The position numbers were made by a program, and so were the translations under genes. Positions 1 through 64,000 of a stretch of 64,000 nt of DNA are shown here, in pieces. The stretch spans positions 1 to 64,000 of IMG/VR virus record IMGVR_UViG_3300020472_001862, one strand, 5' to 3'. The notes beneath the pieces were generated by a model that had not been told where the DNA came from, searched no databases, and was given only the letters and a program-made list of their open reading frames with translations. The DNA comes from a virus. Every line of letters begins with the position of its first letter. Position 1 is the first letter of the stretch.

Positions 1-7897: not shown

Positions 7898-9126
7898 TCG
7901 TTCCTACAAGTCCTACCTGATTTGTGTACGCCTTTATGTTTGCCGTCTAAGTGCTTTGTCTTTTTACAGGCTTTGATAAAAGCGTCTATTTCATTTTGTT
8001 TAGCTCTCTCAACTTCCCTTTCTTCTGCTACTATAAGGGCTTGTCGATTTTCCATTTTCTTTTTGTAGTCATCGTAGTCTGGTCTTTCCTGTGAATGTGC
8101 GTCCCACTCTAGAGCTGCCTCTTGTCCAATTTTACCTTCGAACGGACAAGGTGTTCCTGCCATTTCCATCGCTGCAAATACTCTAGCATCTTGACACATT
8201 AAGGATACAGCTGCTACTTTCATTCCCATATCATATACAGTTTTAGAAAGTTTAATCCTTTCACAGTTTTCATCTCTAACAGACTTACCAGCTGCTACAC
8301 CAAATAATTGTGTTTGTACTGCTCCACTAACACCTGTGGTACATAGATCTTGTGAGAAACTTGCTCCAATACTAGGTGCTATGGCACTAGGAGGAGGGCT
8401 TTTAATCTCTTGTTTAATAGTTTGATCTGTCTTGTTAATATTTTCATTTCTATTATTGTTCTCATTCTTGTTCGTGTTATTTGTTGTAACATTAGAATCA
8501 CTTGTACTTTCGTTCTTATTAACATTCGTGTTATTAGATGTTGAATTATTATTGTTATTATTAGTGTTCGTATTATTAGAATTACTATTAACAGTTTGAT
8601 TAACAGTTGAATTATTTGTGTTCGTATTATTAGCAGTACTATTTACTGTGCTATTATTGGTATTCGTGTTGTTGTTAGTATTCGTTGAATTACCAGTATA
8701 ATTCGTGGTGTTGTTATTCGTATTATTATTGGTATTGGTTGAAGTACCTGTGTAATTCGTGGTGTTATTGTTATTATTAGTATTCGTTGAAGTACCTGTG
8801 TAAACCGTGGTGTTGTTATTGGTGTTCGTATTGTTGTTCGTATTCGTATTCGTCGCTGTAGAAGTGTTCGTGTTCACATTCGTATTTGCGTTGGTGTTCG
8901 TATTCGTTGAAGTGTTGGTGTTCGTCGAAGTGTTCGTATTCGTGTTCGTGTTCGTGTTGGTATTCGTATTTGTGTTCGTATTCGTTCCTGTGGTTGTAGT
9001 CGTGGTACTTACAGATTCACAAAACTCTGTGCCTTGTGTACAGTTACCTGTTTGATCTGCATGTGCAGGAGTCGATAAGCCTAAAGCTCCAAACATAACA
9101 AATAGAGCCATATATTTTTTGTTCAT
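7876..9126 (-). CDS. secreted protein with long Asn/Thr repeat and Cys-rich C-terminal domain
   Basis: signal peptide ending AHA-D; about 180 aa of (NT)n/NNN; C-domain PPPSAIAPS...DLC...DENCERIK...MCQD...GTPCP. Confidence 0.85.
   Translation of the reverse strand: MNKKYMALFVMFGALGLSTPAHADQTGNCTQGTEFCESVSTTTTTTGTNTNTNTNTNTNTNTNTNTSTNTNTSTNTNTNANTNVNTNTSTATNTNTNNNTNTNNNTTVYTGTSTNTNNNNNTTNYTGTSTNTNNNTNNNTTNYTGNSTNTNNNTNTNNSTVNSTANNTNTNNSTVNQTVNSNSNNTNTNNNNNNSTSNNTNVNKNESTSDSNVTTNNTNKNENNNRNENINKTDQTIKQEIKSPPPSAIAPSIGASFSQDLCTTGVSGAVQTQLFGVAAGKSVRDENCERIKLSKTVYDMGMKVAAVSLMCQDARVFAAMEMAGTPCPFEGKIGQEAALEWDAHSQERPDYDDYKKKMENRQALIVAEEREVERAKQNEIDAFIKACKKTKHLDGKHKGVHKSGRTCRNEWAELNS
8440..9005 (-). 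repeat. (Asn-Thr)n low-complexity coding repeat
   Basis: TNTNTNTN runs and 3x TTxYTG(T/N)STNTNN; synonymous codons vary, so the repeat is kept at protein level. Confidence 0.9.
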
Positions 9127-9201
9127 TGATGTTTTTCCTCAAATAAATGTCAACTCAAAACAAAAAATAATTTAATCATAACCTCGGTTAGTGTTCCTAC
9201 T

Positions 9202-9209
9202 TATTTATA
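9202..9209 (-). promoter_or_regulatory. T4-type late promoter for the leftward envelope module
   Basis: TATTTATA on + equals TATAAATA on -. Confidence 0.7.
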
Positions 9210-9307
9210 AGATCTGGTCCTTTATAATACCAATATAACACACATATAAGCACCTGGCCTTATAAATCACTATGTGATGGATATTAAGGGCTACTCTAAA
9301 CAGCACT

Positions 9308-9315
9308 TATAAATA
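9308..9315 (+). promoter_or_regulatory. T4-type late promoter for the enzyme operon
   Basis: exact TATAAATA upstream of 9337. Confidence 0.7.
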
Positions 9316-9336
9316 TCTTAGTAATAGGAACAGAGA

Positions 9337-9642
9337 GTGAAAGGCAGAATAGCGTTAACCTTCTTTCTTATGGTGATATTTTTTTGGTCTTGGCCCGTTC
9401 GCCTCTTTACTAAAAAGAACAACTGTTATTTTTGGACATTAGAAAAACTAATAACAAAAGGCGGTCGTGCTAAGTGGTATCCTTCCAAACGATGGGCAGG
9501 GTATCATGTAATCTGGATCTCACCTGAGGGAGAGCAACTTGAATATACACTTCCCAGAATGAGGAGGGACACACCATGGTACAAAATGCTATTTTACAAT
9601 GGATCTGTTCGTAGATTTAGAACAACACGGAAAGATCAATGA
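9337..9642 (+). CDS. hypothetical basic membrane-associated protein
   Basis: GTG start with AGGA SD, N-terminal hydrophobic segment, ATGA overlap with the next gene. Confidence 0.65.
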   Translation: MKGRIALTFFLMVIFFWSWPVRLFTKKNNCYFWTLEKLITKGGRAKWYPSKRWAGYHVIWISPEGEQLEYTLPRMRRDTPWYKMLFYNGSVRRFRTTRKDQ

Positions 9643-10382
9643 GGAAGGCAGTATTAAAACAAAATAAGTCTTGGGCGCCCATCACACTTCTAGCTGGACA
9701 GCTTATCGCTCAGGTTACTGCCATCCTCTCTTTATTTTTAATTGACTGGACGGCATCTACAATAGCAATATCCTTATTTGTCTATATAAGCATTATGTTA
9801 GGCATAACAATGGGTTATCATAGATATTATTCTCACAAAGCATTTAAGATGCCTAAATGGATTGAATACTATCTATTATTCTTTGCACACATTGCTATGT
9901 TTGGCCCAGCAATAACATGGGTAGCCAATCATAGAGAACATCACAAGTATGTAGACACAGAAAAAGATCCACATAGTCCTCACTACCGTGGTTGGTTAAT
10001 GGCATACGCAGGACAAGTTCTTATTGATATAGACTTTAAACTTGTCAGAGATTTATTAAAAGACAACCTACACAGAATGCAAGTTAAATATTATTGGCAT
10101 GTTATAATAGTATATGCAGCTATATTATTTAGTATAAATCCTATGTTACTAATATATGCCTGGTTAGTTCCAGCAGGCTTTGCTAAACTTATAGGTTCAC
10201 TAGTATTCACATATTCTCATAGAGGTAAGAAGGCAAATAGTGATACATGGGTAGGCATTATAACATTAGGTGAAGGTTTCCACGATAAACATCATGTCAA
10301 TGCTCGTACAGCATTATGGCATCCGTTAGATCTTGGTGGCCAACTTATTAGAATGATTGATTCAAATGCTAAAATACAATAA
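9639..10382 (+). CDS. membrane fatty acid desaturase (delta-9-like)
   Basis: His boxes HRYYSH, HREHH and HDKHH; DTEKDPHSP; TM helices. Confidence 0.9.
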   Translation: MRKAVLKQNKSWAPITLLAGQLIAQVTAILSLFLIDWTASTIAISLFVYISIMLGITMGYHRYYSHKAFKMPKWIEYYLLFFAHIAMFGPAITWVANHREHHKYVDTEKDPHSPHYRGWLMAYAGQVLIDIDFKLVRDLLKDNLHRMQVKYYWHVIIVYAAILFSINPMLLIYAWLVPAGFAKLIGSLVFTYSHRGKKANSDTWVGIITLGEGFHDKHHVNARTALWHPLDLGGQLIRMIDSNAKIQ

Positions 10383-11037
10383 ACGACATTATCCAGCAAT
10401 AGCAGAAATAGACGTCAAATTAGATTATAATTTAATAGAAGATTTTCTTTGGGAAAACTATGATCGCTGGCAAGATAATATAACAGCACATAAAGGGCTT
10501 GCCATTGCCTCTAATCACATTGCTAATGATACATACAAGGCAGTTCAACACTTTCATCTAACAGAATGTAATAAAAATGAACCGTTAGGAGAGGCACAAG
10601 AATACTCTACAAAAAACAAATTAAAAAGAAACATTCCTTATTCAATGGACGAACATAATTGGGACGAGCCTGTTGATTTCTACAAAGGAACAAAATTACA
10701 AACACATTTAAACTCTGCCTTTCAGGATAAACTAATACGAGTTAGATATTCTCGTATGTTTCCTGGAGGCGTAGTTCCTAAGCATATTGATTACAATACA
10801 ACTTATGCTATGAGATTTATTATTCCTATATCAGGTAACAAAGGAGTTACAAATACCTTTTGGTATAATGGAGAAGAAATAAAGGTTGAAATGAAGGAGA
10901 AAAGATGTTATTTTCTTAATATAGGATATGCACATATGGTTGAACACCAGGGTATGGGCATACGACATTATTTAATGGGGAGCGTTGCAGGACAACGAGA
11001 TTTTGAATGTATAAGATTTACAACCGAGAAGAATTAG
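10366..11037 (+). CDS. 2OG-Fe(II) oxygenase, Asp/Asn beta-hydroxylase-like
   Basis: RVRYSRMFPGGVVPKHID...RFIIPI...YFLNIGYAHMVEH...R (HxD...H...R). Confidence 0.75.
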   Translation: MLKYNKRHYPAIAEIDVKLDYNLIEDFLWENYDRWQDNITAHKGLAIASNHIANDTYKAVQHFHLTECNKNEPLGEAQEYSTKNKLKRNIPYSMDEHNWDEPVDFYKGTKLQTHLNSAFQDKLIRVRYSRMFPGGVVPKHIDYNTTYAMRFIIPISGNKGVTNTFWYNGEEIKVEMKEKRCYFLNIGYAHMVEHQGMGIRHYLMGSVAGQRDFECIRFTTEKN

Positions 11038-11597
11038 AATCAAGAGGCATTCTAGGCGTCATTGATATAATTATTAATCAAGCATACGAAGAAGGTAACG
11101 GTGAAACCTTTGATAATAAGTATCACCCTTACGAATCTCCAGGAGAGACTTTTGTAGCATTGTGGGAAGGCAGGCCTGCTGGTTTAGTTTCATGTGAACC
11201 TAGTGTTTATACAGGAGATCCTGACATAGCTGCAAGAGCTTGTCGGTTACATGTATTAAAAGATTATAGAGCAAAACAAATAGGTTTTGGACTTCTAGAC
11301 ACATGTTATAACTATTGCATAGATAAATATAAGGTATTGTATATAACACATGATGTCAATTCTAAAGCAATGAATGCTATCTATCAAAAGAAAAAGATGT
11401 CGTTATTTAAAGGTGCCTCTAGAAATCCTTATGAGTTAGAGGCTTGGAAAAAATTAGAATGGAATAAAGAGTATTTGTTTAAAGTAGATCCTACAGCAGA
11501 GTTTTATCAGAACATATACCAAATCATTCTAGAGGAGGGGTTTCGTTGGAATCCTAAAACTAATGTGGTAGATTTTAATGACATTCGTAGTCGATGA
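11007..11597 (+). CDS. GNAT-family acyltransferase
   Basis: [18 protein letters not shown] acetyl-CoA motif A. Confidence 0.7.
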
Positions 11598-11910
11598 TAA
11601 ATGTGTAGATTGTAAACATACAACTTGCGTTACAGTATGTCCTGTAGATTGTTTCTATGAAGGACCTAACATGCTTGTTATTAATCCAGACGAATGTATA
11701 GACTGTGGATTATGTGAACCCGAATGTCCTGTTGATGCAATACTAAGTGAGGATGAGGCAGATCCTTATTGGACAGAAAAGAATGCAGAACTATGTTATA
11801 CAGAAGGTTGGGAAATGATAGACGAACAAAAGCCTCCAATGGAAGGACATGAAGAGGCAAGTAAAATAGAAGATAAAAAGGATAGGTTAATTACTCATGT
11901 TGCAATATGA
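11578..11910 (+). CDS. fdxA: 7Fe ferredoxin (FdxA family)
   Basis: [18 protein letters not shown]...[21 protein letters not shown]. Confidence 0.92.
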
Positions 11911-12517
11911 CAATGAACAAATAATAGATTGGATGGAGGGTGTAAGAAAGCACCCTGATATGGTTAATGCTTTTTGGCCAAGTCAAATAAATTCTAAAAA
12001 CTGGTTATGTGACTGGGTTAAATCCTATTTGCCTAGCGCTAACAGAATAATAATTTTTGGATCTTGGTATGGTGTTTTAGCAGACATGTTAAAAATAAAA
12101 TTACCAAAATCTCAGATAATGTGTGTTGATAAAGACAAAGAACCTTTATTGTGGAGTGCGAGAAAACATGCTTATTGGCACGGTGATATGATTACATTTG
12201 AGTACGATACCCGTGTTGATTTAGTAATAAATACTAGTACAGAACATATGACACAATGGGAATATGATACCTGGTATAATAATATACCTGAAAATACATA
12301 TTTTATTGTACAAGGAAATAATCACTATGGTGAAAAAGATCATATAAGATCTTGTAGAAACTTAGATGAATTTAAAGAACTAAATAGAATTCAAAATTGT
12401 TTACATGGTGATGTTCTAGAGTATGAAGGTCCTTGGGACAAAATTAATAATGAGCCAACAGTATTACAAAGATACATGGCCATAGGTTTTAAAACACAAC
12501 ATGACAGAAAAGATTGA
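11897..12517 (+). CDS. class I SAM-dependent methyltransferase-like protein
   Basis: IIIFGSWYG motif I, VD after strand 2, [11 protein letters not shown]. Confidence 0.7.
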
Positions 12518-13982
12518 AGTAGAAGATATAACAGATAAGAGAGAAAATGATGATAGTCCTCATGCACAACATAACTTAGATGTTCATGATCCTAATGCTT
12601 ATTTTGATTTTTTAAAGAAGACAAGAGATGACATAAACAAAGTCAGCCCTTCTTTCTGTGCAGCTAAATGGACACAATCAACAATACTATTATATAGTGG
12701 TGAAACACATTCCTGCCACCACCCTTCCCGACATAAAATACAATTATCAGATATAAAAGACAATCCTAAAGGCTTGCACAATACTGAACACAAGATGTTG
12801 GCAAGAGAGGAGATGTTACAGGGCATACAAACAAAAGAATGTGATTATTGTTGGAGAGTAGAAAATCAAAATAAAGAACATATTAGTGATAGAATATATA
12901 AGTCATCATACTCTTGGTCTTTGCCTCATTTAAATAAAATAGAACAATCAGGTAGAGGTGAGAACTTTGATCCTACTTATGTAGAAGTAGCATTTGATAG
13001 TACATGTAACTTTAAATGTATCTATTGTAGTCCAGAAGCAAGTTCTAGATGGGAAGACGAAATAAGAAGACATGGAGACATGAAACAAACAGAGTTTAAT
13101 CTAAACAACTTAGATTGGTTAAAGTCTGTAGGTAAACTTCCCATACACCACAAAGAATACAATCCATATAAAGAGGCATTTTGGGAATGGTGGCCTGAAC
13201 TATATCCTAAATTAGAAACTTTTAGAATAACAGGAGGAGAGCCATTACTAAGTAAAGACACATGGAAAGTATTTGATTACATAAAAGAAAATCCTAATCC
13301 AGATCTTATTTTAGCAGTTAATACAAATAACAATGTTCCAGACAAAATGGCAGACAGACTTATTACTAATATAAATGAGATGCAAGACAATATAAAATAT
13401 TTTGACATATACACTTCATTTGAGAACACAGGCAAACAAGCAGAGTATACAAGAGAAGGTATGGTATATGATGAGTTTATAGACAACTGTTACAAAATAT
13501 TAGACAACACACCTAACTCTACAAGAATACATTTTATGACAACAATTAATCTTACAAGTGCTCCTAGCTTGTTAGGATTTCTAGAAGAGATTAAAAAGAT
13601 GAGAGGAACAAAGGGTTCTGTTTATCAACCTACAAAGCATGTATTTAGAACTAGGTTAATGTTAAATTATTTAAGATGGCCTAGACCTTTAATGTTGTCT
13701 TTAATTAGTAAAGAAGATAAACAAAAATATGGTGACATATGGTTAGAATATATGCACGCAAACAAACTAACAGAAGCTAGAAAAGACGAAGAATGTTTTT
13801 ATTTAGAAGAGGTAGACCAAATGGAAAGGCTAGTAGAATTTATGCGCAATGATGAACAACCCGCCGTAGTATATGACGATATGCGCTTATATATAAAACA
13901 GTTGGATGAGAGACGCAACAAGAATTTCTGTGATACTTTTCCTGAATTAAGTTACTTAATGGACAGCGATTATTATGGATAA
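12501..13982 (+). CDS. radical SAM enzyme with N-terminal Twitch-like Cys domain (1 of 5)
   Basis: CNFKCIYC, TGGEP; N-terminal FCAAKW...SCHH...ECDYCW. Confidence 0.9.
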   Translation: MTEKIEVEDITDKRENDDSPHAQHNLDVHDPNAYFDFLKKTRDDINKVSPSFCAAKWTQSTILLYSGETHSCHHPSRHKIQLSDIKDNPKGLHNTEHKMLAREEMLQGIQTKECDYCWRVENQNKEHISDRIYKSSYSWSLPHLNKIEQSGRGENFDPTYVEVAFDSTCNFKCIYCSPEASSRWEDEIRRHGDMKQTEFNLNNLDWLKSVGKLPIHHKEYNPYKEAFWEWWPELYPKLETFRITGGEPLLSKDTWKVFDYIKENPNPDLILAVNTNNNVPDKMADRLITNINEMQDNIKYFDIYTSFENTGKQAEYTREGMVYDEFIDNCYKILDNTPNSTRIHFMTTINLTSAPSLLGFLEEIKKMRGTKGSVYQPTKHVFRTRLMLNYLRWPRPLMLSLISKEDKQKYGDIWLEYMHANKLTEARKDEECFYLEEVDQMERLVEFMRNDEQPAVVYDDMRLYIKQLDERRNKNFCDTFPELSYLMDSDYYG

Positions 13983-15345
13983 AACAGATCCTAAAAATTT
14001 AATTGAATATAGGGACATTACTCTAAACAGTAAGTCTCCGTCTTTCTGTGGAGCTAAGTGGGGTAACAGTACTATATGGTTACATAGTGGTAAAACTACA
14101 AGCTGTCATCACCCTAGACCACATGATATTAGCATAGAGGATATAGAAAAAGATCCTAGTATGTTACACAATACAAATTGGAAAATGGAACAGCGACGCT
14201 TAATGCAAGTAGGAGAAAGGCCTCGTGAATGTCAGTACTGTTGGAAAGTAGAAGACATGGGTCCTGATTTTGTTTCAGATAGAATATACAAGTCATTACA
14301 ATTTACACCTCAAGAAATGAGAAAGTGGGCAGAAGCACCTCATACAGAAAGAGTAGTGCCTCCTACTATTGAAGTTTCTTTTTCCAGAACATGTAACTTT
14401 GCCTGTAGTTATTGTAACGCAGACTTCAGTACAGAGTGGCGTAAAGACATTAAAAAGAATGGACGCTACGACATGGAAACAGAAGGAGGAAATGTATTTA
14501 GTATAGATGGCGACAAAAACAATCCTTACGAAAAATTAAAAGGAATGGAAAATCCTTATACAAAAGCCTGGTGGGAATGGTGGCCAGAACTTTCTAAAGG
14601 ATTAAGAACATTAAGAATAACCGGTGGTGAACCTTTAATGTCAGATGATGTTTGGAAACTTTTTGCTAGATGCAAAGAAGAAGGACATAAGTTTGAAGTA
14701 GGTTTAAATTCTAACTTAGGAGCAAAAGAAAAATTAATAGACAGACTTATAGAAGCATCATGGGGTATGCACAATCTTACTCTATTTACAAGTAATGAAA
14801 CAGTAGGTAAACAAGCAGAATATATTAGATGGGGATTAGACTACGACTATTGGTGTCACAACATGGAAAGAGTCTTCGAAGAATCTAATATCAGAAGAAC
14901 GGTTGTTATGATGACTATCAACGCATTGTGTTTGTTTGGAATTACAGACTTTTTAGATCAAATGATGGTGTGGAAAAATAAATACAAACATAAGAGTATT
15001 GGAATTAGTATTAACTTTTTAAGGTTCCCTGCATGTCAAGCTCTTATTACACTACCAGATGATATAAGAGAAAGATTGGCTAGTGAGATAGAAATGTGGT
15101 ACCACACAAATAAAACAGACAATATGTTAAACGCAATGGAAAAGGGAGACATAGAAAGATTAATTAACTATGTTAGGGTAGTTAAACAAGGACATGATTT
15201 TCATGATGATAACAAGGAAGCCAATGTAAGAGACTTCAAAAGATTTTATACACAATACGATATGAGAAGAGATAGAACAATAGAAGTATTCCCGGATTAT
15301 TTTTTAGATTGGTATAACGATATAGAGGCACCACATGTCGGATAA
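13975..15345 (+). CDS. radical SAM enzyme with N-terminal Twitch-like domain (2 of 5; close paralog of 1)
   Basis: CNFACSYC, TGGEP; FCGAKW...SCHH...ECQYCW...SDRIYKS. Confidence 0.9.
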   Translation: MDKTDPKNLIEYRDITLNSKSPSFCGAKWGNSTIWLHSGKTTSCHHPRPHDISIEDIEKDPSMLHNTNWKMEQRRLMQVGERPRECQYCWKVEDMGPDFVSDRIYKSLQFTPQEMRKWAEAPHTERVVPPTIEVSFSRTCNFACSYCNADFSTEWRKDIKKNGRYDMETEGGNVFSIDGDKNNPYEKLKGMENPYTKAWWEWWPELSKGLRTLRITGGEPLMSDDVWKLFARCKEEGHKFEVGLNSNLGAKEKLIDRLIEASWGMHNLTLFTSNETVGKQAEYIRWGLDYDYWCHNMERVFEESNIRRTVVMMTINALCLFGITDFLDQMMVWKNKYKHKSIGISINFLRFPACQALITLPDDIRERLASEIEMWYHTNKTDNMLNAMEKGDIERLINYVRVVKQGHDFHDDNKEANVRDFKRFYTQYDMRRDRTIEVFPDYFLDWYNDIEAPHVG

Positions 15346-16576
15346 AATACCGACTAAAGATATAAGCGGTGTTTACTGCCCGTTACCATTCAATCATATG
15401 AACTTACACCCTAACGGCAATGTTGGACTATGTTGTGTCTCAGAAATGTTTCCTCCTAATGATGGTTTTTATAGAGATAGAAACCCTCCAAGAGATATGA
15501 TGAACTTATCTAGGAATAGTGTTTCCGAGATGTGGCTAGACAGCAGTGTTGTAGATGCTAGAAATGAAATGTTACAAGGCATAAAACCAGCCGCTTGTCA
15601 TAACTGTTATAAGATTGAAGAAAGAGGTGGTAAGTCAAGAAGAAAAACAGAAATAGAAAGGTGGGGCCAAAACATATACAAACCAAGACTAGAGTTTTTA
15701 GATTTAAGAATGTCTAACTTATGTAACTCTAAATGTATGATGTGTAATCCAGATTCAAGTTCATCACTAGCAAAAGAATATAAACAATGGGAAAACAAAT
15801 TAGACTTTGTACAAGCAGATCCTAAAACATATCAAGAGTATCAATGGTTCAACGATGACAAAATAGAAGAAATATTAGAACATAAAGATACATTGAAGTA
15901 TATGTATATTAATGGTGGCGAGCCTTTTATGATGCCATTTCATTGGAAGTTTTTAGAAAGATTAATAGAAGAAGGTGTAGCAGAGAATATTCATATTAGT
16001 TACAACACAAACTGCTCCATGTTTGAAACATGGTATGATGACATTTGGAAACATTTTAAATATGTATCATTGGGTATGTCTGTAGATGGTGTAGACAAAG
16101 TTAATGAATGGATTAGAAAACCTGTAAAAGGAAATACATGGGAACAAATAGATGAACATGTTAATAAATTATTTTTTGAATGTCCCTCTTTATACGCAGT
16201 TAATATTACTAATACAGTACAATTTTTAAATGCTCCTTACTTAGATGAGTATTATGACTGGGCACAACCTATTGTAGACAAAAGATGTGAAGATCCTAAG
16301 TTAGGTATAGCAACTATCAATCAAAACTTTCTTGTATTTCCTCATTACCTATCTTTAAATTGTGCCTCACAAGAATGGAAACAAAATTTAAAACAACACC
16401 TACAAAGTTCTAAATATGCGAAACAAATATTAACACCCACAATGATTAGTTACTTAGACGCTAAAGATGAAAACGAACTTCTTTGGAATCAGGGTATGAA
16501 GTTCTTAGATACTGTAGAAGGAACAAGAAAATTAGGTCCTTGGAGAGACATATTCGATTATGACTACAAATTTTAA
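15335..16576 (+). CDS. radical SAM enzyme with N-terminal Twitch-like domain (3 of 5)
   Basis: CNSKCMMC, NGGEP; YCPLPF...LCC...CHNCY. Confidence 0.9.
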   Translation: MSDKIPTKDISGVYCPLPFNHMNLHPNGNVGLCCVSEMFPPNDGFYRDRNPPRDMMNLSRNSVSEMWLDSSVVDARNEMLQGIKPAACHNCYKIEERGGKSRRKTEIERWGQNIYKPRLEFLDLRMSNLCNSKCMMCNPDSSSSLAKEYKQWENKLDFVQADPKTYQEYQWFNDDKIEEILEHKDTLKYMYINGGEPFMMPFHWKFLERLIEEGVAENIHISYNTNCSMFETWYDDIWKHFKYVSLGMSVDGVDKVNEWIRKPVKGNTWEQIDEHVNKLFFECPSLYAVNITNTVQFLNAPYLDEYYDWAQPIVDKRCEDPKLGIATINQNFLVFPHYLSLNCASQEWKQNLKQHLQSSKYAKQILTPTMISYLDAKDENELLWNQGMKFLDTVEGTRKLGPWRDIFDYDYKF

Positions 16577-17960
16577 GAACAATAAATCCTTATGTATTTT
16601 TCCTTGGATAGAAAACTACCAAGGAAGTCGTTACGAAAGAAAATATTGTTGTATATCAGATGATTTAAAGGGATTAGAAAAAACAACAGAAGAAGAGTTT
16701 TTTAATTCTGTTTATATGAAAGAAACTCGATTAGATATGTTGGCAGGAACAAAGCGCCCTGAATGTCATGCTTGTTATCAAAACGAAGATAATAATATTT
16801 TGTCTCTAAGAGAGGAAGCAACATTTGAACAAGACGGTTCACTAAAAAACAATTTTGAGGAATTAGTGCAACATACAAAAGAAGATGGTTCTGTTGATAT
16901 GAAACCTAGTTACTACGATTCAAGAACAATACATTGTAATCTACAATGTGTTTCATGTGGTATAGTATATAGTTCACGACATATAGATTTATTTTTAGAA
17001 ATGTTTGGTAAGGATACTTTAGACAATGCCAGAGGTAATGGCGGTACACCAGGCAATCCTTTTAAAGTAGATAAGAAACATGAAGCACAAACTGCTAAAG
17101 AAATGGAAGCAGGATTAGAAGAAAAAAGAATAACAGGTTTCTATTGGGCAGGAGGAGAGCCGTTTATGTCTCCTGTACATTGGACAGTAATGGAAAAAAT
17201 CTTAGAATTAAAAGAGAAACCTGGTTATAAAGATTATATTGATAATTTAAGAATACATTATAATACAAACTTAACTAGAAGAGAGTGGAAAAGAAAACCT
17301 ATATCTCAAATATTAAACAAATACAAACATCTTAGAATAGAAGCAAGTTTAGATGGTACACATGAAACATTAGAGTATACAAGAGATGGTGCCATATGGA
17401 ATGAAATAGAAAACAACTGGCGAGAGTTTGCTGAAGCAGGTATTACAATGGAGGTTGCAAGTGTTTTAACAGCCCCTGTTATATTTGATGTAGATAGATA
17501 TATAGATTTCTTTGAGCAGTGGCCAGGTATGAGAATTGCAAATCATTTGTATATGATAAATCAACGAGATATAGGCATGCAAAGTACTTTAGATATATGT
17601 TTCTGGCCAGATCATATATTTTATCCCGCTATGGATAAAGCAGTAAATGCTTTTAAAAGGTCTTCTTTCTTTAACAAAGAAAAAACAATAGATATATTAA
17701 ATTACTATTATAAACAAAAAGAAGAACTAAAGGGCATATTTAATACCCCTAAGGTTTTAAGTGCTATAAAATCTAAAACAGTTTATAGAGATGAATATCA
17801 AAAAACAATATCTTTACCTGACTTGTTAGCAATAACACACCCCGAGGCAAGAGAGTGGTATCTTAATCTACCTTATAATATGGAAGATTATTTTGGCTAT
17901 CATGTAGACCTAGTAAGAGATAATATTAAATTAAAGAGCATACCCGTGAGGCAGATATAA
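16560..17960 (+). CDS. radical SAM enzyme with N-terminal Twitch-like domain (4 of 5)
   Basis: CNLQCVSC, AGGEP; LCIFPW...YCC...CHACY. Confidence 0.9.
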   Translation: MTTNFKNNKSLCIFPWIENYQGSRYERKYCCISDDLKGLEKTTEEEFFNSVYMKETRLDMLAGTKRPECHACYQNEDNNILSLREEATFEQDGSLKNNFEELVQHTKEDGSVDMKPSYYDSRTIHCNLQCVSCGIVYSSRHIDLFLEMFGKDTLDNARGNGGTPGNPFKVDKKHEAQTAKEMEAGLEEKRITGFYWAGGEPFMSPVHWTVMEKILELKEKPGYKDYIDNLRIHYNTNLTRREWKRKPISQILNKYKHLRIEASLDGTHETLEYTRDGAIWNEIENNWREFAEAGITMEVASVLTAPVIFDVDRYIDFFEQWPGMRIANHLYMINQRDIGMQSTLDICFWPDHIFYPAMDKAVNAFKRSSFFNKEKTIDILNYYYKQKEELKGIFNTPKVLSAIKSKTVYRDEYQKTISLPDLLAITHPEAREWYLNLPYNMEDYFGYHVDLVRDNIKLKSIPVRQI

Positions 17961-19231
17961 TGCAAAGGAATAAGTCTTATTGGGATAGCGGATATTTTAG
18001 ATTTGAAACATTAAATAAAATGCACATAGAACTTTCTAGTCTATGTAATTCTATATGTCCTAACTGCCCTCGATATTTTCAAAATAGCCCTAACGAAATA
18101 CCAGAGTTAATACCCCAATCTATATCAATTGAAAACTTTAAAAAATGGTTTCCACCTGAGACCTTAAAACAAATAACATATATGAATTTTTGTGGTAATC
18201 ATGGAGACCCGGTTACATGTAAAGATCTACTTCCTATATTAGAGTATTGTTTTACGTCTTTGCCTAAAAATGGTGGATTACAGATGCACACAAACGGAGG
18301 AATGAAGTCTGCTAAAGTGTGGAATAGAATAGGAGAATTGTTTGCACAAAGACCTGGATGGAAAATGATATTTAGTGTTGATGGTTTAGAAGATACAAAT
18401 CATATATACAGAAGGAATGTTAATTGGAAAAAATTAATAGAAAACATTAAGGAATATACTCAACATGGAGGGGACTCAGATTGGGAGTATTTAATCTTCA
18501 GACACAATGAACATCAAATAGACGAAGCAAAAAGAATGTCTAAAGAATTAGGAATAAAACAATTTGTCCAAAAAATTGCACATGGTTTGGATAACGGTGT
18601 AAATTATGCTACTATGCCTGCAATAGATAAGTCAGGAAAGACTGATTATCAAATTTATCCTCCAAGAGAAAAGAAGAACAAAGTTAATTATATAAAAGGC
18701 TCAGACGATAAAATTATAATAAAGGATAAATCGTTTGAGAAAGTAACTACCCCAAATAAAGATAATGAATTAGCATTTATAGCAGGCACAAGTGGCCTAG
18801 ATAGAATGTCCGCTCAGGAATTAGAGGAACTAGATAATACAGTTATACGACCTAGGTGTCATAGAGAAGTATTTGTATCAGCTGCTGGGTTTGTTACACC
18901 ATGTTGTTGGATTGGTTTGCTTGTTCCTTATATAGACCATGAAGATAAAACTTCTTTGTTCTTTGAGTGGCACCAGTTAAAAGAAAAGATGTTGGAGATA
19001 GGTTTAGATTTATTTAGTTTATATAACGATACATTAGAAAATATTTTAACTGAAAATAGATTAAATAAAGTTTATTCAGATGATTGGAATAAAACTACAG
19101 CATGTGGAAAATTACAAGCATGTACTAAGGTATGTGGAGCACCAAATGTTTTAGACGACACAATGTCTCACGAAGAAAACCCATACAAAAAGACAAGAAA
19201 GAGTACAGATCATAGGGAACACCTTGCATGA
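17960..19231 (+). CDS. radical SAM enzyme with C-terminal SPASM/Twitch domain (5 of 5)
   Basis: CNSICPNC, GNHGDP; C-terminal RC...PCCW...CTKVC. Confidence 0.9.
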   Translation: MQRNKSYWDSGYFRFETLNKMHIELSSLCNSICPNCPRYFQNSPNEIPELIPQSISIENFKKWFPPETLKQITYMNFCGNHGDPVTCKDLLPILEYCFTSLPKNGGLQMHTNGGMKSAKVWNRIGELFAQRPGWKMIFSVDGLEDTNHIYRRNVNWKKLIENIKEYTQHGGDSDWEYLIFRHNEHQIDEAKRMSKELGIKQFVQKIAHGLDNGVNYATMPAIDKSGKTDYQIYPPREKKNKVNYIKGSDDKIIIKDKSFEKVTTPNKDNELAFIAGTSGLDRMSAQELEELDNTVIRPRCHREVFVSAAGFVTPCCWIGLLVPYIDHEDKTSLFFEWHQLKEKMLEIGLDLFSLYNDTLENILTENRLNKVYSDDWNKTTACGKLQACTKVCGAPNVLDDTMSHEENPYKKTRKSTDHREHLA

Positions 19232-19791
19232 AGTTACAGCTTATAAATCCAAACTATCCTGTCTGGGAAGTTACTAATTTTAATCTACCTGAAATAGAAT
19301 TATCAGGCATTAAAACTTATGATCAACAATATACTTCTCAAACCTCACACTTAAGACAACAATGTAAGCCTGACACTAGACTTCACAACGCATTTTCTAC
19401 TGTTTGGAACGATCATACTAAAATTTTAGAAAAGTTTATTAGAAAGGAGATGAATGATATAGAAGAAGTTAGACAAATGTGGATGAAAACTTTATCTAAC
19501 TTTACTTACCCACCTTTCTCTGTGTCAGGAGAGTTTATACAAGACGAAGAAGGTTTTAATATGGCACCTCATGTAGATAACAGGGGTGTATTTGGTGTTT
19601 TAATTATTAACTTAAAAGACAACCCTTTATTATCCGGAACACACTTTACTACAATGAAATGGATGGGTCCTACAAAGAAACATACAGGTGTCTTTATGTT
19701 AAACAACTGGAATACCCAACATGGAATAAATAATCCAGGACCAGGTAATAGATTAATAGCTTATCAGAACTTACACATAGATTCAATATGA
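19228..19791 (+). CDS. 2OG-Fe(II) oxygenase
   Basis: MAPHVDN...GTHF...TQHGI...NR (HxD...H...R). Confidence 0.7.
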   Translation: MKLQLINPNYPVWEVTNFNLPEIELSGIKTYDQQYTSQTSHLRQQCKPDTRLHNAFSTVWNDHTKILEKFIRKEMNDIEEVRQMWMKTLSNFTYPPFSVSGEFIQDEEGFNMAPHVDNRGVFGVLIINLKDNPLLSGTHFTTMKWMGPTKKHTGVFMLNNWNTQHGINNPGPGNRLIAYQNLHIDSI

Positions 19792-20921
19792 AAATAGAAG
19801 TCGTAATAAAACCTAGTATAATGAAGAATGCTTCAATTATATGGGAACCTTCATTAAATTCCTTTGCAGATTGGTGGTGTTCAATGTATGTTGGTAGAGA
19901 GATGTATAAACAAAAATCTTTTACAGTTTTAGATAGTTATAAAAAACTTTATAATCATTGGGGCTCAATGGATGGCCACGAAGAATTAAAAAAACAAACA
20001 CAAAAAATTAGAAGAATAATTACAGAGATAAATGAATATATTGAGGACCCTAAAGATTATTTTCCTTTAAATCCTAAAGAGGTAAATATAAAATTAAATA
20101 ATAAAGGTAGACAACAACTTAATGAACTTCATCGTTACTTTGTTAGAATAGCCTATCCTACAACGGCATTTAATAAATCAAATATGTCGTATGCAGGCCC
20201 AAGACAAAAAGACAATAAAGGAATGGAGTGGTCGTTTAATTGGCACATGGATCGTCCAGATTATGTATTAGAAGAACCATTCAAAAAATACCCTGGAGAT
20301 TTTTACATAAATAGATTTGTTGCTAGAGATTTTATTGATAAAGTAGGAGAGTTAAATTATGGTTGTCATGATATAGAACCTTTCTTTTATGAAAAATCTA
20401 AGATAGCAAGAAACATGATACATCAACCAGGTCTTGTTGTACAACCTATTGTATCTCAAAAATGGAGAGAAAGGTGGTATAAAGTTCCTGAGGAATATTA
20501 TTCAGCAACGCGTGAGGATACAAAAAAAGATATGATCTTTTATGCTAAGAAAAGAGCAGACCTTAAGGACATACCTCCTTACTTTGAACACTTTCAGTCT
20601 TCTGATAAGCAATTTGATGTTTGGACACCACAAAATTGTGTATTAGGTAAAAGCACTTCAATAGCATATTGTGATGAAGACGACCCTACATCTTTTGATG
20701 TTAATAATGGACACCAAGTCAATTTTGCCTTTGAGTTTTCTGACAGAGAAGATAGAGACTATTTAAGAAAGATAGGGTATGGTGGCAAAAACCCTTATGG
20801 TTGGCCTTTAGGAAGAATAGTATCTGGAAGAGAACTGTTTGAAGAAATAAGGAGTAAGTATTTGTCTAGAGAAATTATGCACAACAAACAATTAGTAAAA
20901 GAGATAAAAGTATGGAAATAA
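19788..20921 (+). CDS. hypothetical protein, paralog of 2744..3865
   Basis: LNELHRYF, LNYGCHDIE, LGKST...DEDD. Confidence 0.65.
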   Translation: MKIEVVIKPSIMKNASIIWEPSLNSFADWWCSMYVGREMYKQKSFTVLDSYKKLYNHWGSMDGHEELKKQTQKIRRIITEINEYIEDPKDYFPLNPKEVNIKLNNKGRQQLNELHRYFVRIAYPTTAFNKSNMSYAGPRQKDNKGMEWSFNWHMDRPDYVLEEPFKKYPGDFYINRFVARDFIDKVGELNYGCHDIEPFFYEKSKIARNMIHQPGLVVQPIVSQKWRERWYKVPEEYYSATREDTKKDMIFYAKKRADLKDIPPYFEHFQSSDKQFDVWTPQNCVLGKSTSIAYCDEDDPTSFDVNNGHQVNFAFEFSDREDRDYLRKIGYGGKNPYGWPLGRIVSGRELFEEIRSKYLSREIMHNKQLVKEIKVWK

Positions 20922-21664
20922 AAACAGAACATTTTCAAGGCATGAGATCCTTGGAACCAACTGAAAATTTTAAACGAGCATTAGTTACAGGCTGTGGTAG
21001 TAAATTTGGAAAAGTTTTATTAGAACAATTAGCACCAAAATATGATGCAATAGATTTAATATCTTCTAAACAACAACACCAAGTAGAATTGCCCGAGAAT
21101 GTAAGAGTTCATCCTATAAATTGGCACGAAAGTATGGAATATTTTATACAGTATAAAATGCCAGACTATCATAAAGATGCTTATGATTTAATATTCTTTA
21201 ATCACAATAACAAACCTCACGGTTTTGGAATAGAGTCCTATTATAAAGATGTTTTATGGACACAAGAGATTGTTAATAAAGTAAAGAAAAATGCTAATAC
21301 AAAAATAGGTTGGATGATTACAGCAGGAATTGTTTCACCTCCCGATTGGTTCGAGTACTCTCCTTATTTCCACCAAAAACATTCTCGATTATATTTAATG
21401 TACTTTCTACAATATATGAATAACTGTAAATTCTTTGCAATAGATCCAGGAGAACCAGACGCTTTAACACCAGACGAAACATGGGAACAAGCAAGACACA
21501 TGGTTAAATTTATGGCGCATAAAAATGATATGGAACCTGCAACCTTATATAAAGCAATATATCATAACGGCAAAGTACAAGAGCCAGAATTTAATTGGAA
21601 GTTAGATTGGATAAGGCAAGAGGAACAAGATTATTATCCTGAGGACCCTTTTATATATGATTAA
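20912..21664 (+). CDS. SDR-like NAD(P)-binding protein
   Basis: ALVTGCGSKFGK Rossmann motif, DLIFFN, YxxxK (YFHQK), AIDPG. Confidence 0.65.
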   Translation: MEIKTEHFQGMRSLEPTENFKRALVTGCGSKFGKVLLEQLAPKYDAIDLISSKQQHQVELPENVRVHPINWHESMEYFIQYKMPDYHKDAYDLIFFNHNNKPHGFGIESYYKDVLWTQEIVNKVKKNANTKIGWMITAGIVSPPDWFEYSPYFHQKHSRLYLMYFLQYMNNCKFFAIDPGEPDALTPDETWEQARHMVKFMAHKNDMEPATLYKAIYHNGKVQEPEFNWKLDWIRQEEQDYYPEDPFIYD

Positions 21665-23060
21665 GTGGGGCATATCAGCATACAACCATAACGCAGCAAT
21701 ATCTGTTGTTAAAGATGATCAAATTCTTTTTGCATCTGAGTCTGAAAGATATAGTGGTATAAAGAACGATTCTAATATACCTGAGAATATGATTAAAGAA
21801 GTATTAGAGTATGGAGAGCCAGATCAAATACATTGGTATGAGAATCAACTATTAAAAAATATAAGAAGATTATACGCAGGACAAAAGTGGAAAAAACTAG
21901 ACATACATCCTTGGATAAAAAGAAAAAGGATTAGATATCATGGCCATCACGAAACACATGCAAGGGCAGGATTTTACACTAGCCCTTTTGATTCTGCTAC
22001 TGTTCTTGTTGTAGATGCTATAGGAGAGTTTAATACAACTTCTATATGGCACGCAACAAACAAACATCTTACTAAATTTTGGACAGAAAATTATCCTAAC
22101 TCTTTAGGTTTATTTTATAGTGCTATTACACATAGGGTTGGATTAAAACCTAACGAAGAAGAATATATTCTTATGGGTATGGCAGCATATGGAGACCCTT
22201 ACAAGTATTATAGTCATATGAAACCTTTATTGAAACAAAACTTACATAGAGGTTGCAGGAATTGGTTACCAGGAGTACAAGGACAACAAGACTCTTTTGA
22301 TATAGCAGCTTCGGCTCAATTAATTTATACAGAAGAGTTTGAAAAACTTGTTAGCTTGGCAAGCGCAACAAGCCCTAACAAAAATCTTGTTTTGATGGGA
22401 GGGTGTGCTTTAAATTGTGTTGCTAATTATATTGCACTAAAATATTTTGATAATGTTTGGATTATGCCAGCTCCTGGAGATGCTGGTTCATCATTAGGCG
22501 CAGCATTAGACAAAAAAGTAGAATGGAAAGGTCCTTATTTAGGACATAATATAGAAGGTGATTATCCTGTAACAGACATTATAAAAGAATTAAAGAAAGA
22601 CAGATTAATAGGAGTAGCAAATGGAAGAGCAGAGTTTGGCCCAAGGGCTTTTGGAAATAGAAGCTTGCTTGCAGACCCTCGAGGCTTACAAGTAAAAGAC
22701 AAAGTAAATGAAATAAAACGAAGGCAAAAGTTTAGACCTTTTGCTCCTGTTGTAATGGAGGAACATGCACATGAATTATTTGACATGCTTGTATCCTCAT
22801 CTCCTTATATGCAGTATGTTATTAGATGTAAAGAACCAACCAAGTATCCTGCAATAGTGCACAAAGATGGCACATCTAGGGTTCAAACTGTAAATAAGAA
22901 ACAACATTTAGGCCTTTATACGCTCTTATCTGAGTGGTATAAAGAAACAGGGTGTCCTATGTTACTTAATACAAGTCTAAACATCAAAGGCAAGCCTATG
23001 GTTAATACAATGGCAGATGCTAAAGAATTTGAAAGGACATACAATGTACGAGTGGCCTGA
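21657..23060 (+). CDS. carbamoyltransferase (NodU/CmcH/TobZ family)
   Basis: HHETHA, SLGLFY, MGMAAYG, GGCALNCVAN, PAPGDAG, GRAEFGPRAFGNRS, FRPFAP, LNTSLN. Confidence 0.95.
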   Translation: MIKWGISAYNHNAAISVVKDDQILFASESERYSGIKNDSNIPENMIKEVLEYGEPDQIHWYENQLLKNIRRLYAGQKWKKLDIHPWIKRKRIRYHGHHETHARAGFYTSPFDSATVLVVDAIGEFNTTSIWHATNKHLTKFWTENYPNSLGLFYSAITHRVGLKPNEEEYILMGMAAYGDPYKYYSHMKPLLKQNLHRGCRNWLPGVQGQQDSFDIAASAQLIYTEEFEKLVSLASATSPNKNLVLMGGCALNCVANYIALKYFDNVWIMPAPGDAGSSLGAALDKKVEWKGPYLGHNIEGDYPVTDIIKELKKDRLIGVANGRAEFGPRAFGNRSLLADPRGLQVKDKVNEIKRRQKFRPFAPVVMEEHAHELFDMLVSSSPYMQYVIRCKEPTKYPAIVHKDGTSRVQTVNKKQHLGLYTLLSEWYKETGCPMLLNTSLNIKGKPMVNTMADAKEFERTYNVRVA

Positions 23061-23967
23061 TTTGCCTGATGGGTATTATAGTTTTTGGGGAACAGAACCT
23101 CAAAGGCCTGATAGAATTTTAAAAGATCTAGAACAAAGAAGAAGGGTTATATTAAATCCTCAAAAGCCCAGGGTTTGGTTTTTTGGAGATAGCTTCGTAC
23201 AATGTCCAGATGATAATATATGGGAGCCTATATCAAAAGAATTTAATCCGGTACATAGGGGTGTAGGTGGTACAGGTGTAGAAGCAGTATGGGCACAATT
23301 ATCAATATGTAAAGATCATATACAGGCTGAAGATAGAGTAGTCATAGCATTTTCTCATCATGACAGAGAACTACTTAGAGATGGTATTAGAGGACAACCT
23401 CAATTTAGATATCGTTCAGATACACCACCTAAGGTTACAAATACTAGACAATACGCTCCTGTGGGTATACCTTATCGCTCTGATGAATATACAGATTTTG
23501 TAGATGATAAAATATGGACAGAGTATTTAGAAAATGTAAGATGGGAGTTATCCAATTTATTAAAAGTTCTGGCCATGGTAAATAATATTGTACATGATAT
23601 TATACCTTCGTTAAAAACACCTCATGTTGCACATTTTGCTTGTTTTGGATTACATGACCCACAAATACATTTACTAAGAAAATATAATTTTTCAGAAAAA
23701 AGAATAAGAGAATTAACACAACATTTACAGAATACTCCCCCTTTATGGGGTTTTGCACTAGAAAGATCTGGGTATCGTTGGGTAAGCGGAGAGGGTTGGG
23801 TTCATTTTAACCCGGAGGAATCAAAGAAACCTTGGGGAGAGCGAAAGGTGTCAACACATAGACACCCTTCTCCTAATCATTACTTAGATGAAGATGTAGT
23901 ACCCTTTTGGAATACCTATAAAGGTACTCTAGAAAAGCTATGTCTAGAACAACCTCTGTATAAATAA
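23044..23967 (+). CDS. SGNH/GDSL-like protein
   Basis: WFFGDSF, GVGGTG, C-terminal PNH; probable start ATG 23044. Confidence 0.55.
   Translation: MYEWPDLPDGYYSFWGTEPQRPDRILKDLEQRRRVILNPQKPRVWFFGDSFVQCPDDNIWEPISKEFNPVHRGVGGTGVEAVWAQLSICKDHIQAEDRVVIAFSHHDRELLRDGIRGQPQFRYRSDTPPKVTNTRQYAPVGIPYRSDEYTDFVDDKIWTEYLENVRWELSNLLKVLAMVNNIVHDIIPSLKTPHVAHFACFGLHDPQIHLLRKYNFSEKRIRELTQHLQNTPPLWGFALERSGYRWVSGEGWVHFNPEESKKPWGERKVSTHRHPSPNHYLDEDVVPFWNTYKGTLEKLCLEQPLYK
23959..23966 (+). promoter_or_regulatory. T4-type late promoter
   Basis: TATAAATA 5 nt before ATG 23972. Confidence 0.7.
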
Positions 23968-23971
23968 AAAT

Positions 23972-24265
23972 ATGAAGGGTAAGGTTATTAAGTTTCCGAG
24001 AAAAGAACCAAAACCTAAAATCATTAAAGGTTATAGGATGGCGTTCTATACTGAAGATGAAATAGATCTAGCTGTTCTATGCTTAAATACTTACGGTTGG
24101 AAAAGAATAGGCTACACAAGAGAGACATTAACTAAAGTAGACCCTTTGTACATAAAAGATTGCTTAATACGAGGTTATGGTTCAGATTTATTATCTTTCC
24201 CTGCCAGAAAACTTATAAATAAAATTATAGACGGAATGGAAGAAATAGCAGTGAGTGTAAAATAA
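23972..24265 (+). CDS. hypothetical protein
   Basis: 97-aa ORF with KVIKFP N-terminal motif. Confidence 0.7.
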   Translation: MKGKVIKFPRKEPKPKIIKGYRMAFYTEDEIDLAVLCLNTYGWKRIGYTRETLTKVDPLYIKDCLIRGYGSDLLSFPARKLINKIIDGMEEIAVSVK

Positions 24266-24267
24266 AT

Positions 24268-24606
24268 ATGCCAATATATAGTTTCGAGAATGACAAAGGT
24301 GAAACTTGGGACGAAATGATGTCCTGGGACGATCGCTGTATATACCTAAAAGAAAACCCCACAATCAAACAAATTATTACAGGTGCTCCTAATATTAACA
24401 AGGGTGGCACAGGTGATAGAACAAAACCTGATGGTGGATTCAAAGATGTATTATCTAGAGTAGCAGAAGCTAATCCTTATTCACCTATGGCAGATGACTT
24501 TGGAAAGAAAGATTCTAAATCTGTTAAACTTAGAAATACAGTTAAAGATGTTAAAAAACGAGTCGGCGGTTTAATGTCTGAATCTAAACCCGACAATTTA
24601 AAGTAA
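24268..24606 (+). CDS. FmdB-like regulatory protein as found upstream of phoH in T4-like phages (no Zn cysteines)
   Basis: MPIYSFEN..GE.W..MMSW...Y LKENP...GFKDVL. Confidence 0.6.
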   Translation: MPIYSFENDKGETWDEMMSWDDRCIYLKENPTIKQIITGAPNINKGGTGDRTKPDGGFKDVLSRVAEANPYSPMADDFGKKDSKSVKLRNTVKDVKKRVGGLMSESKPDNLK

Positions 24607-24686
24607 GGAGGTCTCATAGAAAATATTATATCATGTTAGGGTAACAATTCAGTTGCATAGACTTATAACTAACAGGAGAACAATTA

Positions 24687-25427
24687 ATGACTAGAAGAAA
24701 TCTTCAACTAGTTCAAGACAAAAAAATAAACGGCAGGAGATCAACTCCACTCAAAATACAACCACAGGATCTCGCAAGATTCGATCCAATCACTAATACA
24801 CAAAATTTATTCTGGCAAATGTACAAACGCAAAGATGCTTTGTTGTTGCATGGCTCTGCCGGAACAGGTAAAACTTTTATTGCATTATATAAGGCAATGG
24901 AAGATGTGATTAATAGAGGTGGTCCGTATAATAAATTAATCATAATTCGTTCAGCAGTTCCTTCAAGGGAAATAGGACACTTGCCGGGTGACTATGGAGA
25001 AAAGATAGATGTTTACTCCATACCTTATCAGAACATGATGGACGAACTATATCCACACAAGGAAAAACCTTATGACAGACTTATGGAACAAAAGAAATTA
25101 TACTTCATGTGCACCTCGTTCGTTAGAGGTATCACATTGGATAATTCTATCATCGTGGTAGACGAATGTCAGAATATGAATGACATGGAAATTAACAGTA
25201 TTATGACAAGAGTAGGCCACAATTCTAAGATCATCTTTTGTGGAGATTTTAGGCAAACAGACTTATATAAGAATAATGATAAATCTGGAATGAAGAAGTT
25301 CATACAAATAGCAGAGGATATGCCCTCATTTGGAACAGTAGAATTTGGTCCTGAGGACATTGTTCGTTCAGAACTCGTAAAAGAGTACATATTAGCAAGG
25401 GTAGATTACGAAGAAAAGAACGAATAA
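24687..25427 (+). CDS. phoH: PhoH family ATPase
   Basis: GSAGTGKT, IGHLPG, FVRGITL, VDECQN, TRVG, GDFRQTD, DIVRS. Confidence 0.95.
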   Translation: MTRRNLQLVQDKKINGRRSTPLKIQPQDLARFDPITNTQNLFWQMYKRKDALLLHGSAGTGKTFIALYKAMEDVINRGGPYNKLIIIRSAVPSREIGHLPGDYGEKIDVYSIPYQNMMDELYPHKEKPYDRLMEQKKLYFMCTSFVRGITLDNSIIVVDECQNMNDMEINSIMTRVGHNSKIIFCGDFRQTDLYKNNDKSGMKKFIQIAEDMPSFGTVEFGPEDIVRSELVKEYILARVDYEEKNE

Positions 25428-25432
25428 AGTGC

Positions 25433-25461
25433 TTGACTTTTGGTCCTAAAGAGTGCATAAT
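25433..25461 (+). promoter_or_regulatory. sigma70-type early promoter TTGACT-17-CATAAT
   Basis: TTGACT TTTGGTCCTAAAGAGTG CATAAT. Confidence 0.85.
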
Positions 25462-25467
25462 GTACGC

Positions 25468-25974
25468 ATGAAACAATTAGATAAAGCCATAAAATTCGCT
25501 ACAAAAGCACATGAAGGACAAACCAGAAAATACACTGGTGAGCCTTACATTGTACACCCTTTGGCAGTAATGGAAATCGTTAAAACTGTAGAACATACAG
25601 AAGAAATGCTTATGGCAGCAGTTTTACATGATACAGTCGAGGATTGTGATGTAACTTTAGATCAAATAGCATTCCATTTTGGACATGTTGTGGCTGATTT
25701 AGTAGAAGAATTAACTGATGTATCCAAACCTGAAGATGGCAACAGAGCTTTCAGAAAGGGGTTAGATAGAGAACACTCAGCACAAGCTTCTAGATCAGGA
25801 CAGACTATAAAAATAGCCGATTTATTGGATAACACTAAGTCTATAACCGAGCATGATGAACATTTTGCTAAGGTTTACATGAAAGAAAAGGCTTTATTGT
25901 TACAAATCCTTGATAAGGCTGATAAAATTCTTTTGAAAAAAGCACAGAAAAAGGTTGACAAATGGTTCAGTTGA
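25468..25974 (+). CDS. stand-alone HD-domain small alarmone hydrolase (SpoT/Mesh1-like); start revised to 25468
   Basis: AHEGQTRK, EPYIVHP, LHDTVED, IKIADLLDN. Confidence 0.85.
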   Translation: MKQLDKAIKFATKAHEGQTRKYTGEPYIVHPLAVMEIVKTVEHTEEMLMAAVLHDTVEDCDVTLDQIAFHFGHVVADLVEELTDVSKPEDGNRAFRKGLDREHSAQASRSGQTIKIADLLDNTKSITEHDEHFAKVYMKEKALLLQILDKADKILLKKAQKKVDKWFS

Positions 25975-26012
25975 GTGCATAATGTATGTATATTAAATAA
26001 AAAGTGAGGACT
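25955..26012 (+). promoter_or_regulatory. early promoter TTGACA-17-CATAAT plus leader and RBS
   Basis: 25973-26012 is identical over 40 bp to 63747-63786. Confidence 0.9.
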
Positions 26013-26019
26013 AAATAAT

Positions 26020-26382
26020 ATGAACGAAGAACTAAAAAACAAAATCCAAGGATTATGTAACGCTATTGAAGCACAACACTTCAAAGCATTCCCAAGTCTT
26101 AAAGACTATGGTGTAACCTTTAAAGCAGGTCGTAAATTTTGTAAAATTATTATTACTGACGGCAACGGCGGTAACAGATCTGTATGGGGTTTCATTAACT
26201 TAACACATGAAAAGTTCAACGAAGGCGATGTACTTAAAGCAGCCGGTTGGGCAGCTCCAGCTCTTAACAAAGCTAGAGGAAATGTTTTAAACGGTTACAG
26301 AGTAGGAGCTAGAGAACAATATGGTCCTGGTTACTTGTCTGGTTACTCAGCAGGTGGAACTAGAGACGGAGGTCTAGTTTAA
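26020..26382 (+). CDS. hypothetical early protein of a type common in phages
   Basis: GRKFCKI...SVWGF...GDVLKAAGWAAPA; GAGGA SD. Confidence 0.75.
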   Translation: MNEELKNKIQGLCNAIEAQHFKAFPSLKDYGVTFKAGRKFCKIIITDGNGGNRSVWGFINLTHEKFNEGDVLKAAGWAAPALNKARGNVLNGYRVGAREQYGPGYLSGYSAGGTRDGGLV

Positions 26383-26564
26383 TGGAAGATAGGGAACACG
26401 AATATCTAATGAGCGTCCAGGATGAACTGAGCGCTCATAATGACGCAGCCCAAGAAGCACATCACATGGAACAAGAAGAAGCCCAAGCAAAAGCAGAGGG
26501 TTTCTGTATCCATTGTGGTTCCGATTTAGATAACTGTACAGGATATAAATGCTGGATTAGATAA
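26382..26564 (+). CDS. small protein with C-terminal Cys cluster (CIHC...C...C)
   Basis: TAATG overlaps at both ends, GGAGG SD. Confidence 0.65.
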   Translation: MEDREHEYLMSVQDELSAHNDAAQEAHHMEQEEAQAKAEGFCIHCGSDLDNCTGYKCWIR

Positions 26565-27235
26565 TGTTCAAACACATACCGGTTGAAATAGATCAACTGA
26601 AAAGAAAAAATACAGAAAAAGGCAGGCGTTATCAAACGCCTTCCGGTGTTCTATATCCTTCTGTTACTACAATTCTATCTCATAAATCTAAGCCCTATAT
26701 TGATGCTTGGAAGAAAAAGATAGGTGAGGCAGAAGCCAATAAAATTTCATCTAGGGCTGCTAAGCGTGGCACTTCAATGCACAAATTAGTAGAGTATCAC
26801 TTATTAAATGAAACAAATCTACATGAGGAAGGTGTTCAATCTTTAGACATGTTAGATAAAGAAATGTATATGAATAATATGAAGCCTTTGTTATCTGATA
26901 TAGACAACATTAGAGCTTTAGAAGCAACTATGTATTCAGATCATTTACGCCTAGGAGGCCAAGCAGATTGTATTGCAGAATACAAAGGTAGACTTTCTGT
27001 TATAGATTTTAAGACATCCAACAAAAGAAAAACAAGATCTCAATGCTATAATTATTTCATACAATGTTCTGCCTATGCCATTATGTTTGAGGAAAGAACA
27101 GGTATTCCTGTAGATCAAACAGTAATATTAATGGCACAACAAGATGATGGTCCTGCTGTATTCACAGCAACAAGAGATGAGTTTGTACCCAAACTTCTTG
27201 ACGCAAGAGACGATTACGAAGTCTCACAACTCTAA
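26564..27235 (+). CDS. PD-(D/E)XK exonuclease (Cas4/MGME1-like, T4-like phage type)
   Basis: YPSVTTIL, RGTSMH, LE...GQADC...IDFKTS, QCSAYA. Confidence 0.9.
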   Translation: MFKHIPVEIDQLKRKNTEKGRRYQTPSGVLYPSVTTILSHKSKPYIDAWKKKIGEAEANKISSRAAKRGTSMHKLVEYHLLNETNLHEEGVQSLDMLDKEMYMNNMKPLLSDIDNIRALEATMYSDHLRLGGQADCIAEYKGRLSVIDFKTSNKRKTRSQCYNYFIQCSAYAIMFEERTGIPVDQTVILMAQQDDGPAVFTATRDEFVPKLLDARDDYEVSQL

Positions 27236-27240
27236 ATCCT

Positions 27241-27248
27241 TATAAATA
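27241..27248 (+). promoter_or_regulatory. T4-type late promoter
   Basis: TATAAATA; further copies at 27651 and 27701. Confidence 0.7.
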
Positions 27249-27296
27249 AAACGGTGACGATAAAAGTATAATAATAAATGTCATCGAGGAGTAAAG

Positions 27297-27587
27297 ATGA
27301 AAAGGATAATAGCTATCCTTCCTTTTCTTTTTATAGTAGGATGCGCTTCAGTAGCAACCGGTATTGATACAGCTAGAAATGTAGTAGCAACCACTGTCCA
27401 AACAGGCATGCAGGCAGGAGCCGACATGGTTGGGGCAGTAGCAGAAGATGTTTCTGATGTTGTTTCTACAACTGCAGAAGTTGCAGCTGGTGTAGTTGAT
27501 ACAGTTAGCGATGAAGTTAAGGAACAAGCTCAAGAGCTTGAAGTTAAAGAACCTGACTTCCCTACAAGCGAACTTAAAGAAGACTAA
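27297..27587 (+). CDS. lipoprotein
   Basis: signal peptide II with lipobox IVGC, then amphipathic Ala/Val/Thr/Asp 11-mer-like helices. Confidence 0.75.
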   Translation: MKRIIAILPFLFIVGCASVATGIDTARNVVATTVQTGMQAGADMVGAVAEDVSDVVSTTAEVAAGVVDTVSDEVKEQAQELEVKEPDFPTSELKED

Positions 27588-27773
27588 GGAAGACGATCAA
27601 TGAGGGGTGACTGTAAAAGGCGCCCTTTGTTGCCTTTGCACTATTTAGATTATAAATACCAATTCTTTACAGAAACATTTCCATAAATAGAGTCACTCTG
27701 TATAAATATAAGTGATTATATAAGATTCGCTTATATAATTGTATTAACGAAATTAATAATAGGAGATGGTGTT

Positions 27774-27953
27774 ATGACCACAGCTACTTTCGGCGAGGTA
27801 GCGAAGCTCATAGGAACCAATGTTGATAGACTAAGAGAGAATGACAAGGTTTGTCTAATCTGCGATGCGATTCAATTAGTAGCGATAATGATAGCTCCGT
27901 TACTTTTGCCAATAGGAATAATTTATGCCTCAATGCACGGAGGTCTTTACTGA
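27774..27953 (+). CDS. small membrane protein (59 aa, MTTATFGEVAKL...DKVCLICDAIQLVAIMIAPLLLPIGII); not in the ORF track
   Basis: AGGAG SD at 27761, late promoter at 27701, CxxC followed by a TM helix. Confidence 0.7.
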   Translation: MTTATFGEVAKLIGTNVDRLRENDKVCLICDAIQLVAIMIAPLLLPIGIIYASMHGGLY

Positions 27954-28060
27954 TGAAGACTTTTAAGCGAGGACTTTTTTATGGAAAGCATATTGTTATG
28001 TTAATGCCTTTGATCGGCATCACATACATAATTATATCTTTCTATAATTATACCAGTTAA
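27953..28060 (+). CDS. small hydrophobic peptide (35 aa)
   Basis: TGATG overlap and GGAGG SD; 3' part of track ORF 27851..28060. Confidence 0.5.
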   Translation: MKTFKRGLFYGKHIVMLMPLIGITYIIISFYNYTS

Positions 28061-28077
28061 TCTAACTCATAGATCGG

Positions 28078-28106
28078 AAAAGGGTGTCTTATAGGCACCC
28101 TTTTTT
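28078..28106 (+). terminator. intrinsic terminator (possibly bidirectional)
   Basis: AAAAGGGTGTCT-TAT-AGGCACCC-TTTTTT. Confidence 0.85.
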
Positions 28107-28149
28107 GTGCCTGAGCTTATATATAGTTATGTATTTAATGGAGATGGAG

Positions 28150-28290
28150 ATGAAGCAGATCGTTGCTTTATTAATTGTAACAGGGTTCCTAGCAGGTTGT
28201 GGGGCTCAAGTCTCACTAACAGCTTCTGTACCAGAAGGCAAAGACTTAGATGTTACAATTAAAACCTCAGAAACACCGGGAAACGAATAA
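28150..28290 (+). CDS. small lipoprotein
   Basis: MKQIVALLIVTGFLAGC lipobox, GGAG SD. Confidence 0.7.
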   Translation: MKQIVALLIVTGFLAGCGAQVSLTASVPEGKDLDVTIKTSETPGNE

Positions 28291-28360
28291 CTCAACGGCA
28301 AGGCCCTTATGTTGAGTTTCCTACCGGGCAGTTAAAGTAATATAATGGTCCTATGGACTC

Positions 28361-28389
28361 TTGTAATATACTCCCTACGAAAGTATAAT
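28361..28389 (+). promoter_or_regulatory. sigma70-type promoter TTGTAA-17-TATAAT overlapping a late-like TAATAAATA
   Basis: spacing and hexamers read directly. Confidence 0.55.
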
Positions 28390-28400
28390 AAATAACTATT

Positions 28401-28535
28401 ATGCGTAAAAAGAAACTTAAAATCAGAAATCCCGTAGCCCGTTATGCAAGACTGTTTAACAAGGCTACTGTCGTGCCTGATAAAACTAAGTACAATAGGA
28501 AGAAGGATAAGAAAGTTTCTGAAGATGTAGATTAA
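28401..28535 (+). CDS. small basic protein (44 aa, MRKKKLKIRNPVARYARLFNKATVVPDKTKYNRKKDKK...), ArfA-like pattern; not in the ORF track
   Basis: open frame between the promoter and the SleB gene; NPVA...F...DK.KY.RK. Confidence 0.65.
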   Translation: MRKKKLKIRNPVARYARLFNKATVVPDKTKYNRKKDKKVSEDVD

Positions 28536-28550
28536 TAAAGGAGGAACCAT

Positions 28551-29033
28551 ATGCGTAAGTTATGGATAACATTACCAATATTATTATTTTTTGTAATGTA
28601 CGCTGAGAGTATAAATGCTAAAGAACATGAAATTGAATGTTTAGCACAAAATATATACCACGAAGCGAGAAGTGAATCAACAGCAGGAAGAATGGCTGTT
28701 GCACTAGTAACACTCAATAGAGTAAAGGATGAAAGATTTCCTAATACTATATGTGATGTTGTAAAACAAACTAAATATTATCCTAGTGGAAGAATAGATC
28801 TTCACTCTTGCCAATTCAGTTGGTATTGTGATGGGAAACCTGACACAATAAAAGATCAAAACTGCTACAAGGATATTCTATTAATTGCAGAAGTTATGTA
28901 CACATACGAAACAGAAGATTTTACAGAAGGTTCGTTGTGGTATCATAGCCCTAAAGTAAAACCTAAATGGTCTATGGTATACACCAAAACCGTAAGGATA
29001 GATAACCATATCTTCTATAAAGATGTTGACTAA
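28551..29033 (+). CDS. cell wall hydrolase, SleB/Hydrolase_2 family
   Basis: CLAQNIYHEARSE, VTLNRV, FPNTICDVV, CQFSW, IDNHIFY. Confidence 0.92.
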   Translation: MRKLWITLPILLFFVMYAESINAKEHEIECLAQNIYHEARSESTAGRMAVALVTLNRVKDERFPNTICDVVKQTKYYPSGRIDLHSCQFSWYCDGKPDTIKDQNCYKDILLIAEVMYTYETEDFTEGSLWYHSPKVKPKWSMVYTKTVRIDNHIFYKDVD

Positions 29034-29054
29034 AGCAATCAACGGTCGTATAAT
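29026..29054 (+). promoter_or_regulatory. sigma70-type promoter TTGACT-17-TATAAT
   Basis: near-consensus hexamers; ATG 6 nt downstream. Confidence 0.8.
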
Positions 29055-29060
29055 TAGCAC

Positions 29061-29936
29061 ATGTTAACGGATTTACCTCATGTAATAGTAACAGGCGGTT
29101 GTGGCTTTATAGGCTCACACCTTACAAGGCAATTATTAAATAATGGCTTTTGTGTAACGGTAGTTGATGATAACAGAACAGGCAAGGTATTCTTAGATCA
29201 TAACAGCGTGGAATATCATAAATGTGATGTGATGGATTTTAATCCTCATTTGAATTCTATAGAGCCACCAACCGCCATTTTTCATCTGGCAAATAGTCCT
29301 AGAGTTCGTAGAGCATTAGAGTATCCTACGGAGACTATTACTAATAACATTAATACAACTTGTGCAGTTGCAGACTGGGCTAGAATATTTAACTGTAAGT
29401 TATTCTTTTCTACATCTTCAAGTACACAATATGTTGAATCACAAGGCAATCCCTATACATTTAGCAAGGTTGTTTGTGAATCTATTTTAGAAATGTACAG
29501 AAGACTGTATGCTTTAGATTATGTTTTAATGTTTTATTATAATGTATATGGACCAGGTGAGGCAGACTATGGTGAGTATAGCACAGTCGTAAGAAAATTT
29601 AAGATGGATTATTTAGAAGGTAAACCATTAACAATTTTTGGAACAGGTAAAAAGGAAAGAGACTTCACCCATGTAGATGATGTCATACAAGGCATTTTAC
29701 AATTAATGGCAGATCCTTCTCTTCCTTCTGTAGCACATTTTGGAAGTGGTGATCCTAAATCAATCTCATCTATAGCAGATTGTTTTAAGCACCCTATTGT
29801 ACATTCTTTTGATAGAAAGGGAGAGGCAGAAAGAACATATTGCCAAAATCCTTATATAGAAGCCACGCATAATGTACATGATTATATTAAAGCGTGGGTT
29901 CAGGAGAATAAAAGTGGAACCAAGAGTAGTAATTGA
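29061..29936 (+). CDS. NAD-dependent nucleotide-sugar epimerase/dehydratase
   Basis: VTGGCGFIGSH, FHLA, YTFSK, YNVYGP, RDFTHVDD. Confidence 0.92.
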   Translation: MLTDLPHVIVTGGCGFIGSHLTRQLLNNGFCVTVVDDNRTGKVFLDHNSVEYHKCDVMDFNPHLNSIEPPTAIFHLANSPRVRRALEYPTETITNNINTTCAVADWARIFNCKLFFSTSSSTQYVESQGNPYTFSKVVCESILEMYRRLYALDYVLMFYYNVYGPGEADYGEYSTVVRKFKMDYLEGKPLTIFGTGKKERDFTHVDDVIQGILQLMADPSLPSVAHFGSGDPKSISSIADCFKHPIVHSFDRKGEAERTYCQNPYIEATHNVHDYIKAWVQENKSGTKSSN

Positions 29937-30213
29937 TAACACGATAGAGATGACAAAAGAAAAAGTAAGCGACATATTCCTAGTAACAAAAGAATTCCAT
30001 ACTTCAACGGAATTTTCACAGTTTATAGAGAAAATGGCCTTTAATACTTCTTCGCAATGTATGGACATCGTATGTGATTATTGTATTAAAAAAGAGATAG
30101 AAATAGAAAGTGTTTCTAAGTTTTTAACAGCATCTTTAAAAGCAAAAATTAAAGAAGAAGCATTAGATTTAAATTTATTAAAAGAAAAAAGAAAGAGTAA
30201 GTTACCCCTGTGA
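29914..30213 (+). CDS. gp33: late transcription coactivator gp33
   Basis: FSQFIE...MDIVCDYC...IEIESV.K.L..SLK.KI..EA..LNLL; GTG start with AGGAG SD; lies before 59-32. Confidence 0.85.
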   Translation: MEPRVVIDNTIEMTKEKVSDIFLVTKEFHTSTEFSQFIEKMAFNTSSQCMDIVCDYCIKKEIEIESVSKFLTASLKAKIKEEALDLNLLKEKRKSKLPL

Positions 30214-31199
30214 AAATATTTTGTTCTATTGCATCTTACCAAGATCCAATACTACCATATACAATAGAATCTATAATAGAAAATGCTAGGTATAAAAAAG
30301 ACTTAGTACTAGGTATTTTTGATCAATCCTTACAGCATTTAGATGTTGTAAGAGAATGGGGTAAATATGGCCCAGAAATAAGATACAAGACATGTGATCC
30401 TGCAGAGTCTAAAGGTGTATGTTGGGCAAGAGGTACAATACAAGACGAATTATTTGATGGAGAGGATATCTTTATGCAGATAGATTCTCATACATTATTT
30501 GAAAAGGAATGGGACGCAGACTTATTAGAAAAATATTCTAATTGTTTTAATTGGTTTGAGAAGCCTATTATAACAGGATACCCTAAAGCATTTGATGTTC
30601 TAACATCTAAAGGTGGTTGGCTTAATACAGACAAAGAATATATATTTAGAATTACACAGGACGATCCAGATCAAACTCATGTATTACAATACCACATACC
30701 TTGGATGAAAGGATATAACCCCGGACAAATGTCCCATGTTATAGACGGTAAAAAATATTATAGAGGATTTGCCATGGCAGGCGGAGGAATATTTACAGAA
30801 GGTAAGTGGGTAGAAGATGTTCCTTATGATAAAGAGATATATTTTAATGGTGAGGAAGGAACATTGGCTCTAAGATCCTTTACACATGGTTATGATATGG
30901 TACATGTACCTAACTTACCTTTCTATCATTGGTATAATGTAGAAGGTTTAGAGTTAAAAAGAACTTTACATTGGGACAGAGATGAAGATATGGATTTAAT
31001 ACATAAAGCATCTCATGCAAAAGTAGATAGAGTATTACAAGGCAAAGTTACAGACAAATATGGTATAGGTAACAAAAGAACATTAAAAGAATATGCTGAT
31101 TTAAGTGGCATAGATTATGAGAACAAACTAGTACATATAGGCAAGTCAACATTTAAAGATTATATTGATAAAGGATTTGTTTTAGAGGATTTTGAATAG
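30210..31199 (+). CDS. GT60-like (Skp1 hydroxyproline GlcNAc transferase Gnt1-like) glycosyltransferase
   Basis: IFCSIASYQDP, GVCWAR, MQIDSH, VPYD...FNGEE...RSFTHGYD. Confidence 0.8.
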   Translation: MKIFCSIASYQDPILPYTIESIIENARYKKDLVLGIFDQSLQHLDVVREWGKYGPEIRYKTCDPAESKGVCWARGTIQDELFDGEDIFMQIDSHTLFEKEWDADLLEKYSNCFNWFEKPIITGYPKAFDVLTSKGGWLNTDKEYIFRITQDDPDQTHVLQYHIPWMKGYNPGQMSHVIDGKKYYRGFAMAGGGIFTEGKWVEDVPYDKEIYFNGEEGTLALRSFTHGYDMVHVPNLPFYHWYNVEGLELKRTLHWDRDEDMDLIHKASHAKVDRVLQGKVTDKYGIGNKRTLKEYADLSGIDYENKLVHIGKSTFKDYIDKGFVLEDFE

Positions 31200-31813
31200 T
31201 GGAGCCATACAAGGCATATAAAATACATGTTGCAATAAAAGAACATTTTTGGAGCAAGTATGATATGCAAAAATGGCCTTATGCCTTTAAAGACAAATAC
31301 AAATATGGTACGGCAATTAATATACCATACAAAGTGTTTGAATCTAAACAAGGACTGCCTGGTATGTTTGAAATGGTATGCGATAAATTTAAACAACCAG
31401 AATTTGTAGCATTGTCTGTTGCCAATGCTGTAGATGGTGATAGAAGATGTGGCATGCCATATGGAATTACTGCCCAACAAATATTCAAAGAATGGATAGT
31501 TAGGCGAGACAAAATTAGTTACACATTTGGACAAGATCTAGAAGCAATAGTTAACGCAGATCAAAGACTAATGAGTACTGATAACGATCATCCTGTAGAA
31601 ATAAGGTTGTTGTTAGGTAAGCATATAACAATAGAAAGCGTGGTTATACTGCACCAAATACAACCGTTCTTAGATGATTACGCTAACGATTTAATTATAG
31701 GAGATACATGTTTGTTAATTAAAAGGTATGCGCCTTTCCTAAAAGGTATCGTGAATACCAAAAAGTTACATCTAAAACATGAAACTCTTATAAATAAAAT
31801 TGCTAGTGGTTAG
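31199..31813 (+). CDS. gp59: helicase loader gp59
   Basis: AYKIHVAIKEHF..KYD, YTFGQDL, HP...LLGKHITIES; directly upstream of gene 32. Confidence 0.8.
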   Translation: MEPYKAYKIHVAIKEHFWSKYDMQKWPYAFKDKYKYGTAINIPYKVFESKQGLPGMFEMVCDKFKQPEFVALSVANAVDGDRRCGMPYGITAQQIFKEWIVRRDKISYTFGQDLEAIVNADQRLMSTDNDHPVEIRLLLGKHITIESVVILHQIQPFLDDYANDLIIGDTCLLIKRYAPFLKGIVNTKKLHLKHETLINKIASG

Positions 31814-31935
31814 TTCCGTAAGGAATCAAGTCTTTTGGCTGTAACCACCGGAAATCCATATCCCCCTTGTGGGGATATGGGTCACTTAATACAACGCTAA
31901 TATAACGCTATACAACGCAAATACGGAGAAAAAAT
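31789..31935 (+). promoter_or_regulatory. gene 32 leader: late promoter, structured RNA and A/C-rich tandem repeats (autogenous operator-like)
   Basis: TATAAATA 31789; stem GTGGTTA/TAACCAC with two inner hairpins; 10-bp hairpin 31856-31880; 3x ATAYAACGC 31888-31919. Confidence 0.65.
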
Positions 31936-32877
31936 ATGTCGTTTAATACACTTTCAGACCTCAGAAAACAAAGAGGCAACTTCGACAACTTAATGAAGGA
32001 AGTCGAAAAAATCTCAAACCCTAAATCAAATTTTAAGAAAGGCGATGACAGGGAATGGAAACCCACAGTAGATAAAGCAGGTAACGGATACGCAGTTATT
32101 CGATTCTTACCTTTGTCTCAAGGTGCTACAGATACTGGTGTACCCTGGGTTAGAATTTTCAATCATGGCTTTCAAGGCCCTGGTGGGAAATGGTATATTG
32201 AGAATTCTCTCACAACTCTTAACAAGCAAGATCCAGTTTCAGAACTTAATACTGAACTATGGAATTCTGGTGTAGAGGCAAACAAAGAGATTGCTCGTAA
32301 ACAAAAAAGACGCCTAAATTATTGGGCTAATATTTTGGTAGTGGAAGATCCATCTAATCCTGAGAGTGAAGGCAAAGTCTTCATTTACAAGTTTGGTAAA
32401 AAGATCTTTGACAAAATCCAAGATGTTTTGAAACCAGAGTTTCAAGATGAGAAACCAGTTAACCCTTTCGACTTTTGGGAAGGTGCTAACTTTAAACTAA
32501 AAATTCGACAAGTAGAAGGCTATCGTAATTATGATAAAAGTGAATTTGATTCGCCTTCTTCTATTGCAGAAGATGATGCTAAAATTGAAGCAATATGGAA
32601 TACACAATATGACTTAGGTACTCTTGTGTCTCCAGATCAATTTAAATCTTATGATGAGTTGAAGTCTAAACTAGACATGGTTCTAGGAACAAAGACTGTC
32701 CCTACAGCAGAGTCCATTTCAGCACAAACTAATGATGCTGAGGATGATCACTTTGTACAAAAGGCAACCTCTGTAGAAGCTTCAGCTCCTGCACCAGTAT
32801 CCACTCCTGAACCAGCAATTGCTGATGATGAAGATGATACTTTAAGTTACTTTAAACAGCTTGCTGATGAAAAGTAA
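31936..32877 (+). CDS. gp32: single-stranded DNA-binding protein gp32
   Basis: DKAGNGYAVIRFLP, WYIENSLTTL, YKFGKKIFDKI, PFDFWEGANFKLKIR, acidic tail. Confidence 0.97.
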   Translation: MSFNTLSDLRKQRGNFDNLMKEVEKISNPKSNFKKGDDREWKPTVDKAGNGYAVIRFLPLSQGATDTGVPWVRIFNHGFQGPGGKWYIENSLTTLNKQDPVSELNTELWNSGVEANKEIARKQKRRLNYWANILVVEDPSNPESEGKVFIYKFGKKIFDKIQDVLKPEFQDEKPVNPFDFWEGANFKLKIRQVEGYRNYDKSEFDSPSSIAEDDAKIEAIWNTQYDLGTLVSPDQFKSYDELKSKLDMVLGTKTVPTAESISAQTNDAEDDHFVQKATSVEASAPAPVSTPEPAIADDEDDTLSYFKQLADEK

Positions 32878-32894
32878 ATAAAACCTAGAGTTTT

Positions 32895-32921
32895 GGGGGC
32901 TCCTAACGGAGCCTTCTTTTT
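32895..32921 (+). terminator. intrinsic terminator after gene 32
   Basis: GGGGGCTCC-TAAC-GGAGCCTTC-TTTTT. Confidence 0.8.
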
Positions 32922-32938
32922 GACTAATAAATAGTATT

Positions 32939-33655
32939 ATGAAGTACACAACCAAGACAGCAATTAAATTAGCTATATTGTTTTCAGTAGCAATAGGTGG
33001 GTTAGCATATTGGTTCATACAAGGTGCAACAATATGGCAATTTATTTTTGCCTTTATAATGTTGTCATTAGTTTCTCGAATAGCAAATGCAGGTTATCAT
33101 AGGTGGTTAACACATAATCAATTTCAACCTACATGGTTGGGTAAAAATATAATGTTGTATTTTATGGTTCTTACAGGCGAGGCACCACCTGGACATTATG
33201 TAATAGCACATTTAAATCATCACAAGTATACAGACGAAGAAGGCGATCCTCATGGTCCTAAACAAATAGGATTTTGGAATCTTACATTAGGAAGATATGG
33301 AGAAACAAAACCTGTATTCATGCGAAACTATGCTAGAAATAAAGACGCACAATGGGTAACAGAACATTATTGGAGTTTATATCTTGCTAATTGGATATTA
33401 TTTGCATTAATAAATCCTTATTTAAATGTATGGTTAGCATGTATGTTTTGTTGGAGTTGGCTACAGATGATTAATTTAAATTGGCGAGGACATGGTGGCA
33501 CAAAAGGAACACCTACAAACTTAGGTAGAATATCTAATTTGTTTATGGGCGGAGAAGACTATCACAAAAATCACCATGAGAATCCAGGCAAACTTGTTAT
33601 GGGCAAATGGGACACAACAGGAAAATATTTAGTTCCTTGGTTATTAGCAAAATGA
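32939..33655 (+). CDS. membrane fatty acid desaturase (second copy)
   Basis: HRWLTH, HLNHH, DPHGP, HKNHH; TM helices. Confidence 0.88.
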   Translation: MKYTTKTAIKLAILFSVAIGGLAYWFIQGATIWQFIFAFIMLSLVSRIANAGYHRWLTHNQFQPTWLGKNIMLYFMVLTGEAPPGHYVIAHLNHHKYTDEEGDPHGPKQIGFWNLTLGRYGETKPVFMRNYARNKDAQWVTEHYWSLYLANWILFALINPYLNVWLACMFCWSWLQMINLNWRGHGGTKGTPTNLGRISNLFMGGEDYHKNHHENPGKLVMGKWDTTGKYLVPWLLAK

Positions 33656-34362
33656 AAAATATATTAGGGTTGCCATTATATCATGTAAGTAATGTAGGCA
33701 TGGATCTTATTCCTGACTTACAAGATTCTATAGAAAAACTACAAACAGAAAAACAACATTGGGATAGACAGAAGAGTAAACTTTCTATATACACAGAAGA
33801 GGGTGAGCATAAATTTAAATTAAAAATAGATCCTATGGAAGGCGTAAAGGGCTGGGAAGAATTACGGAAAAGAATAAAGGACCATGTAATGAATTATTAC
33901 TATTTTACACAGCCCATAGATGATGATTTCCAAGAAGGTCCTGATTCCAAATTAAGAGATTCGTTAAAAAACTTTTGGCACAATTATGCTTGGTATACTT
34001 ATTTTGATGAAACAGATTCTTATGGTTGGCATGCACACACGCAATACTATCTAATTGTTACTTATTATGTAAGAGCAGACGAAGAGCATGCTCCCATACA
34101 ATTTAAGTCCCCCGTATCTGACATGTACACATCTTGGACATTAGGAACAAAGAAAGCAGAACTAAAAGAAACAATACAACCTAAGACAGGAGATATAATG
34201 ATATGGCCTGCTTGGTTAGAACATCAAGTTCCTTCAATACAAGAAAAAATACTAGATCATAGCACTATTGAAGAAAACTATAAATATACAAACAAGAGGA
34301 TTAGCATAACAAATTGTTTCGTTAAACCTCATCAACAATTTTTACATACACAAAGGAAGTAA
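33652..34362 (+). CDS. 2OG-Fe(II) oxygenase (TIGR02466-like)
   Basis: WHAH...YYV...P..GDIMIWPAWLEHQV...RISI; ATGA overlap at 33652. Confidence 0.8.
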   Translation: MKNILGLPLYHVSNVGMDLIPDLQDSIEKLQTEKQHWDRQKSKLSIYTEEGEHKFKLKIDPMEGVKGWEELRKRIKDHVMNYYYFTQPIDDDFQEGPDSKLRDSLKNFWHNYAWYTYFDETDSYGWHAHTQYYLIVTYYVRADEEHAPIQFKSPVSDMYTSWTLGTKKAELKETIQPKTGDIMIWPAWLEHQVPSIQEKILDHSTIEENYKYTNKRISITNCFVKPHQQFLHTQRK

Positions 34363-34364
34363 TT

Positions 34365-34808
34365 ATGAACAGGACTAATGTCTATGAACAACTAAAAATA
34401 GACGAGGGAGTAGTATATGAAATTTACAAAGACCACTTGGGCTACCCGACATTTGGAGTCGGACACTTGGTTAAAGCATCCGATCCTGAGCAAGGACAAG
34501 AAGTCGGAACGCCTATTTCAGAAGAGAGAGTTAAAGCTTGTTTCGAGAAAGACTTGGATATCTCAATAGACGAATGTAAGGCACTATTTAAAGATAATTG
34601 GGAAAGTTATCCTGGCGAACTACAAGAGGTTCTTGTTAATATGATGTTTAATTTAGGACGACCTAGACTAGGAAAGTTTAAAAAGTTTATTGGTGCTATC
34701 AACGAAAGTGATTGGGATAAAGCAGCTATTGAAATGATGGACAGTCGTTGGGCTGTACAAGTAGGACCTAGAGCTAATAGACTCCGTGATAGAGTTCAAT
34801 CGCTTTAA
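34365..34808 (+). CDS. T4-type lysozyme (GH24)
   Basis: LKIDEG...YKDHLGYPTFGVGHL...NMMFNLG...AAIEMMDSRWAVQVGPRA. Confidence 0.92.
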   Translation: MNRTNVYEQLKIDEGVVYEIYKDHLGYPTFGVGHLVKASDPEQGQEVGTPISEERVKACFEKDLDISIDECKALFKDNWESYPGELQEVLVNMMFNLGRPRLGKFKKFIGAINESDWDKAAIEMMDSRWAVQVGPRANRLRDRVQSL

Positions 34809-37800
34809 GTAAATCTTCGGTCCATTGCTCTGTGAATGGTACTATCATTGTTTCTAATTCCTGGGCTACCCATAACACCTATAAGTTTATCATCTGATTT
34901 GCCACTTGCTGGTGCACTAGTAGAGTTATTGTTTACTACAACTGGTTGGGGTTGAGCACTGGCCATATCGGCAGCTTCACCACTTAATCGTCCCATGTTT
35001 TCAACTGCTAATGCTGTTTTGTTACCTTCAGCATTAATACCTGCCTCATTCATTGATGCCTGATCTAATGTTCCTGATTCTAGTTTTTGTACCATCTCAG
35101 CTTTAGCATTTCTTTTCTCTTCTAAAGTATCCTTAACTAGTTGCATATCTTCACCTGTTAAATCATCATCTTTTATGATAGCCTTAAGTTGACTTATAGA
35201 TGCGTCTTTAAGTTTTTCTTTATCTATTGTAGACTCACCAAATAATTTTTCGTCATACAAGCCACTTTCTTTAGCTTGATCCATACCTGCTTCTAAGTCT
35301 GTGGTTGTAGTAGCATCTGTAATTGCATTCTTTATCATTCCAAAAGGACTAGCATCAAATGCTTTACCAAAGAATCCTCTATCGTCTACACCCGCTTCCT
35401 TAATGTTAGCTTGTTCGTCATTAATAACATCATCTAAATTTTCACCCTGTGCAACTCTCTTTTCTATTCTAGCTGCTAGTTCTGGATCTTTTTCTTTAAG
35501 TGCTTCTAATGTTTGAGCGCCTGTCTTACCATATATACCTTTAGAAATAGTATCTGCATCTGCGAGTCCTAATGTTAGTGCTGATAAAGCTCCACCTGCT
35601 GCACTGGCAGCTTTCATACCGCCTGTTGCGTCTTTACCCTCTACACCAAACTCATCTGTTTTTCCAAACTGATTAAATGCTCCATAAGCAGCTGTACCTA
35701 CAGCAGCTATTCCTGCTAGTGGACCGGCAAACCTTGCTGCTCCTTTTAATAGTCCGCCTGCTTTACCTGCCAGCCTACCTAACTTGCCTAACTTACCGCC
35801 TCTCTTTTTACCACCTCTCTTACCGCCTCTTTTACCGCCTTTTTTCTTACCGCGATTCATAATCATATCCATCATGCCACCACCACTATCTTCTCCACCG
35901 CCACCGCCTAGGCCACCGGCTTCAATGTTTTGTAGTGACTCTAACATCTGTTCTAGTGTGTCTAATTGTCTTTCTGCAAATGACTCTGTGTCTTGTCCTG
36001 TTCTTTCATCTTTGCCTTTGATAGCGTCTGCAAGTTCATCAAATTTTTCTTCTAAGTGCGTATCATGTGTAAAGATAGATCCTTCTGTTGTAGCTTCTTT
36101 TGTTAAAGTAGCAATGTCTTCTGCTGTAGCTTCTGTGTTCTCTGCTGTAGCTTCTAGATCAGCTATGTTTTCTTCTGAGGCTTTTCGTACAGATCCGTCT
36201 CGGTTTTCTTCTGGAATATTTTTATCTCTCCATTCATCTTTCTTACTAGGATCAAATATAGGCTGTCCAGTCTTTGAATCAACATTTCCAGGTTGATTTA
36301 ATATGCCAAGACCTGTATCACTACTCATCATTCTAGCTTGAGCTTCACCTTGACTCTCTACTTCTAAATCTCTTTGTGCTGCCTCTTTAAACTGAAGATC
36401 TCCTTGAAGGCTTTCAAAGTTAGAAAGTTTACCTGTGTTAGCATCTCCAAAAATACGAGAACTATCAAATACTTGACTCATGGCATTCTTAGATAAATTC
36501 ATTCTACCTATTGTTTGGTTTAGAGTTCTATTGAATACTCCTCCACCTATTGCTTTTGCTTTGGCAAATCCTGTTTTACCTTCAGCATCTTTGCCTATGT
36601 TACCTTTATCAAATATACCTTTAAAGCCTTTGCTATCCGGTGTACCAAATAATCTATCTTTTGATTCTTGTGCTTGAAGAGGATCTCCCTGATTAACTCC
36701 AAAGAAAGCTTTAGTTATGGATGAAACTTTTCCTTCTTTACCTGCAGATGCTTTGTTAACACCTTCCAAGTTTAACATTTTTGCTAAATCTTCTCCACCT
36801 GTAACTTTAAGTCTTTCTATATTCTTAGTTACCTGGCCTCTTAATTCGTTTTGTTTCTTAGGATCTTTATTTTCTTGCATTGCTCCCAATGCTTTTATGA
36901 CGTCTCCTAAGTCTGCCTTGGCATCCTCATTTGCATCTAATGCCTTTTGTACAGCAGCTGCGTTAGCTCCTATATTTTTATTTAATTCTGCTGCTCCTTG
37001 TGAGCCTTGATTTTGTAATCTGTTTCTTGTTGTTCCTACAACACCCTGAGATATTCTTACATCTTCTGCCAATGCTTTAATAGGATCTGTAACTGCAAAT
37101 TTACCGGTATCTACATTTTGAAATTTAGCAGTACCTGTTGTCTTATAATCGCCTGCTCTTTTATAATTAGTTTGACCTACTCTTATTTGTTCGTCTTCTC
37201 TAAACACAAGATTCTGTGTTCTATCAAACATGTCTTGGTTAGGTGATAATTCCTGTCCAGATATTTTTCTTTTATTTAAACTCTTGCCTGTCGTTTTAAC
37301 ATCGCCGGAAAGAGAGCCTATATCCTTTACTCTACTTTCTCTTTTTAAAGCAGCCTGATCTCTTTCAAATTGTCTGGCATAGTCTTCATCGTCCATGCCA
37401 TAGCCTTTACGCTTTTTCTCTGTATCTAATTTCTCCCCTGTGCCTGCTGCACCTTCACCTTGGCCTACGGTTGTTTGTTCTGCAATCTTTCTATCTTTTG
37501 CAGATATTGTTTTCTTCTTTCTTTCCTTTTTAATCTTCTCATCTCTAGCATCTGCTACCTCGTCTTGACCGGCAAACAAATCTCCTTGTGCGCTTTCTTT
37601 TTTCTTTCGTTTTTCAGTAGACTCTTTTGTATTCTTAGCTGCTTGATCTAGGTCTTTTTCTGCTTGTGTTTTTTGACTATCCGGTTTATTAGGTCCAGGA
37701 CCAGGCTTGCCACCCAATCCAGCTCCGCCAATTCCACCTTGTTTACTAATAAGAGCTAAAGTTTTTTCAATTCTATTCAACCCTTCTAGAGTCATTTTGT

Positions 37801-38131
37801 TTTGTTCTAGAATAATTTCTCTGGCTGCTTTACCGCCCTTATCTCTTTTTAATTGGCTAGCTTTTTCTTCCTTTAGTTCTGCTAGATTCTTATCTGCTGT
37901 TTCTTGCGCCTTCTTATTTGACGCCATTTCTTTTATCTTACCTGCAATATCAACAGCTAACTGTATTTTATTAAGTTTATCGTTACCTTGTGCGATACCC
38001 TTAAGGACCGTGGTTTCTTCTTTTATGGCAGCTTCAAGATTTTTAAGCTCATCTGATGAAGCCATATCTTTACCAGCATCACCAACTGCTTTAACCTCAT
38101 CTATTAAACCTTTTAACTTCTTGTCATCCAT
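34805..38131 (-). CDS. tape-measure-like / baseplate hub protein (gp29-like)
   Basis: 1108 aa, helical, Ala/Gly/Lys-rich, PVVVNNNST C-terminus; immediately downstream of gp26-gp51. Confidence 0.65.
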   Translation of the reverse strand: MDDKKLKGLIDEVKAVGDAGKDMASSDELKNLEAAIKEETTVLKGIAQGNDKLNKIQLAVDIAGKIKEMASNKKAQETADKNLAELKEEKASQLKRDKGGKAAREIILEQNKMTLEGLNRIEKTLALISKQGGIGGAGLGGKPGPGPNKPDSQKTQAEKDLDQAAKNTKESTEKRKKKESAQGDLFAGQDEVADARDEKIKKERKKKTISAKDRKIAEQTTVGQGEGAAGTGEKLDTEKKRKGYGMDDEDYARQFERDQAALKRESRVKDIGSLSGDVKTTGKSLNKRKISGQELSPNQDMFDRTQNLVFREDEQIRVGQTNYKRAGDYKTTGTAKFQNVDTGKFAVTDPIKALAEDVRISQGVVGTTRNRLQNQGSQGAAELNKNIGANAAAVQKALDANEDAKADLGDVIKALGAMQENKDPKKQNELRGQVTKNIERLKVTGGEDLAKMLNLEGVNKASAGKEGKVSSITKAFFGVNQGDPLQAQESKDRLFGTPDSKGFKGIFDKGNIGKDAEGKTGFAKAKAIGGGVFNRTLNQTIGRMNLSKNAMSQVFDSSRIFGDANTGKLSNFESLQGDLQFKEAAQRDLEVESQGEAQARMMSSDTGLGILNQPGNVDSKTGQPIFDPSKKDEWRDKNIPEENRDGSVRKASEENIADLEATAENTEATAEDIATLTKEATTEGSIFTHDTHLEEKFDELADAIKGKDERTGQDTESFAERQLDTLEQMLESLQNIEAGGLGGGGGEDSGGGMMDMIMNRGKKKGGKRGGKRGGKKRGGKLGKLGRLAGKAGGLLKGAARFAGPLAGIAAVGTAAYGAFNQFGKTDEFGVEGKDATGGMKAASAAGGALSALTLGLADADTISKGIYGKTGAQTLEALKEKDPELAARIEKRVAQGENLDDVINDEQANIKEAGVDDRGFFGKAFDASPFGMIKNAITDATTTTDLEAGMDQAKESGLYDEKLFGESTIDKEKLKDASISQLKAIIKDDDLTGEDMQLVKDTLEEKRNAKAEMVQKLESGTLDQASMNEAGINAEGNKTALAVENMGRLSGEAADMASAQPQPVVVNNNSTSAPASGKSDDKLIGVMGSPGIRNNDSTIHRAMDRRFT

Positions 38132-38136
38132 TTATT

Positions 38137-38280
38137 TTACCAACCTTTATTTCTTTGAGCCTTTTCTTTAGCCTTTTCGGCTTTGTTTTTTAAATGTACT
38201 ATAAGCATTCCTACATACACTTCCCTTTCCCAGGGCATCATATTTTCTAATTCTGTTAGACTATAATGATGTTCCTGCAT
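38137..38280 (-). CDS. gp51: gp51-like baseplate hub assembly protein; not in the ORF track; probably also made as a -1 frameshift extension of gp26
   Basis: MQEHHYSLTELENMMPWEREVYVGML; frame open upstream to the slippery site at 38337-38343. Confidence 0.8.
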   Translation of the reverse strand: MQEHHYSLTELENMMPWEREVYVGMLIVHLKNKAEKAKEKAQRNKGW

Positions 38281-38330
38281 TAACAAAAAATTAGTCCTGT
38301 AATAATTATCAAGACTTTCCTGAGAAAGGC

Positions 38331-39020
38331 TTAGGCGAAAAAATGTTCGTATCCATTAATGTTAACTGCTTGGTCTTCACCACAATGTGGACACTCATAT
38401 TCAATCAACTTCTGTAATACAGGCATTGATCTAATAAACTCTCTCATTTTTTCAAACACATCAATAGGAAGATCATTAATAAATTCATCAACTTCCTCTC
38501 TTTTAACATCTTCAATAAATTGTTCCTCTTCTTCAGTAACAATAGATTCTATACAATGTATAATAGTATCGATGTCTGTTTGCCCTTCTTCCTGTGTAAC
38601 TTTCACTGCACTCGGAAATTTCATTTTTATCATAAATTCATCATTAACTTTTATTTCTCTATCTGCGACTCCACTAAGATCGCCTACACCCATCTCATTT
38701 AGATCTAAAGTATAGTTTATAGTGCCTTGGCAATTACCACATACAAGATTAAAATCCTGACTCTCACCAACTGAGGCCATTCTTATTTTTACAAACAAGT
38801 CTTGTAATTGAAACATTGGCATATTCTCGACATTTAATTTCTCGAATGTGCAATTGTCTACAACTTGAGCACAAGCCTGTACCATCTCTTTGTAGTCATC
38901 ACCTTCACTCGCTAGCATTAGAATCTTTTCTTCCTTAACTAGAAAGGGTCTGTATTTAACAGTCTCTCCAGATAACGCAAGAGTAGTATCATATACTGGC
39001 GTATCTATTTTAGGTAACAT
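38331..39020 (-). CDS. gp26: baseplate hub assembly protein gp26
   Basis: LPKIDTP.Y...VKYRPFLVKEEKIL, IRMASVGE, two CxxC. Confidence 0.9.
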   Translation of the reverse strand: MLPKIDTPVYDTTLALSGETVKYRPFLVKEEKILMLASEGDDYKEMVQACAQVVDNCTFEKLNVENMPMFQLQDLFVKIRMASVGESQDFNLVCGNCQGTINYTLDLNEMGVGDLSGVADREIKVNDEFMIKMKFPSAVKVTQEEGQTDIDTIIHCIESIVTEEEEQFIEDVKREEVDEFINDLPIDVFEKMREFIRSMPVLQKLIEYECPHCGEDQAVNINGYEHFFA

Positions 39021-39042
39021 AATTTTATTTCTCCATTATTAA

Positions 39043-39675
39043 TTATTTGTCCCATTGGTTTGATATAGAAGATCTATTAGAAGGACTTGTTCCAAAAGAT
39101 TCTATACCATCTCCTTTCTTGGAATCACTAGATTCCCAATACGCTGCTGAGACAATTAGCGTATTTCTAATTGGCGCTACTGTACCACTAGACATAGGTA
39201 CTAAGTTTAAAACCTTTGGCATACATTCATACAAGCGCCATTTCTTTGTAATATTGTCTTGTAAATCTAAAGTAGCAATATCAACAGTACAAGTTACATC
39301 ATCTATATAACCTAGTTCTTGGCTATTAGTATCTGCACAAGCTGATATCCATTCTTCAAAAAATGATCTTAATTCCCAATCATTTGTTGTTAGAAATGTA
39401 AAGTTAATTTCGTTTCCTAAGAATCCTACTTTAGTGTTTCTAAAGAAAGTCCAAGGACCTATGTTAAATTCTTTGTTACTTAATATCATACCTGGGATTT
39501 GTACTTCTTCACAATACAACTGACCTGTTTTAATAGGATCTTTCCTATCACCTTTCCCTACATTTTTGTCTTTTATTTCCCCTAGATTAAAAGTAACCTC
39601 AAACCTATCTGCTCTAGCAAAGGTTCTTTTTTTAATATCTTCTATGTAATTATTAAGTTTATGATTTGCTGGCAT
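39043..39675 (-). CDS. tail tube-fold protein (gp54-like baseplate-tube initiator)
   Basis: FARADRFEV, CEEVQIPG, FFEEWI, LYECMPK; position next to gp2/gp26. Confidence 0.7.
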   Translation of the reverse strand: MPANHKLNNYIEDIKKRTFARADRFEVTFNLGEIKDKNVGKGDRKDPIKTGQLYCEEVQIPGMILSNKEFNIGPWTFFRNTKVGFLGNEINFTFLTTNDWELRSFFEEWISACADTNSQELGYIDDVTCTVDIATLDLQDNITKKWRLYECMPKVLNLVPMSSGTVAPIRNTLIVSAAYWESSDSKKGDGIESFGTSPSNRSSISNQWDK

Positions 39676-40286
39676 TATACTTTCCCTACATTAATAGACT
39701 GACGTCTTTTTCTTTCTGGTTTTTCCATTGTTGTTCTATATACTGTTCTATCTGATGCACCAACAAAGTTTTGTACAGGTAAAAATATAGCTGCTTTCCA
39801 ATTTTTAGGATGTACTTCTATCATTTTGCCTGTTATGTTAACAGACAAATATTTTTTAACAGAGCCTCTTACTTCTGGAAATCTACTAAAGTTACTTAAA
39901 TAACTCCAATTAGCTTTTAATTCACTTTCATCTGTTAAGTTTCTATTTGAAGGCATTATCTTATCAATAAGATTTGCTCTTAGTGTAGGAGCTAAATAAT
40001 GTAGGTTAATACCACTAAATCCAGATGGCATTGGTTCTGTAATTATAACCAATGGAACAGTATCATAATATGGTAAGTCTGCTTTCCATTTAGGGTCATA
40101 AGAAAACATATACATTTTTCCTACTGCTAAAGTTCTTGCTTCTTTACCTAAATCTGTTTGGCTAGCCTCTTGAAAAGTATTAACTCCTCTAGCATATTCA
40201 CGAACAGCACGAACATACCATTGGACTGACTTGTCTTGGTGTCTATTGCCTGCCGCTTGCTGTATATCTTTGAATGGTGTAGCCAT
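39675..40286 (-). CDS. gp2: DNA end protector gp2
   Basis: GKMYMFSYDPK..LPYYD..PL, GINLHYL, W..AIFLP. Confidence 0.9.
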   Translation of the reverse strand: MATPFKDIQQAAGNRHQDKSVQWYVRAVREYARGVNTFQEASQTDLGKEARTLAVGKMYMFSYDPKWKADLPYYDTVPLVIITEPMPSGFSGINLHYLAPTLRANLIDKIMPSNRNLTDESELKANWSYLSNFSRFPEVRGSVKKYLSVNITGKMIEVHPKNWKAAIFLPVQNFVGASDRTVYRTTMEKPERKRRQSINVGKV

Positions 40287-40291
40287 GTAAG

Positions 40292-40299
40292 TATTTATA
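40292..40299 (-). promoter_or_regulatory. T4-type late promoter for gp2
   Basis: TATAAATA on - strand 5 nt before ATG 40286. Confidence 0.7.
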
Positions 40300-40746
40300 C
40301 TAGATACCGAGTTCTTTCTCCGTAACTATTTTAAATTCCATGCCTTGAGACTTACAAAAATCCTTAGCAGCTATCCATTTAGCTTCGTTAACTCCGTATT
40401 GTGCTATTTCTTGTAAGTATCTTTTAGTTTTTCTTTTGCCTGGCTGTGGAGCTTTTGTAAATCTTTCAGGTTTAACCTCTATTAAATACTTCTTTATACT
40501 ATCTTTCTCTTGTACTTCTATATAGAAATCAACCATATACCTGCGTATCTTATTGTCTAATGGATTGCGATAGGGTATAGCAATCTCTTCTGATACCCAA
40601 CCTTTAATAGAGTTACTACGATCACACCAGTTCATAAACTTTAATTCGTAACTTGATCTATAGGTTATTGAGTTGAAGTCGCCGAGATACTTCGTTGGGT
40701 TCTTAGGAATAAACTTTCCTTTATAAATTTCTTTGGCATAAACCAT
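40300..40746 (-). CDS. gp4: head completion nuclease gp4 (TnsA-like)
   Basis: YKGKFIPKNP.KY.GD, YRSSYE, W.SEE, RYMVDF, IEVKP, N.AKW.AA. Confidence 0.93.
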   Translation of the reverse strand: MVYAKEIYKGKFIPKNPTKYLGDFNSITYRSSYELKFMNWCDRSNSIKGWVSEEIAIPYRNPLDNKIRRYMVDFYIEVQEKDSIKKYLIEVKPERFTKAPQPGKRKTKRYLQEIAQYGVNEAKWIAAKDFCKSQGMEFKIVTEKELGI

Positions 40747-40781
40747 ATAAATAAGACTATAATGTTAAATAACTATTTATA
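40746..40781. promoter_or_regulatory. overlapping divergent late promoters (TATAAATA + at 40746; - at 40774-40781)
   Basis: exact consensus on both strands between gp4 and gp48. Confidence 0.75.
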
Positions 40782-40794
40782 GGAGAATATTTAC

Positions 40795-41901
40795 ATGCCG
40801 ATCAAGAGTTTAATAGGATCAGCTGCTGGAGCGCTTGGACTAGGCCGCAAGAAAAATAGCCCTCAAGTATATCTATATCCCCAAGAACTGGGAGATAAAA
40901 GATTTCCTAACATGGTTAAGTTCAACATCTTTGCTAAAAAGATTACAGCAGCTAAAGGACAAAGAGACTACGGCGATTTATCTGCTTCGGATATACAAAG
41001 TCGAGCTAATGAAAATAGATCCAAAGCAGAAAACTATGAGAAGATAACAAAAAGAGCAACCTTAATAGCAGGTACAGTAGGCAGTTATTATGCTGGGAAG
41101 GCCACTTCAGGAGATAATGTTAGTAAGTTTATGGAGATGGGTAAAGGTTTATTAGGCGGAGTAGTTGCTACAGGTGTTATGGCTGCTGTAGATGAAAATC
41201 AGGAAACAGTAAAATTAAAAGAATCAATATCTCTTTATGTACCTCAATCTATTATAGCAGCTTATACGGCGAATTGGGACGAAACAGATTTGGGTCCTTT
41301 CGCAGGTCAAATAGGAGCAGGTTCAGGTGGAATTACAGATATAATGAATACAGACGCAATGGAGCTTGGAGGAAGGGGAGCTATAGCAGCAGCTGCCAAT
41401 GTACCCTCAGCAGTAGGTGTAGGAGATTTTGATTTAGGTAATTTGTTTGAAGCGACAAGCAAAAAGATTGGTAACCCATACAAAGAACAATTATTTAAAT
41501 CAATGGGCTTTAGGCAGTTTTCATTTCAATATCAATTTTCTCCTAAAAACGAGAAAGAAGCAACAGAGGTTCAAGAGATTATTAGTTTATTTAAAGAAAA
41601 TATGCACCCAGATGTTAGTGAGGATGGCATGATGTTAATTTATCCTTCAGAGTTTTCTATAGAGTTTCATCATAGAACAAGTGATACTTCATCTGCAATA
41701 AACAAAAACTTACCTAAAATATCTTCATGTGCATTAAAAAATTGTAAGGTAACTTATGGCCCAGATGGAATGTTAAACACATTTAAAAATTCAGAAGGCA
41801 TGCCAACAGAAACAACTATGGAACTACAATTTGTAGAACTAGAAACTCTTACAAGTAAACGAATAAGAGAAGCCAGAGAAGAAGGCAAGGGAGAATTTTA
41901 A
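40795..41901 (+). CDS. gp48: baseplate tail tube cap gp48
   Basis: ISLYVP, NPYKEQLF..MGFRQFSF.Y.F.PKN..E, YP.EF.IEF, L.F.ELE. Confidence 0.88.
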   Translation: MPIKSLIGSAAGALGLGRKKNSPQVYLYPQELGDKRFPNMVKFNIFAKKITAAKGQRDYGDLSASDIQSRANENRSKAENYEKITKRATLIAGTVGSYYAGKATSGDNVSKFMEMGKGLLGGVVATGVMAAVDENQETVKLKESISLYVPQSIIAAYTANWDETDLGPFAGQIGAGSGGITDIMNTDAMELGGRGAIAAAANVPSAVGVGDFDLGNLFEATSKKIGNPYKEQLFKSMGFRQFSFQYQFSPKNEKEATEVQEIISLFKENMHPDVSEDGMMLIYPSEFSIEFHHRTSDTSSAINKNLPKISSCALKNCKVTYGPDGMLNTFKNSEGMPTETTMELQFVELETLTSKRIREAREEGKGEF

Positions 41902-42416
41902 TGTATTTCAAAGCACTACCCAGAATGGTTTATCCCTGGAAAGATAACGAAGGACAATTTAAAGGAGCCGTTGTACCTGATATTTTTCGTCGAGTACAAC
42001 TAGATAAATTTTTTAAGAATAGACAACTATTACTTAGTGACTGGGTAGAAGATGGGGACATGCCAGAACATGTAGCACACAAATACTATGGCTCTGTAGA
42101 GTATCATTGGATTGTATTATTATCTAATAATATTACTGATGTTAGAAAAGAATGGCCACTATCTCACAGAAGTTTAGTAGACTATGTTGAAGATAAGTAT
42201 GGCACAGGTAACGCATCGGCAGTACATCATTATATAGACAATACAACTAAATTAATCGTTGACTGGGATCAAGCAAAATTAAATGCAGGTACAATTTCAG
42301 GAGTTTCCAATTATGATTATGAAACAGAAGTTAATGATACCAAGAGGCAAATTACATTATTAAATAAAAAGTTTTTAAAGGACATCGTAACACAGTATAA
42401 AAAATTGGTGAAATAA
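41901..42416 (+). CDS. gp53: baseplate wedge gp53
   Basis: MYFKALP, GDMPEHVAHKYYGS...HWIVLLSN, EWP, HHY, N..KR.I.L. Confidence 0.9.
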   Translation: MYFKALPRMVYPWKDNEGQFKGAVVPDIFRRVQLDKFFKNRQLLLSDWVEDGDMPEHVAHKYYGSVEYHWIVLLSNNITDVRKEWPLSHRSLVDYVEDKYGTGNASAVHHYIDNTTKLIVDWDQAKLNAGTISGVSNYDYETEVNDTKRQITLLNKKFLKDIVTQYKKLVK

Positions 42417-42420
42417 TATT

Positions 42421-43812
42421 ATGGCCGAGGAAGTTTTAATAAAGCCCGGTGATGTAACAATAGACGAACTGTTCATTACAGCACACGATGGCACAAACTA
42501 CAATCTTAAAGACGAAGGAATGTTCGCAGAAATTAACATATATGAGGATATATGGAATAAGTTTTTGACAGGAAACATTGCTCTTAAAGATGCTACCAAC
42601 TTTATAACAAACGCCCCTATAATGGGAGGCGAGTTAATAACAATAAAATTAAGAACTAATACCTTCGAGGATACACCAGATACAATTATAGATAAATCAT
42701 TTCAAATTTATTCAATTAAGAATAGAGCATTAAATAATGATAGGGAACAATTATACATGTTAAACTTTTGTTCTATAGAAATGATGTCAGATCAAACACA
42801 TACATTATCTCAAAGATATAAAGGCAATACTGAGGATATTATAAAAAACATATATGATAATTTTATAGTAGAAGCAAGACGTCCAATGGAAGGAACAGAC
42901 CCAACAGGTATTCTTATAGGAGATACACCTCATGTTTCCAATATAAACTTTATTGCAAACAACTGGACACCAGTACAAACTTTTGATTTTATGTCTAAAT
43001 ATATTAGAGGCAATAAACATGTAGGGGCAGATTTTATATTCTATGAGTCATCCAAACGATTTTATTTTACCTCATTACAAGCATTAATAAATGATGGTAA
43101 AGATAATGTTTTTGAGGAATATGTTTATTCTCCTTCGAATTTAAAAGTAGAACACAGGAGTTCAGGAGATAAGTTTATTGGTACTCCTTTGCCTTTACCC
43201 TGGTGTAAAATTGATGCTATGAAAATACCTAGAACTATAGACATTATAGATGGACAAGACTCAGGATACTATGCCCAAAGTGTAAGAGCATATGATATAT
43301 TTACAAAAGAAACTATAGCAGCTGAAATTGATGTTAGAAAAGATTTTAGTAAATTTGTTCATACTGATGATGGAACACCTGTACCTGAAGGAATAAAAAG
43401 AAATCCTAACTCAATGACAACATTAAAGGTATTGAATAGTGTAAACAATATGACACAAACAGCAAATATACCTGGCTCAAAATCAGGCAATTCTGATAGT
43501 GAAAATATTATAGGAGCAAGTTTATTTAGAGACAATTATTTTAATTCTTTCAAAGACTTTCAATTTGAAATAGATGTGCCTGGTAGGACAGATATAGAAT
43601 GTGGTAATATAATTTACATACAATATCCATCACCTAGATCTAAAACAGCAGATTTAAGTTTTGATGATATATACGATAAACAATTATCAGGCAAGTATAT
43701 TATTACAGCAATAAGACATAAAATAGATACAGTAGCTCATGTTATGAAAATGGAAATTATGAAAAATGGATTGCCTGAATCAATGGGTGAGCCGGAGAGT
43801 AGAGATGAGTAA
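42421..43812 (+). CDS. baseplate hub protein (gp27/VgrG-like)
   Basis: INIYEDI...PIMGGE.I, FIFYES, VPGR, LSGKYIITAIRH; between gp53 and gp5. Confidence 0.7.
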   Translation: MAEEVLIKPGDVTIDELFITAHDGTNYNLKDEGMFAEINIYEDIWNKFLTGNIALKDATNFITNAPIMGGELITIKLRTNTFEDTPDTIIDKSFQIYSIKNRALNNDREQLYMLNFCSIEMMSDQTHTLSQRYKGNTEDIIKNIYDNFIVEARRPMEGTDPTGILIGDTPHVSNINFIANNWTPVQTFDFMSKYIRGNKHVGADFIFYESSKRFYFTSLQALINDGKDNVFEEYVYSPSNLKVEHRSSGDKFIGTPLPLPWCKIDAMKIPRTIDIIDGQDSGYYAQSVRAYDIFTKETIAAEIDVRKDFSKFVHTDDGTPVPEGIKRNPNSMTTLKVLNSVNNMTQTANIPGSKSGNSDSENIIGASLFRDNYFNSFKDFQFEIDVPGRTDIECGNIIYIQYPSPRSKTADLSFDDIYDKQLSGKYIITAIRHKIDTVAHVMKMEIMKNGLPESMGEPESRDE

Positions 43813-45361
43813 ATTAAAAAATTATGGTAGATTAAATGTTCCAGATTTTGTCTGGTGGATAGGTGTTGTAGAATCAAGAGCTGATATTACAAAAACAGGA
43901 AGATACAGAGTTAGAATTATGGGGTATCATACTTCTGATACAGAAATACTTCCTACTAAAGACTTGCCTTATGCGCCTGTTATAAACGATCCTACAAATG
44001 CAAGTACATCTGGAATTATGGAAAACCCTAATCTATTACCTGGCTCAACAGTAATAGGATTTTTCTCTGATGGTGATGAAGCACAAATGCCTGTTATATT
44101 AGGTTCCATATCAGGACTCCCTGCAAAGAAAAACGAAGATATTTATGTAGAAGAAGGATTTAAAGACCCTACTAAAACATATCCTAGAGGAGGTTTTGAT
44201 GAGCCTCTTCAAGACGGATTAGCAGGAGCAGGAGAACCTGACATATCTAGACTTGCTAGAGATGAAGCAGCAGAAACACATTACACACTACAAACAAAAA
44301 GAGCTGAACGAGAAGTAGATATAAGAACAGCATCAGCTCCTTCAGTAGAAACAGATCAAATATTAGATGATAAAGAAGGCATAGATTACGAAGGACAAAA
44401 ATGGGAAGAACCTTATGCCAGAGGTAAAGGCCCATATAAAACATTTGAAATGGAAGAATTTACTCCTAAATATTGGGACGCTCTATCAGATCTAAAATCA
44501 GGAGGGACAGGTATTCCTAAAGAGCCAGGAACATATACTTCCATGTATCCTTATAATCAAGTTAGAGAAACAGAATCAGGATTTACTACAGAAATTGATA
44601 ACACAGCAGGCAACGAAAGATATGCTTGGTATCACCCTGTAGGAAATTTTGAGGAAGTACAAGCAGACGGAACAAGAGTAAATAAAATTAAAGGCTCTGA
44701 CTATGAGATTGTAGCAAAAGATAAAAATGTTCTTATAAGAGGTTCTTGCAATGTAACTATATTAGGCGATGCCAAAATGTTAGTATCAGGAAACAAATAT
44801 GAGGAAGTCGAAGGAGATTATTTCTTAACAGTTTTAGGAGACAGAGTTACAAAAATTAATGGTAACGATATTAAATCTGTTATAACAGATGAAAACACAT
44901 CTATAAAAGGAAACAGAACAGTTCGTGTAGCATTGGATGATACACAAACAATAGTAGGAAAACAAGAAGAAACGGTTGCTAAATCTAAGAGTGAGAAAGT
45001 AGGAGGCAATGTAACAGAAACATTTGCTGGAACACATAATACAGTGGTTTCTAAAACTAGATTTAATCAAATAGGAAGTCATAGCAATGTACAAGTAGGT
45101 GGCAACTTATCATTAGGAGCAGGTGGAACAAGCACATTGGCATCTCAAGGAGATCAAACAATAAGAACATTTGCAAACTTAGATATGGATGCAGATGTTT
45201 CAATGACTATTGATTCACCTACAATGTCTATAGATGGACCTGCAGGAAATATTACATCTAATAATGTAACATTACATACACATACACATGGACAAACAGG
45301 TGGTACCAACCCAGATTCAGATAAAGATGTAGATACAAAAGCACCTACATCAGGAACATAA
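43805..45361 (+). CDS. gp5: baseplate central spike gp5 (OB fold plus beta-helix, no lysozyme domain, HxHxH tip)
   Basis: WWIGVVE...GRYRVRIMGYH...LP, GFF.DG...P..LG, YPYN...ETESG, 8-aa beta-helix repeats, TLHTHTH. Confidence 0.88.
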   Translation: MSKLKNYGRLNVPDFVWWIGVVESRADITKTGRYRVRIMGYHTSDTEILPTKDLPYAPVINDPTNASTSGIMENPNLLPGSTVIGFFSDGDEAQMPVILGSISGLPAKKNEDIYVEEGFKDPTKTYPRGGFDEPLQDGLAGAGEPDISRLARDEAAETHYTLQTKRAEREVDIRTASAPSVETDQILDDKEGIDYEGQKWEEPYARGKGPYKTFEMEEFTPKYWDALSDLKSGGTGIPKEPGTYTSMYPYNQVRETESGFTTEIDNTAGNERYAWYHPVGNFEEVQADGTRVNKIKGSDYEIVAKDKNVLIRGSCNVTILGDAKMLVSGNKYEEVEGDYFLTVLGDRVTKINGNDIKSVITDENTSIKGNRTVRVALDDTQTIVGKQEETVAKSKSEKVGGNVTETFAGTHNTVVSKTRFNQIGSHSNVQVGGNLSLGAGGTSTLASQGDQTIRTFANLDMDADVSMTIDSPTMSIDGPAGNITSNNVTLHTHTHGQTGGTNPDSDKDVDTKAPTSGT

Positions 45362-45373
45362 TAGGAGGATAAA

Positions 45374-45979
45374 ATGAGTTGCGGATTATCAGAAGCAATG
45401 AAGGGAGCAGCAGATCAAGTAGATGCTTTAAACGAAAAATTTGATGCTGCAGTTATGAATTCACCAATAGGAGAATTAGGAAATATAGCAGAGAAGGCAG
45501 AGGCAGCAGCACAAGGTGTTATGGATAAATTAAATGATGCCATACCATCAATTAAACTTCCTAACTTGCCTTTTGATCAACTACCATTACAAGATCAATT
45601 TAAAGAGTTGGCAGCATTAACAGCATTGGGTATATTACAAGCGCCAAAAATAGCTCAACAACTTGAATTAATGAAAAGAAAGTATAAAGGTACTGATATA
45701 GACATAGATAATTTAGCACAACTATTAAGAAGCGGTGCAATGGATATAGATAAAATATGTAAACTAGTACCTAATGTAGACATGCAAGGTGTTAATGTAG
45801 AAGTCAAAGGTGTACCTACATCATTTCCAGACATCGATCCTGTGGCACTAATTAGAAAAGGTAAGTTACCAGACTCTCCTATTATAGACAAAGACTTTAT
45901 TCATTTAGATACACGGGTTGTTAGCAAAAAACAAGCTGATGATTTTTTAACTATAGAGCTACCATCCTTTGACTTTTAA
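45374..45979 (+). CDS. hypothetical protein between gp5 and gp25
   Basis: 201-aa ORF with strong AGGAGG SD. Confidence 0.75.
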   Translation: MSCGLSEAMKGAADQVDALNEKFDAAVMNSPIGELGNIAEKAEAAAQGVMDKLNDAIPSIKLPNLPFDQLPLQDQFKELAALTALGILQAPKIAQQLELMKRKYKGTDIDIDNLAQLLRSGAMDIDKICKLVPNVDMQGVNVEVKGVPTSFPDIDPVALIRKGKLPDSPIIDKDFIHLDTRVVSKKQADDFLTIELPSFDF

Positions 45980-45980
45980 G

Positions 45981-45988
45981 TATAAATA
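45981..45988 (+). promoter_or_regulatory. T4-type late promoter
   Basis: TATAAATA 5 nt before the gp25 ATG. Confidence 0.75.
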
Positions 45989-45993
45989 CTAAT

Positions 45994-46398
45994 ATGGCCG
46001 TTCAAAGACAAAAAATAACTAGACTATATAAAGATTTCGATCTAGCCTTCGGTAAAAATGCAATAACGGGTGATATTAATAAAAAGCTAGATGTAAATGC
46101 TGTTAAACAGTCAATGAAGAATTTAATATTAACTGAGCTTATGGAAAGACCTTTCCAACCAGACTTGGGTTCTGCTTTAGCTGGTTTGTTATTTGAAAAT
46201 GCTACAATGTTTACAACAGAAAGAATCAAAGTAACAATAGAAACATTATTAGAAAACTTTGAAAGACGTGCAAAAATTAATAGTATAGATGTAGAACCTA
46301 ATATTGATAATAATAGGTATGATGTATCAATTAATTTTTATGTTATAGGTATTAACGAGCCACAAGAATTAGAAGTCAAACTAGAGAGAATACGATAA
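45994..46398 (+). CDS. gp25: baseplate wedge gp25
   Basis: YKDFDLAF, AVKQSMKNLILT..ERPFQP.LGS.L..LLFE. Confidence 0.92.
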   Translation: MAVQRQKITRLYKDFDLAFGKNAITGDINKKLDVNAVKQSMKNLILTELMERPFQPDLGSALAGLLFENATMFTTERIKVTIETLLENFERRAKINSIDVEPNIDNNRYDVSINFYVIGINEPQELEVKLERIR

Positions 46399-48302
46399 TG
46401 GCACAATTAAATTTAACAGAATTAGACTTTGAAGATATAAAAACTAATCTAAAAGCTTATCTGAAATCACAAAGTGAATTTTCAGACTATAACTTTGAAG
46501 GGTCAGGCTTAGCAACACTAATAGATTTGTTAGCATACAATACACATTATAATGGTATGTTAGCACACATGGTTTCAAATGAAAACTTTATTGATACTGC
46601 TGTAAAAAGAGAATCAGTAGTATCTATTGCAAAGGCACTAGGATATACCCCGAGATCATATTTAGGAGCAACTGCAACAGTAACAGCTACAGTAACACCA
46701 CCCACATCTTTTACAGATACAACCTTAGAACTTAGTAGAGATACTGCTTTTACATCTGCTATAGGAGGCGTAACATATAATTTTTATCCTTTAGAAAGTG
46801 TAACAGCCTCAGCACAAGTTATGGACGGTGTAACAAAATTTGTTTTTACAGACTTATTATTAAAAGAGGGTGTAAGAACATCAAACTCATTCACAGTAGA
46901 GGCAGCAAATCCTCAAGGTCCTTATATTATTCCTAATAGAAGTGTTGATGCTTCTACAATAAGAGCTAGAGTACAAACATCTTTAGGAGACACTTCACTA
47001 ACTACATGGAATAAATCTACAACAATATTAGATGTTAAAAAAGATAGTAGAGTATATTGGTTAGAAGAAGGAATAGATGGATTAACACAATTAAGATTTG
47101 GAGATGGTGTGCTAGGAACAAAACTTGCTGTGGACAATATTCTTTCAGTAGATTATATTGCAAGTTCAGGCACAACACCCAATGGAGCCAAAACATTTAA
47201 TGTAGCTGGGATAGTATCATCATCAGGCGAAACTGTTTCTGTTGCTACTTCTAGTCCAGCATCAGGAGGCAACATCCAGGAAACAGTAGATGAGATTAGA
47301 TTTAACGCACCAAGATTAAATGCTACAAGAGATAGAGCAGTTACAGAATCAGATTACAAATCATTAATATTACAAAGTAACTCTAATATACAATCGGTAG
47401 CAGTTTGGGGAGGAGAGAAAAACGATCCTCCTATATATGGTAAAGTATTCATTTCATTAAATCCTGTCGAAGGACAAATTATAACAGACCAGGATAAAGA
47501 TAATATTAAGAATAGTATTATTGATCCTAAAACACCTGTAGCTATTACACCTGAATTTGTAGATCCAGAATACACATACTTACAACTAGAAGTTATATCT
47601 ACATATGATCCTAAGATTACAGGATTAACAAAGGGTGAAATAGAAACAGCAATTAAATTACAAATAGACAACTATTTTACAAACTACTTAAACAAGTTAA
47701 ATAAAAGTTTTTATTATAGTAGACTACACGATTTAATTAATGCACAAACACCTGCTATTATATCTACAAACATACAAATAGGATTACAAAAAAGAGTTAA
47801 GGTTACATTAAATAGTGACTTTAACTATACGGTTAAGTTTAATCAAAAACTTAATCCTAGAGAATTATCAAGTACATTTTTTAACTTGGAAACATCGGGC
47901 TCAATTACCAAAGTATCTTTATCCGATGTTCCAGCATCAACAGTAGTTGCACCATTATATAGTGGAACAGGAGTAGTTAACGCAGTAGGAATAGACGGTT
48001 CAATTATTAAGGCAGTAGGAACAATTAACTACGATACAGGAACAGTAGAATTGCCTGCAATGAAGATTACAAGTTTATTAGGAACAGAAACAAATTTAAG
48101 AATTAATGTAAAACCTCATGACAGTATTAAAGACATTACAACACAAGCTCTAATTAGAACATCTGATACAAGTACAGCAGCAGTAATTGCAAAACCTTCT
48201 CGTAATACAGTTTTATCTAAAGATGATAGTGTTTTAAATTCTACAATTAATACAACATCAGGTATAAAAATAACAGCTACTAAAGAAGTCGAAGAAGTTT
48301 AA
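46398..48302 (+). CDS. gp6: baseplate wedge gp6
   Basis: LDFEDIK.NL..YL..Q.EF.DYNFEGS, LAYNTHY, FGDG..G, RAVT..DY, WGGE.NDPP.YGKVFI. Confidence 0.95.
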
Positions 48303-51169
48303 TGGCAGATTATATTCCATCATATTATAGATATGTATCATCTATAACAGTTACAGCCGGAGGTACGGGGTATAATAATGCTCCTACAGTTACCTTAACC
48401 GGCGGTGATGGAACGGGCGCAACAGCAACTGCAACAATATTCAGTGGATCAATAACAGGCTTTGTTATTACAAACAAAGGCACCGGCTATAATACTGCAC
48501 CCACAGTTACAATAACACCTCACGCTAGCGATACAACAGCAACAGGAGCAGCAGGTACAGCAGTATTAGACGCAGCTCAAGGAGCTTCTAGTTTAGAAAT
48601 AACAAATAACAGTTTTTTAATTAAGGAACAGGTACCTCAATATATTAGAACAGAGTATCCTGTATTCGTTACATTCCTAGAAAAGTATTATGCTTTTATG
48701 GACGCCAATTATGGTGAGCCTAATAATTATGTTTCAGATATAGATTATGCCCAGGAAGCATTCTTAGATAAATGGCGCGGAGCATTAGTATCAGATTTTC
48801 CTAAACTATTAAGCGCAGATAAATCCTTCTTTTATAAAAGAGCAAAAGATTTTTATGAATCTAAAGGCAGTAAAAGATCTATAGAAGCTTGGTTTAGAGT
48901 ATTATTTAATGAAAATGTAGAAGTATTATATCCTTATCAATATGTACTTAAACCTTCAGACGGCATCTATAATGTAGAAACAGCCGTTAAGATTCAAGAA
49001 GCAGAACATGGTGGAGGCAGTTTAGAACCACTTACATTAGAAGGTAAAAAGATTGATCTTAGATATAAAGAAACAACAGGTACAGTTTCAATCACAAAAA
49101 CTGTTAATGCTAGTGTAAGAAGAGTAGAAAAGAACACATACCAAACAAATGGATTAACCTTACAAAGATTTGAATTAATCTTAGCATTCGATGATGCCGG
49201 CGTAACAACTATTGAAGGACCAGGAGCAGGAGCAACTTTTACTGCTGCAGTTTCAGGAGGAGCAATAACAGGCATTACAGTTGATACTGCAGGATCAGGT
49301 TATAACGCAGCACCTCCCGTACAAATTTTCCCAGCTTCAGGAGATACAATAACAACACAAGCAACAGCACATGCTTTAGTAGCTGATGGAAAAATTACAA
49401 GTATTGTTATAGACAATGCAGGAGCAGGATATACAAGTGCTCCAACAATAGAATTAGATTTAGAATCTATTAAATCCTATGTTGTAGATGACGGTGCAGC
49501 AAACAACGACTCAGATATATATGGTTATATTGTTAGAGTATTAACAGGTGTATCATTTAAATCTTACACAGGCTCAGCAGCTAACGCAGGATTTAAAGTA
49601 GGACAGATATTTGCTATAAACGAAACAGGAGATGACGGAAAAGCATACGCCATCTCAGGTTATTTTGCTGAGGACTATACATTTATAGGTGGCTCTAATG
49701 ATGCCTATATAAGAGTAACAGCTGTAACAACATCAGGCCTTCCATCAGCATTTACCGTTGTAAATCCAGGATCAACATTCCTTAAAGATACAGCGGACAT
49801 ACAAATTACCTCTCCCTCAGGAGAGACATGTACTATTACATTAACAACAGGATATCTATTTTCATACGAAGGTAAATATAAAAACGACCAAGGTAAATTA
49901 TCCGATGTTAATGTACTGGCAGACAACAAACGATACCAACCATTCTCTTATGTAATTAAATCGGGTATTGCACAAACAACTTGGAATAGAGCTTTACGAG
50001 ATACAGTTCACCCTTCAGGTATGGAAGTGTTTGGAGATTTAATTGTTAAAAGTGAGATAGACTTTAATGTAGAATTTAGTGTTGAATCTACAGGATACAC
50101 ATTCTACATATTTGATGCCGATGATCTAGTAACGACAGTTGAAACTGTTGGTATATTAGTAGAGAAAGCGTTATCAGAAACACCAACAGTAACAGAAAAT
50201 CATGGAATACATTTTGTTCCTGCAGGTAAGACAGATACTACACTTGCTACAGACCAAGGATCTAATCCTTATGTTGTAAGTGGGTATTGGAATGATGATA
50301 GTGATGGTATATCATCAGACAATTATAATATTGGAGACGAACAATTTATTCTAGATGTTTCTAAAGCGTTCGTGGAGACACTAACTGTTTCTGATAGTGT
50401 TGCAGAAGATGCAATAGATATTAGTTTTGTTAGAGCATTTACTGATTCAACAACATCAGTTTTAGATACTCCAGCCAAACACTTTACTAAATCATTCTTA
50501 GAAGCATTTAATAATACATATTGGACACCAGCAAATGGCACAAATGCCTATACAAACGATTTGGCTGATAATGGTGACAATCAATATTATGTGGCAACAA
50601 GTTTAGGATCAGTAACAGTTACAGAATCTATTGATGTAGAAAGAATATTAGGTATTCCAGGACTAGATGAGACAGTATCAGTAACCGAGGTTGCCCAAAT
50701 AAATACATCATTTAATAGAGCTCTAAGTGATACTGGTACAGCACAAGATCCTACTTTTGTAGTAGATCTAAGTGTTTCTTATACTGATACAACATCTAAC
50801 ACAGATACAAGTGTAGTATCAGTATCCAAAGTATTAGCTAATTCAATAACAGTTACAGAAGCTGTGGTATTAGCATACTTCAACAATGTAACAGAGTCCA
50901 TAACAGTAAGTGATTCTGATACATTACAAATAAATAAACCAGTTTCTGAATCTTTAACAGGATCGGAAGCGATAAACAGTATAAATACAAGTAAAGGTAT
51001 AACAGAAAACACCTCAGGTGTTGCAGAATCCTTAGCTAATGCACTTAACAAACCAGCAGTAGCTGATAGTGCAGGAGCTACAGACACAGGTATAGGATCA
51101 ATGCAAGATTATGCAGATCCCTCATATCTTTCAGAGGATTATGTAGGAACCGGTTGGAACTTTACATAA
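48302..51169 (+). CDS. gp7: baseplate wedge initiator gp7-like with added beta-rich modules
   Basis: [44 protein letters not shown]. Confidence 0.75.
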
Positions 51170-51192
51170 GATAAACATATTAGGAGAAGAAA

Positions 51193-51636
51193 ATGTTTAA
51201 AAATGATAAATCAGAAGCTACAGGTAAGCTTACTATTGAAATCAAAAACCCTCAGGGTAAAGTAGTCGAAACAAGGGAAGTAAAAAACCTTGTTGTTGAC
51301 GACGGCCTTGAATTTATTGCGTCCAGAATGAAGGACACAACATCAACAGCTATGTCTCATATGGCTATTGGAACAGGATCTACAGCAGCAGCTGCTGCTG
51401 ATACAGCTCTTGGAACAGAAGCAGCTAGACAAGGACTAACATCTACAACTGTTACAGCAAACGCTGTAGCGTATGTTGCATCTTTTGCAGCAGGAACAGG
51501 TACAGGCGCTATAACAGAAGCAGGTATTTTAAATGCCAGTTCTGGTGGATCTCTACTTTGTAGAACAGTCTTTAGTGTTGTCAATAAAGGGGCTTCAGAC
51601 TCAATGACAATTACTTGGACAGTAACAATATCGTAA
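51193..51636 (+). CDS. virion structural protein (tail-fibre base-like)
   Basis: KNLVV..G, MSHMAIGTG, DTAL..E..R, ITEAGI.N, ITWTVT. Confidence 0.65.
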   Translation: MFKNDKSEATGKLTIEIKNPQGKVVETREVKNLVVDDGLEFIASRMKDTTSTAMSHMAIGTGSTAAAAADTALGTEAARQGLTSTTVTANAVAYVASFAAGTGTGAITEAGILNASSGGSLLCRTVFSVVNKGASDSMTITWTVTIS

Positions 51637-51645
51637 GGTAAATAG

Positions 51646-53232
51646 ATGGCTCTAGTACTTCGAAGACTAGGTAGGGTTGAATTAGCAAGGACATTCCATA
51701 GAGATGTTCGTAATAACAACGACTACTTTCATTTTGCAGTAGGCAGAACAGAGGCTTGGACAGATGAGACAAGCCCTGAATTGCCTATTGACAATGATTC
51801 TTATGTCTCGAATTTTAGAAGGAGCATGATGTTTACACAACGGATTGATTCTGCAGATGTTTGTTTACTAGCTAAACGAACAAATTGGCAAACCGGCACC
51901 GTATATGATGAGTATGATGATGCTTATACATCAACTAACCAATCATATTCTGGTGCCTCCAATTTAGCAGATGCTAACTTCTTTATAATGACTGATGAAT
52001 TTAAAGTATATAAATGTATTAGTAATAATAAAAATGGAGCTAGCACAGTTAAGCCTACAAGTACAGGAACATCTGTATTTGAACTATCCGATAACTACAA
52101 TTGGAAATTTATGTTCCAAATCTCAGCATCAGATCAAAATAAATTCTTAGATGCAGATTATATTCCTGTAAGAAAACTAACAGGTAATCCTACACATGAT
52201 GTTACAGGAGAAGTAGACAGTATTACAATAACAGCAGGTGGAACAGGTTATACCAGTGTTCCTACAGTAGTAATACAAGGCGATGGAGATGGCTTAGCAT
52301 CTGGTACAGCAACTATATCAGGCGGAGCAGTAACAGGAGTTACAATAACAGCTTCTGGCTCAGGTTATAGTTTTGCTTTTGTAACTTTCACAGGCGGTGG
52401 CGGTTCTAACGCAGCAGGTACAGTTAATTTAGGAGACGCAGACGCTCTACCTACATTACAAAGTGCTGTAGAAGGAGCAGCAGTTAGCGGAACTTTAGAT
52501 AGAGTTATTGTAACAGCAGCAGGACAGGACTATGCAGCAAGTGATGTTCAAGTTACAGTAGAGGGGGACGGAACAGGAGCAGAAGCAAGTGCTTATGTTA
52601 ACGCAGCAACAGGTTCCCTTACGAAAATAAGAGTAACAAATCCTGGTTCAGGTTATTCTTATGCAGACATAAAAATTACAAACACAGCAGCACCAGGAAC
52701 AGGAGCAACAGCTAGGGCTATTGTATCACCTCAAGGTGGACATGGTTCAAATGCAGTCAGAGAATTATTTGCTCATAATGTAGGCGTAACAGTTTCATTC
52801 TCAGACAACGATAATAGAGATTTAATATTAGGCAATGACTTTAGACAGATTGCTTTAATAAAAAATGTTAAAACACCAGCGGGTGTAACATATACAACAA
52901 ATACAGCTACAACATGTCATATAATTAATGTGGCGACAGTAGCAGATTATGCAGTAGATGATATCATCACCACAGATGATGGTGGCTCATTTACTGTTAT
53001 ACAAATAGATACAACAAACAAAAACATATATTTAACATCTACAAATCCGGCAATCACAGTTAATTCAACATTAACAAATACCACTCAAAGTAAGAGTAGT
53101 TTGAGTATAAATAGTTTAACAGATCCAGAAGTTGATAACGCTACAGGAGAGGTTATTTACTTAGATAATAGATCGCCAATTATTAGATCGGCGGACCAAG
53201 TAGAACAAATAAAGGCATTGATTAGGTTTTAA
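51646..53232 (+). CDS. gp8: baseplate wedge gp8
   Basis: GRTEAW, W..GT.YD.Y, F.VYKC..N, WKFM, GGHGSN, DFRQI, G.VIY.DNR.PI.R..DQ.E. Confidence 0.88.
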   Translation: MALVLRRLGRVELARTFHRDVRNNNDYFHFAVGRTEAWTDETSPELPIDNDSYVSNFRRSMMFTQRIDSADVCLLAKRTNWQTGTVYDEYDDAYTSTNQSYSGASNLADANFFIMTDEFKVYKCISNNKNGASTVKPTSTGTSVFELSDNYNWKFMFQISASDQNKFLDADYIPVRKLTGNPTHDVTGEVDSITITAGGTGYTSVPTVVIQGDGDGLASGTATISGGAVTGVTITASGSGYSFAFVTFTGGGGSNAAGTVNLGDADALPTLQSAVEGAAVSGTLDRVIVTAAGQDYAASDVQVTVEGDGTGAEASAYVNAATGSLTKIRVTNPGSGYSYADIKITNTAAPGTGATARAIVSPQGGHGSNAVRELFAHNVGVTVSFSDNDNRDLILGNDFRQIALIKNVKTPAGVTYTTNTATTCHIINVATVADYAVDDIITTDDGGSFTVIQIDTTNKNIYLTSTNPAITVNSTLTNTTQSKSSLSINSLTDPEVDNATGEVIYLDNRSPIIRSADQVEQIKALIRF

Positions 53233-53235
53233 CAA

Positions 53236-56200
53236 ATGGCATTAAATTTAAATACATCACCATACTACGACGATTTTAGCGACGACAAAAGATTTCATCG
53301 CGTTTTGTTTAAGCCTGGCGTAGCGGTACAAGCTCGAGAGCTAACTCAACTACAAACAATCTTACAAGATCAATTAGATAAAGGATTTGGTTTTGTAATA
53401 CAAGAAGGCGCAGTTATAACAGGTTGCGCAGAATCTACAGAGTCTGTTAATTGGATTAAAGTCAACGATACAGACGCAGCAGCAGCGGCAATAGACAATA
53501 CAACACTTGTTAATTATGTAGGAAAGGAAATTGTAGGTGGTACATCAGGATTGCAAGCAAGAATTATTGGTACAGAAACAGGAACAGTAGGAGCAGCACC
53601 TAATCTAAAAACACTTTATCTTAAATATTTAAATACAGATTCAACTTATAGTAATTTTACATCAGGCGAAACCTTAAGTGTTTATACAGCTAATGAAGGT
53701 CCTGGTAATTCAGCAACAGACTTAAACGGTTTTACTTTTGTTGTAAACAATCTAACAGGTAATAATTTTACAGCCAAATATTACGGAGCAACAAACAAAG
53801 TTACATTACAGCCTGGCATTATATATGCTCGAGGCTCTTTTATTAAAACAGATAAAATATCTTGTTTGGTAGATAAGTATAATGAACTACTACCGAAAAA
53901 TGTAGGATTTGTTGTTGAAGAATCTGTTGCAGGAGCAGCCACAGATTCCTCTTTATTAGATCCTGCACAAGGCTCATTTAACTATAATGCACCTGGTTCA
54001 GACAGACTTAAATTTACAGTAACATTAAAAGCTTTTGGTACAGCAGAAACAAAACCAGAAAACTTTTATACATACGCACACTTTGAAGAAGGAGCTATAC
54101 AAAGAATAAGTCTTAAAGACAGTCCATTACATGGCGTAGGTAATATATTAGCAAATAGAACTTATGACGAATCTGGAAACTATCTTGTTAAAGGTAATAC
54201 TGTTTCGTTAAGAGAACATTTAAACGAAAATAATAACGGTGGTATATACACAGCAGGCAACGGTGGTTCTAAAGATGCGTTAATGATACAAGTAGATCCT
54301 GGTGTATCTTATGTAGGCGGACACAAAAGAGAATTATTAAGCTCTAAGCGTATTCCTTTTATGAAACCTTCATTGTCTATTACAAAAGAATCACAACCAA
54401 TATCAACATCTTATGGCAATTATGTTTTAATAGATAATTTAACAGGCACATTTGATGTAGATGGTGGTGAGAAAATAGATCTATATAACAACACAGCAGG
54501 AGCCGGCGGAGCAGGTAGTAAAATTGGAGAGGCAAAAGTAAGGCAATTAGTTTACGAAAGTGGAACTATTGGAGCTACAGCAGCGCAATACAGATTATAT
54601 CTATACGATATCCAAATGCTTAGTGGAGATTTTACAGCAATTAAAAGTGTAGATTTTAATAACGGAGAAACTTGGGGCGGTGTAGGTAATACAGTTCTTG
54701 AAAGTAGTGTAACTGTATTGAAAGAAAGTAAGGTAAACAAACTAGTTTATAGATTGCCATTTAAAAATATTAAAACATTAAAAGCAGAGGCAGGCGATAC
54801 ATACGATTACACATTCCAATACCAAAAAGAATTTAATGTTGAATTAGATGCTTCATCTGGTGCTGCAAGTATAACACTTTCAGGCAATGAAACTTTCCCT
54901 TATTCAGGAACACTAACAGATACACAAAAACGAGATTTTATAGCAGTAGCAAAAGTAGGATTTACACAAAACTCTGCTGCCGTAGCAGCAGGGGAGTATA
55001 TAGATTTAACATCAGCAAATAGTAACGCAACAGTTACAGTTACAAACTCACAATCTATAGAAATAGATTTAGGAGGAGCAGTTACAGGAACAGGTACAAT
55101 AAGAGTATATGCACCCGTCCAAGTAGCAGATGCTAATCCAATTGCTAAGACGCTTAACACATCACAATATGTTAAAATAGATACAGGTACACATGTTGCA
55201 GGAACAACAGGTGAATATAATTTAGGTGTAGTAGATTTATATAAAATAGAATCAATTACAGCCGGAACAAATTCAGACTATTCAACAGGCCAAGTAAATG
55301 TAACATCAGACTTTAGATCTATTACAGGCCAAGAAGATAGTTATTACGGACAAGCAAAAATATTCCAAAAATCTACAAGCACTTTAAATCTTACAACAAA
55401 TAGATATATTGTTGTTAAATTTTCTGTATTTTCAAATACTGTTTCAGGACCTTCATTTGCTTGTTTAGATAGTTATCCAGTAGATGATACTGCAAGTCCA
55501 GCATCAGGAACAATTAGAACAGAGAATGTTCCGTTATATAATTCTCAAAAATACGGAGAATTTAATTTAAGAGATTGTGTAGACTTCCGTCCTTATGTAA
55601 CTAATACAGCAACACTTACAGGAACATTAGGAAGTGCTACAGTTAATCCAACAAACGATAAATTAATCAATAAGCCAGGACAAGGATTAAGTAATCCTCT
55701 TCCAACAAAAACATTTAGCACAGATTTAAAATATTATCAAGGCAAAAAACTTAGATTAGTATTAGACTTTGATGGCGAATATAGAATAGTAGAAGGCACA
55801 TATTCAGATAATCCTACTATGCCAGCAGAGCCATCCAAAGCAATGACAATGGCACTAATTGATTTACCACCTTATCCAAGTTTATCTCCTCAATCAGGTA
55901 AACTAGCAGGAAGACTAGACTATACAGCTAGCATTAAAAATGTATCTCAGAAACGATTTACAATGAAAGAGATTGGTGGTTTAGAACAAAGAATTAAAAA
56001 TTTAGAATACTATGCCTCACTTAATTTATTAGAAACTTTTGCTAAAGATCAAACTATTGTAAACAGTAGTGGTGTTGATAGATTTAAAAATGGTATCCTA
56101 GTAGATCCTTTTACGGGACATAATGTAGGTTCAGTATTAGATCCCAATTATAGAATTTCAATTGATCCTAAATTAAAACATGCTAGGCCGTTCTTTGTAC

Positions 56201-59200
56201 TTGAAAATATTAGAACTCAATTGTTCCAAAATATTTCAAATACAGCAACATACTCAGGCACAGCTTTAAGACTAACAGGTAGCACAATAACTGCCCCTTA
56301 CAATACAAGAATTTTAACAGAACAACAACAAGCATCTCAGACTGAGAACTTAGTTAAAGAACTTACATTCCACTGGAGTGGAGACATGGTCCTTACACCA
56401 GATGTAGACAACTTTGTAGACACATCAGTACAACCAGCAGTTAATAGAAACTTTGACGGTAACTATGACGCTTGGGAAAACATGGCAAATGCTTGGGGAA
56501 CACAATGGGGCTCTTGGGAAGACTCAGGTGCAGCAAATGTAACTAGTTCTACAGAATCTATAAATGGTTTTGGAACAAATGGAACAGGAGGCGCACTTGC
56601 TACATTTACAACAACCACAACAGAACAAACACAAGTAAGACAAGGCATCGGCTTAGATGTTTCAGCAGGAACAGAAACACAATCATTAGGAAACAAAATC
56701 GTTGATGTGGCATTCGCTCCATTTATGAAAAGCCAATTAATTATTGCAGAAGCTAGCAGACTGAAACCTAATACAAGAGTTTATCCATTCTTTGATGGAG
56801 AAGATGTATCAACAAATTGTACATTGCAAGATGGCTCAACTACAAATTTAACAACAGACAATAATGGTGGTATTGTAGTTAGATTTACATTGCCTACAGA
56901 AAGATTTAAAACAGGACAAAGAGTATTTAAACTTATAGACGATGTAAATAACCAAGATAAAACAGCTAAAACTTCTGCTAATGCTATATTTGAATCCTCA
57001 GGTTTCATACAACAGAAACAAGACACTATATTAGGATTTAAAACAGCTAACATATCATCTACAGCATTTTCAGATAGTCGGGTAGTAACAGATACTAGTT
57101 TGGAATATACTATAGGAACAGGAGCACCTTTACCACCTCCACCGGCACCAGTTATTATTAACAATCCTCCGGTAGAGATTATAACAATACAACCTGTTCC
57201 AGTACCCGTACCACAGGTTGTATTAACTAATCCACCTGATCCTAGTTTACCAGCTGGTTGGCCTCCAACTTCGTCTTTAACGACAACAGCGGCGCCAGTA
57301 ACAACAACTGTATCACCACCAGTAACAACAACAGTTAGAGTGACACCGGTGGTAACAGATCCACCTATACCAGACTGGCCACCTTCAACACCACCCCCAT
57401 TTGATCCACCGATATTAACTCCAGTGGTTACACAGGCACCGGCACCGAATACTGTTCCGTGGAATCCTGGTTTCCCTATAAGAGGATTAGGAACAGGAGG
57501 TTGGCCAAGTTTTGTTGTTGATATAGGAGCATCAGTTAACGCTCTTATATTACCAGACATACAAATACCAGCAACTCCACCTCCACCAGAGCCAGAACCA
57601 ATAGTAATGGATTTTGAAACACCTGAATTAGACTTTGGTGAGAACTTTGGATGGCGAGGACGAGGAAGAGGTTTCATGAACTTTGGCCGTGATCCTTTAG
57701 CACAAACATTTACAGTTACCGGTATGCCTGGAGGCGTCTTTGTTACAGATATAGATCTTTATTTTAAAACCAAACCAGCATCAGGAGCTAATGGTGTGGT
57801 AATGGAAGTTAGAGAAGTTATTAACGGCGTACCAGGACCTCGTATTGTACCTAATGGACAGAAAAAAGTTTTAAGAACTCGTATTAATACTTCAACAGAA
57901 TCTGGTGGAGTGACATCATTTGTTCCTACTAAATTCTTATTCGATAATCCAGTATATTTACAAAATGACACAGAGTATTGTTTTGTTCCTAAACCAGAAA
58001 ATGACGAAGAAGGTTATGATTTATTTATTTCTCAACTCGGAGAGAACCAAATTGGAACAACAGAAAGAATTACTAAACAACCACACGGTGGTATGATGTT
58101 TAGTTCTGCTAATGACAGAACATGGTCGCCTAATCAGTCACAGGATTTAATGTTTAGAATTAATAGAGCAAACTTTAAGTTAGGAACAACAACAGGAAAA
58201 CTGGCAAACGAAAACTTAGATTGGATTAAATTTAGTTCTACAAGCACAGGCGAAGATATTACATGGGCACCAGGTAACTTTATACACGGATTCCACACAA
58301 CATCAGTAACAGCAGGAGCAGGATATACAAGTGCACCAACAGTAAGTGTAAGCAACACAGGTACAAATGGAACAGGTTTTGCTGCTACAGCTACAATTAG
58401 TGGTGGAGCAGTAACAGGTATTACAGTTACAAATCCTGGAACAGGATATACAACTGCACCAACTCTTACATTAACAGGCGGAGGGTTTAGTACACAGGGA
58501 GCAGTAACAATACAACTTAAAAAAGGATTAATAGAAAACTATAATGCTTTAGATAAGCAGTTAACAGTAAACAGACAAGGAGACATAGCTCCATTCTTAG
58601 TAGGAGATGTTATAGGTAATGCAGATGGTTATGCAACTATAGGTTCATTTACAGATAAAATAGTTAATGAAGTAGCATTAAACGGAGCCAATATTTTACC
58701 TTCAGTTAACACAACACTATTATCTAGAATAGCAATTAACGAAACAAGTGCAGCCTCAGCAGTAGGTGCAGATGGTGTAGCAGAAGTATATACAGATATA
58801 GATTTTAATGTTACAACAAAATTAGAAAAAGAACATACGCTTTACAGTAGATCAAATGAATTGCAATCAACAGCAGCAGGCGGTTATGCTAATAATAAAA
58901 CAGCATTAGTTGATTTACAATTTACTACACAGCAAGAAAATGTTAGTCCAGTTATAACAATGGAACAAATGGATTTATTGTGTATCGCTAATAGCGTAAA
59001 CAACGATGCTACAAATGAAGATACACGATATAAAGGAAACGCTTCTTCTCGGTATATTACAAGAAGGGTTGTGTTGGAAGACGGCCAGGATGCAGAAGAT
59101 CTAGAAGTATATCTAGATGCCGCTATTCCAACAGAAGGAAGTTTAAAAGTTTACGGTAAAATGATGAATTCCGCAGACGAATCTAACTTCCAAGATGATT

Positions 59201-59679
59201 TAGGTTGGGTAGAGTTATCATCACAAGTTAGCCCATTTGAATCAACAGAAGATTTTGCAGAATATAAATTTAAAATACCAGCTAAAGGTTCTAACGCAGC
59301 AGGACTAAATGGTAGTATATTTGAATATGATGTGAAATCAGTGGCAAGTATTGCTGCTACTGCAGGATCAGGATATACAAGTGTTCCTACAGTTACTATA
59401 ACAGGTGGCGGTGGTTATGGAGCAACAGCAGTTGCATCCATTAACGGAAGTAACCAAATTTCCGCAATAACGGTTACAAATCCTGGAAGAGAATATACTT
59501 CCACACCAACAGTTACTATATCGGGTGGCGGTGGTACAGGTGGCGGTGGTACGCCAACTATAGGTACTGTTACACATTCAGGCTTTAAAACCTTTGCGGT
59601 TAAGGTTGTGCCTTTAAGTACTACAACATCTAAAGTTCCGTTCTTTAAGGACTTAAGAGCAATAGCGTTGCAGGCGTAA
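53236..59679 (+). CDS. large virion structural protein, VrlC/DUF4815-like
   Basis: [72 protein letters not shown]. Confidence 0.88.
57121..57605 (+). repeat. Pro/Thr-rich mucin-like insert in the VrlC-like protein
   Basis: PLPPPPAP...PVPVP...[18 protein letters not shown]...PPPPEPEP just before DPLAQTF. Confidence 0.85.
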
Positions 59680-59691
59680 GGAGTTAGAACG

Positions 59692-59922
59692 ATGACAAAC
59701 TTACCCAACGGACTTATAAATATAGAGGGAGAACGAGATTTAGTTAGAGATCGTAATTCCAAAGCCTTACTCAATACAAACAATGAAAGTCTTAAAGCAT
59801 ATAAAATCAAAAGAAATGCAAATCTTAAGATCCTAGAGTATGAAAATGATATAAATACTTTAAAGACAGAAATTGTTGAGATAAGAAAAACATTAGAAAT
59901 TTTAGTCAACAAAATTACATAG
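59692..59922 (+). CDS. small coiled-coil virion-associated protein
   Basis: LVRD..SKALLN.N...Y, C-terminal heptads; typically follows VrlC-like genes. Confidence 0.7.
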   Translation: MTNLPNGLINIEGERDLVRDRNSKALLNTNNESLKAYKIKRNANLKILEYENDINTLKTEIVEIRKTLEILVNKIT

Positions 59923-59930
59923 GAAGATAA

Positions 59931-60461
59931 ATGGCAACTTTAACATTAAGATCAGCAAAAGGTAGTCCTCTTACGAATAATGAGGTTGACGCTAACTTTA
60001 CCAATCTTAATACTGACAAATACGAATCAGGAAACAATGCCGTATTCGGTACAGTTTCAGGTACGACGATTAGTGCTACAAGTGTTGCAACAACTGGCGC
60101 ATTAAGTGTAGGAGGTTCTTCTACATTAAGTGCAACAACAGCAGTCTCAGCAGCAGGTAGTGATTTGGCAGGAGCTACAGCCTTAACGAAATCATATAAT
60201 ATAGTTACAACAGCTACAGCTAACCAAGGAGTTTCACTTCCTGATTGTGCAGCTGGTTTAGAAACATTTATATTAAATGATACCGCAGTAAATTTAAAAG
60301 TATACCCTATATCAGGAGAAACTATTGATGGTGGTGGCAGTGGCGTAGCAGTAGATTTGGCACCAGGGCATTCATTGAAACTGGTGGGAGTAAGCGCAAC
60401 AAAATGGAACAGGTTAAGCCCTGTTATCATTTACAATTCATCAGGAACAAGAGTAAACTAA
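59931..60461 (+). CDS. putative fibre/structural protein
   Basis: LR..KGSPLT..EVDANF..LN N-terminal attachment motif; KVYP..GETIDG. Confidence 0.65.
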   Translation: MATLTLRSAKGSPLTNNEVDANFTNLNTDKYESGNNAVFGTVSGTTISATSVATTGALSVGGSSTLSATTAVSAAGSDLAGATALTKSYNIVTTATANQGVSLPDCAAGLETFILNDTAVNLKVYPISGETIDGGGSGVAVDLAPGHSLKLVGVSATKWNRLSPVIIYNSSGTRVN

Positions 60462-60473
60462 GGAAACGGGATA

Positions 60474-61760
60474 ATGAGACCACTAAGAATTAAAGCATCA
60501 GGTAGTCCTGTTAGTTCCAGTAACATTCAAGGGTTACAGGAAATGACAGATACTGAGATAGAGCAGTATTATAGTGCAATACTTACAAAAGATTTCGCAG
60601 ATAATCATGACGGCACAAATACTGGGGAAATTAATATTGGTGGCTCAGGAACAACTATTGGCACAGCAACAGATACAAAAAGAGATGACGCAGTAGGAAC
60701 ACACCCTACAGACGGAGCATCTTCTACAGTTACTACTTACACAGCTAAACAAGTAGAAACAACAGTATCTGAAAGTATTACTAACAGACCTATAGGTTAT
60801 GTATCATCTGGTACAGTAGGTGTACACGAGTTCGATGATACAGAATTAGACTCAGATATTCTAGATAAAGTAGCTGATGATTTTGTTGCACAAGGAAACT
60901 ATACAATAGGACAGTATTCATTAAACGCATCTACACCTGCAGGTGGTACATGGACATCTAGATATACATTAACAGATACACAGGTAGATGGCACAACTGC
61001 TAACATGTACATTTGGCAAAAAACAACTGCTACAACAGCAGCTGCAACAGATTACAAACCTCTTAAAGTTAAAGATAGTGGCGCAGGTATACAGGAAATG
61101 ACTGTTGCAGAGATTGAACAACAAATGCCTAACTTTAGAAACTATATTATTTCTAGTGGTAAAGGTAAATATGTTTTACAGGCATCAGCACCTGGTTCAG
61201 GTACTTGGGTTCAACAAGGAGACACAGGCGGGTTTACAGACACTAAGAAAGATGTAGCATCACAAAACTACACAGGCGCTTATTCAGGAAGTTATACAGG
61301 TGGCTATACTGGTGGTTATACTGGAGCTAAAAATTACGCAGGAAACTACACAGGCGCTAAAAATTACGCAGGAAGTTATGTAGGAACCTCAGGTTATTCA
61401 GGTACATACACAGGAACATCTGGATATTCAGGCACTTACTCGGGCGCTTATACAGGTACTTACGCAGCAGATTACTCAGGTTACGCAGGAACATCTTACT
61501 CAGGAGATTACACAGGTTCATATACAGGATCATATACAGGCGCTAAAAACTACACAGGATATTATACAGGCGCTAAAACATATGGTGGAACCTATACAGG
61601 TACATCTGCTTACGCAGGTACATACACAGGAACATCTGCTTACTCAGGTACATATTCAGGTACATACACAGGTTATTATTCCGGTACATACGCAGGTGAT
61701 ACAATACAAAGTTCAAGCTCAACGGCCAGTACGGTAAAATTGTGGTTAAGAACTGCTTAA
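60474..61760 (+). CDS. putative fibre/needle protein with YxG repeat domain
   Basis: internal duplication (PL.IK...QEMT..EIEQ) and 32 Tyr-x-Gly-type units near the C-terminus. Confidence 0.7.
   Translation: MRPLRIKASGSPVSSSNIQGLQEMTDTEIEQYYSAILTKDFADNHDGTNTGEINIGGSGTTIGTATDTKRDDAVGTHPTDGASSTVTTYTAKQVETTVSESITNRPIGYVSSGTVGVHEFDDTELDSDILDKVADDFVAQGNYTIGQYSLNASTPAGGTWTSRYTLTDTQVDGTTANMYIWQKTTATTAAATDYKPLKVKDSGAGIQEMTVAEIEQQMPNFRNYIISSGKGKYVLQASAPGSGTWVQQGDTGGFTDTKKDVASQNYTGAYSGSYTGGYTGGYTGAKNYAGNYTGAKNYAGSYVGTSGYSGTYTGTSGYSGTYSGAYTGTYAADYSGYAGTSYSGDYTGSYTGSYTGAKNYTGYYTGAKTYGGTYTGTSAYAGTYTGTSAYSGTYSGTYTGYYSGTYAGDTIQSSSSTASTVKLWLRTA
61269..61700 (+). repeat. YxGx / YxGxxx repeat array with palindromic spacing
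   Basis: unit lengths 4,4,4,4,6,4,6,4,6,4,6,4,4,4,[4,3,5],4,4,4,6,4,6,4,6,4,6,4,4,4,4. Confidence 0.9.
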
Positions 61761-61767
61761 TTAGCAG

Positions 61768-61775
61768 TATAAATA
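61768..61775 (+). promoter_or_regulatory. T4-type late promoter
   Basis: TATAAATA upstream of 61797. Confidence 0.75.
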
Positions 61776-61796
61776 AACTTACATTATGGAGATATT

Positions 61797-62306
61797 ATGG
61801 CAAAGAAGAAGGCTACACCTTTAAAACTTGAAATTGATCCTACAGAAGTTACAACTGTAGAAGAAACCCCCAAAGAAAAGAAATTTAAATATGTTGCTCC
61901 TTATTGGTCTAATAAAGAGCGTAAGCATATCGTTGTTACTTTAGAATATACTGACGGTAGAAGAGCAACAGCATCTGTCCAAGACATGGACGGAACAAAT
62001 CCAGACTACAAAGCAATATTAGAAGAATTTGGTGAAGAGCAACTCGATAAAAATACAGAAGAAGGTGTTAGACGAAGAGACGAAAATATTAAAAAGAGAC
62101 TTCAAAGAAAAGAAACAGAGGCAGTTCGTGCCAAACAAGAACAATTATTCGGTGCTAAGCTACAAGCATTTGAAATAGAGGCAGTTAAAGACTCTTCTAA
62201 TATAGAATTAAAAAGACTAATTCGTAAAGCTAAATCTCCAATGGAAGTTACAGCCTATACAACTATATTATTAATGGAGTCATTGGATGAACAAAATAAA
62301 TCCTGA
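61797..62306 (+). CDS. hypothetical protein (possible fibre chaperone)
   Basis: 169 aa with GGAG SD, PYWSN motif and helical C-terminus; follows the fibre-like gene. Confidence 0.6.
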   Translation: MAKKKATPLKLEIDPTEVTTVEETPKEKKFKYVAPYWSNKERKHIVVTLEYTDGRRATASVQDMDGTNPDYKAILEEFGEEQLDKNTEEGVRRRDENIKKRLQRKETEAVRAKQEQLFGAKLQAFEIEAVKDSSNIELKRLIRKAKSPMEVTAYTTILLMESLDEQNKS

Positions 62307-63036
62307 AGAATTTCCTGAGAACGGTTTTGTAATTGTAGCATCCAAACATGAAAGGTTCTATAAAGCAGCTTTAGAGTGTGCAGAGTCAGTAAAATTATTT
62401 TATCCTGAAGCACACATTACACTATTTACAGATCATGAAGAATGGGTTAAACCCACTGATTGGAATATAGCAGACTATATTATAACATGGGAAGTGCCTA
62501 AACATATAAGAGCTAAACTATGGGCTCTGTCGCAAACACCATACAAAGGCAAAACATGTTATTTAGATGCCGATATGTTATGTCAACATGAAGATATAGA
62601 ATTTGTATTTGATCAACTAACAGATGATTTAGATTTAATTTTTACAAAAATTAGGCCATACAATGCTAAAGTAACAAAGTTATCTAACACAGAAGAAATG
62701 ACAATGCACTGTGGAATGTTTGTCTATAGAAATAATCCTCAGACTATTAAGTTAATGGAATCTTGGTATGGAGAATATTTAAAACAAACAGAGCAAACAG
62801 TAGATGCAAAATATGTACATGACATAGGTGGTTATCCTGATGATGTTAGACAATGGGACACTTTTACAATGTGGAAACTTTTAACATATTCAGATCACGG
62901 TGTTAAGTGGGGAGAAGATATGCCTGTTCGTTGGAACTTTATTAATGGCCACATGTATGAAGAACTAGAAGGAGATGAGATTGTTATGTGGCATTACTCT
63001 ATCCCATCTCACGAAATATATTTAAAGAAAAAATGA
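62287..63036 (+). CDS. GT-A glycosyltransferase (GT8/nucleotide-diphospho-sugar transferase-like)
   Basis: ITLFTD, RAKL.AL..TPY...YLDAD, HCGMFVY, WDT, RWN, WHY. Confidence 0.75.
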   Translation: MNKINPEEFPENGFVIVASKHERFYKAALECAESVKLFYPEAHITLFTDHEEWVKPTDWNIADYIITWEVPKHIRAKLWALSQTPYKGKTCYLDADMLCQHEDIEFVFDQLTDDLDLIFTKIRPYNAKVTKLSNTEEMTMHCGMFVYRNNPQTIKLMESWYGEYLKQTEQTVDAKYVHDIGGYPDDVRQWDTFTMWKLLTYSDHGVKWGEDMPVRWNFINGHMYEELEGDEIVMWHYSIPSHEIYLKKK

Positions 63037-63680
63037 TTTGGACTGAAATATCAGATGAAGTAAAAGAAATGTTGGAGCCGTATTCAGAGTGGTTCTTTAG
63101 ACAAGATTTGGCTCCATTAAATAAATTAGCAGAAGACAATCCTAAAAATACAGATACAATGGAAAACGCTTGTTCCAGAGCGTACCTAGATGAAATAGTT
63201 TTAGCAGACGGGCGACATGAAGGCTACCCAGAAATTTCATATAGTTATGATTTAAAAGCAGGCAATATACCTGGTGAGTTTCAAGAAAAATATCAGACAC
63301 TATCTACAGAACTATGTACATGGTTGGGAGCTCGCAACGAGGCTGTCCATGTATACTATCCTAAGAATGGATTCATGAGTTGGCATAATAATTGGAATGC
63401 ACATGGATACAACATACTATTATCCTATACAGAAAACGGCGGTGGGTTCTTTAAATATAGAGATCCATTAACACATGAAGTCGTTGAAATGCTAGATCCA
63501 GGTGGCTGGTCTTGTAAGGTAGGATACTATGGCAGGGGTAGAGAACCAGATAAAGTATACTATCATTGTGCTGGAACACACGAACCTCGCCTCACATTAG
63601 GGTTCGTTATCCCTAATATTGACCTGTGGAGATGTATGATTGAAGATATCTCAGGAAAAGATGCTTCACATCTTTCCTAA
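63033..63680 (+). CDS. double-stranded beta-helix protein, probable 2OG-Fe(II) oxygenase
   Basis: YYP.NGFMSWHNN...G.F...YYHCA...R.TLGF; ATGA overlap at 63033. Confidence 0.6.
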   Translation: MIWTEISDEVKEMLEPYSEWFFRQDLAPLNKLAEDNPKNTDTMENACSRAYLDEIVLADGRHEGYPEISYSYDLKAGNIPGEFQEKYQTLSTELCTWLGARNEAVHVYYPKNGFMSWHNNWNAHGYNILLSYTENGGGFFKYRDPLTHEVVEMLDPGGWSCKVGYYGRGREPDKVYYHCAGTHEPRLTLGFVIPNIDLWRCMIEDISGKDASHLS

Positions 63681-63728
63681 ACCCTTGTTCTTACAGTAAA
63701 AAAGATTTCAAAAAACCCTAAAAAATGC

Positions 63729-63786
63729 TTGATTTATGGTTCGTAAGAGTGCATAATGTATGTATATTAAATAAAAAGTGAGGACT
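63729..63786 (+). promoter_or_regulatory. early promoter TTGATT-17-CATAAT plus leader and RBS
   Basis: 40 bp identical to 25973-26012. Confidence 0.9.
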
Positions 63787-63788
63787 TT

Positions 63789-64000
63789 ATGATACTAGAT
63801 AACACAGTAATAATAGCAGGCGAGACGGTTAACAAAGAAAGATGGGGCATGGCAGCACATCACGATGAGAACAAAACTTTTACAGGTGATGTTTTATACA
63901 AAAACCAAATAAGAACAGCACCAAGTGGTTATTCTTATGATAATTCCATTGAAACAAAATTCCAAGATACAGCTCAAGTAGATGGGCTTACAGTTTGGAA
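63789..64000 (+). CDS. 5' part of an early hypothetical gene (MILDNTVIIAGETVNKERWG...)
   Basis: GAGGA SD, open frame to the window end. Confidence 0.7.
   Translation, partial: MILDNTVIIAGETVNKERWGMAAHHDENKTFTGDVLYKNQIRTAPSGYSYDNSIETKFQDTAQVDGLTVW

Follow-up and report, generated by a model that had tools for sequence, protein, structure and literature searches.

Within a 64,000-nucleotide stretch of a viral genome (IMG/VR record IMGVR_UViG_3300020472_001862, positions 1 to 64,000; hereafter the window), we identified a block of sixteen genes (g01–g16) that is predicted to form a single late transcription unit and whose product is most likely a sugar-type molecule that is both edited and carbamoylated. 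The block consists of three modules that are also found apart from one another, namely a head (g01–g04 and g06), a variable radical SAM array and a carbamoyl tail module. The last of these pairs a carbamoyltransferase with a short tyrosine-containing C-terminal tail, an arrangement that, together with a neighboring SGNH-like protein, resembles a published acyl-tyrosine relay.

The source phage is an abundant T4-like marine virus with a 170-kb genome and is also present in Tara Oceans assemblies. The sixteen plus-strand ORFs run in an unbroken row (9337–23967) between a fibre-like gene and phoH, and the GC content of the block equals that of the remaining genome. A T4-type late promoter motif (TATAAATA, 9308..9315, plus strand) lies 21 nt upstream of the GTG start codon of g01, while the next plus-strand copies occur at the end of the unit (23959..23966) and at 24214, with zero copies inside 9308–23959; genome-wide, the plus strand carries 40 copies vs 7 on the minus strand. 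Every junction between the sixteen ORFs overlaps by 1–44 nt, which implies coupled translation. The overlapping junctions, the flanking late motifs and the lack of internal ones thus bear out the description, given in an earlier note on this DNA, of 16 successive overlapping genes transcribed as one late unit. Gene order was likewise conserved in the close relatives L007, L008 and L095. Family calls were checked against Pfam, NCBIfam and the PDB, and zero enzymes matched a housekeeping equivalog at the NCBIfam cut-offs. Our literature search found no paper describing such a cassette.

The center of the block is occupied by five radical SAM genes. Four of them, g07 (12501..13982), g08 (13975..15345), g09 (15335..16576) and g10 (16560..17960), all on the plus strand, are clear members of the N_Twi_rSAM family NF033640, scoring 285.9, 274.8, 286.3 and 224.7 bits, respectively, against a cut-off of 170 bits, in agreement with their previous assignment as N-terminal-twitch enzymes. 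To our knowledge, this family is uncharacterised and has no known reaction. All four share four invariant N-terminal cysteines followed by CxxxCxxC and GGEP motifs, and in g09 the Pfam SPASM match (residues 15–92) is N-terminal to the radical SAM core. The fifth, g11 (17960..19231, plus strand), lacks the N-terminal twitch domain and matches the radical SAM core only (60.7 bits). Its extra conserved cysteines (C78, C315, C316, C388 and C392) would suffice for one auxiliary cluster but fall short of a full 7-Cys SPASM, such that only the twitch-like part of its earlier C-terminal SPASM/twitch label is retained; a homologue in locus L119 scores Radical_SAM plus SPASM. Genes of the g11 type were found in 78 viral loci. 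The radical SAM copies of the window are 17–26% identical among themselves and 33–49% identical to orthologues in distant phages, and they fall into five separate clades, where g07 forms a clade of its own and g10 is the most diverged of the four twitch paralogues, on a long branch. Judging from this divergence, the paralogues are ancient and non-redundant, unlike those of a Bdellovibrionales genome with a recent tandem N_Twi expansion.

Three further genes accompany the array. g06 (11897..12517, plus strand) is class I methyltransferase-like, a tentative call given its weak PDB profile match (E 0.004); its homologues occur in 118 loci and mark a widespread cassette. g12 (19228..19791, plus strand) is a probable 2OG/Fe(II) oxygenase: its HxD...H motif agrees with the second oxygenase proposed previously, while database searches returned zero matches, and it follows g11 in several lineages (L025, L026, L007, L008 and L095). 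g13 (19788..20921, plus strand), formerly an unknown His-motif protein, is predicted here for the first time to adopt a cyclophilin-like beta-barrel with a helical insert (pLDDT 76; VIA-align Z 9–10.8 to 33 cyclophilin-fold chains), and its phage family, with 9 close clusters and 66 remote relatives, is narrow and evolves fast.

Downstream of the array, g15 (21657..23060, plus strand) is the sole carbamoyltransferase of the genome. Both of its Pfam domains (Carbam_trans_N and Carbam_trans_C) score above their cut-offs, in line with the NodU-type call, and it is an O-carbamoyltransferase of the NovN/GdmN/TobZ type (9s2t, 7vzq and 3ven; E 4e-51 to 8e-34). The acceptors of these nearest solved enzymes are sugars or polyketide hydroxyls. 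At 467 aa, g15 is shorter than NovN, GdmN and TobZ (576–702 aa), it scores 148 bits against the NodU equivalog with its cut-off of 1000, and, unlike the three solved enzymes, it possesses a dedicated Tyr-tailed partner.

This partner is g14 (20912..21664, plus strand), an SDR-like Rossmann protein in which TGxGxxxG and YxxxK are invariant, as expected from the SDR call, whereas its PDB match is weak (E 0.063). g14 terminates in EDPFIYD (codons 21641–21661), and its stop codon overlaps the g15 start (TATGATTAA). Elsewhere, in dozens of viral contigs, the DPFIYD tail ends free 34–47-aa microproteins that lie beside carbamoyltransferases and are mostly basic helices in which no membrane helix was seen; the hexapeptide is invariant and preceded by a variable body. 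The tail of g14 is thus a fused microprotein end, a feature described here for the first time. In 3.14 Mb scanned, 9/9 ORF ends matching [DEN]P[FYW][ILVM]Y[DEN]-stop were no more than 101 nt away from a gene for a carbamoyltransferase. An unbiased pattern scan of IMG/VR yielded 76 tailed ORFs (70 being ≤60 aa), 35 of which abut a carbamoyltransferase, with ~22 more having one on the same strand within 2 kb and eight at locus edges. The tail is missing from four carbamoyltransferase loci (L029, L056, RsoM2USA and L195), and both tail and carbamoyltransferase are absent from most N_Twi/g11 loci. By these genomic patterns, the tail tracks the carbamoyltransferase rather than the radical SAM enzymes.

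The module is completed by g16 (23017..23967, plus strand), whose GDS block and match to PAF-AH (E 4.5e-5) are weak but consistent support for the SGNH fold suggested before. Carbamoyltransferase and SGNH-like genes are found together in the window, L007, L008, L029, L050, L056, L093 and RsoM2USA. In the Dlt and Pat systems, envelope glycopolymers are decorated by an SGNH protein, to which the acyl group is brought by an invariant tyrosine; this residue lies in a C-terminal hexapeptide that is free in DltX and fused in PatA (PMC12148441). As in DltB/DltX/DltD and PatA/PatB, the phage C-terminal tyrosine motif occurs on a free microprotein or fused to a neighbor, and it adjoins an SGNH-fold protein behind a group-activating enzyme. 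By this analogy, which is drawn here for the first time, the g14 tail, g15 and g16 resemble the acyl-tyrosine-to-SGNH relay. The two also differ: of FXYXXF, PFIYD-COOH shares just the F-x-Y portion, no MBOAT was found in the phage genome, the phage microproteins have no membrane helix, and the group moved would be carbamoyl and not acyl. Furthermore, a soluble pathway shows no obvious need for a shuttle, which speaks against a relay.

The tail could alternatively be the core of a ribosomal precursor, whether free or on g14, with the radical SAM enzymes, oxygenases, methyltransferase and carbamoyltransferase building a small molecule or cofactor on Tyr-Asp, as in mycofactocin or PQQ, and with the cyclophilin-like g13 and the proline-hydroxylase-like g03 handling the peptide. 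The earlier note had reported neither a small RiPP precursor nor a peptidase; the absence of a peptidase stands, while the DPFIYD tail is a peptide-like element that it had overlooked. Consistent with a peptide, the tail hexapeptide does not vary whereas the body before it does, the fold of g13 is cyclophilin-like, the N_Twi pair in the bacterial locus L119 adjoins a subtilase and not sugar genes, and twitch/SPASM enzymes are often peptide-acting, with CteB, SuiB, SkfB, EpeE and anSME among the fold-search matches of the N_Twi model. However, the match of the g09 model is limited to the generic radical SAM core (TM 0.3–0.4), and peptide-, nucleotide- and sugar-acting enzymes match near-equally, so the fold gives no substrate class. 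Similarly, the mycofactocin maturase model is among the weak NCBIfam matches of g09 and g11 but reaches only 21–24 bits against a cut-off of 265. Since the tail follows the carbamoyltransferase, a Pfam search of the operon proteins found no RRE-type domain or peptidase, and an enzyme-like "leader" of 250 residues would be unusual, we consider a peptide-derived product improbable.

The head module always opens with g01 (9337..9642, plus strand), a 101-aa protein with invariant Cys30 and His57 and zero matches in Pfam, PHROG and the PDB; a single N-terminal hydrophobic helix makes its description as a membrane protein putative. g02 (9639..10382, plus strand) is a di-iron Δ9 acyl-CoA/acyl-lipid desaturase homologue, as called previously, matching FA_desaturase (PF00487, 53 bits) and SCD1 (4ymk, E 3.3e-13 in a PDB profile search) with three invariant His boxes. 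For g03 (10357..11037, plus strand), annotated before as Asp/Asn-hydroxylase-like, Asp_Arg_Hydrox was matched only below the Pfam cut-off, while the match to L-proline cis-4-hydroxylase (E 3.5e-5) and the invariant HxD...H support a 2OG/Fe(II) oxygenase of AspH/proline-hydroxylase type. The GNAT N-acyltransferase call for g04 (11007..11597, plus strand), a conserved head member, holds in Pfam. The ferredoxin call for g05 (11578..11910, plus strand) is also upheld, with a FdxA-type 7Fe score of 126.7 bits (NF045490, under its 135-bit cut-off) and the ferredoxin cysteine pattern. Since only 3 of ~13 related loci (the window, L007 and L089) have one, the ferredoxin is an accessory insert.

This head raises the possibility that a host membrane lipid, or lipid A/LPS, is desaturated, hydroxylated and N-acylated, with the radical SAM enzymes editing the same lipid or its head group. 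The g03 family takes in lipid A and ornithine-lipid hydroxylases, g01 is putatively membrane-anchored, g02 and g03 are paired in L096 and occur alongside g06 and g11 in L077 and L103, which are two distant lineages, and the genome holds a second desaturase–oxygenase pair at 32939–34362. In addition, cyanophage vFAD Δ9 lipid desaturases are active, and cyanobacterial ones take ferredoxin as electron donor (PMC5776448). Like these, g02 is short, phage-borne and of SCD/DesC type with three His boxes; unlike them, it is second in a late operon, always with g01 before it and a 2OG oxygenase after it, in a phage whose host is not cyanobacterial. Against lipid remodelling, the desaturase is missing from 77/78 g11-type loci, the solved structure that g03 matches best belongs to a hydroxylase of free proline and not to a lipid enzyme, and no radical SAM gene reaches an NCBIfam lipid-family cut-off (tetraether synthase model, 15 bits). 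Moreover, no radical SAM gene lies near the L096 pair, so g02 and g03 can work without one. Overall, we give a lipid product only a slim chance.

The separate occurrence of the three modules argues against a single indivisible pathway, as had been proposed. Behind the same head, the array can consist of 1 copy or extend to 6 or more, and in L090 the tail module is absent, with g17 and g18 directly after the array. Together with the sporadic ferredoxin, this would fit a composite without a single product, in which an auxiliary-metabolism head (membrane desaturase pair, GNAT and ferredoxin), the array and the carbamoyl module are brought under one late promoter solely by a permissive insertion site between the fibre-like gene and phoH. 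Nevertheless, the coupled translation implied by the overlapping junctions and the order kept in L007, L008 and L095 oppose this explanation, as does the co-occurrence of cassette members in unrelated phages, where g06-type and g03-type genes are embedded in the arrays (the latter in L050, L063, L064, L068/72/76, L077 and L103). A composite is therefore unlikely, though it carries some weight.

We instead favor, at a little below an even chance, joint tailoring by the three modules of one scaffold, most likely a sugar, glycan or glycoconjugate, including a carbamoyl relay. Bacterial gene contexts favor such a target: a Bdellovibrionales N_Twi array adjoins a UDP-sugar dehydrogenase, a GT2 and an AsnB-type amidotransferase; in a Bacteriovoracaceae contig, carbamoyltransferase, GT4, N_Twi and radical SAM genes are consecutive; and a Brucella g06 homologue adjoins four glycosyltransferase genes (two GT28-type, two GT4-type). 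The earlier note favored virion glycans or proteins, and a glycan-type target is our best guess. Conversely, the desaturase, proline-hydroxylase-like and cyclophilin-like proteins suit lipid or protein substrates better. The self-contained nature claimed for the pathway is doubtful, as glycosyltransferase, nucleotide-sugar or sugar-activating enzyme and flippase/exporter genes are absent from the unit and located elsewhere in the genome. Aminoglycoside tailoring sets include BtrN, AprD4/AprD3, HygY, TobZ and KanJ/KanK, all sugar-acting. These sets share the operon's mix of twitch radical SAM, SDR-type reductase, carbamoyltransferase, 2OG oxygenase, GNAT and methyltransferase; however, no operon member scores as an equivalog of any of these enzymes, and cyclitol synthase and glycosyltransferase are absent from the unit. 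Some phage carbamoyltransferases and radical SAM enzymes take part in base hypermodification, which would allow decoration of a modified base such as 7-deazaguanine. Yet the promoter of the unit is of the late type, its position is separate from the replication and deazaguanine genes, a Pfam search found no DNA-binding, glycosylase-fold or kinase genes within it, and the bacterial homologues occur in sugar contexts; DNA bases, listed as a target previously, thus gained no support and are very improbable.

For the glycan-type scaffold, we infer the following reactions. g06, g07–g10, g11 and g12 would make successive, differing C–H-abstraction edits, with epimerisation, dehydrogenation, deoxygenation and C-methylation as candidates, and the g05 7Fe ferredoxin would reduce the radical SAM clusters. 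g15 would convert carbamoyl phosphate to carbamoyl-AMP and load the tyrosine of the g14 DPFIYD tail, from which g16 would hand the carbamoyl to an acceptor hydroxyl, in a soluble counterpart of the Dlt/PatAB relay. The putatively membrane-anchored g01, with g02, g03 and g04, may contribute O2-dependent reactions and N-acylation, either to the same product or to its lipid part, or may serve a separate function in membrane lipids. Between close relatives, g06, g13, g14 and g16 are 41–53% identical vs 82–96% for flanking genes, an uneven divergence that fits a variable surface product.

Finally, a minimal version of the cassette, recognized here for the first time, is carried by a cultured soil phage, RsoM2USA of Ralstonia (MG752970). 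Its ORFs 199–204 are annotated as hypothetical, and the genome paper is silent on them (PMC8504454). They comprise one N_Twi gene (ORF202, orthologous to g08; clade support 99), the g15 orthologue (ORF199) and three SGNH-like paralogues with GCS replacing GDS, while the DPFIYD tail and head module are absent. The two orthologues are similarly diverged from their window counterparts, at 48.5% and 50.8% identity, respectively.

Sixteen plus-strand open reading frames (g01-g16, numbered in order) occupy positions 9337-23967 and overlap at every junction. A T4 late-promoter motif lies 21 nt upstream of the first start, and this strand has no further copy before 23959, at the 3' end of the final gene. 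Together with a base composition that is that of the remaining genome, these overlaps and promoter positions confirm the operon proposed in an earlier note, which is predicted to be expressed late in infection. The operon takes up approximately 9% of a phage record of 170,236 bp that is judged 99% complete and of which the window is the first 64 kb. No riboswitch or other RNA was detected in 8800-25500, and a nucleotide search of the phage collection returned no match. The baseplate genes are T4-like, and the nearest cultured relatives, with 35-37% identity in the gp6 baseplate wedge protein, are Pelagibacter phage HTVC008M, the Methylophilales Melnitz phages, and the cyanomyoviruses. Tara Oceans and other marine samples also yield assemblies of the same phage, and 76 blocks of a public collection contain an entry for one of its proteins. 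A natural variant, L098, differs by two SNPs across 16.5 kb (window 11306 and 11345), both inside the GNAT gene; these two SNPs account for the apparent split of that gene, which is called in two pieces in L098. The apparent split of g10 in L099 is in fact a scaffold gap.

Four of the five radical SAM genes, g07-g10, belong to NF033640, a catalogued but uncharacterised family of N-terminal-twitch enzymes (N_Twi hereafter), with scores of 285.9, 274.8, 286.3, and 224.7 bits, well above the curated cut-off of 170 bits; g11, at 60.7 bits, is not a member. Alignment of 11 N_Twi sequences revealed invariant C15, C33, C88, and C91, followed by C130, C134, and C137, placing the auxiliary-cluster cysteines N-terminal to the CxxxCxxC core, and the Pfam SPASM match in g09 covers residues 15-92. 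All five proteins carry CxxxCxxC and the GGE SAM-binding motif. In g11, the core is located at the N-terminus and is accompanied by five extra cysteines (C78, C315, C316, C388, and C392) kept in 43-46 of 46 homologues. A full seven-cysteine SPASM domain was not found in g11, and the five residues fit a single twitch-like auxiliary cluster. With the equivalog model of the mycofactocin enzyme MftC (TIGR03962, cut-off 265 bits), g09 reached only 23.8 bits and g11 only 20.8. Comparison of a g09 structure model with the PDB returned generic radical SAM core matches only (TM of at most 0.43), so the substrate class is not readable from the fold. The accompanying ferredoxin, g05, scored 126.7 bits against FdxA (NF045490), which does not reach the equivalog cut-off of 135; because its cysteine positions (9, 17, 21, 40, 43, 46, and 50) fit a 7Fe ferredoxin, we nevertheless assign it as a predicted FdxA-type 7Fe protein, a close relative just below the cut-off.

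The five N_Twi copies of the phage, including one at genome positions 121095-122378, share approximately 20% identity among themselves and fall into five clades, each of which contains orthologues from other phages. The phage paralogues are therefore ancient and presumably serve different functions. By comparison, a sample of 12 copies from a Bdellovibrionales genome contains 9 that group in a single recent clade. The tree was built with FastTree only, and its g09 and g10 branches are long. Genome positions 121095-123905 (L001, 1426-4236) hold, after the clamp-loader and regA genes, the N_Twi gene that we list as the sixth (292.9 bits), followed by a prolyl-4-hydroxylase-type 2OG oxygenase and HSP20. 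The neighboring gene had been considered as a g06 paralogue, which its identity as the prolyl-4-hydroxylase-type oxygenase ruled out.

Among the genes at the head of the operon, g02 matched PF00487 at 53.2 bits (cut-off 29.7), retains three invariant histidine boxes (H61/H66, H98/H101/H102, and H215/H218/H219), and aligned with SCD1 at E 3e-13; it is firmly assigned as a Δ9 desaturase homologue with the corresponding predicted activity. Desaturase activity has been tested elsewhere by expression in a desaturase-deficient strain (PMC5776448). The prediction of g04 as a GNAT is equally firm. More tentatively, g03 is a putative 2OG oxygenase that among solved proteins is closest to a free-proline hydroxylase, g06 probably adopts a methyltransferase fold, and, further downstream, g12 is a candidate oxygenase by its HxD...H motif alone, its profile having found no match in the PDB. 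The membrane-helix protein g01 (window 9337-9642) carries, behind the helix, invariant NNCYFW (Cys30) and GYHV (His57) motifs that recall Cys-His acyl-enzyme folds, with no supporting database match. A papain/LRAT-like Cys-His enzyme, raised from NNCYFW...GYHV, was dropped after an unsupportive PDB profile search. Complex prediction of g01 with g02 gave a score of 0.20 (mark 0.32), which bears neither way on binding. Elsewhere in the window, at 32939-34362 and just past gp32, a second Δ9-desaturase homologue (26% identity to g02) is directly followed by a 2OG-FeII_Oxy_5 oxygenase, giving the phage two desaturase-oxygenase pairs.

Comparison with other loci revealed a modular organization. Gene order is as in the window in two close contigs (L007 and L008), and eleven more loci (L085-L095) keep the head as g01-g02-g03-g04-(ferredoxin)-g06, behind which the N_Twi genes number from one to six or more and the carbamoyl tail module is either present or absent. 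Only three of the head-bearing loci include the ferredoxin. The g02-g03 pair occurs alone in L096, and the distant lineages L077 and L103 both carry it alongside g06 and g11. Unrelated phages have g03-type oxygenases within their N_Twi arrays, and g12 follows g11 in L025/26. Relatives of g11 were found in 78 viral loci and those of g06 in 118 loci among those examined. Between the window and its two close contigs, the radical SAM and flanking genes share 74-96% identity and g06, g13, g14, and g16 only 41-53%, a mosaic divergence that typifies genes determining the structural details of a variable product. Pfam searches of neighboring genes in L013 and L029 were mostly without a match. A PhoH-like gene adjoins a tandem N_Twi array on a Bdellovibrionales chromosome (L194, 5350-6666), and both in this phage and in L029 the cassette is likewise followed by phoH.

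Toward the end of the operon, g15 matched both Carbam_trans_N (137.3 bits) and Carbam_trans_C (177.2 bits) above the Pfam cut-offs and aligned with NovN at E 3.7e-51; we firmly predict it to be a carbamoyltransferase, with NovN, GdmN, and TobZ as its nearest solved relatives. It falls with the NodU/TobZ/NovN O-carbamoyltransferases and not with NodU proper (NF041651), for which it scored 148 bits against an equivalog cut-off of 1000. The preceding protein, g14, has no Pfam match and a best PDB E value of 0.063; TGxxxGxG and YxxxK motifs, invariant in four sequences, suggest an SDR-like protein. Likewise, g16 has no Pfam match, and its block I FFGDSF, a block II-like GVGG, and an alignment to PAF-AH (E 4.5e-5 across residues 49-126) point, with block V not clear, to an SGNH-like protein. 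In the cultured Ralstonia phage RsoM2USA (L180, 11186-15194), ORFs 200, 201, and 203 encode three paralogous SGNH-like proteins with G-C-S at the expected GDS serine block, as is also seen in L093. The protein g13, formerly a His-motif protein of no known kind, now has a structure model (pLDDT 76) with a cyclophilin-like barrel and a helical insert. Against 33 cyclophilin-fold chains the model gave Z of 9.0-10.8 over 117-158 aligned residues, and its predicted eight-stranded barrel can be superposed on cyclophilins. This likeness was detected by the all-against-all aligner alone; Foldseek and a PDB sequence profile returned no match for g13, nor did Pfam even at E 1. Only nine close clusters were found among 5.8 billion proteins, and the retrieved contigs of remote relatives are too short for gene context.

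This module also carries a short tyrosine-bearing tail. The C-terminus of g14 reads EDPFIYD, and its stop codon overlaps the start of the carbamoyltransferase gene; no free small ORF with such a tail was found inside the operon, and in this phage lineage the tail is fused to g14. Free ORFs of 29-47 residues with the DPFIYD ending abut the carbamoyltransferase in L038, L050, and L093. Across 3.14 Mb of locus DNA in six frames, the motif occurs nine times at ORF ends, never more than 101 nt from a carbamoyltransferase gene. Scanning IMG/VR for the tail-encoding pattern followed by TAA returned 78 loci with 76 tailed ORFs, comprising 70 microproteins (mostly a basic helix followed by DPFIYD) and 6 in which the tail is fused to a longer protein. 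Of the 76, 35 directly adjoin a carbamoyltransferase gene, and roughly 22 others have one on their own strand no more than 2 kb away; 8 sit at the edge of their locus, and for about 10 the examined stretch contains none. Given this linkage, and since most radical SAM loci are without the tail, the tail is associated with the carbamoyltransferase rather than with the radical SAM enzymes. Other fusions include a 238-aa protein in L203 (2536-3252), whose C-terminal end resembles the last SGNH-fold block, and an acidic 119-aa protein in L233, L243, and L267; no carbamoyltransferase was found in the stretches examined of these four loci.

The published Dlt and PatAB mechanism relies on a C-terminal hexapeptide, a separate peptide in the case of DltX and a fused one in that of PatA, whose invariant tyrosine carries an acyl group to an SGNH enzyme decorating a glycopolymer of the envelope (PMC12148441). 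In the phage operon, the tail is followed by the group-activating enzyme and then by the SGNH-like g16, one gene downstream, in the place of the adjacent SGNH-fold acceptor of this MBOAT/DltX-SGNH shuttle. SGNH-like genes also lie near the carbamoyltransferase in seven further loci and go with it in most cassettes. In contrast to the shuttle's FXYXXF motif, the phage tail (PFIYD-stop) has F-x-Y with the invariant tyrosine and lacks x-x-F, and MBOAT (PF03062) had no match across the 170-kb genome. The tail system is not a member of the Dlt/PatAB family. By analogy, our working model is a carbamoyl-tyrosine relay, in which the carbamoyltransferase would load the group onto the tail tyrosine and the SGNH protein would then pass it on to the acceptor.

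As for what such a relay might act on, one complete Bdellovibrionales chromosome holds at least 17 N_Twi genes, and one array on it adjoins a UDP-sugar dehydrogenase, a GT2, and an AsnB-type amidotransferase. A Bacteriovoracaceae contig carries carbamoyltransferase, GT4, N_Twi, and radical SAM genes in succession, and in Brucella a g06 homologue sits among four glycosyltransferases. A third bacterial N_Twi context holds a subtilase rather than sugar genes. Gene context is a modest lead that points to a sugar target. The sugar genes of the phage itself lie at 29-31 kb, with none inside the operon: at window 29061-31199, the late-transcription coactivator gene has an NAD-dependent sugar epimerase/dehydratase on one side and a PF11397 'GlcNAc' glycosyltransferase on the other. 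The Skp1 hydroxyproline GlcNAc-transferase belongs to PF11397. The desaturase g02, the proline-hydroxylase-like g03, and the cyclophilin-like g13 would instead fit a lipid, protein, or peptide target, making such a target a plausible alternative. A glycan-type target with a carbamoyl relay is a reading to which we give somewhat less than an even chance, the remainder being divided among a composite operon, a peptide-derived product, a lipid, and DNA, the last of which is the least likely. The fuller proposal, that the tail, carbamoyltransferase, and SGNH protein form a soluble carbamoyl-tyrosine relay finishing a phage-made glycan whose sugars the N_Twi enzymes edit, is speculative and, in our estimate, rather unlikely. 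If true, no tyrosine-shuttle/SGNH mechanism before it would have moved carbamoyl or worked without a membrane acyltransferase, and the N_Twi chemistry on glycan sugars would be new for carbohydrates. Should the relay hold, a recently discovered acyl-transfer mechanism would extend to carbamoyl groups and to soluble systems; the tyrosine tail in any case narrows a vague "tailoring cluster" to a question about three proteins.

Our literature search found no relevant paper on the N_Twi family or the cassette, and in the RsoM2USA paper the cassette genes (ORFs 199-204) are annotated as hypothetical, without discussion (PMC8504454). New here are the head module with its desaturase and ferredoxin, the cyclophilin-like g13, the fused tail with its wide and tight linkage to carbamoyltransferases, the parallel to the tyrosine-shuttle mechanism, and a cultured model phage. 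N_Twi arrays occur in dozens to hundreds of aquatic phage contigs, in a cultured soil phage, and in predatory bacteria. An identified product would assign chemistry to the whole NF033640 family and could reveal a new virion or cell-surface decoration affecting host recognition in the ocean. RsoM2USA, being culturable and manipulable, offers a genetic system for the cassette. Divergent from the operon, on the minus strand at window 7876-9126, lies a 416-aa gene whose C-terminal domain (residues 257-398) shares 46-59% identity with proteins of six Pelagibacter phages of different morphotypes; this domain may be a receptor-binding domain and, if so, would hint at a SAR11 host.
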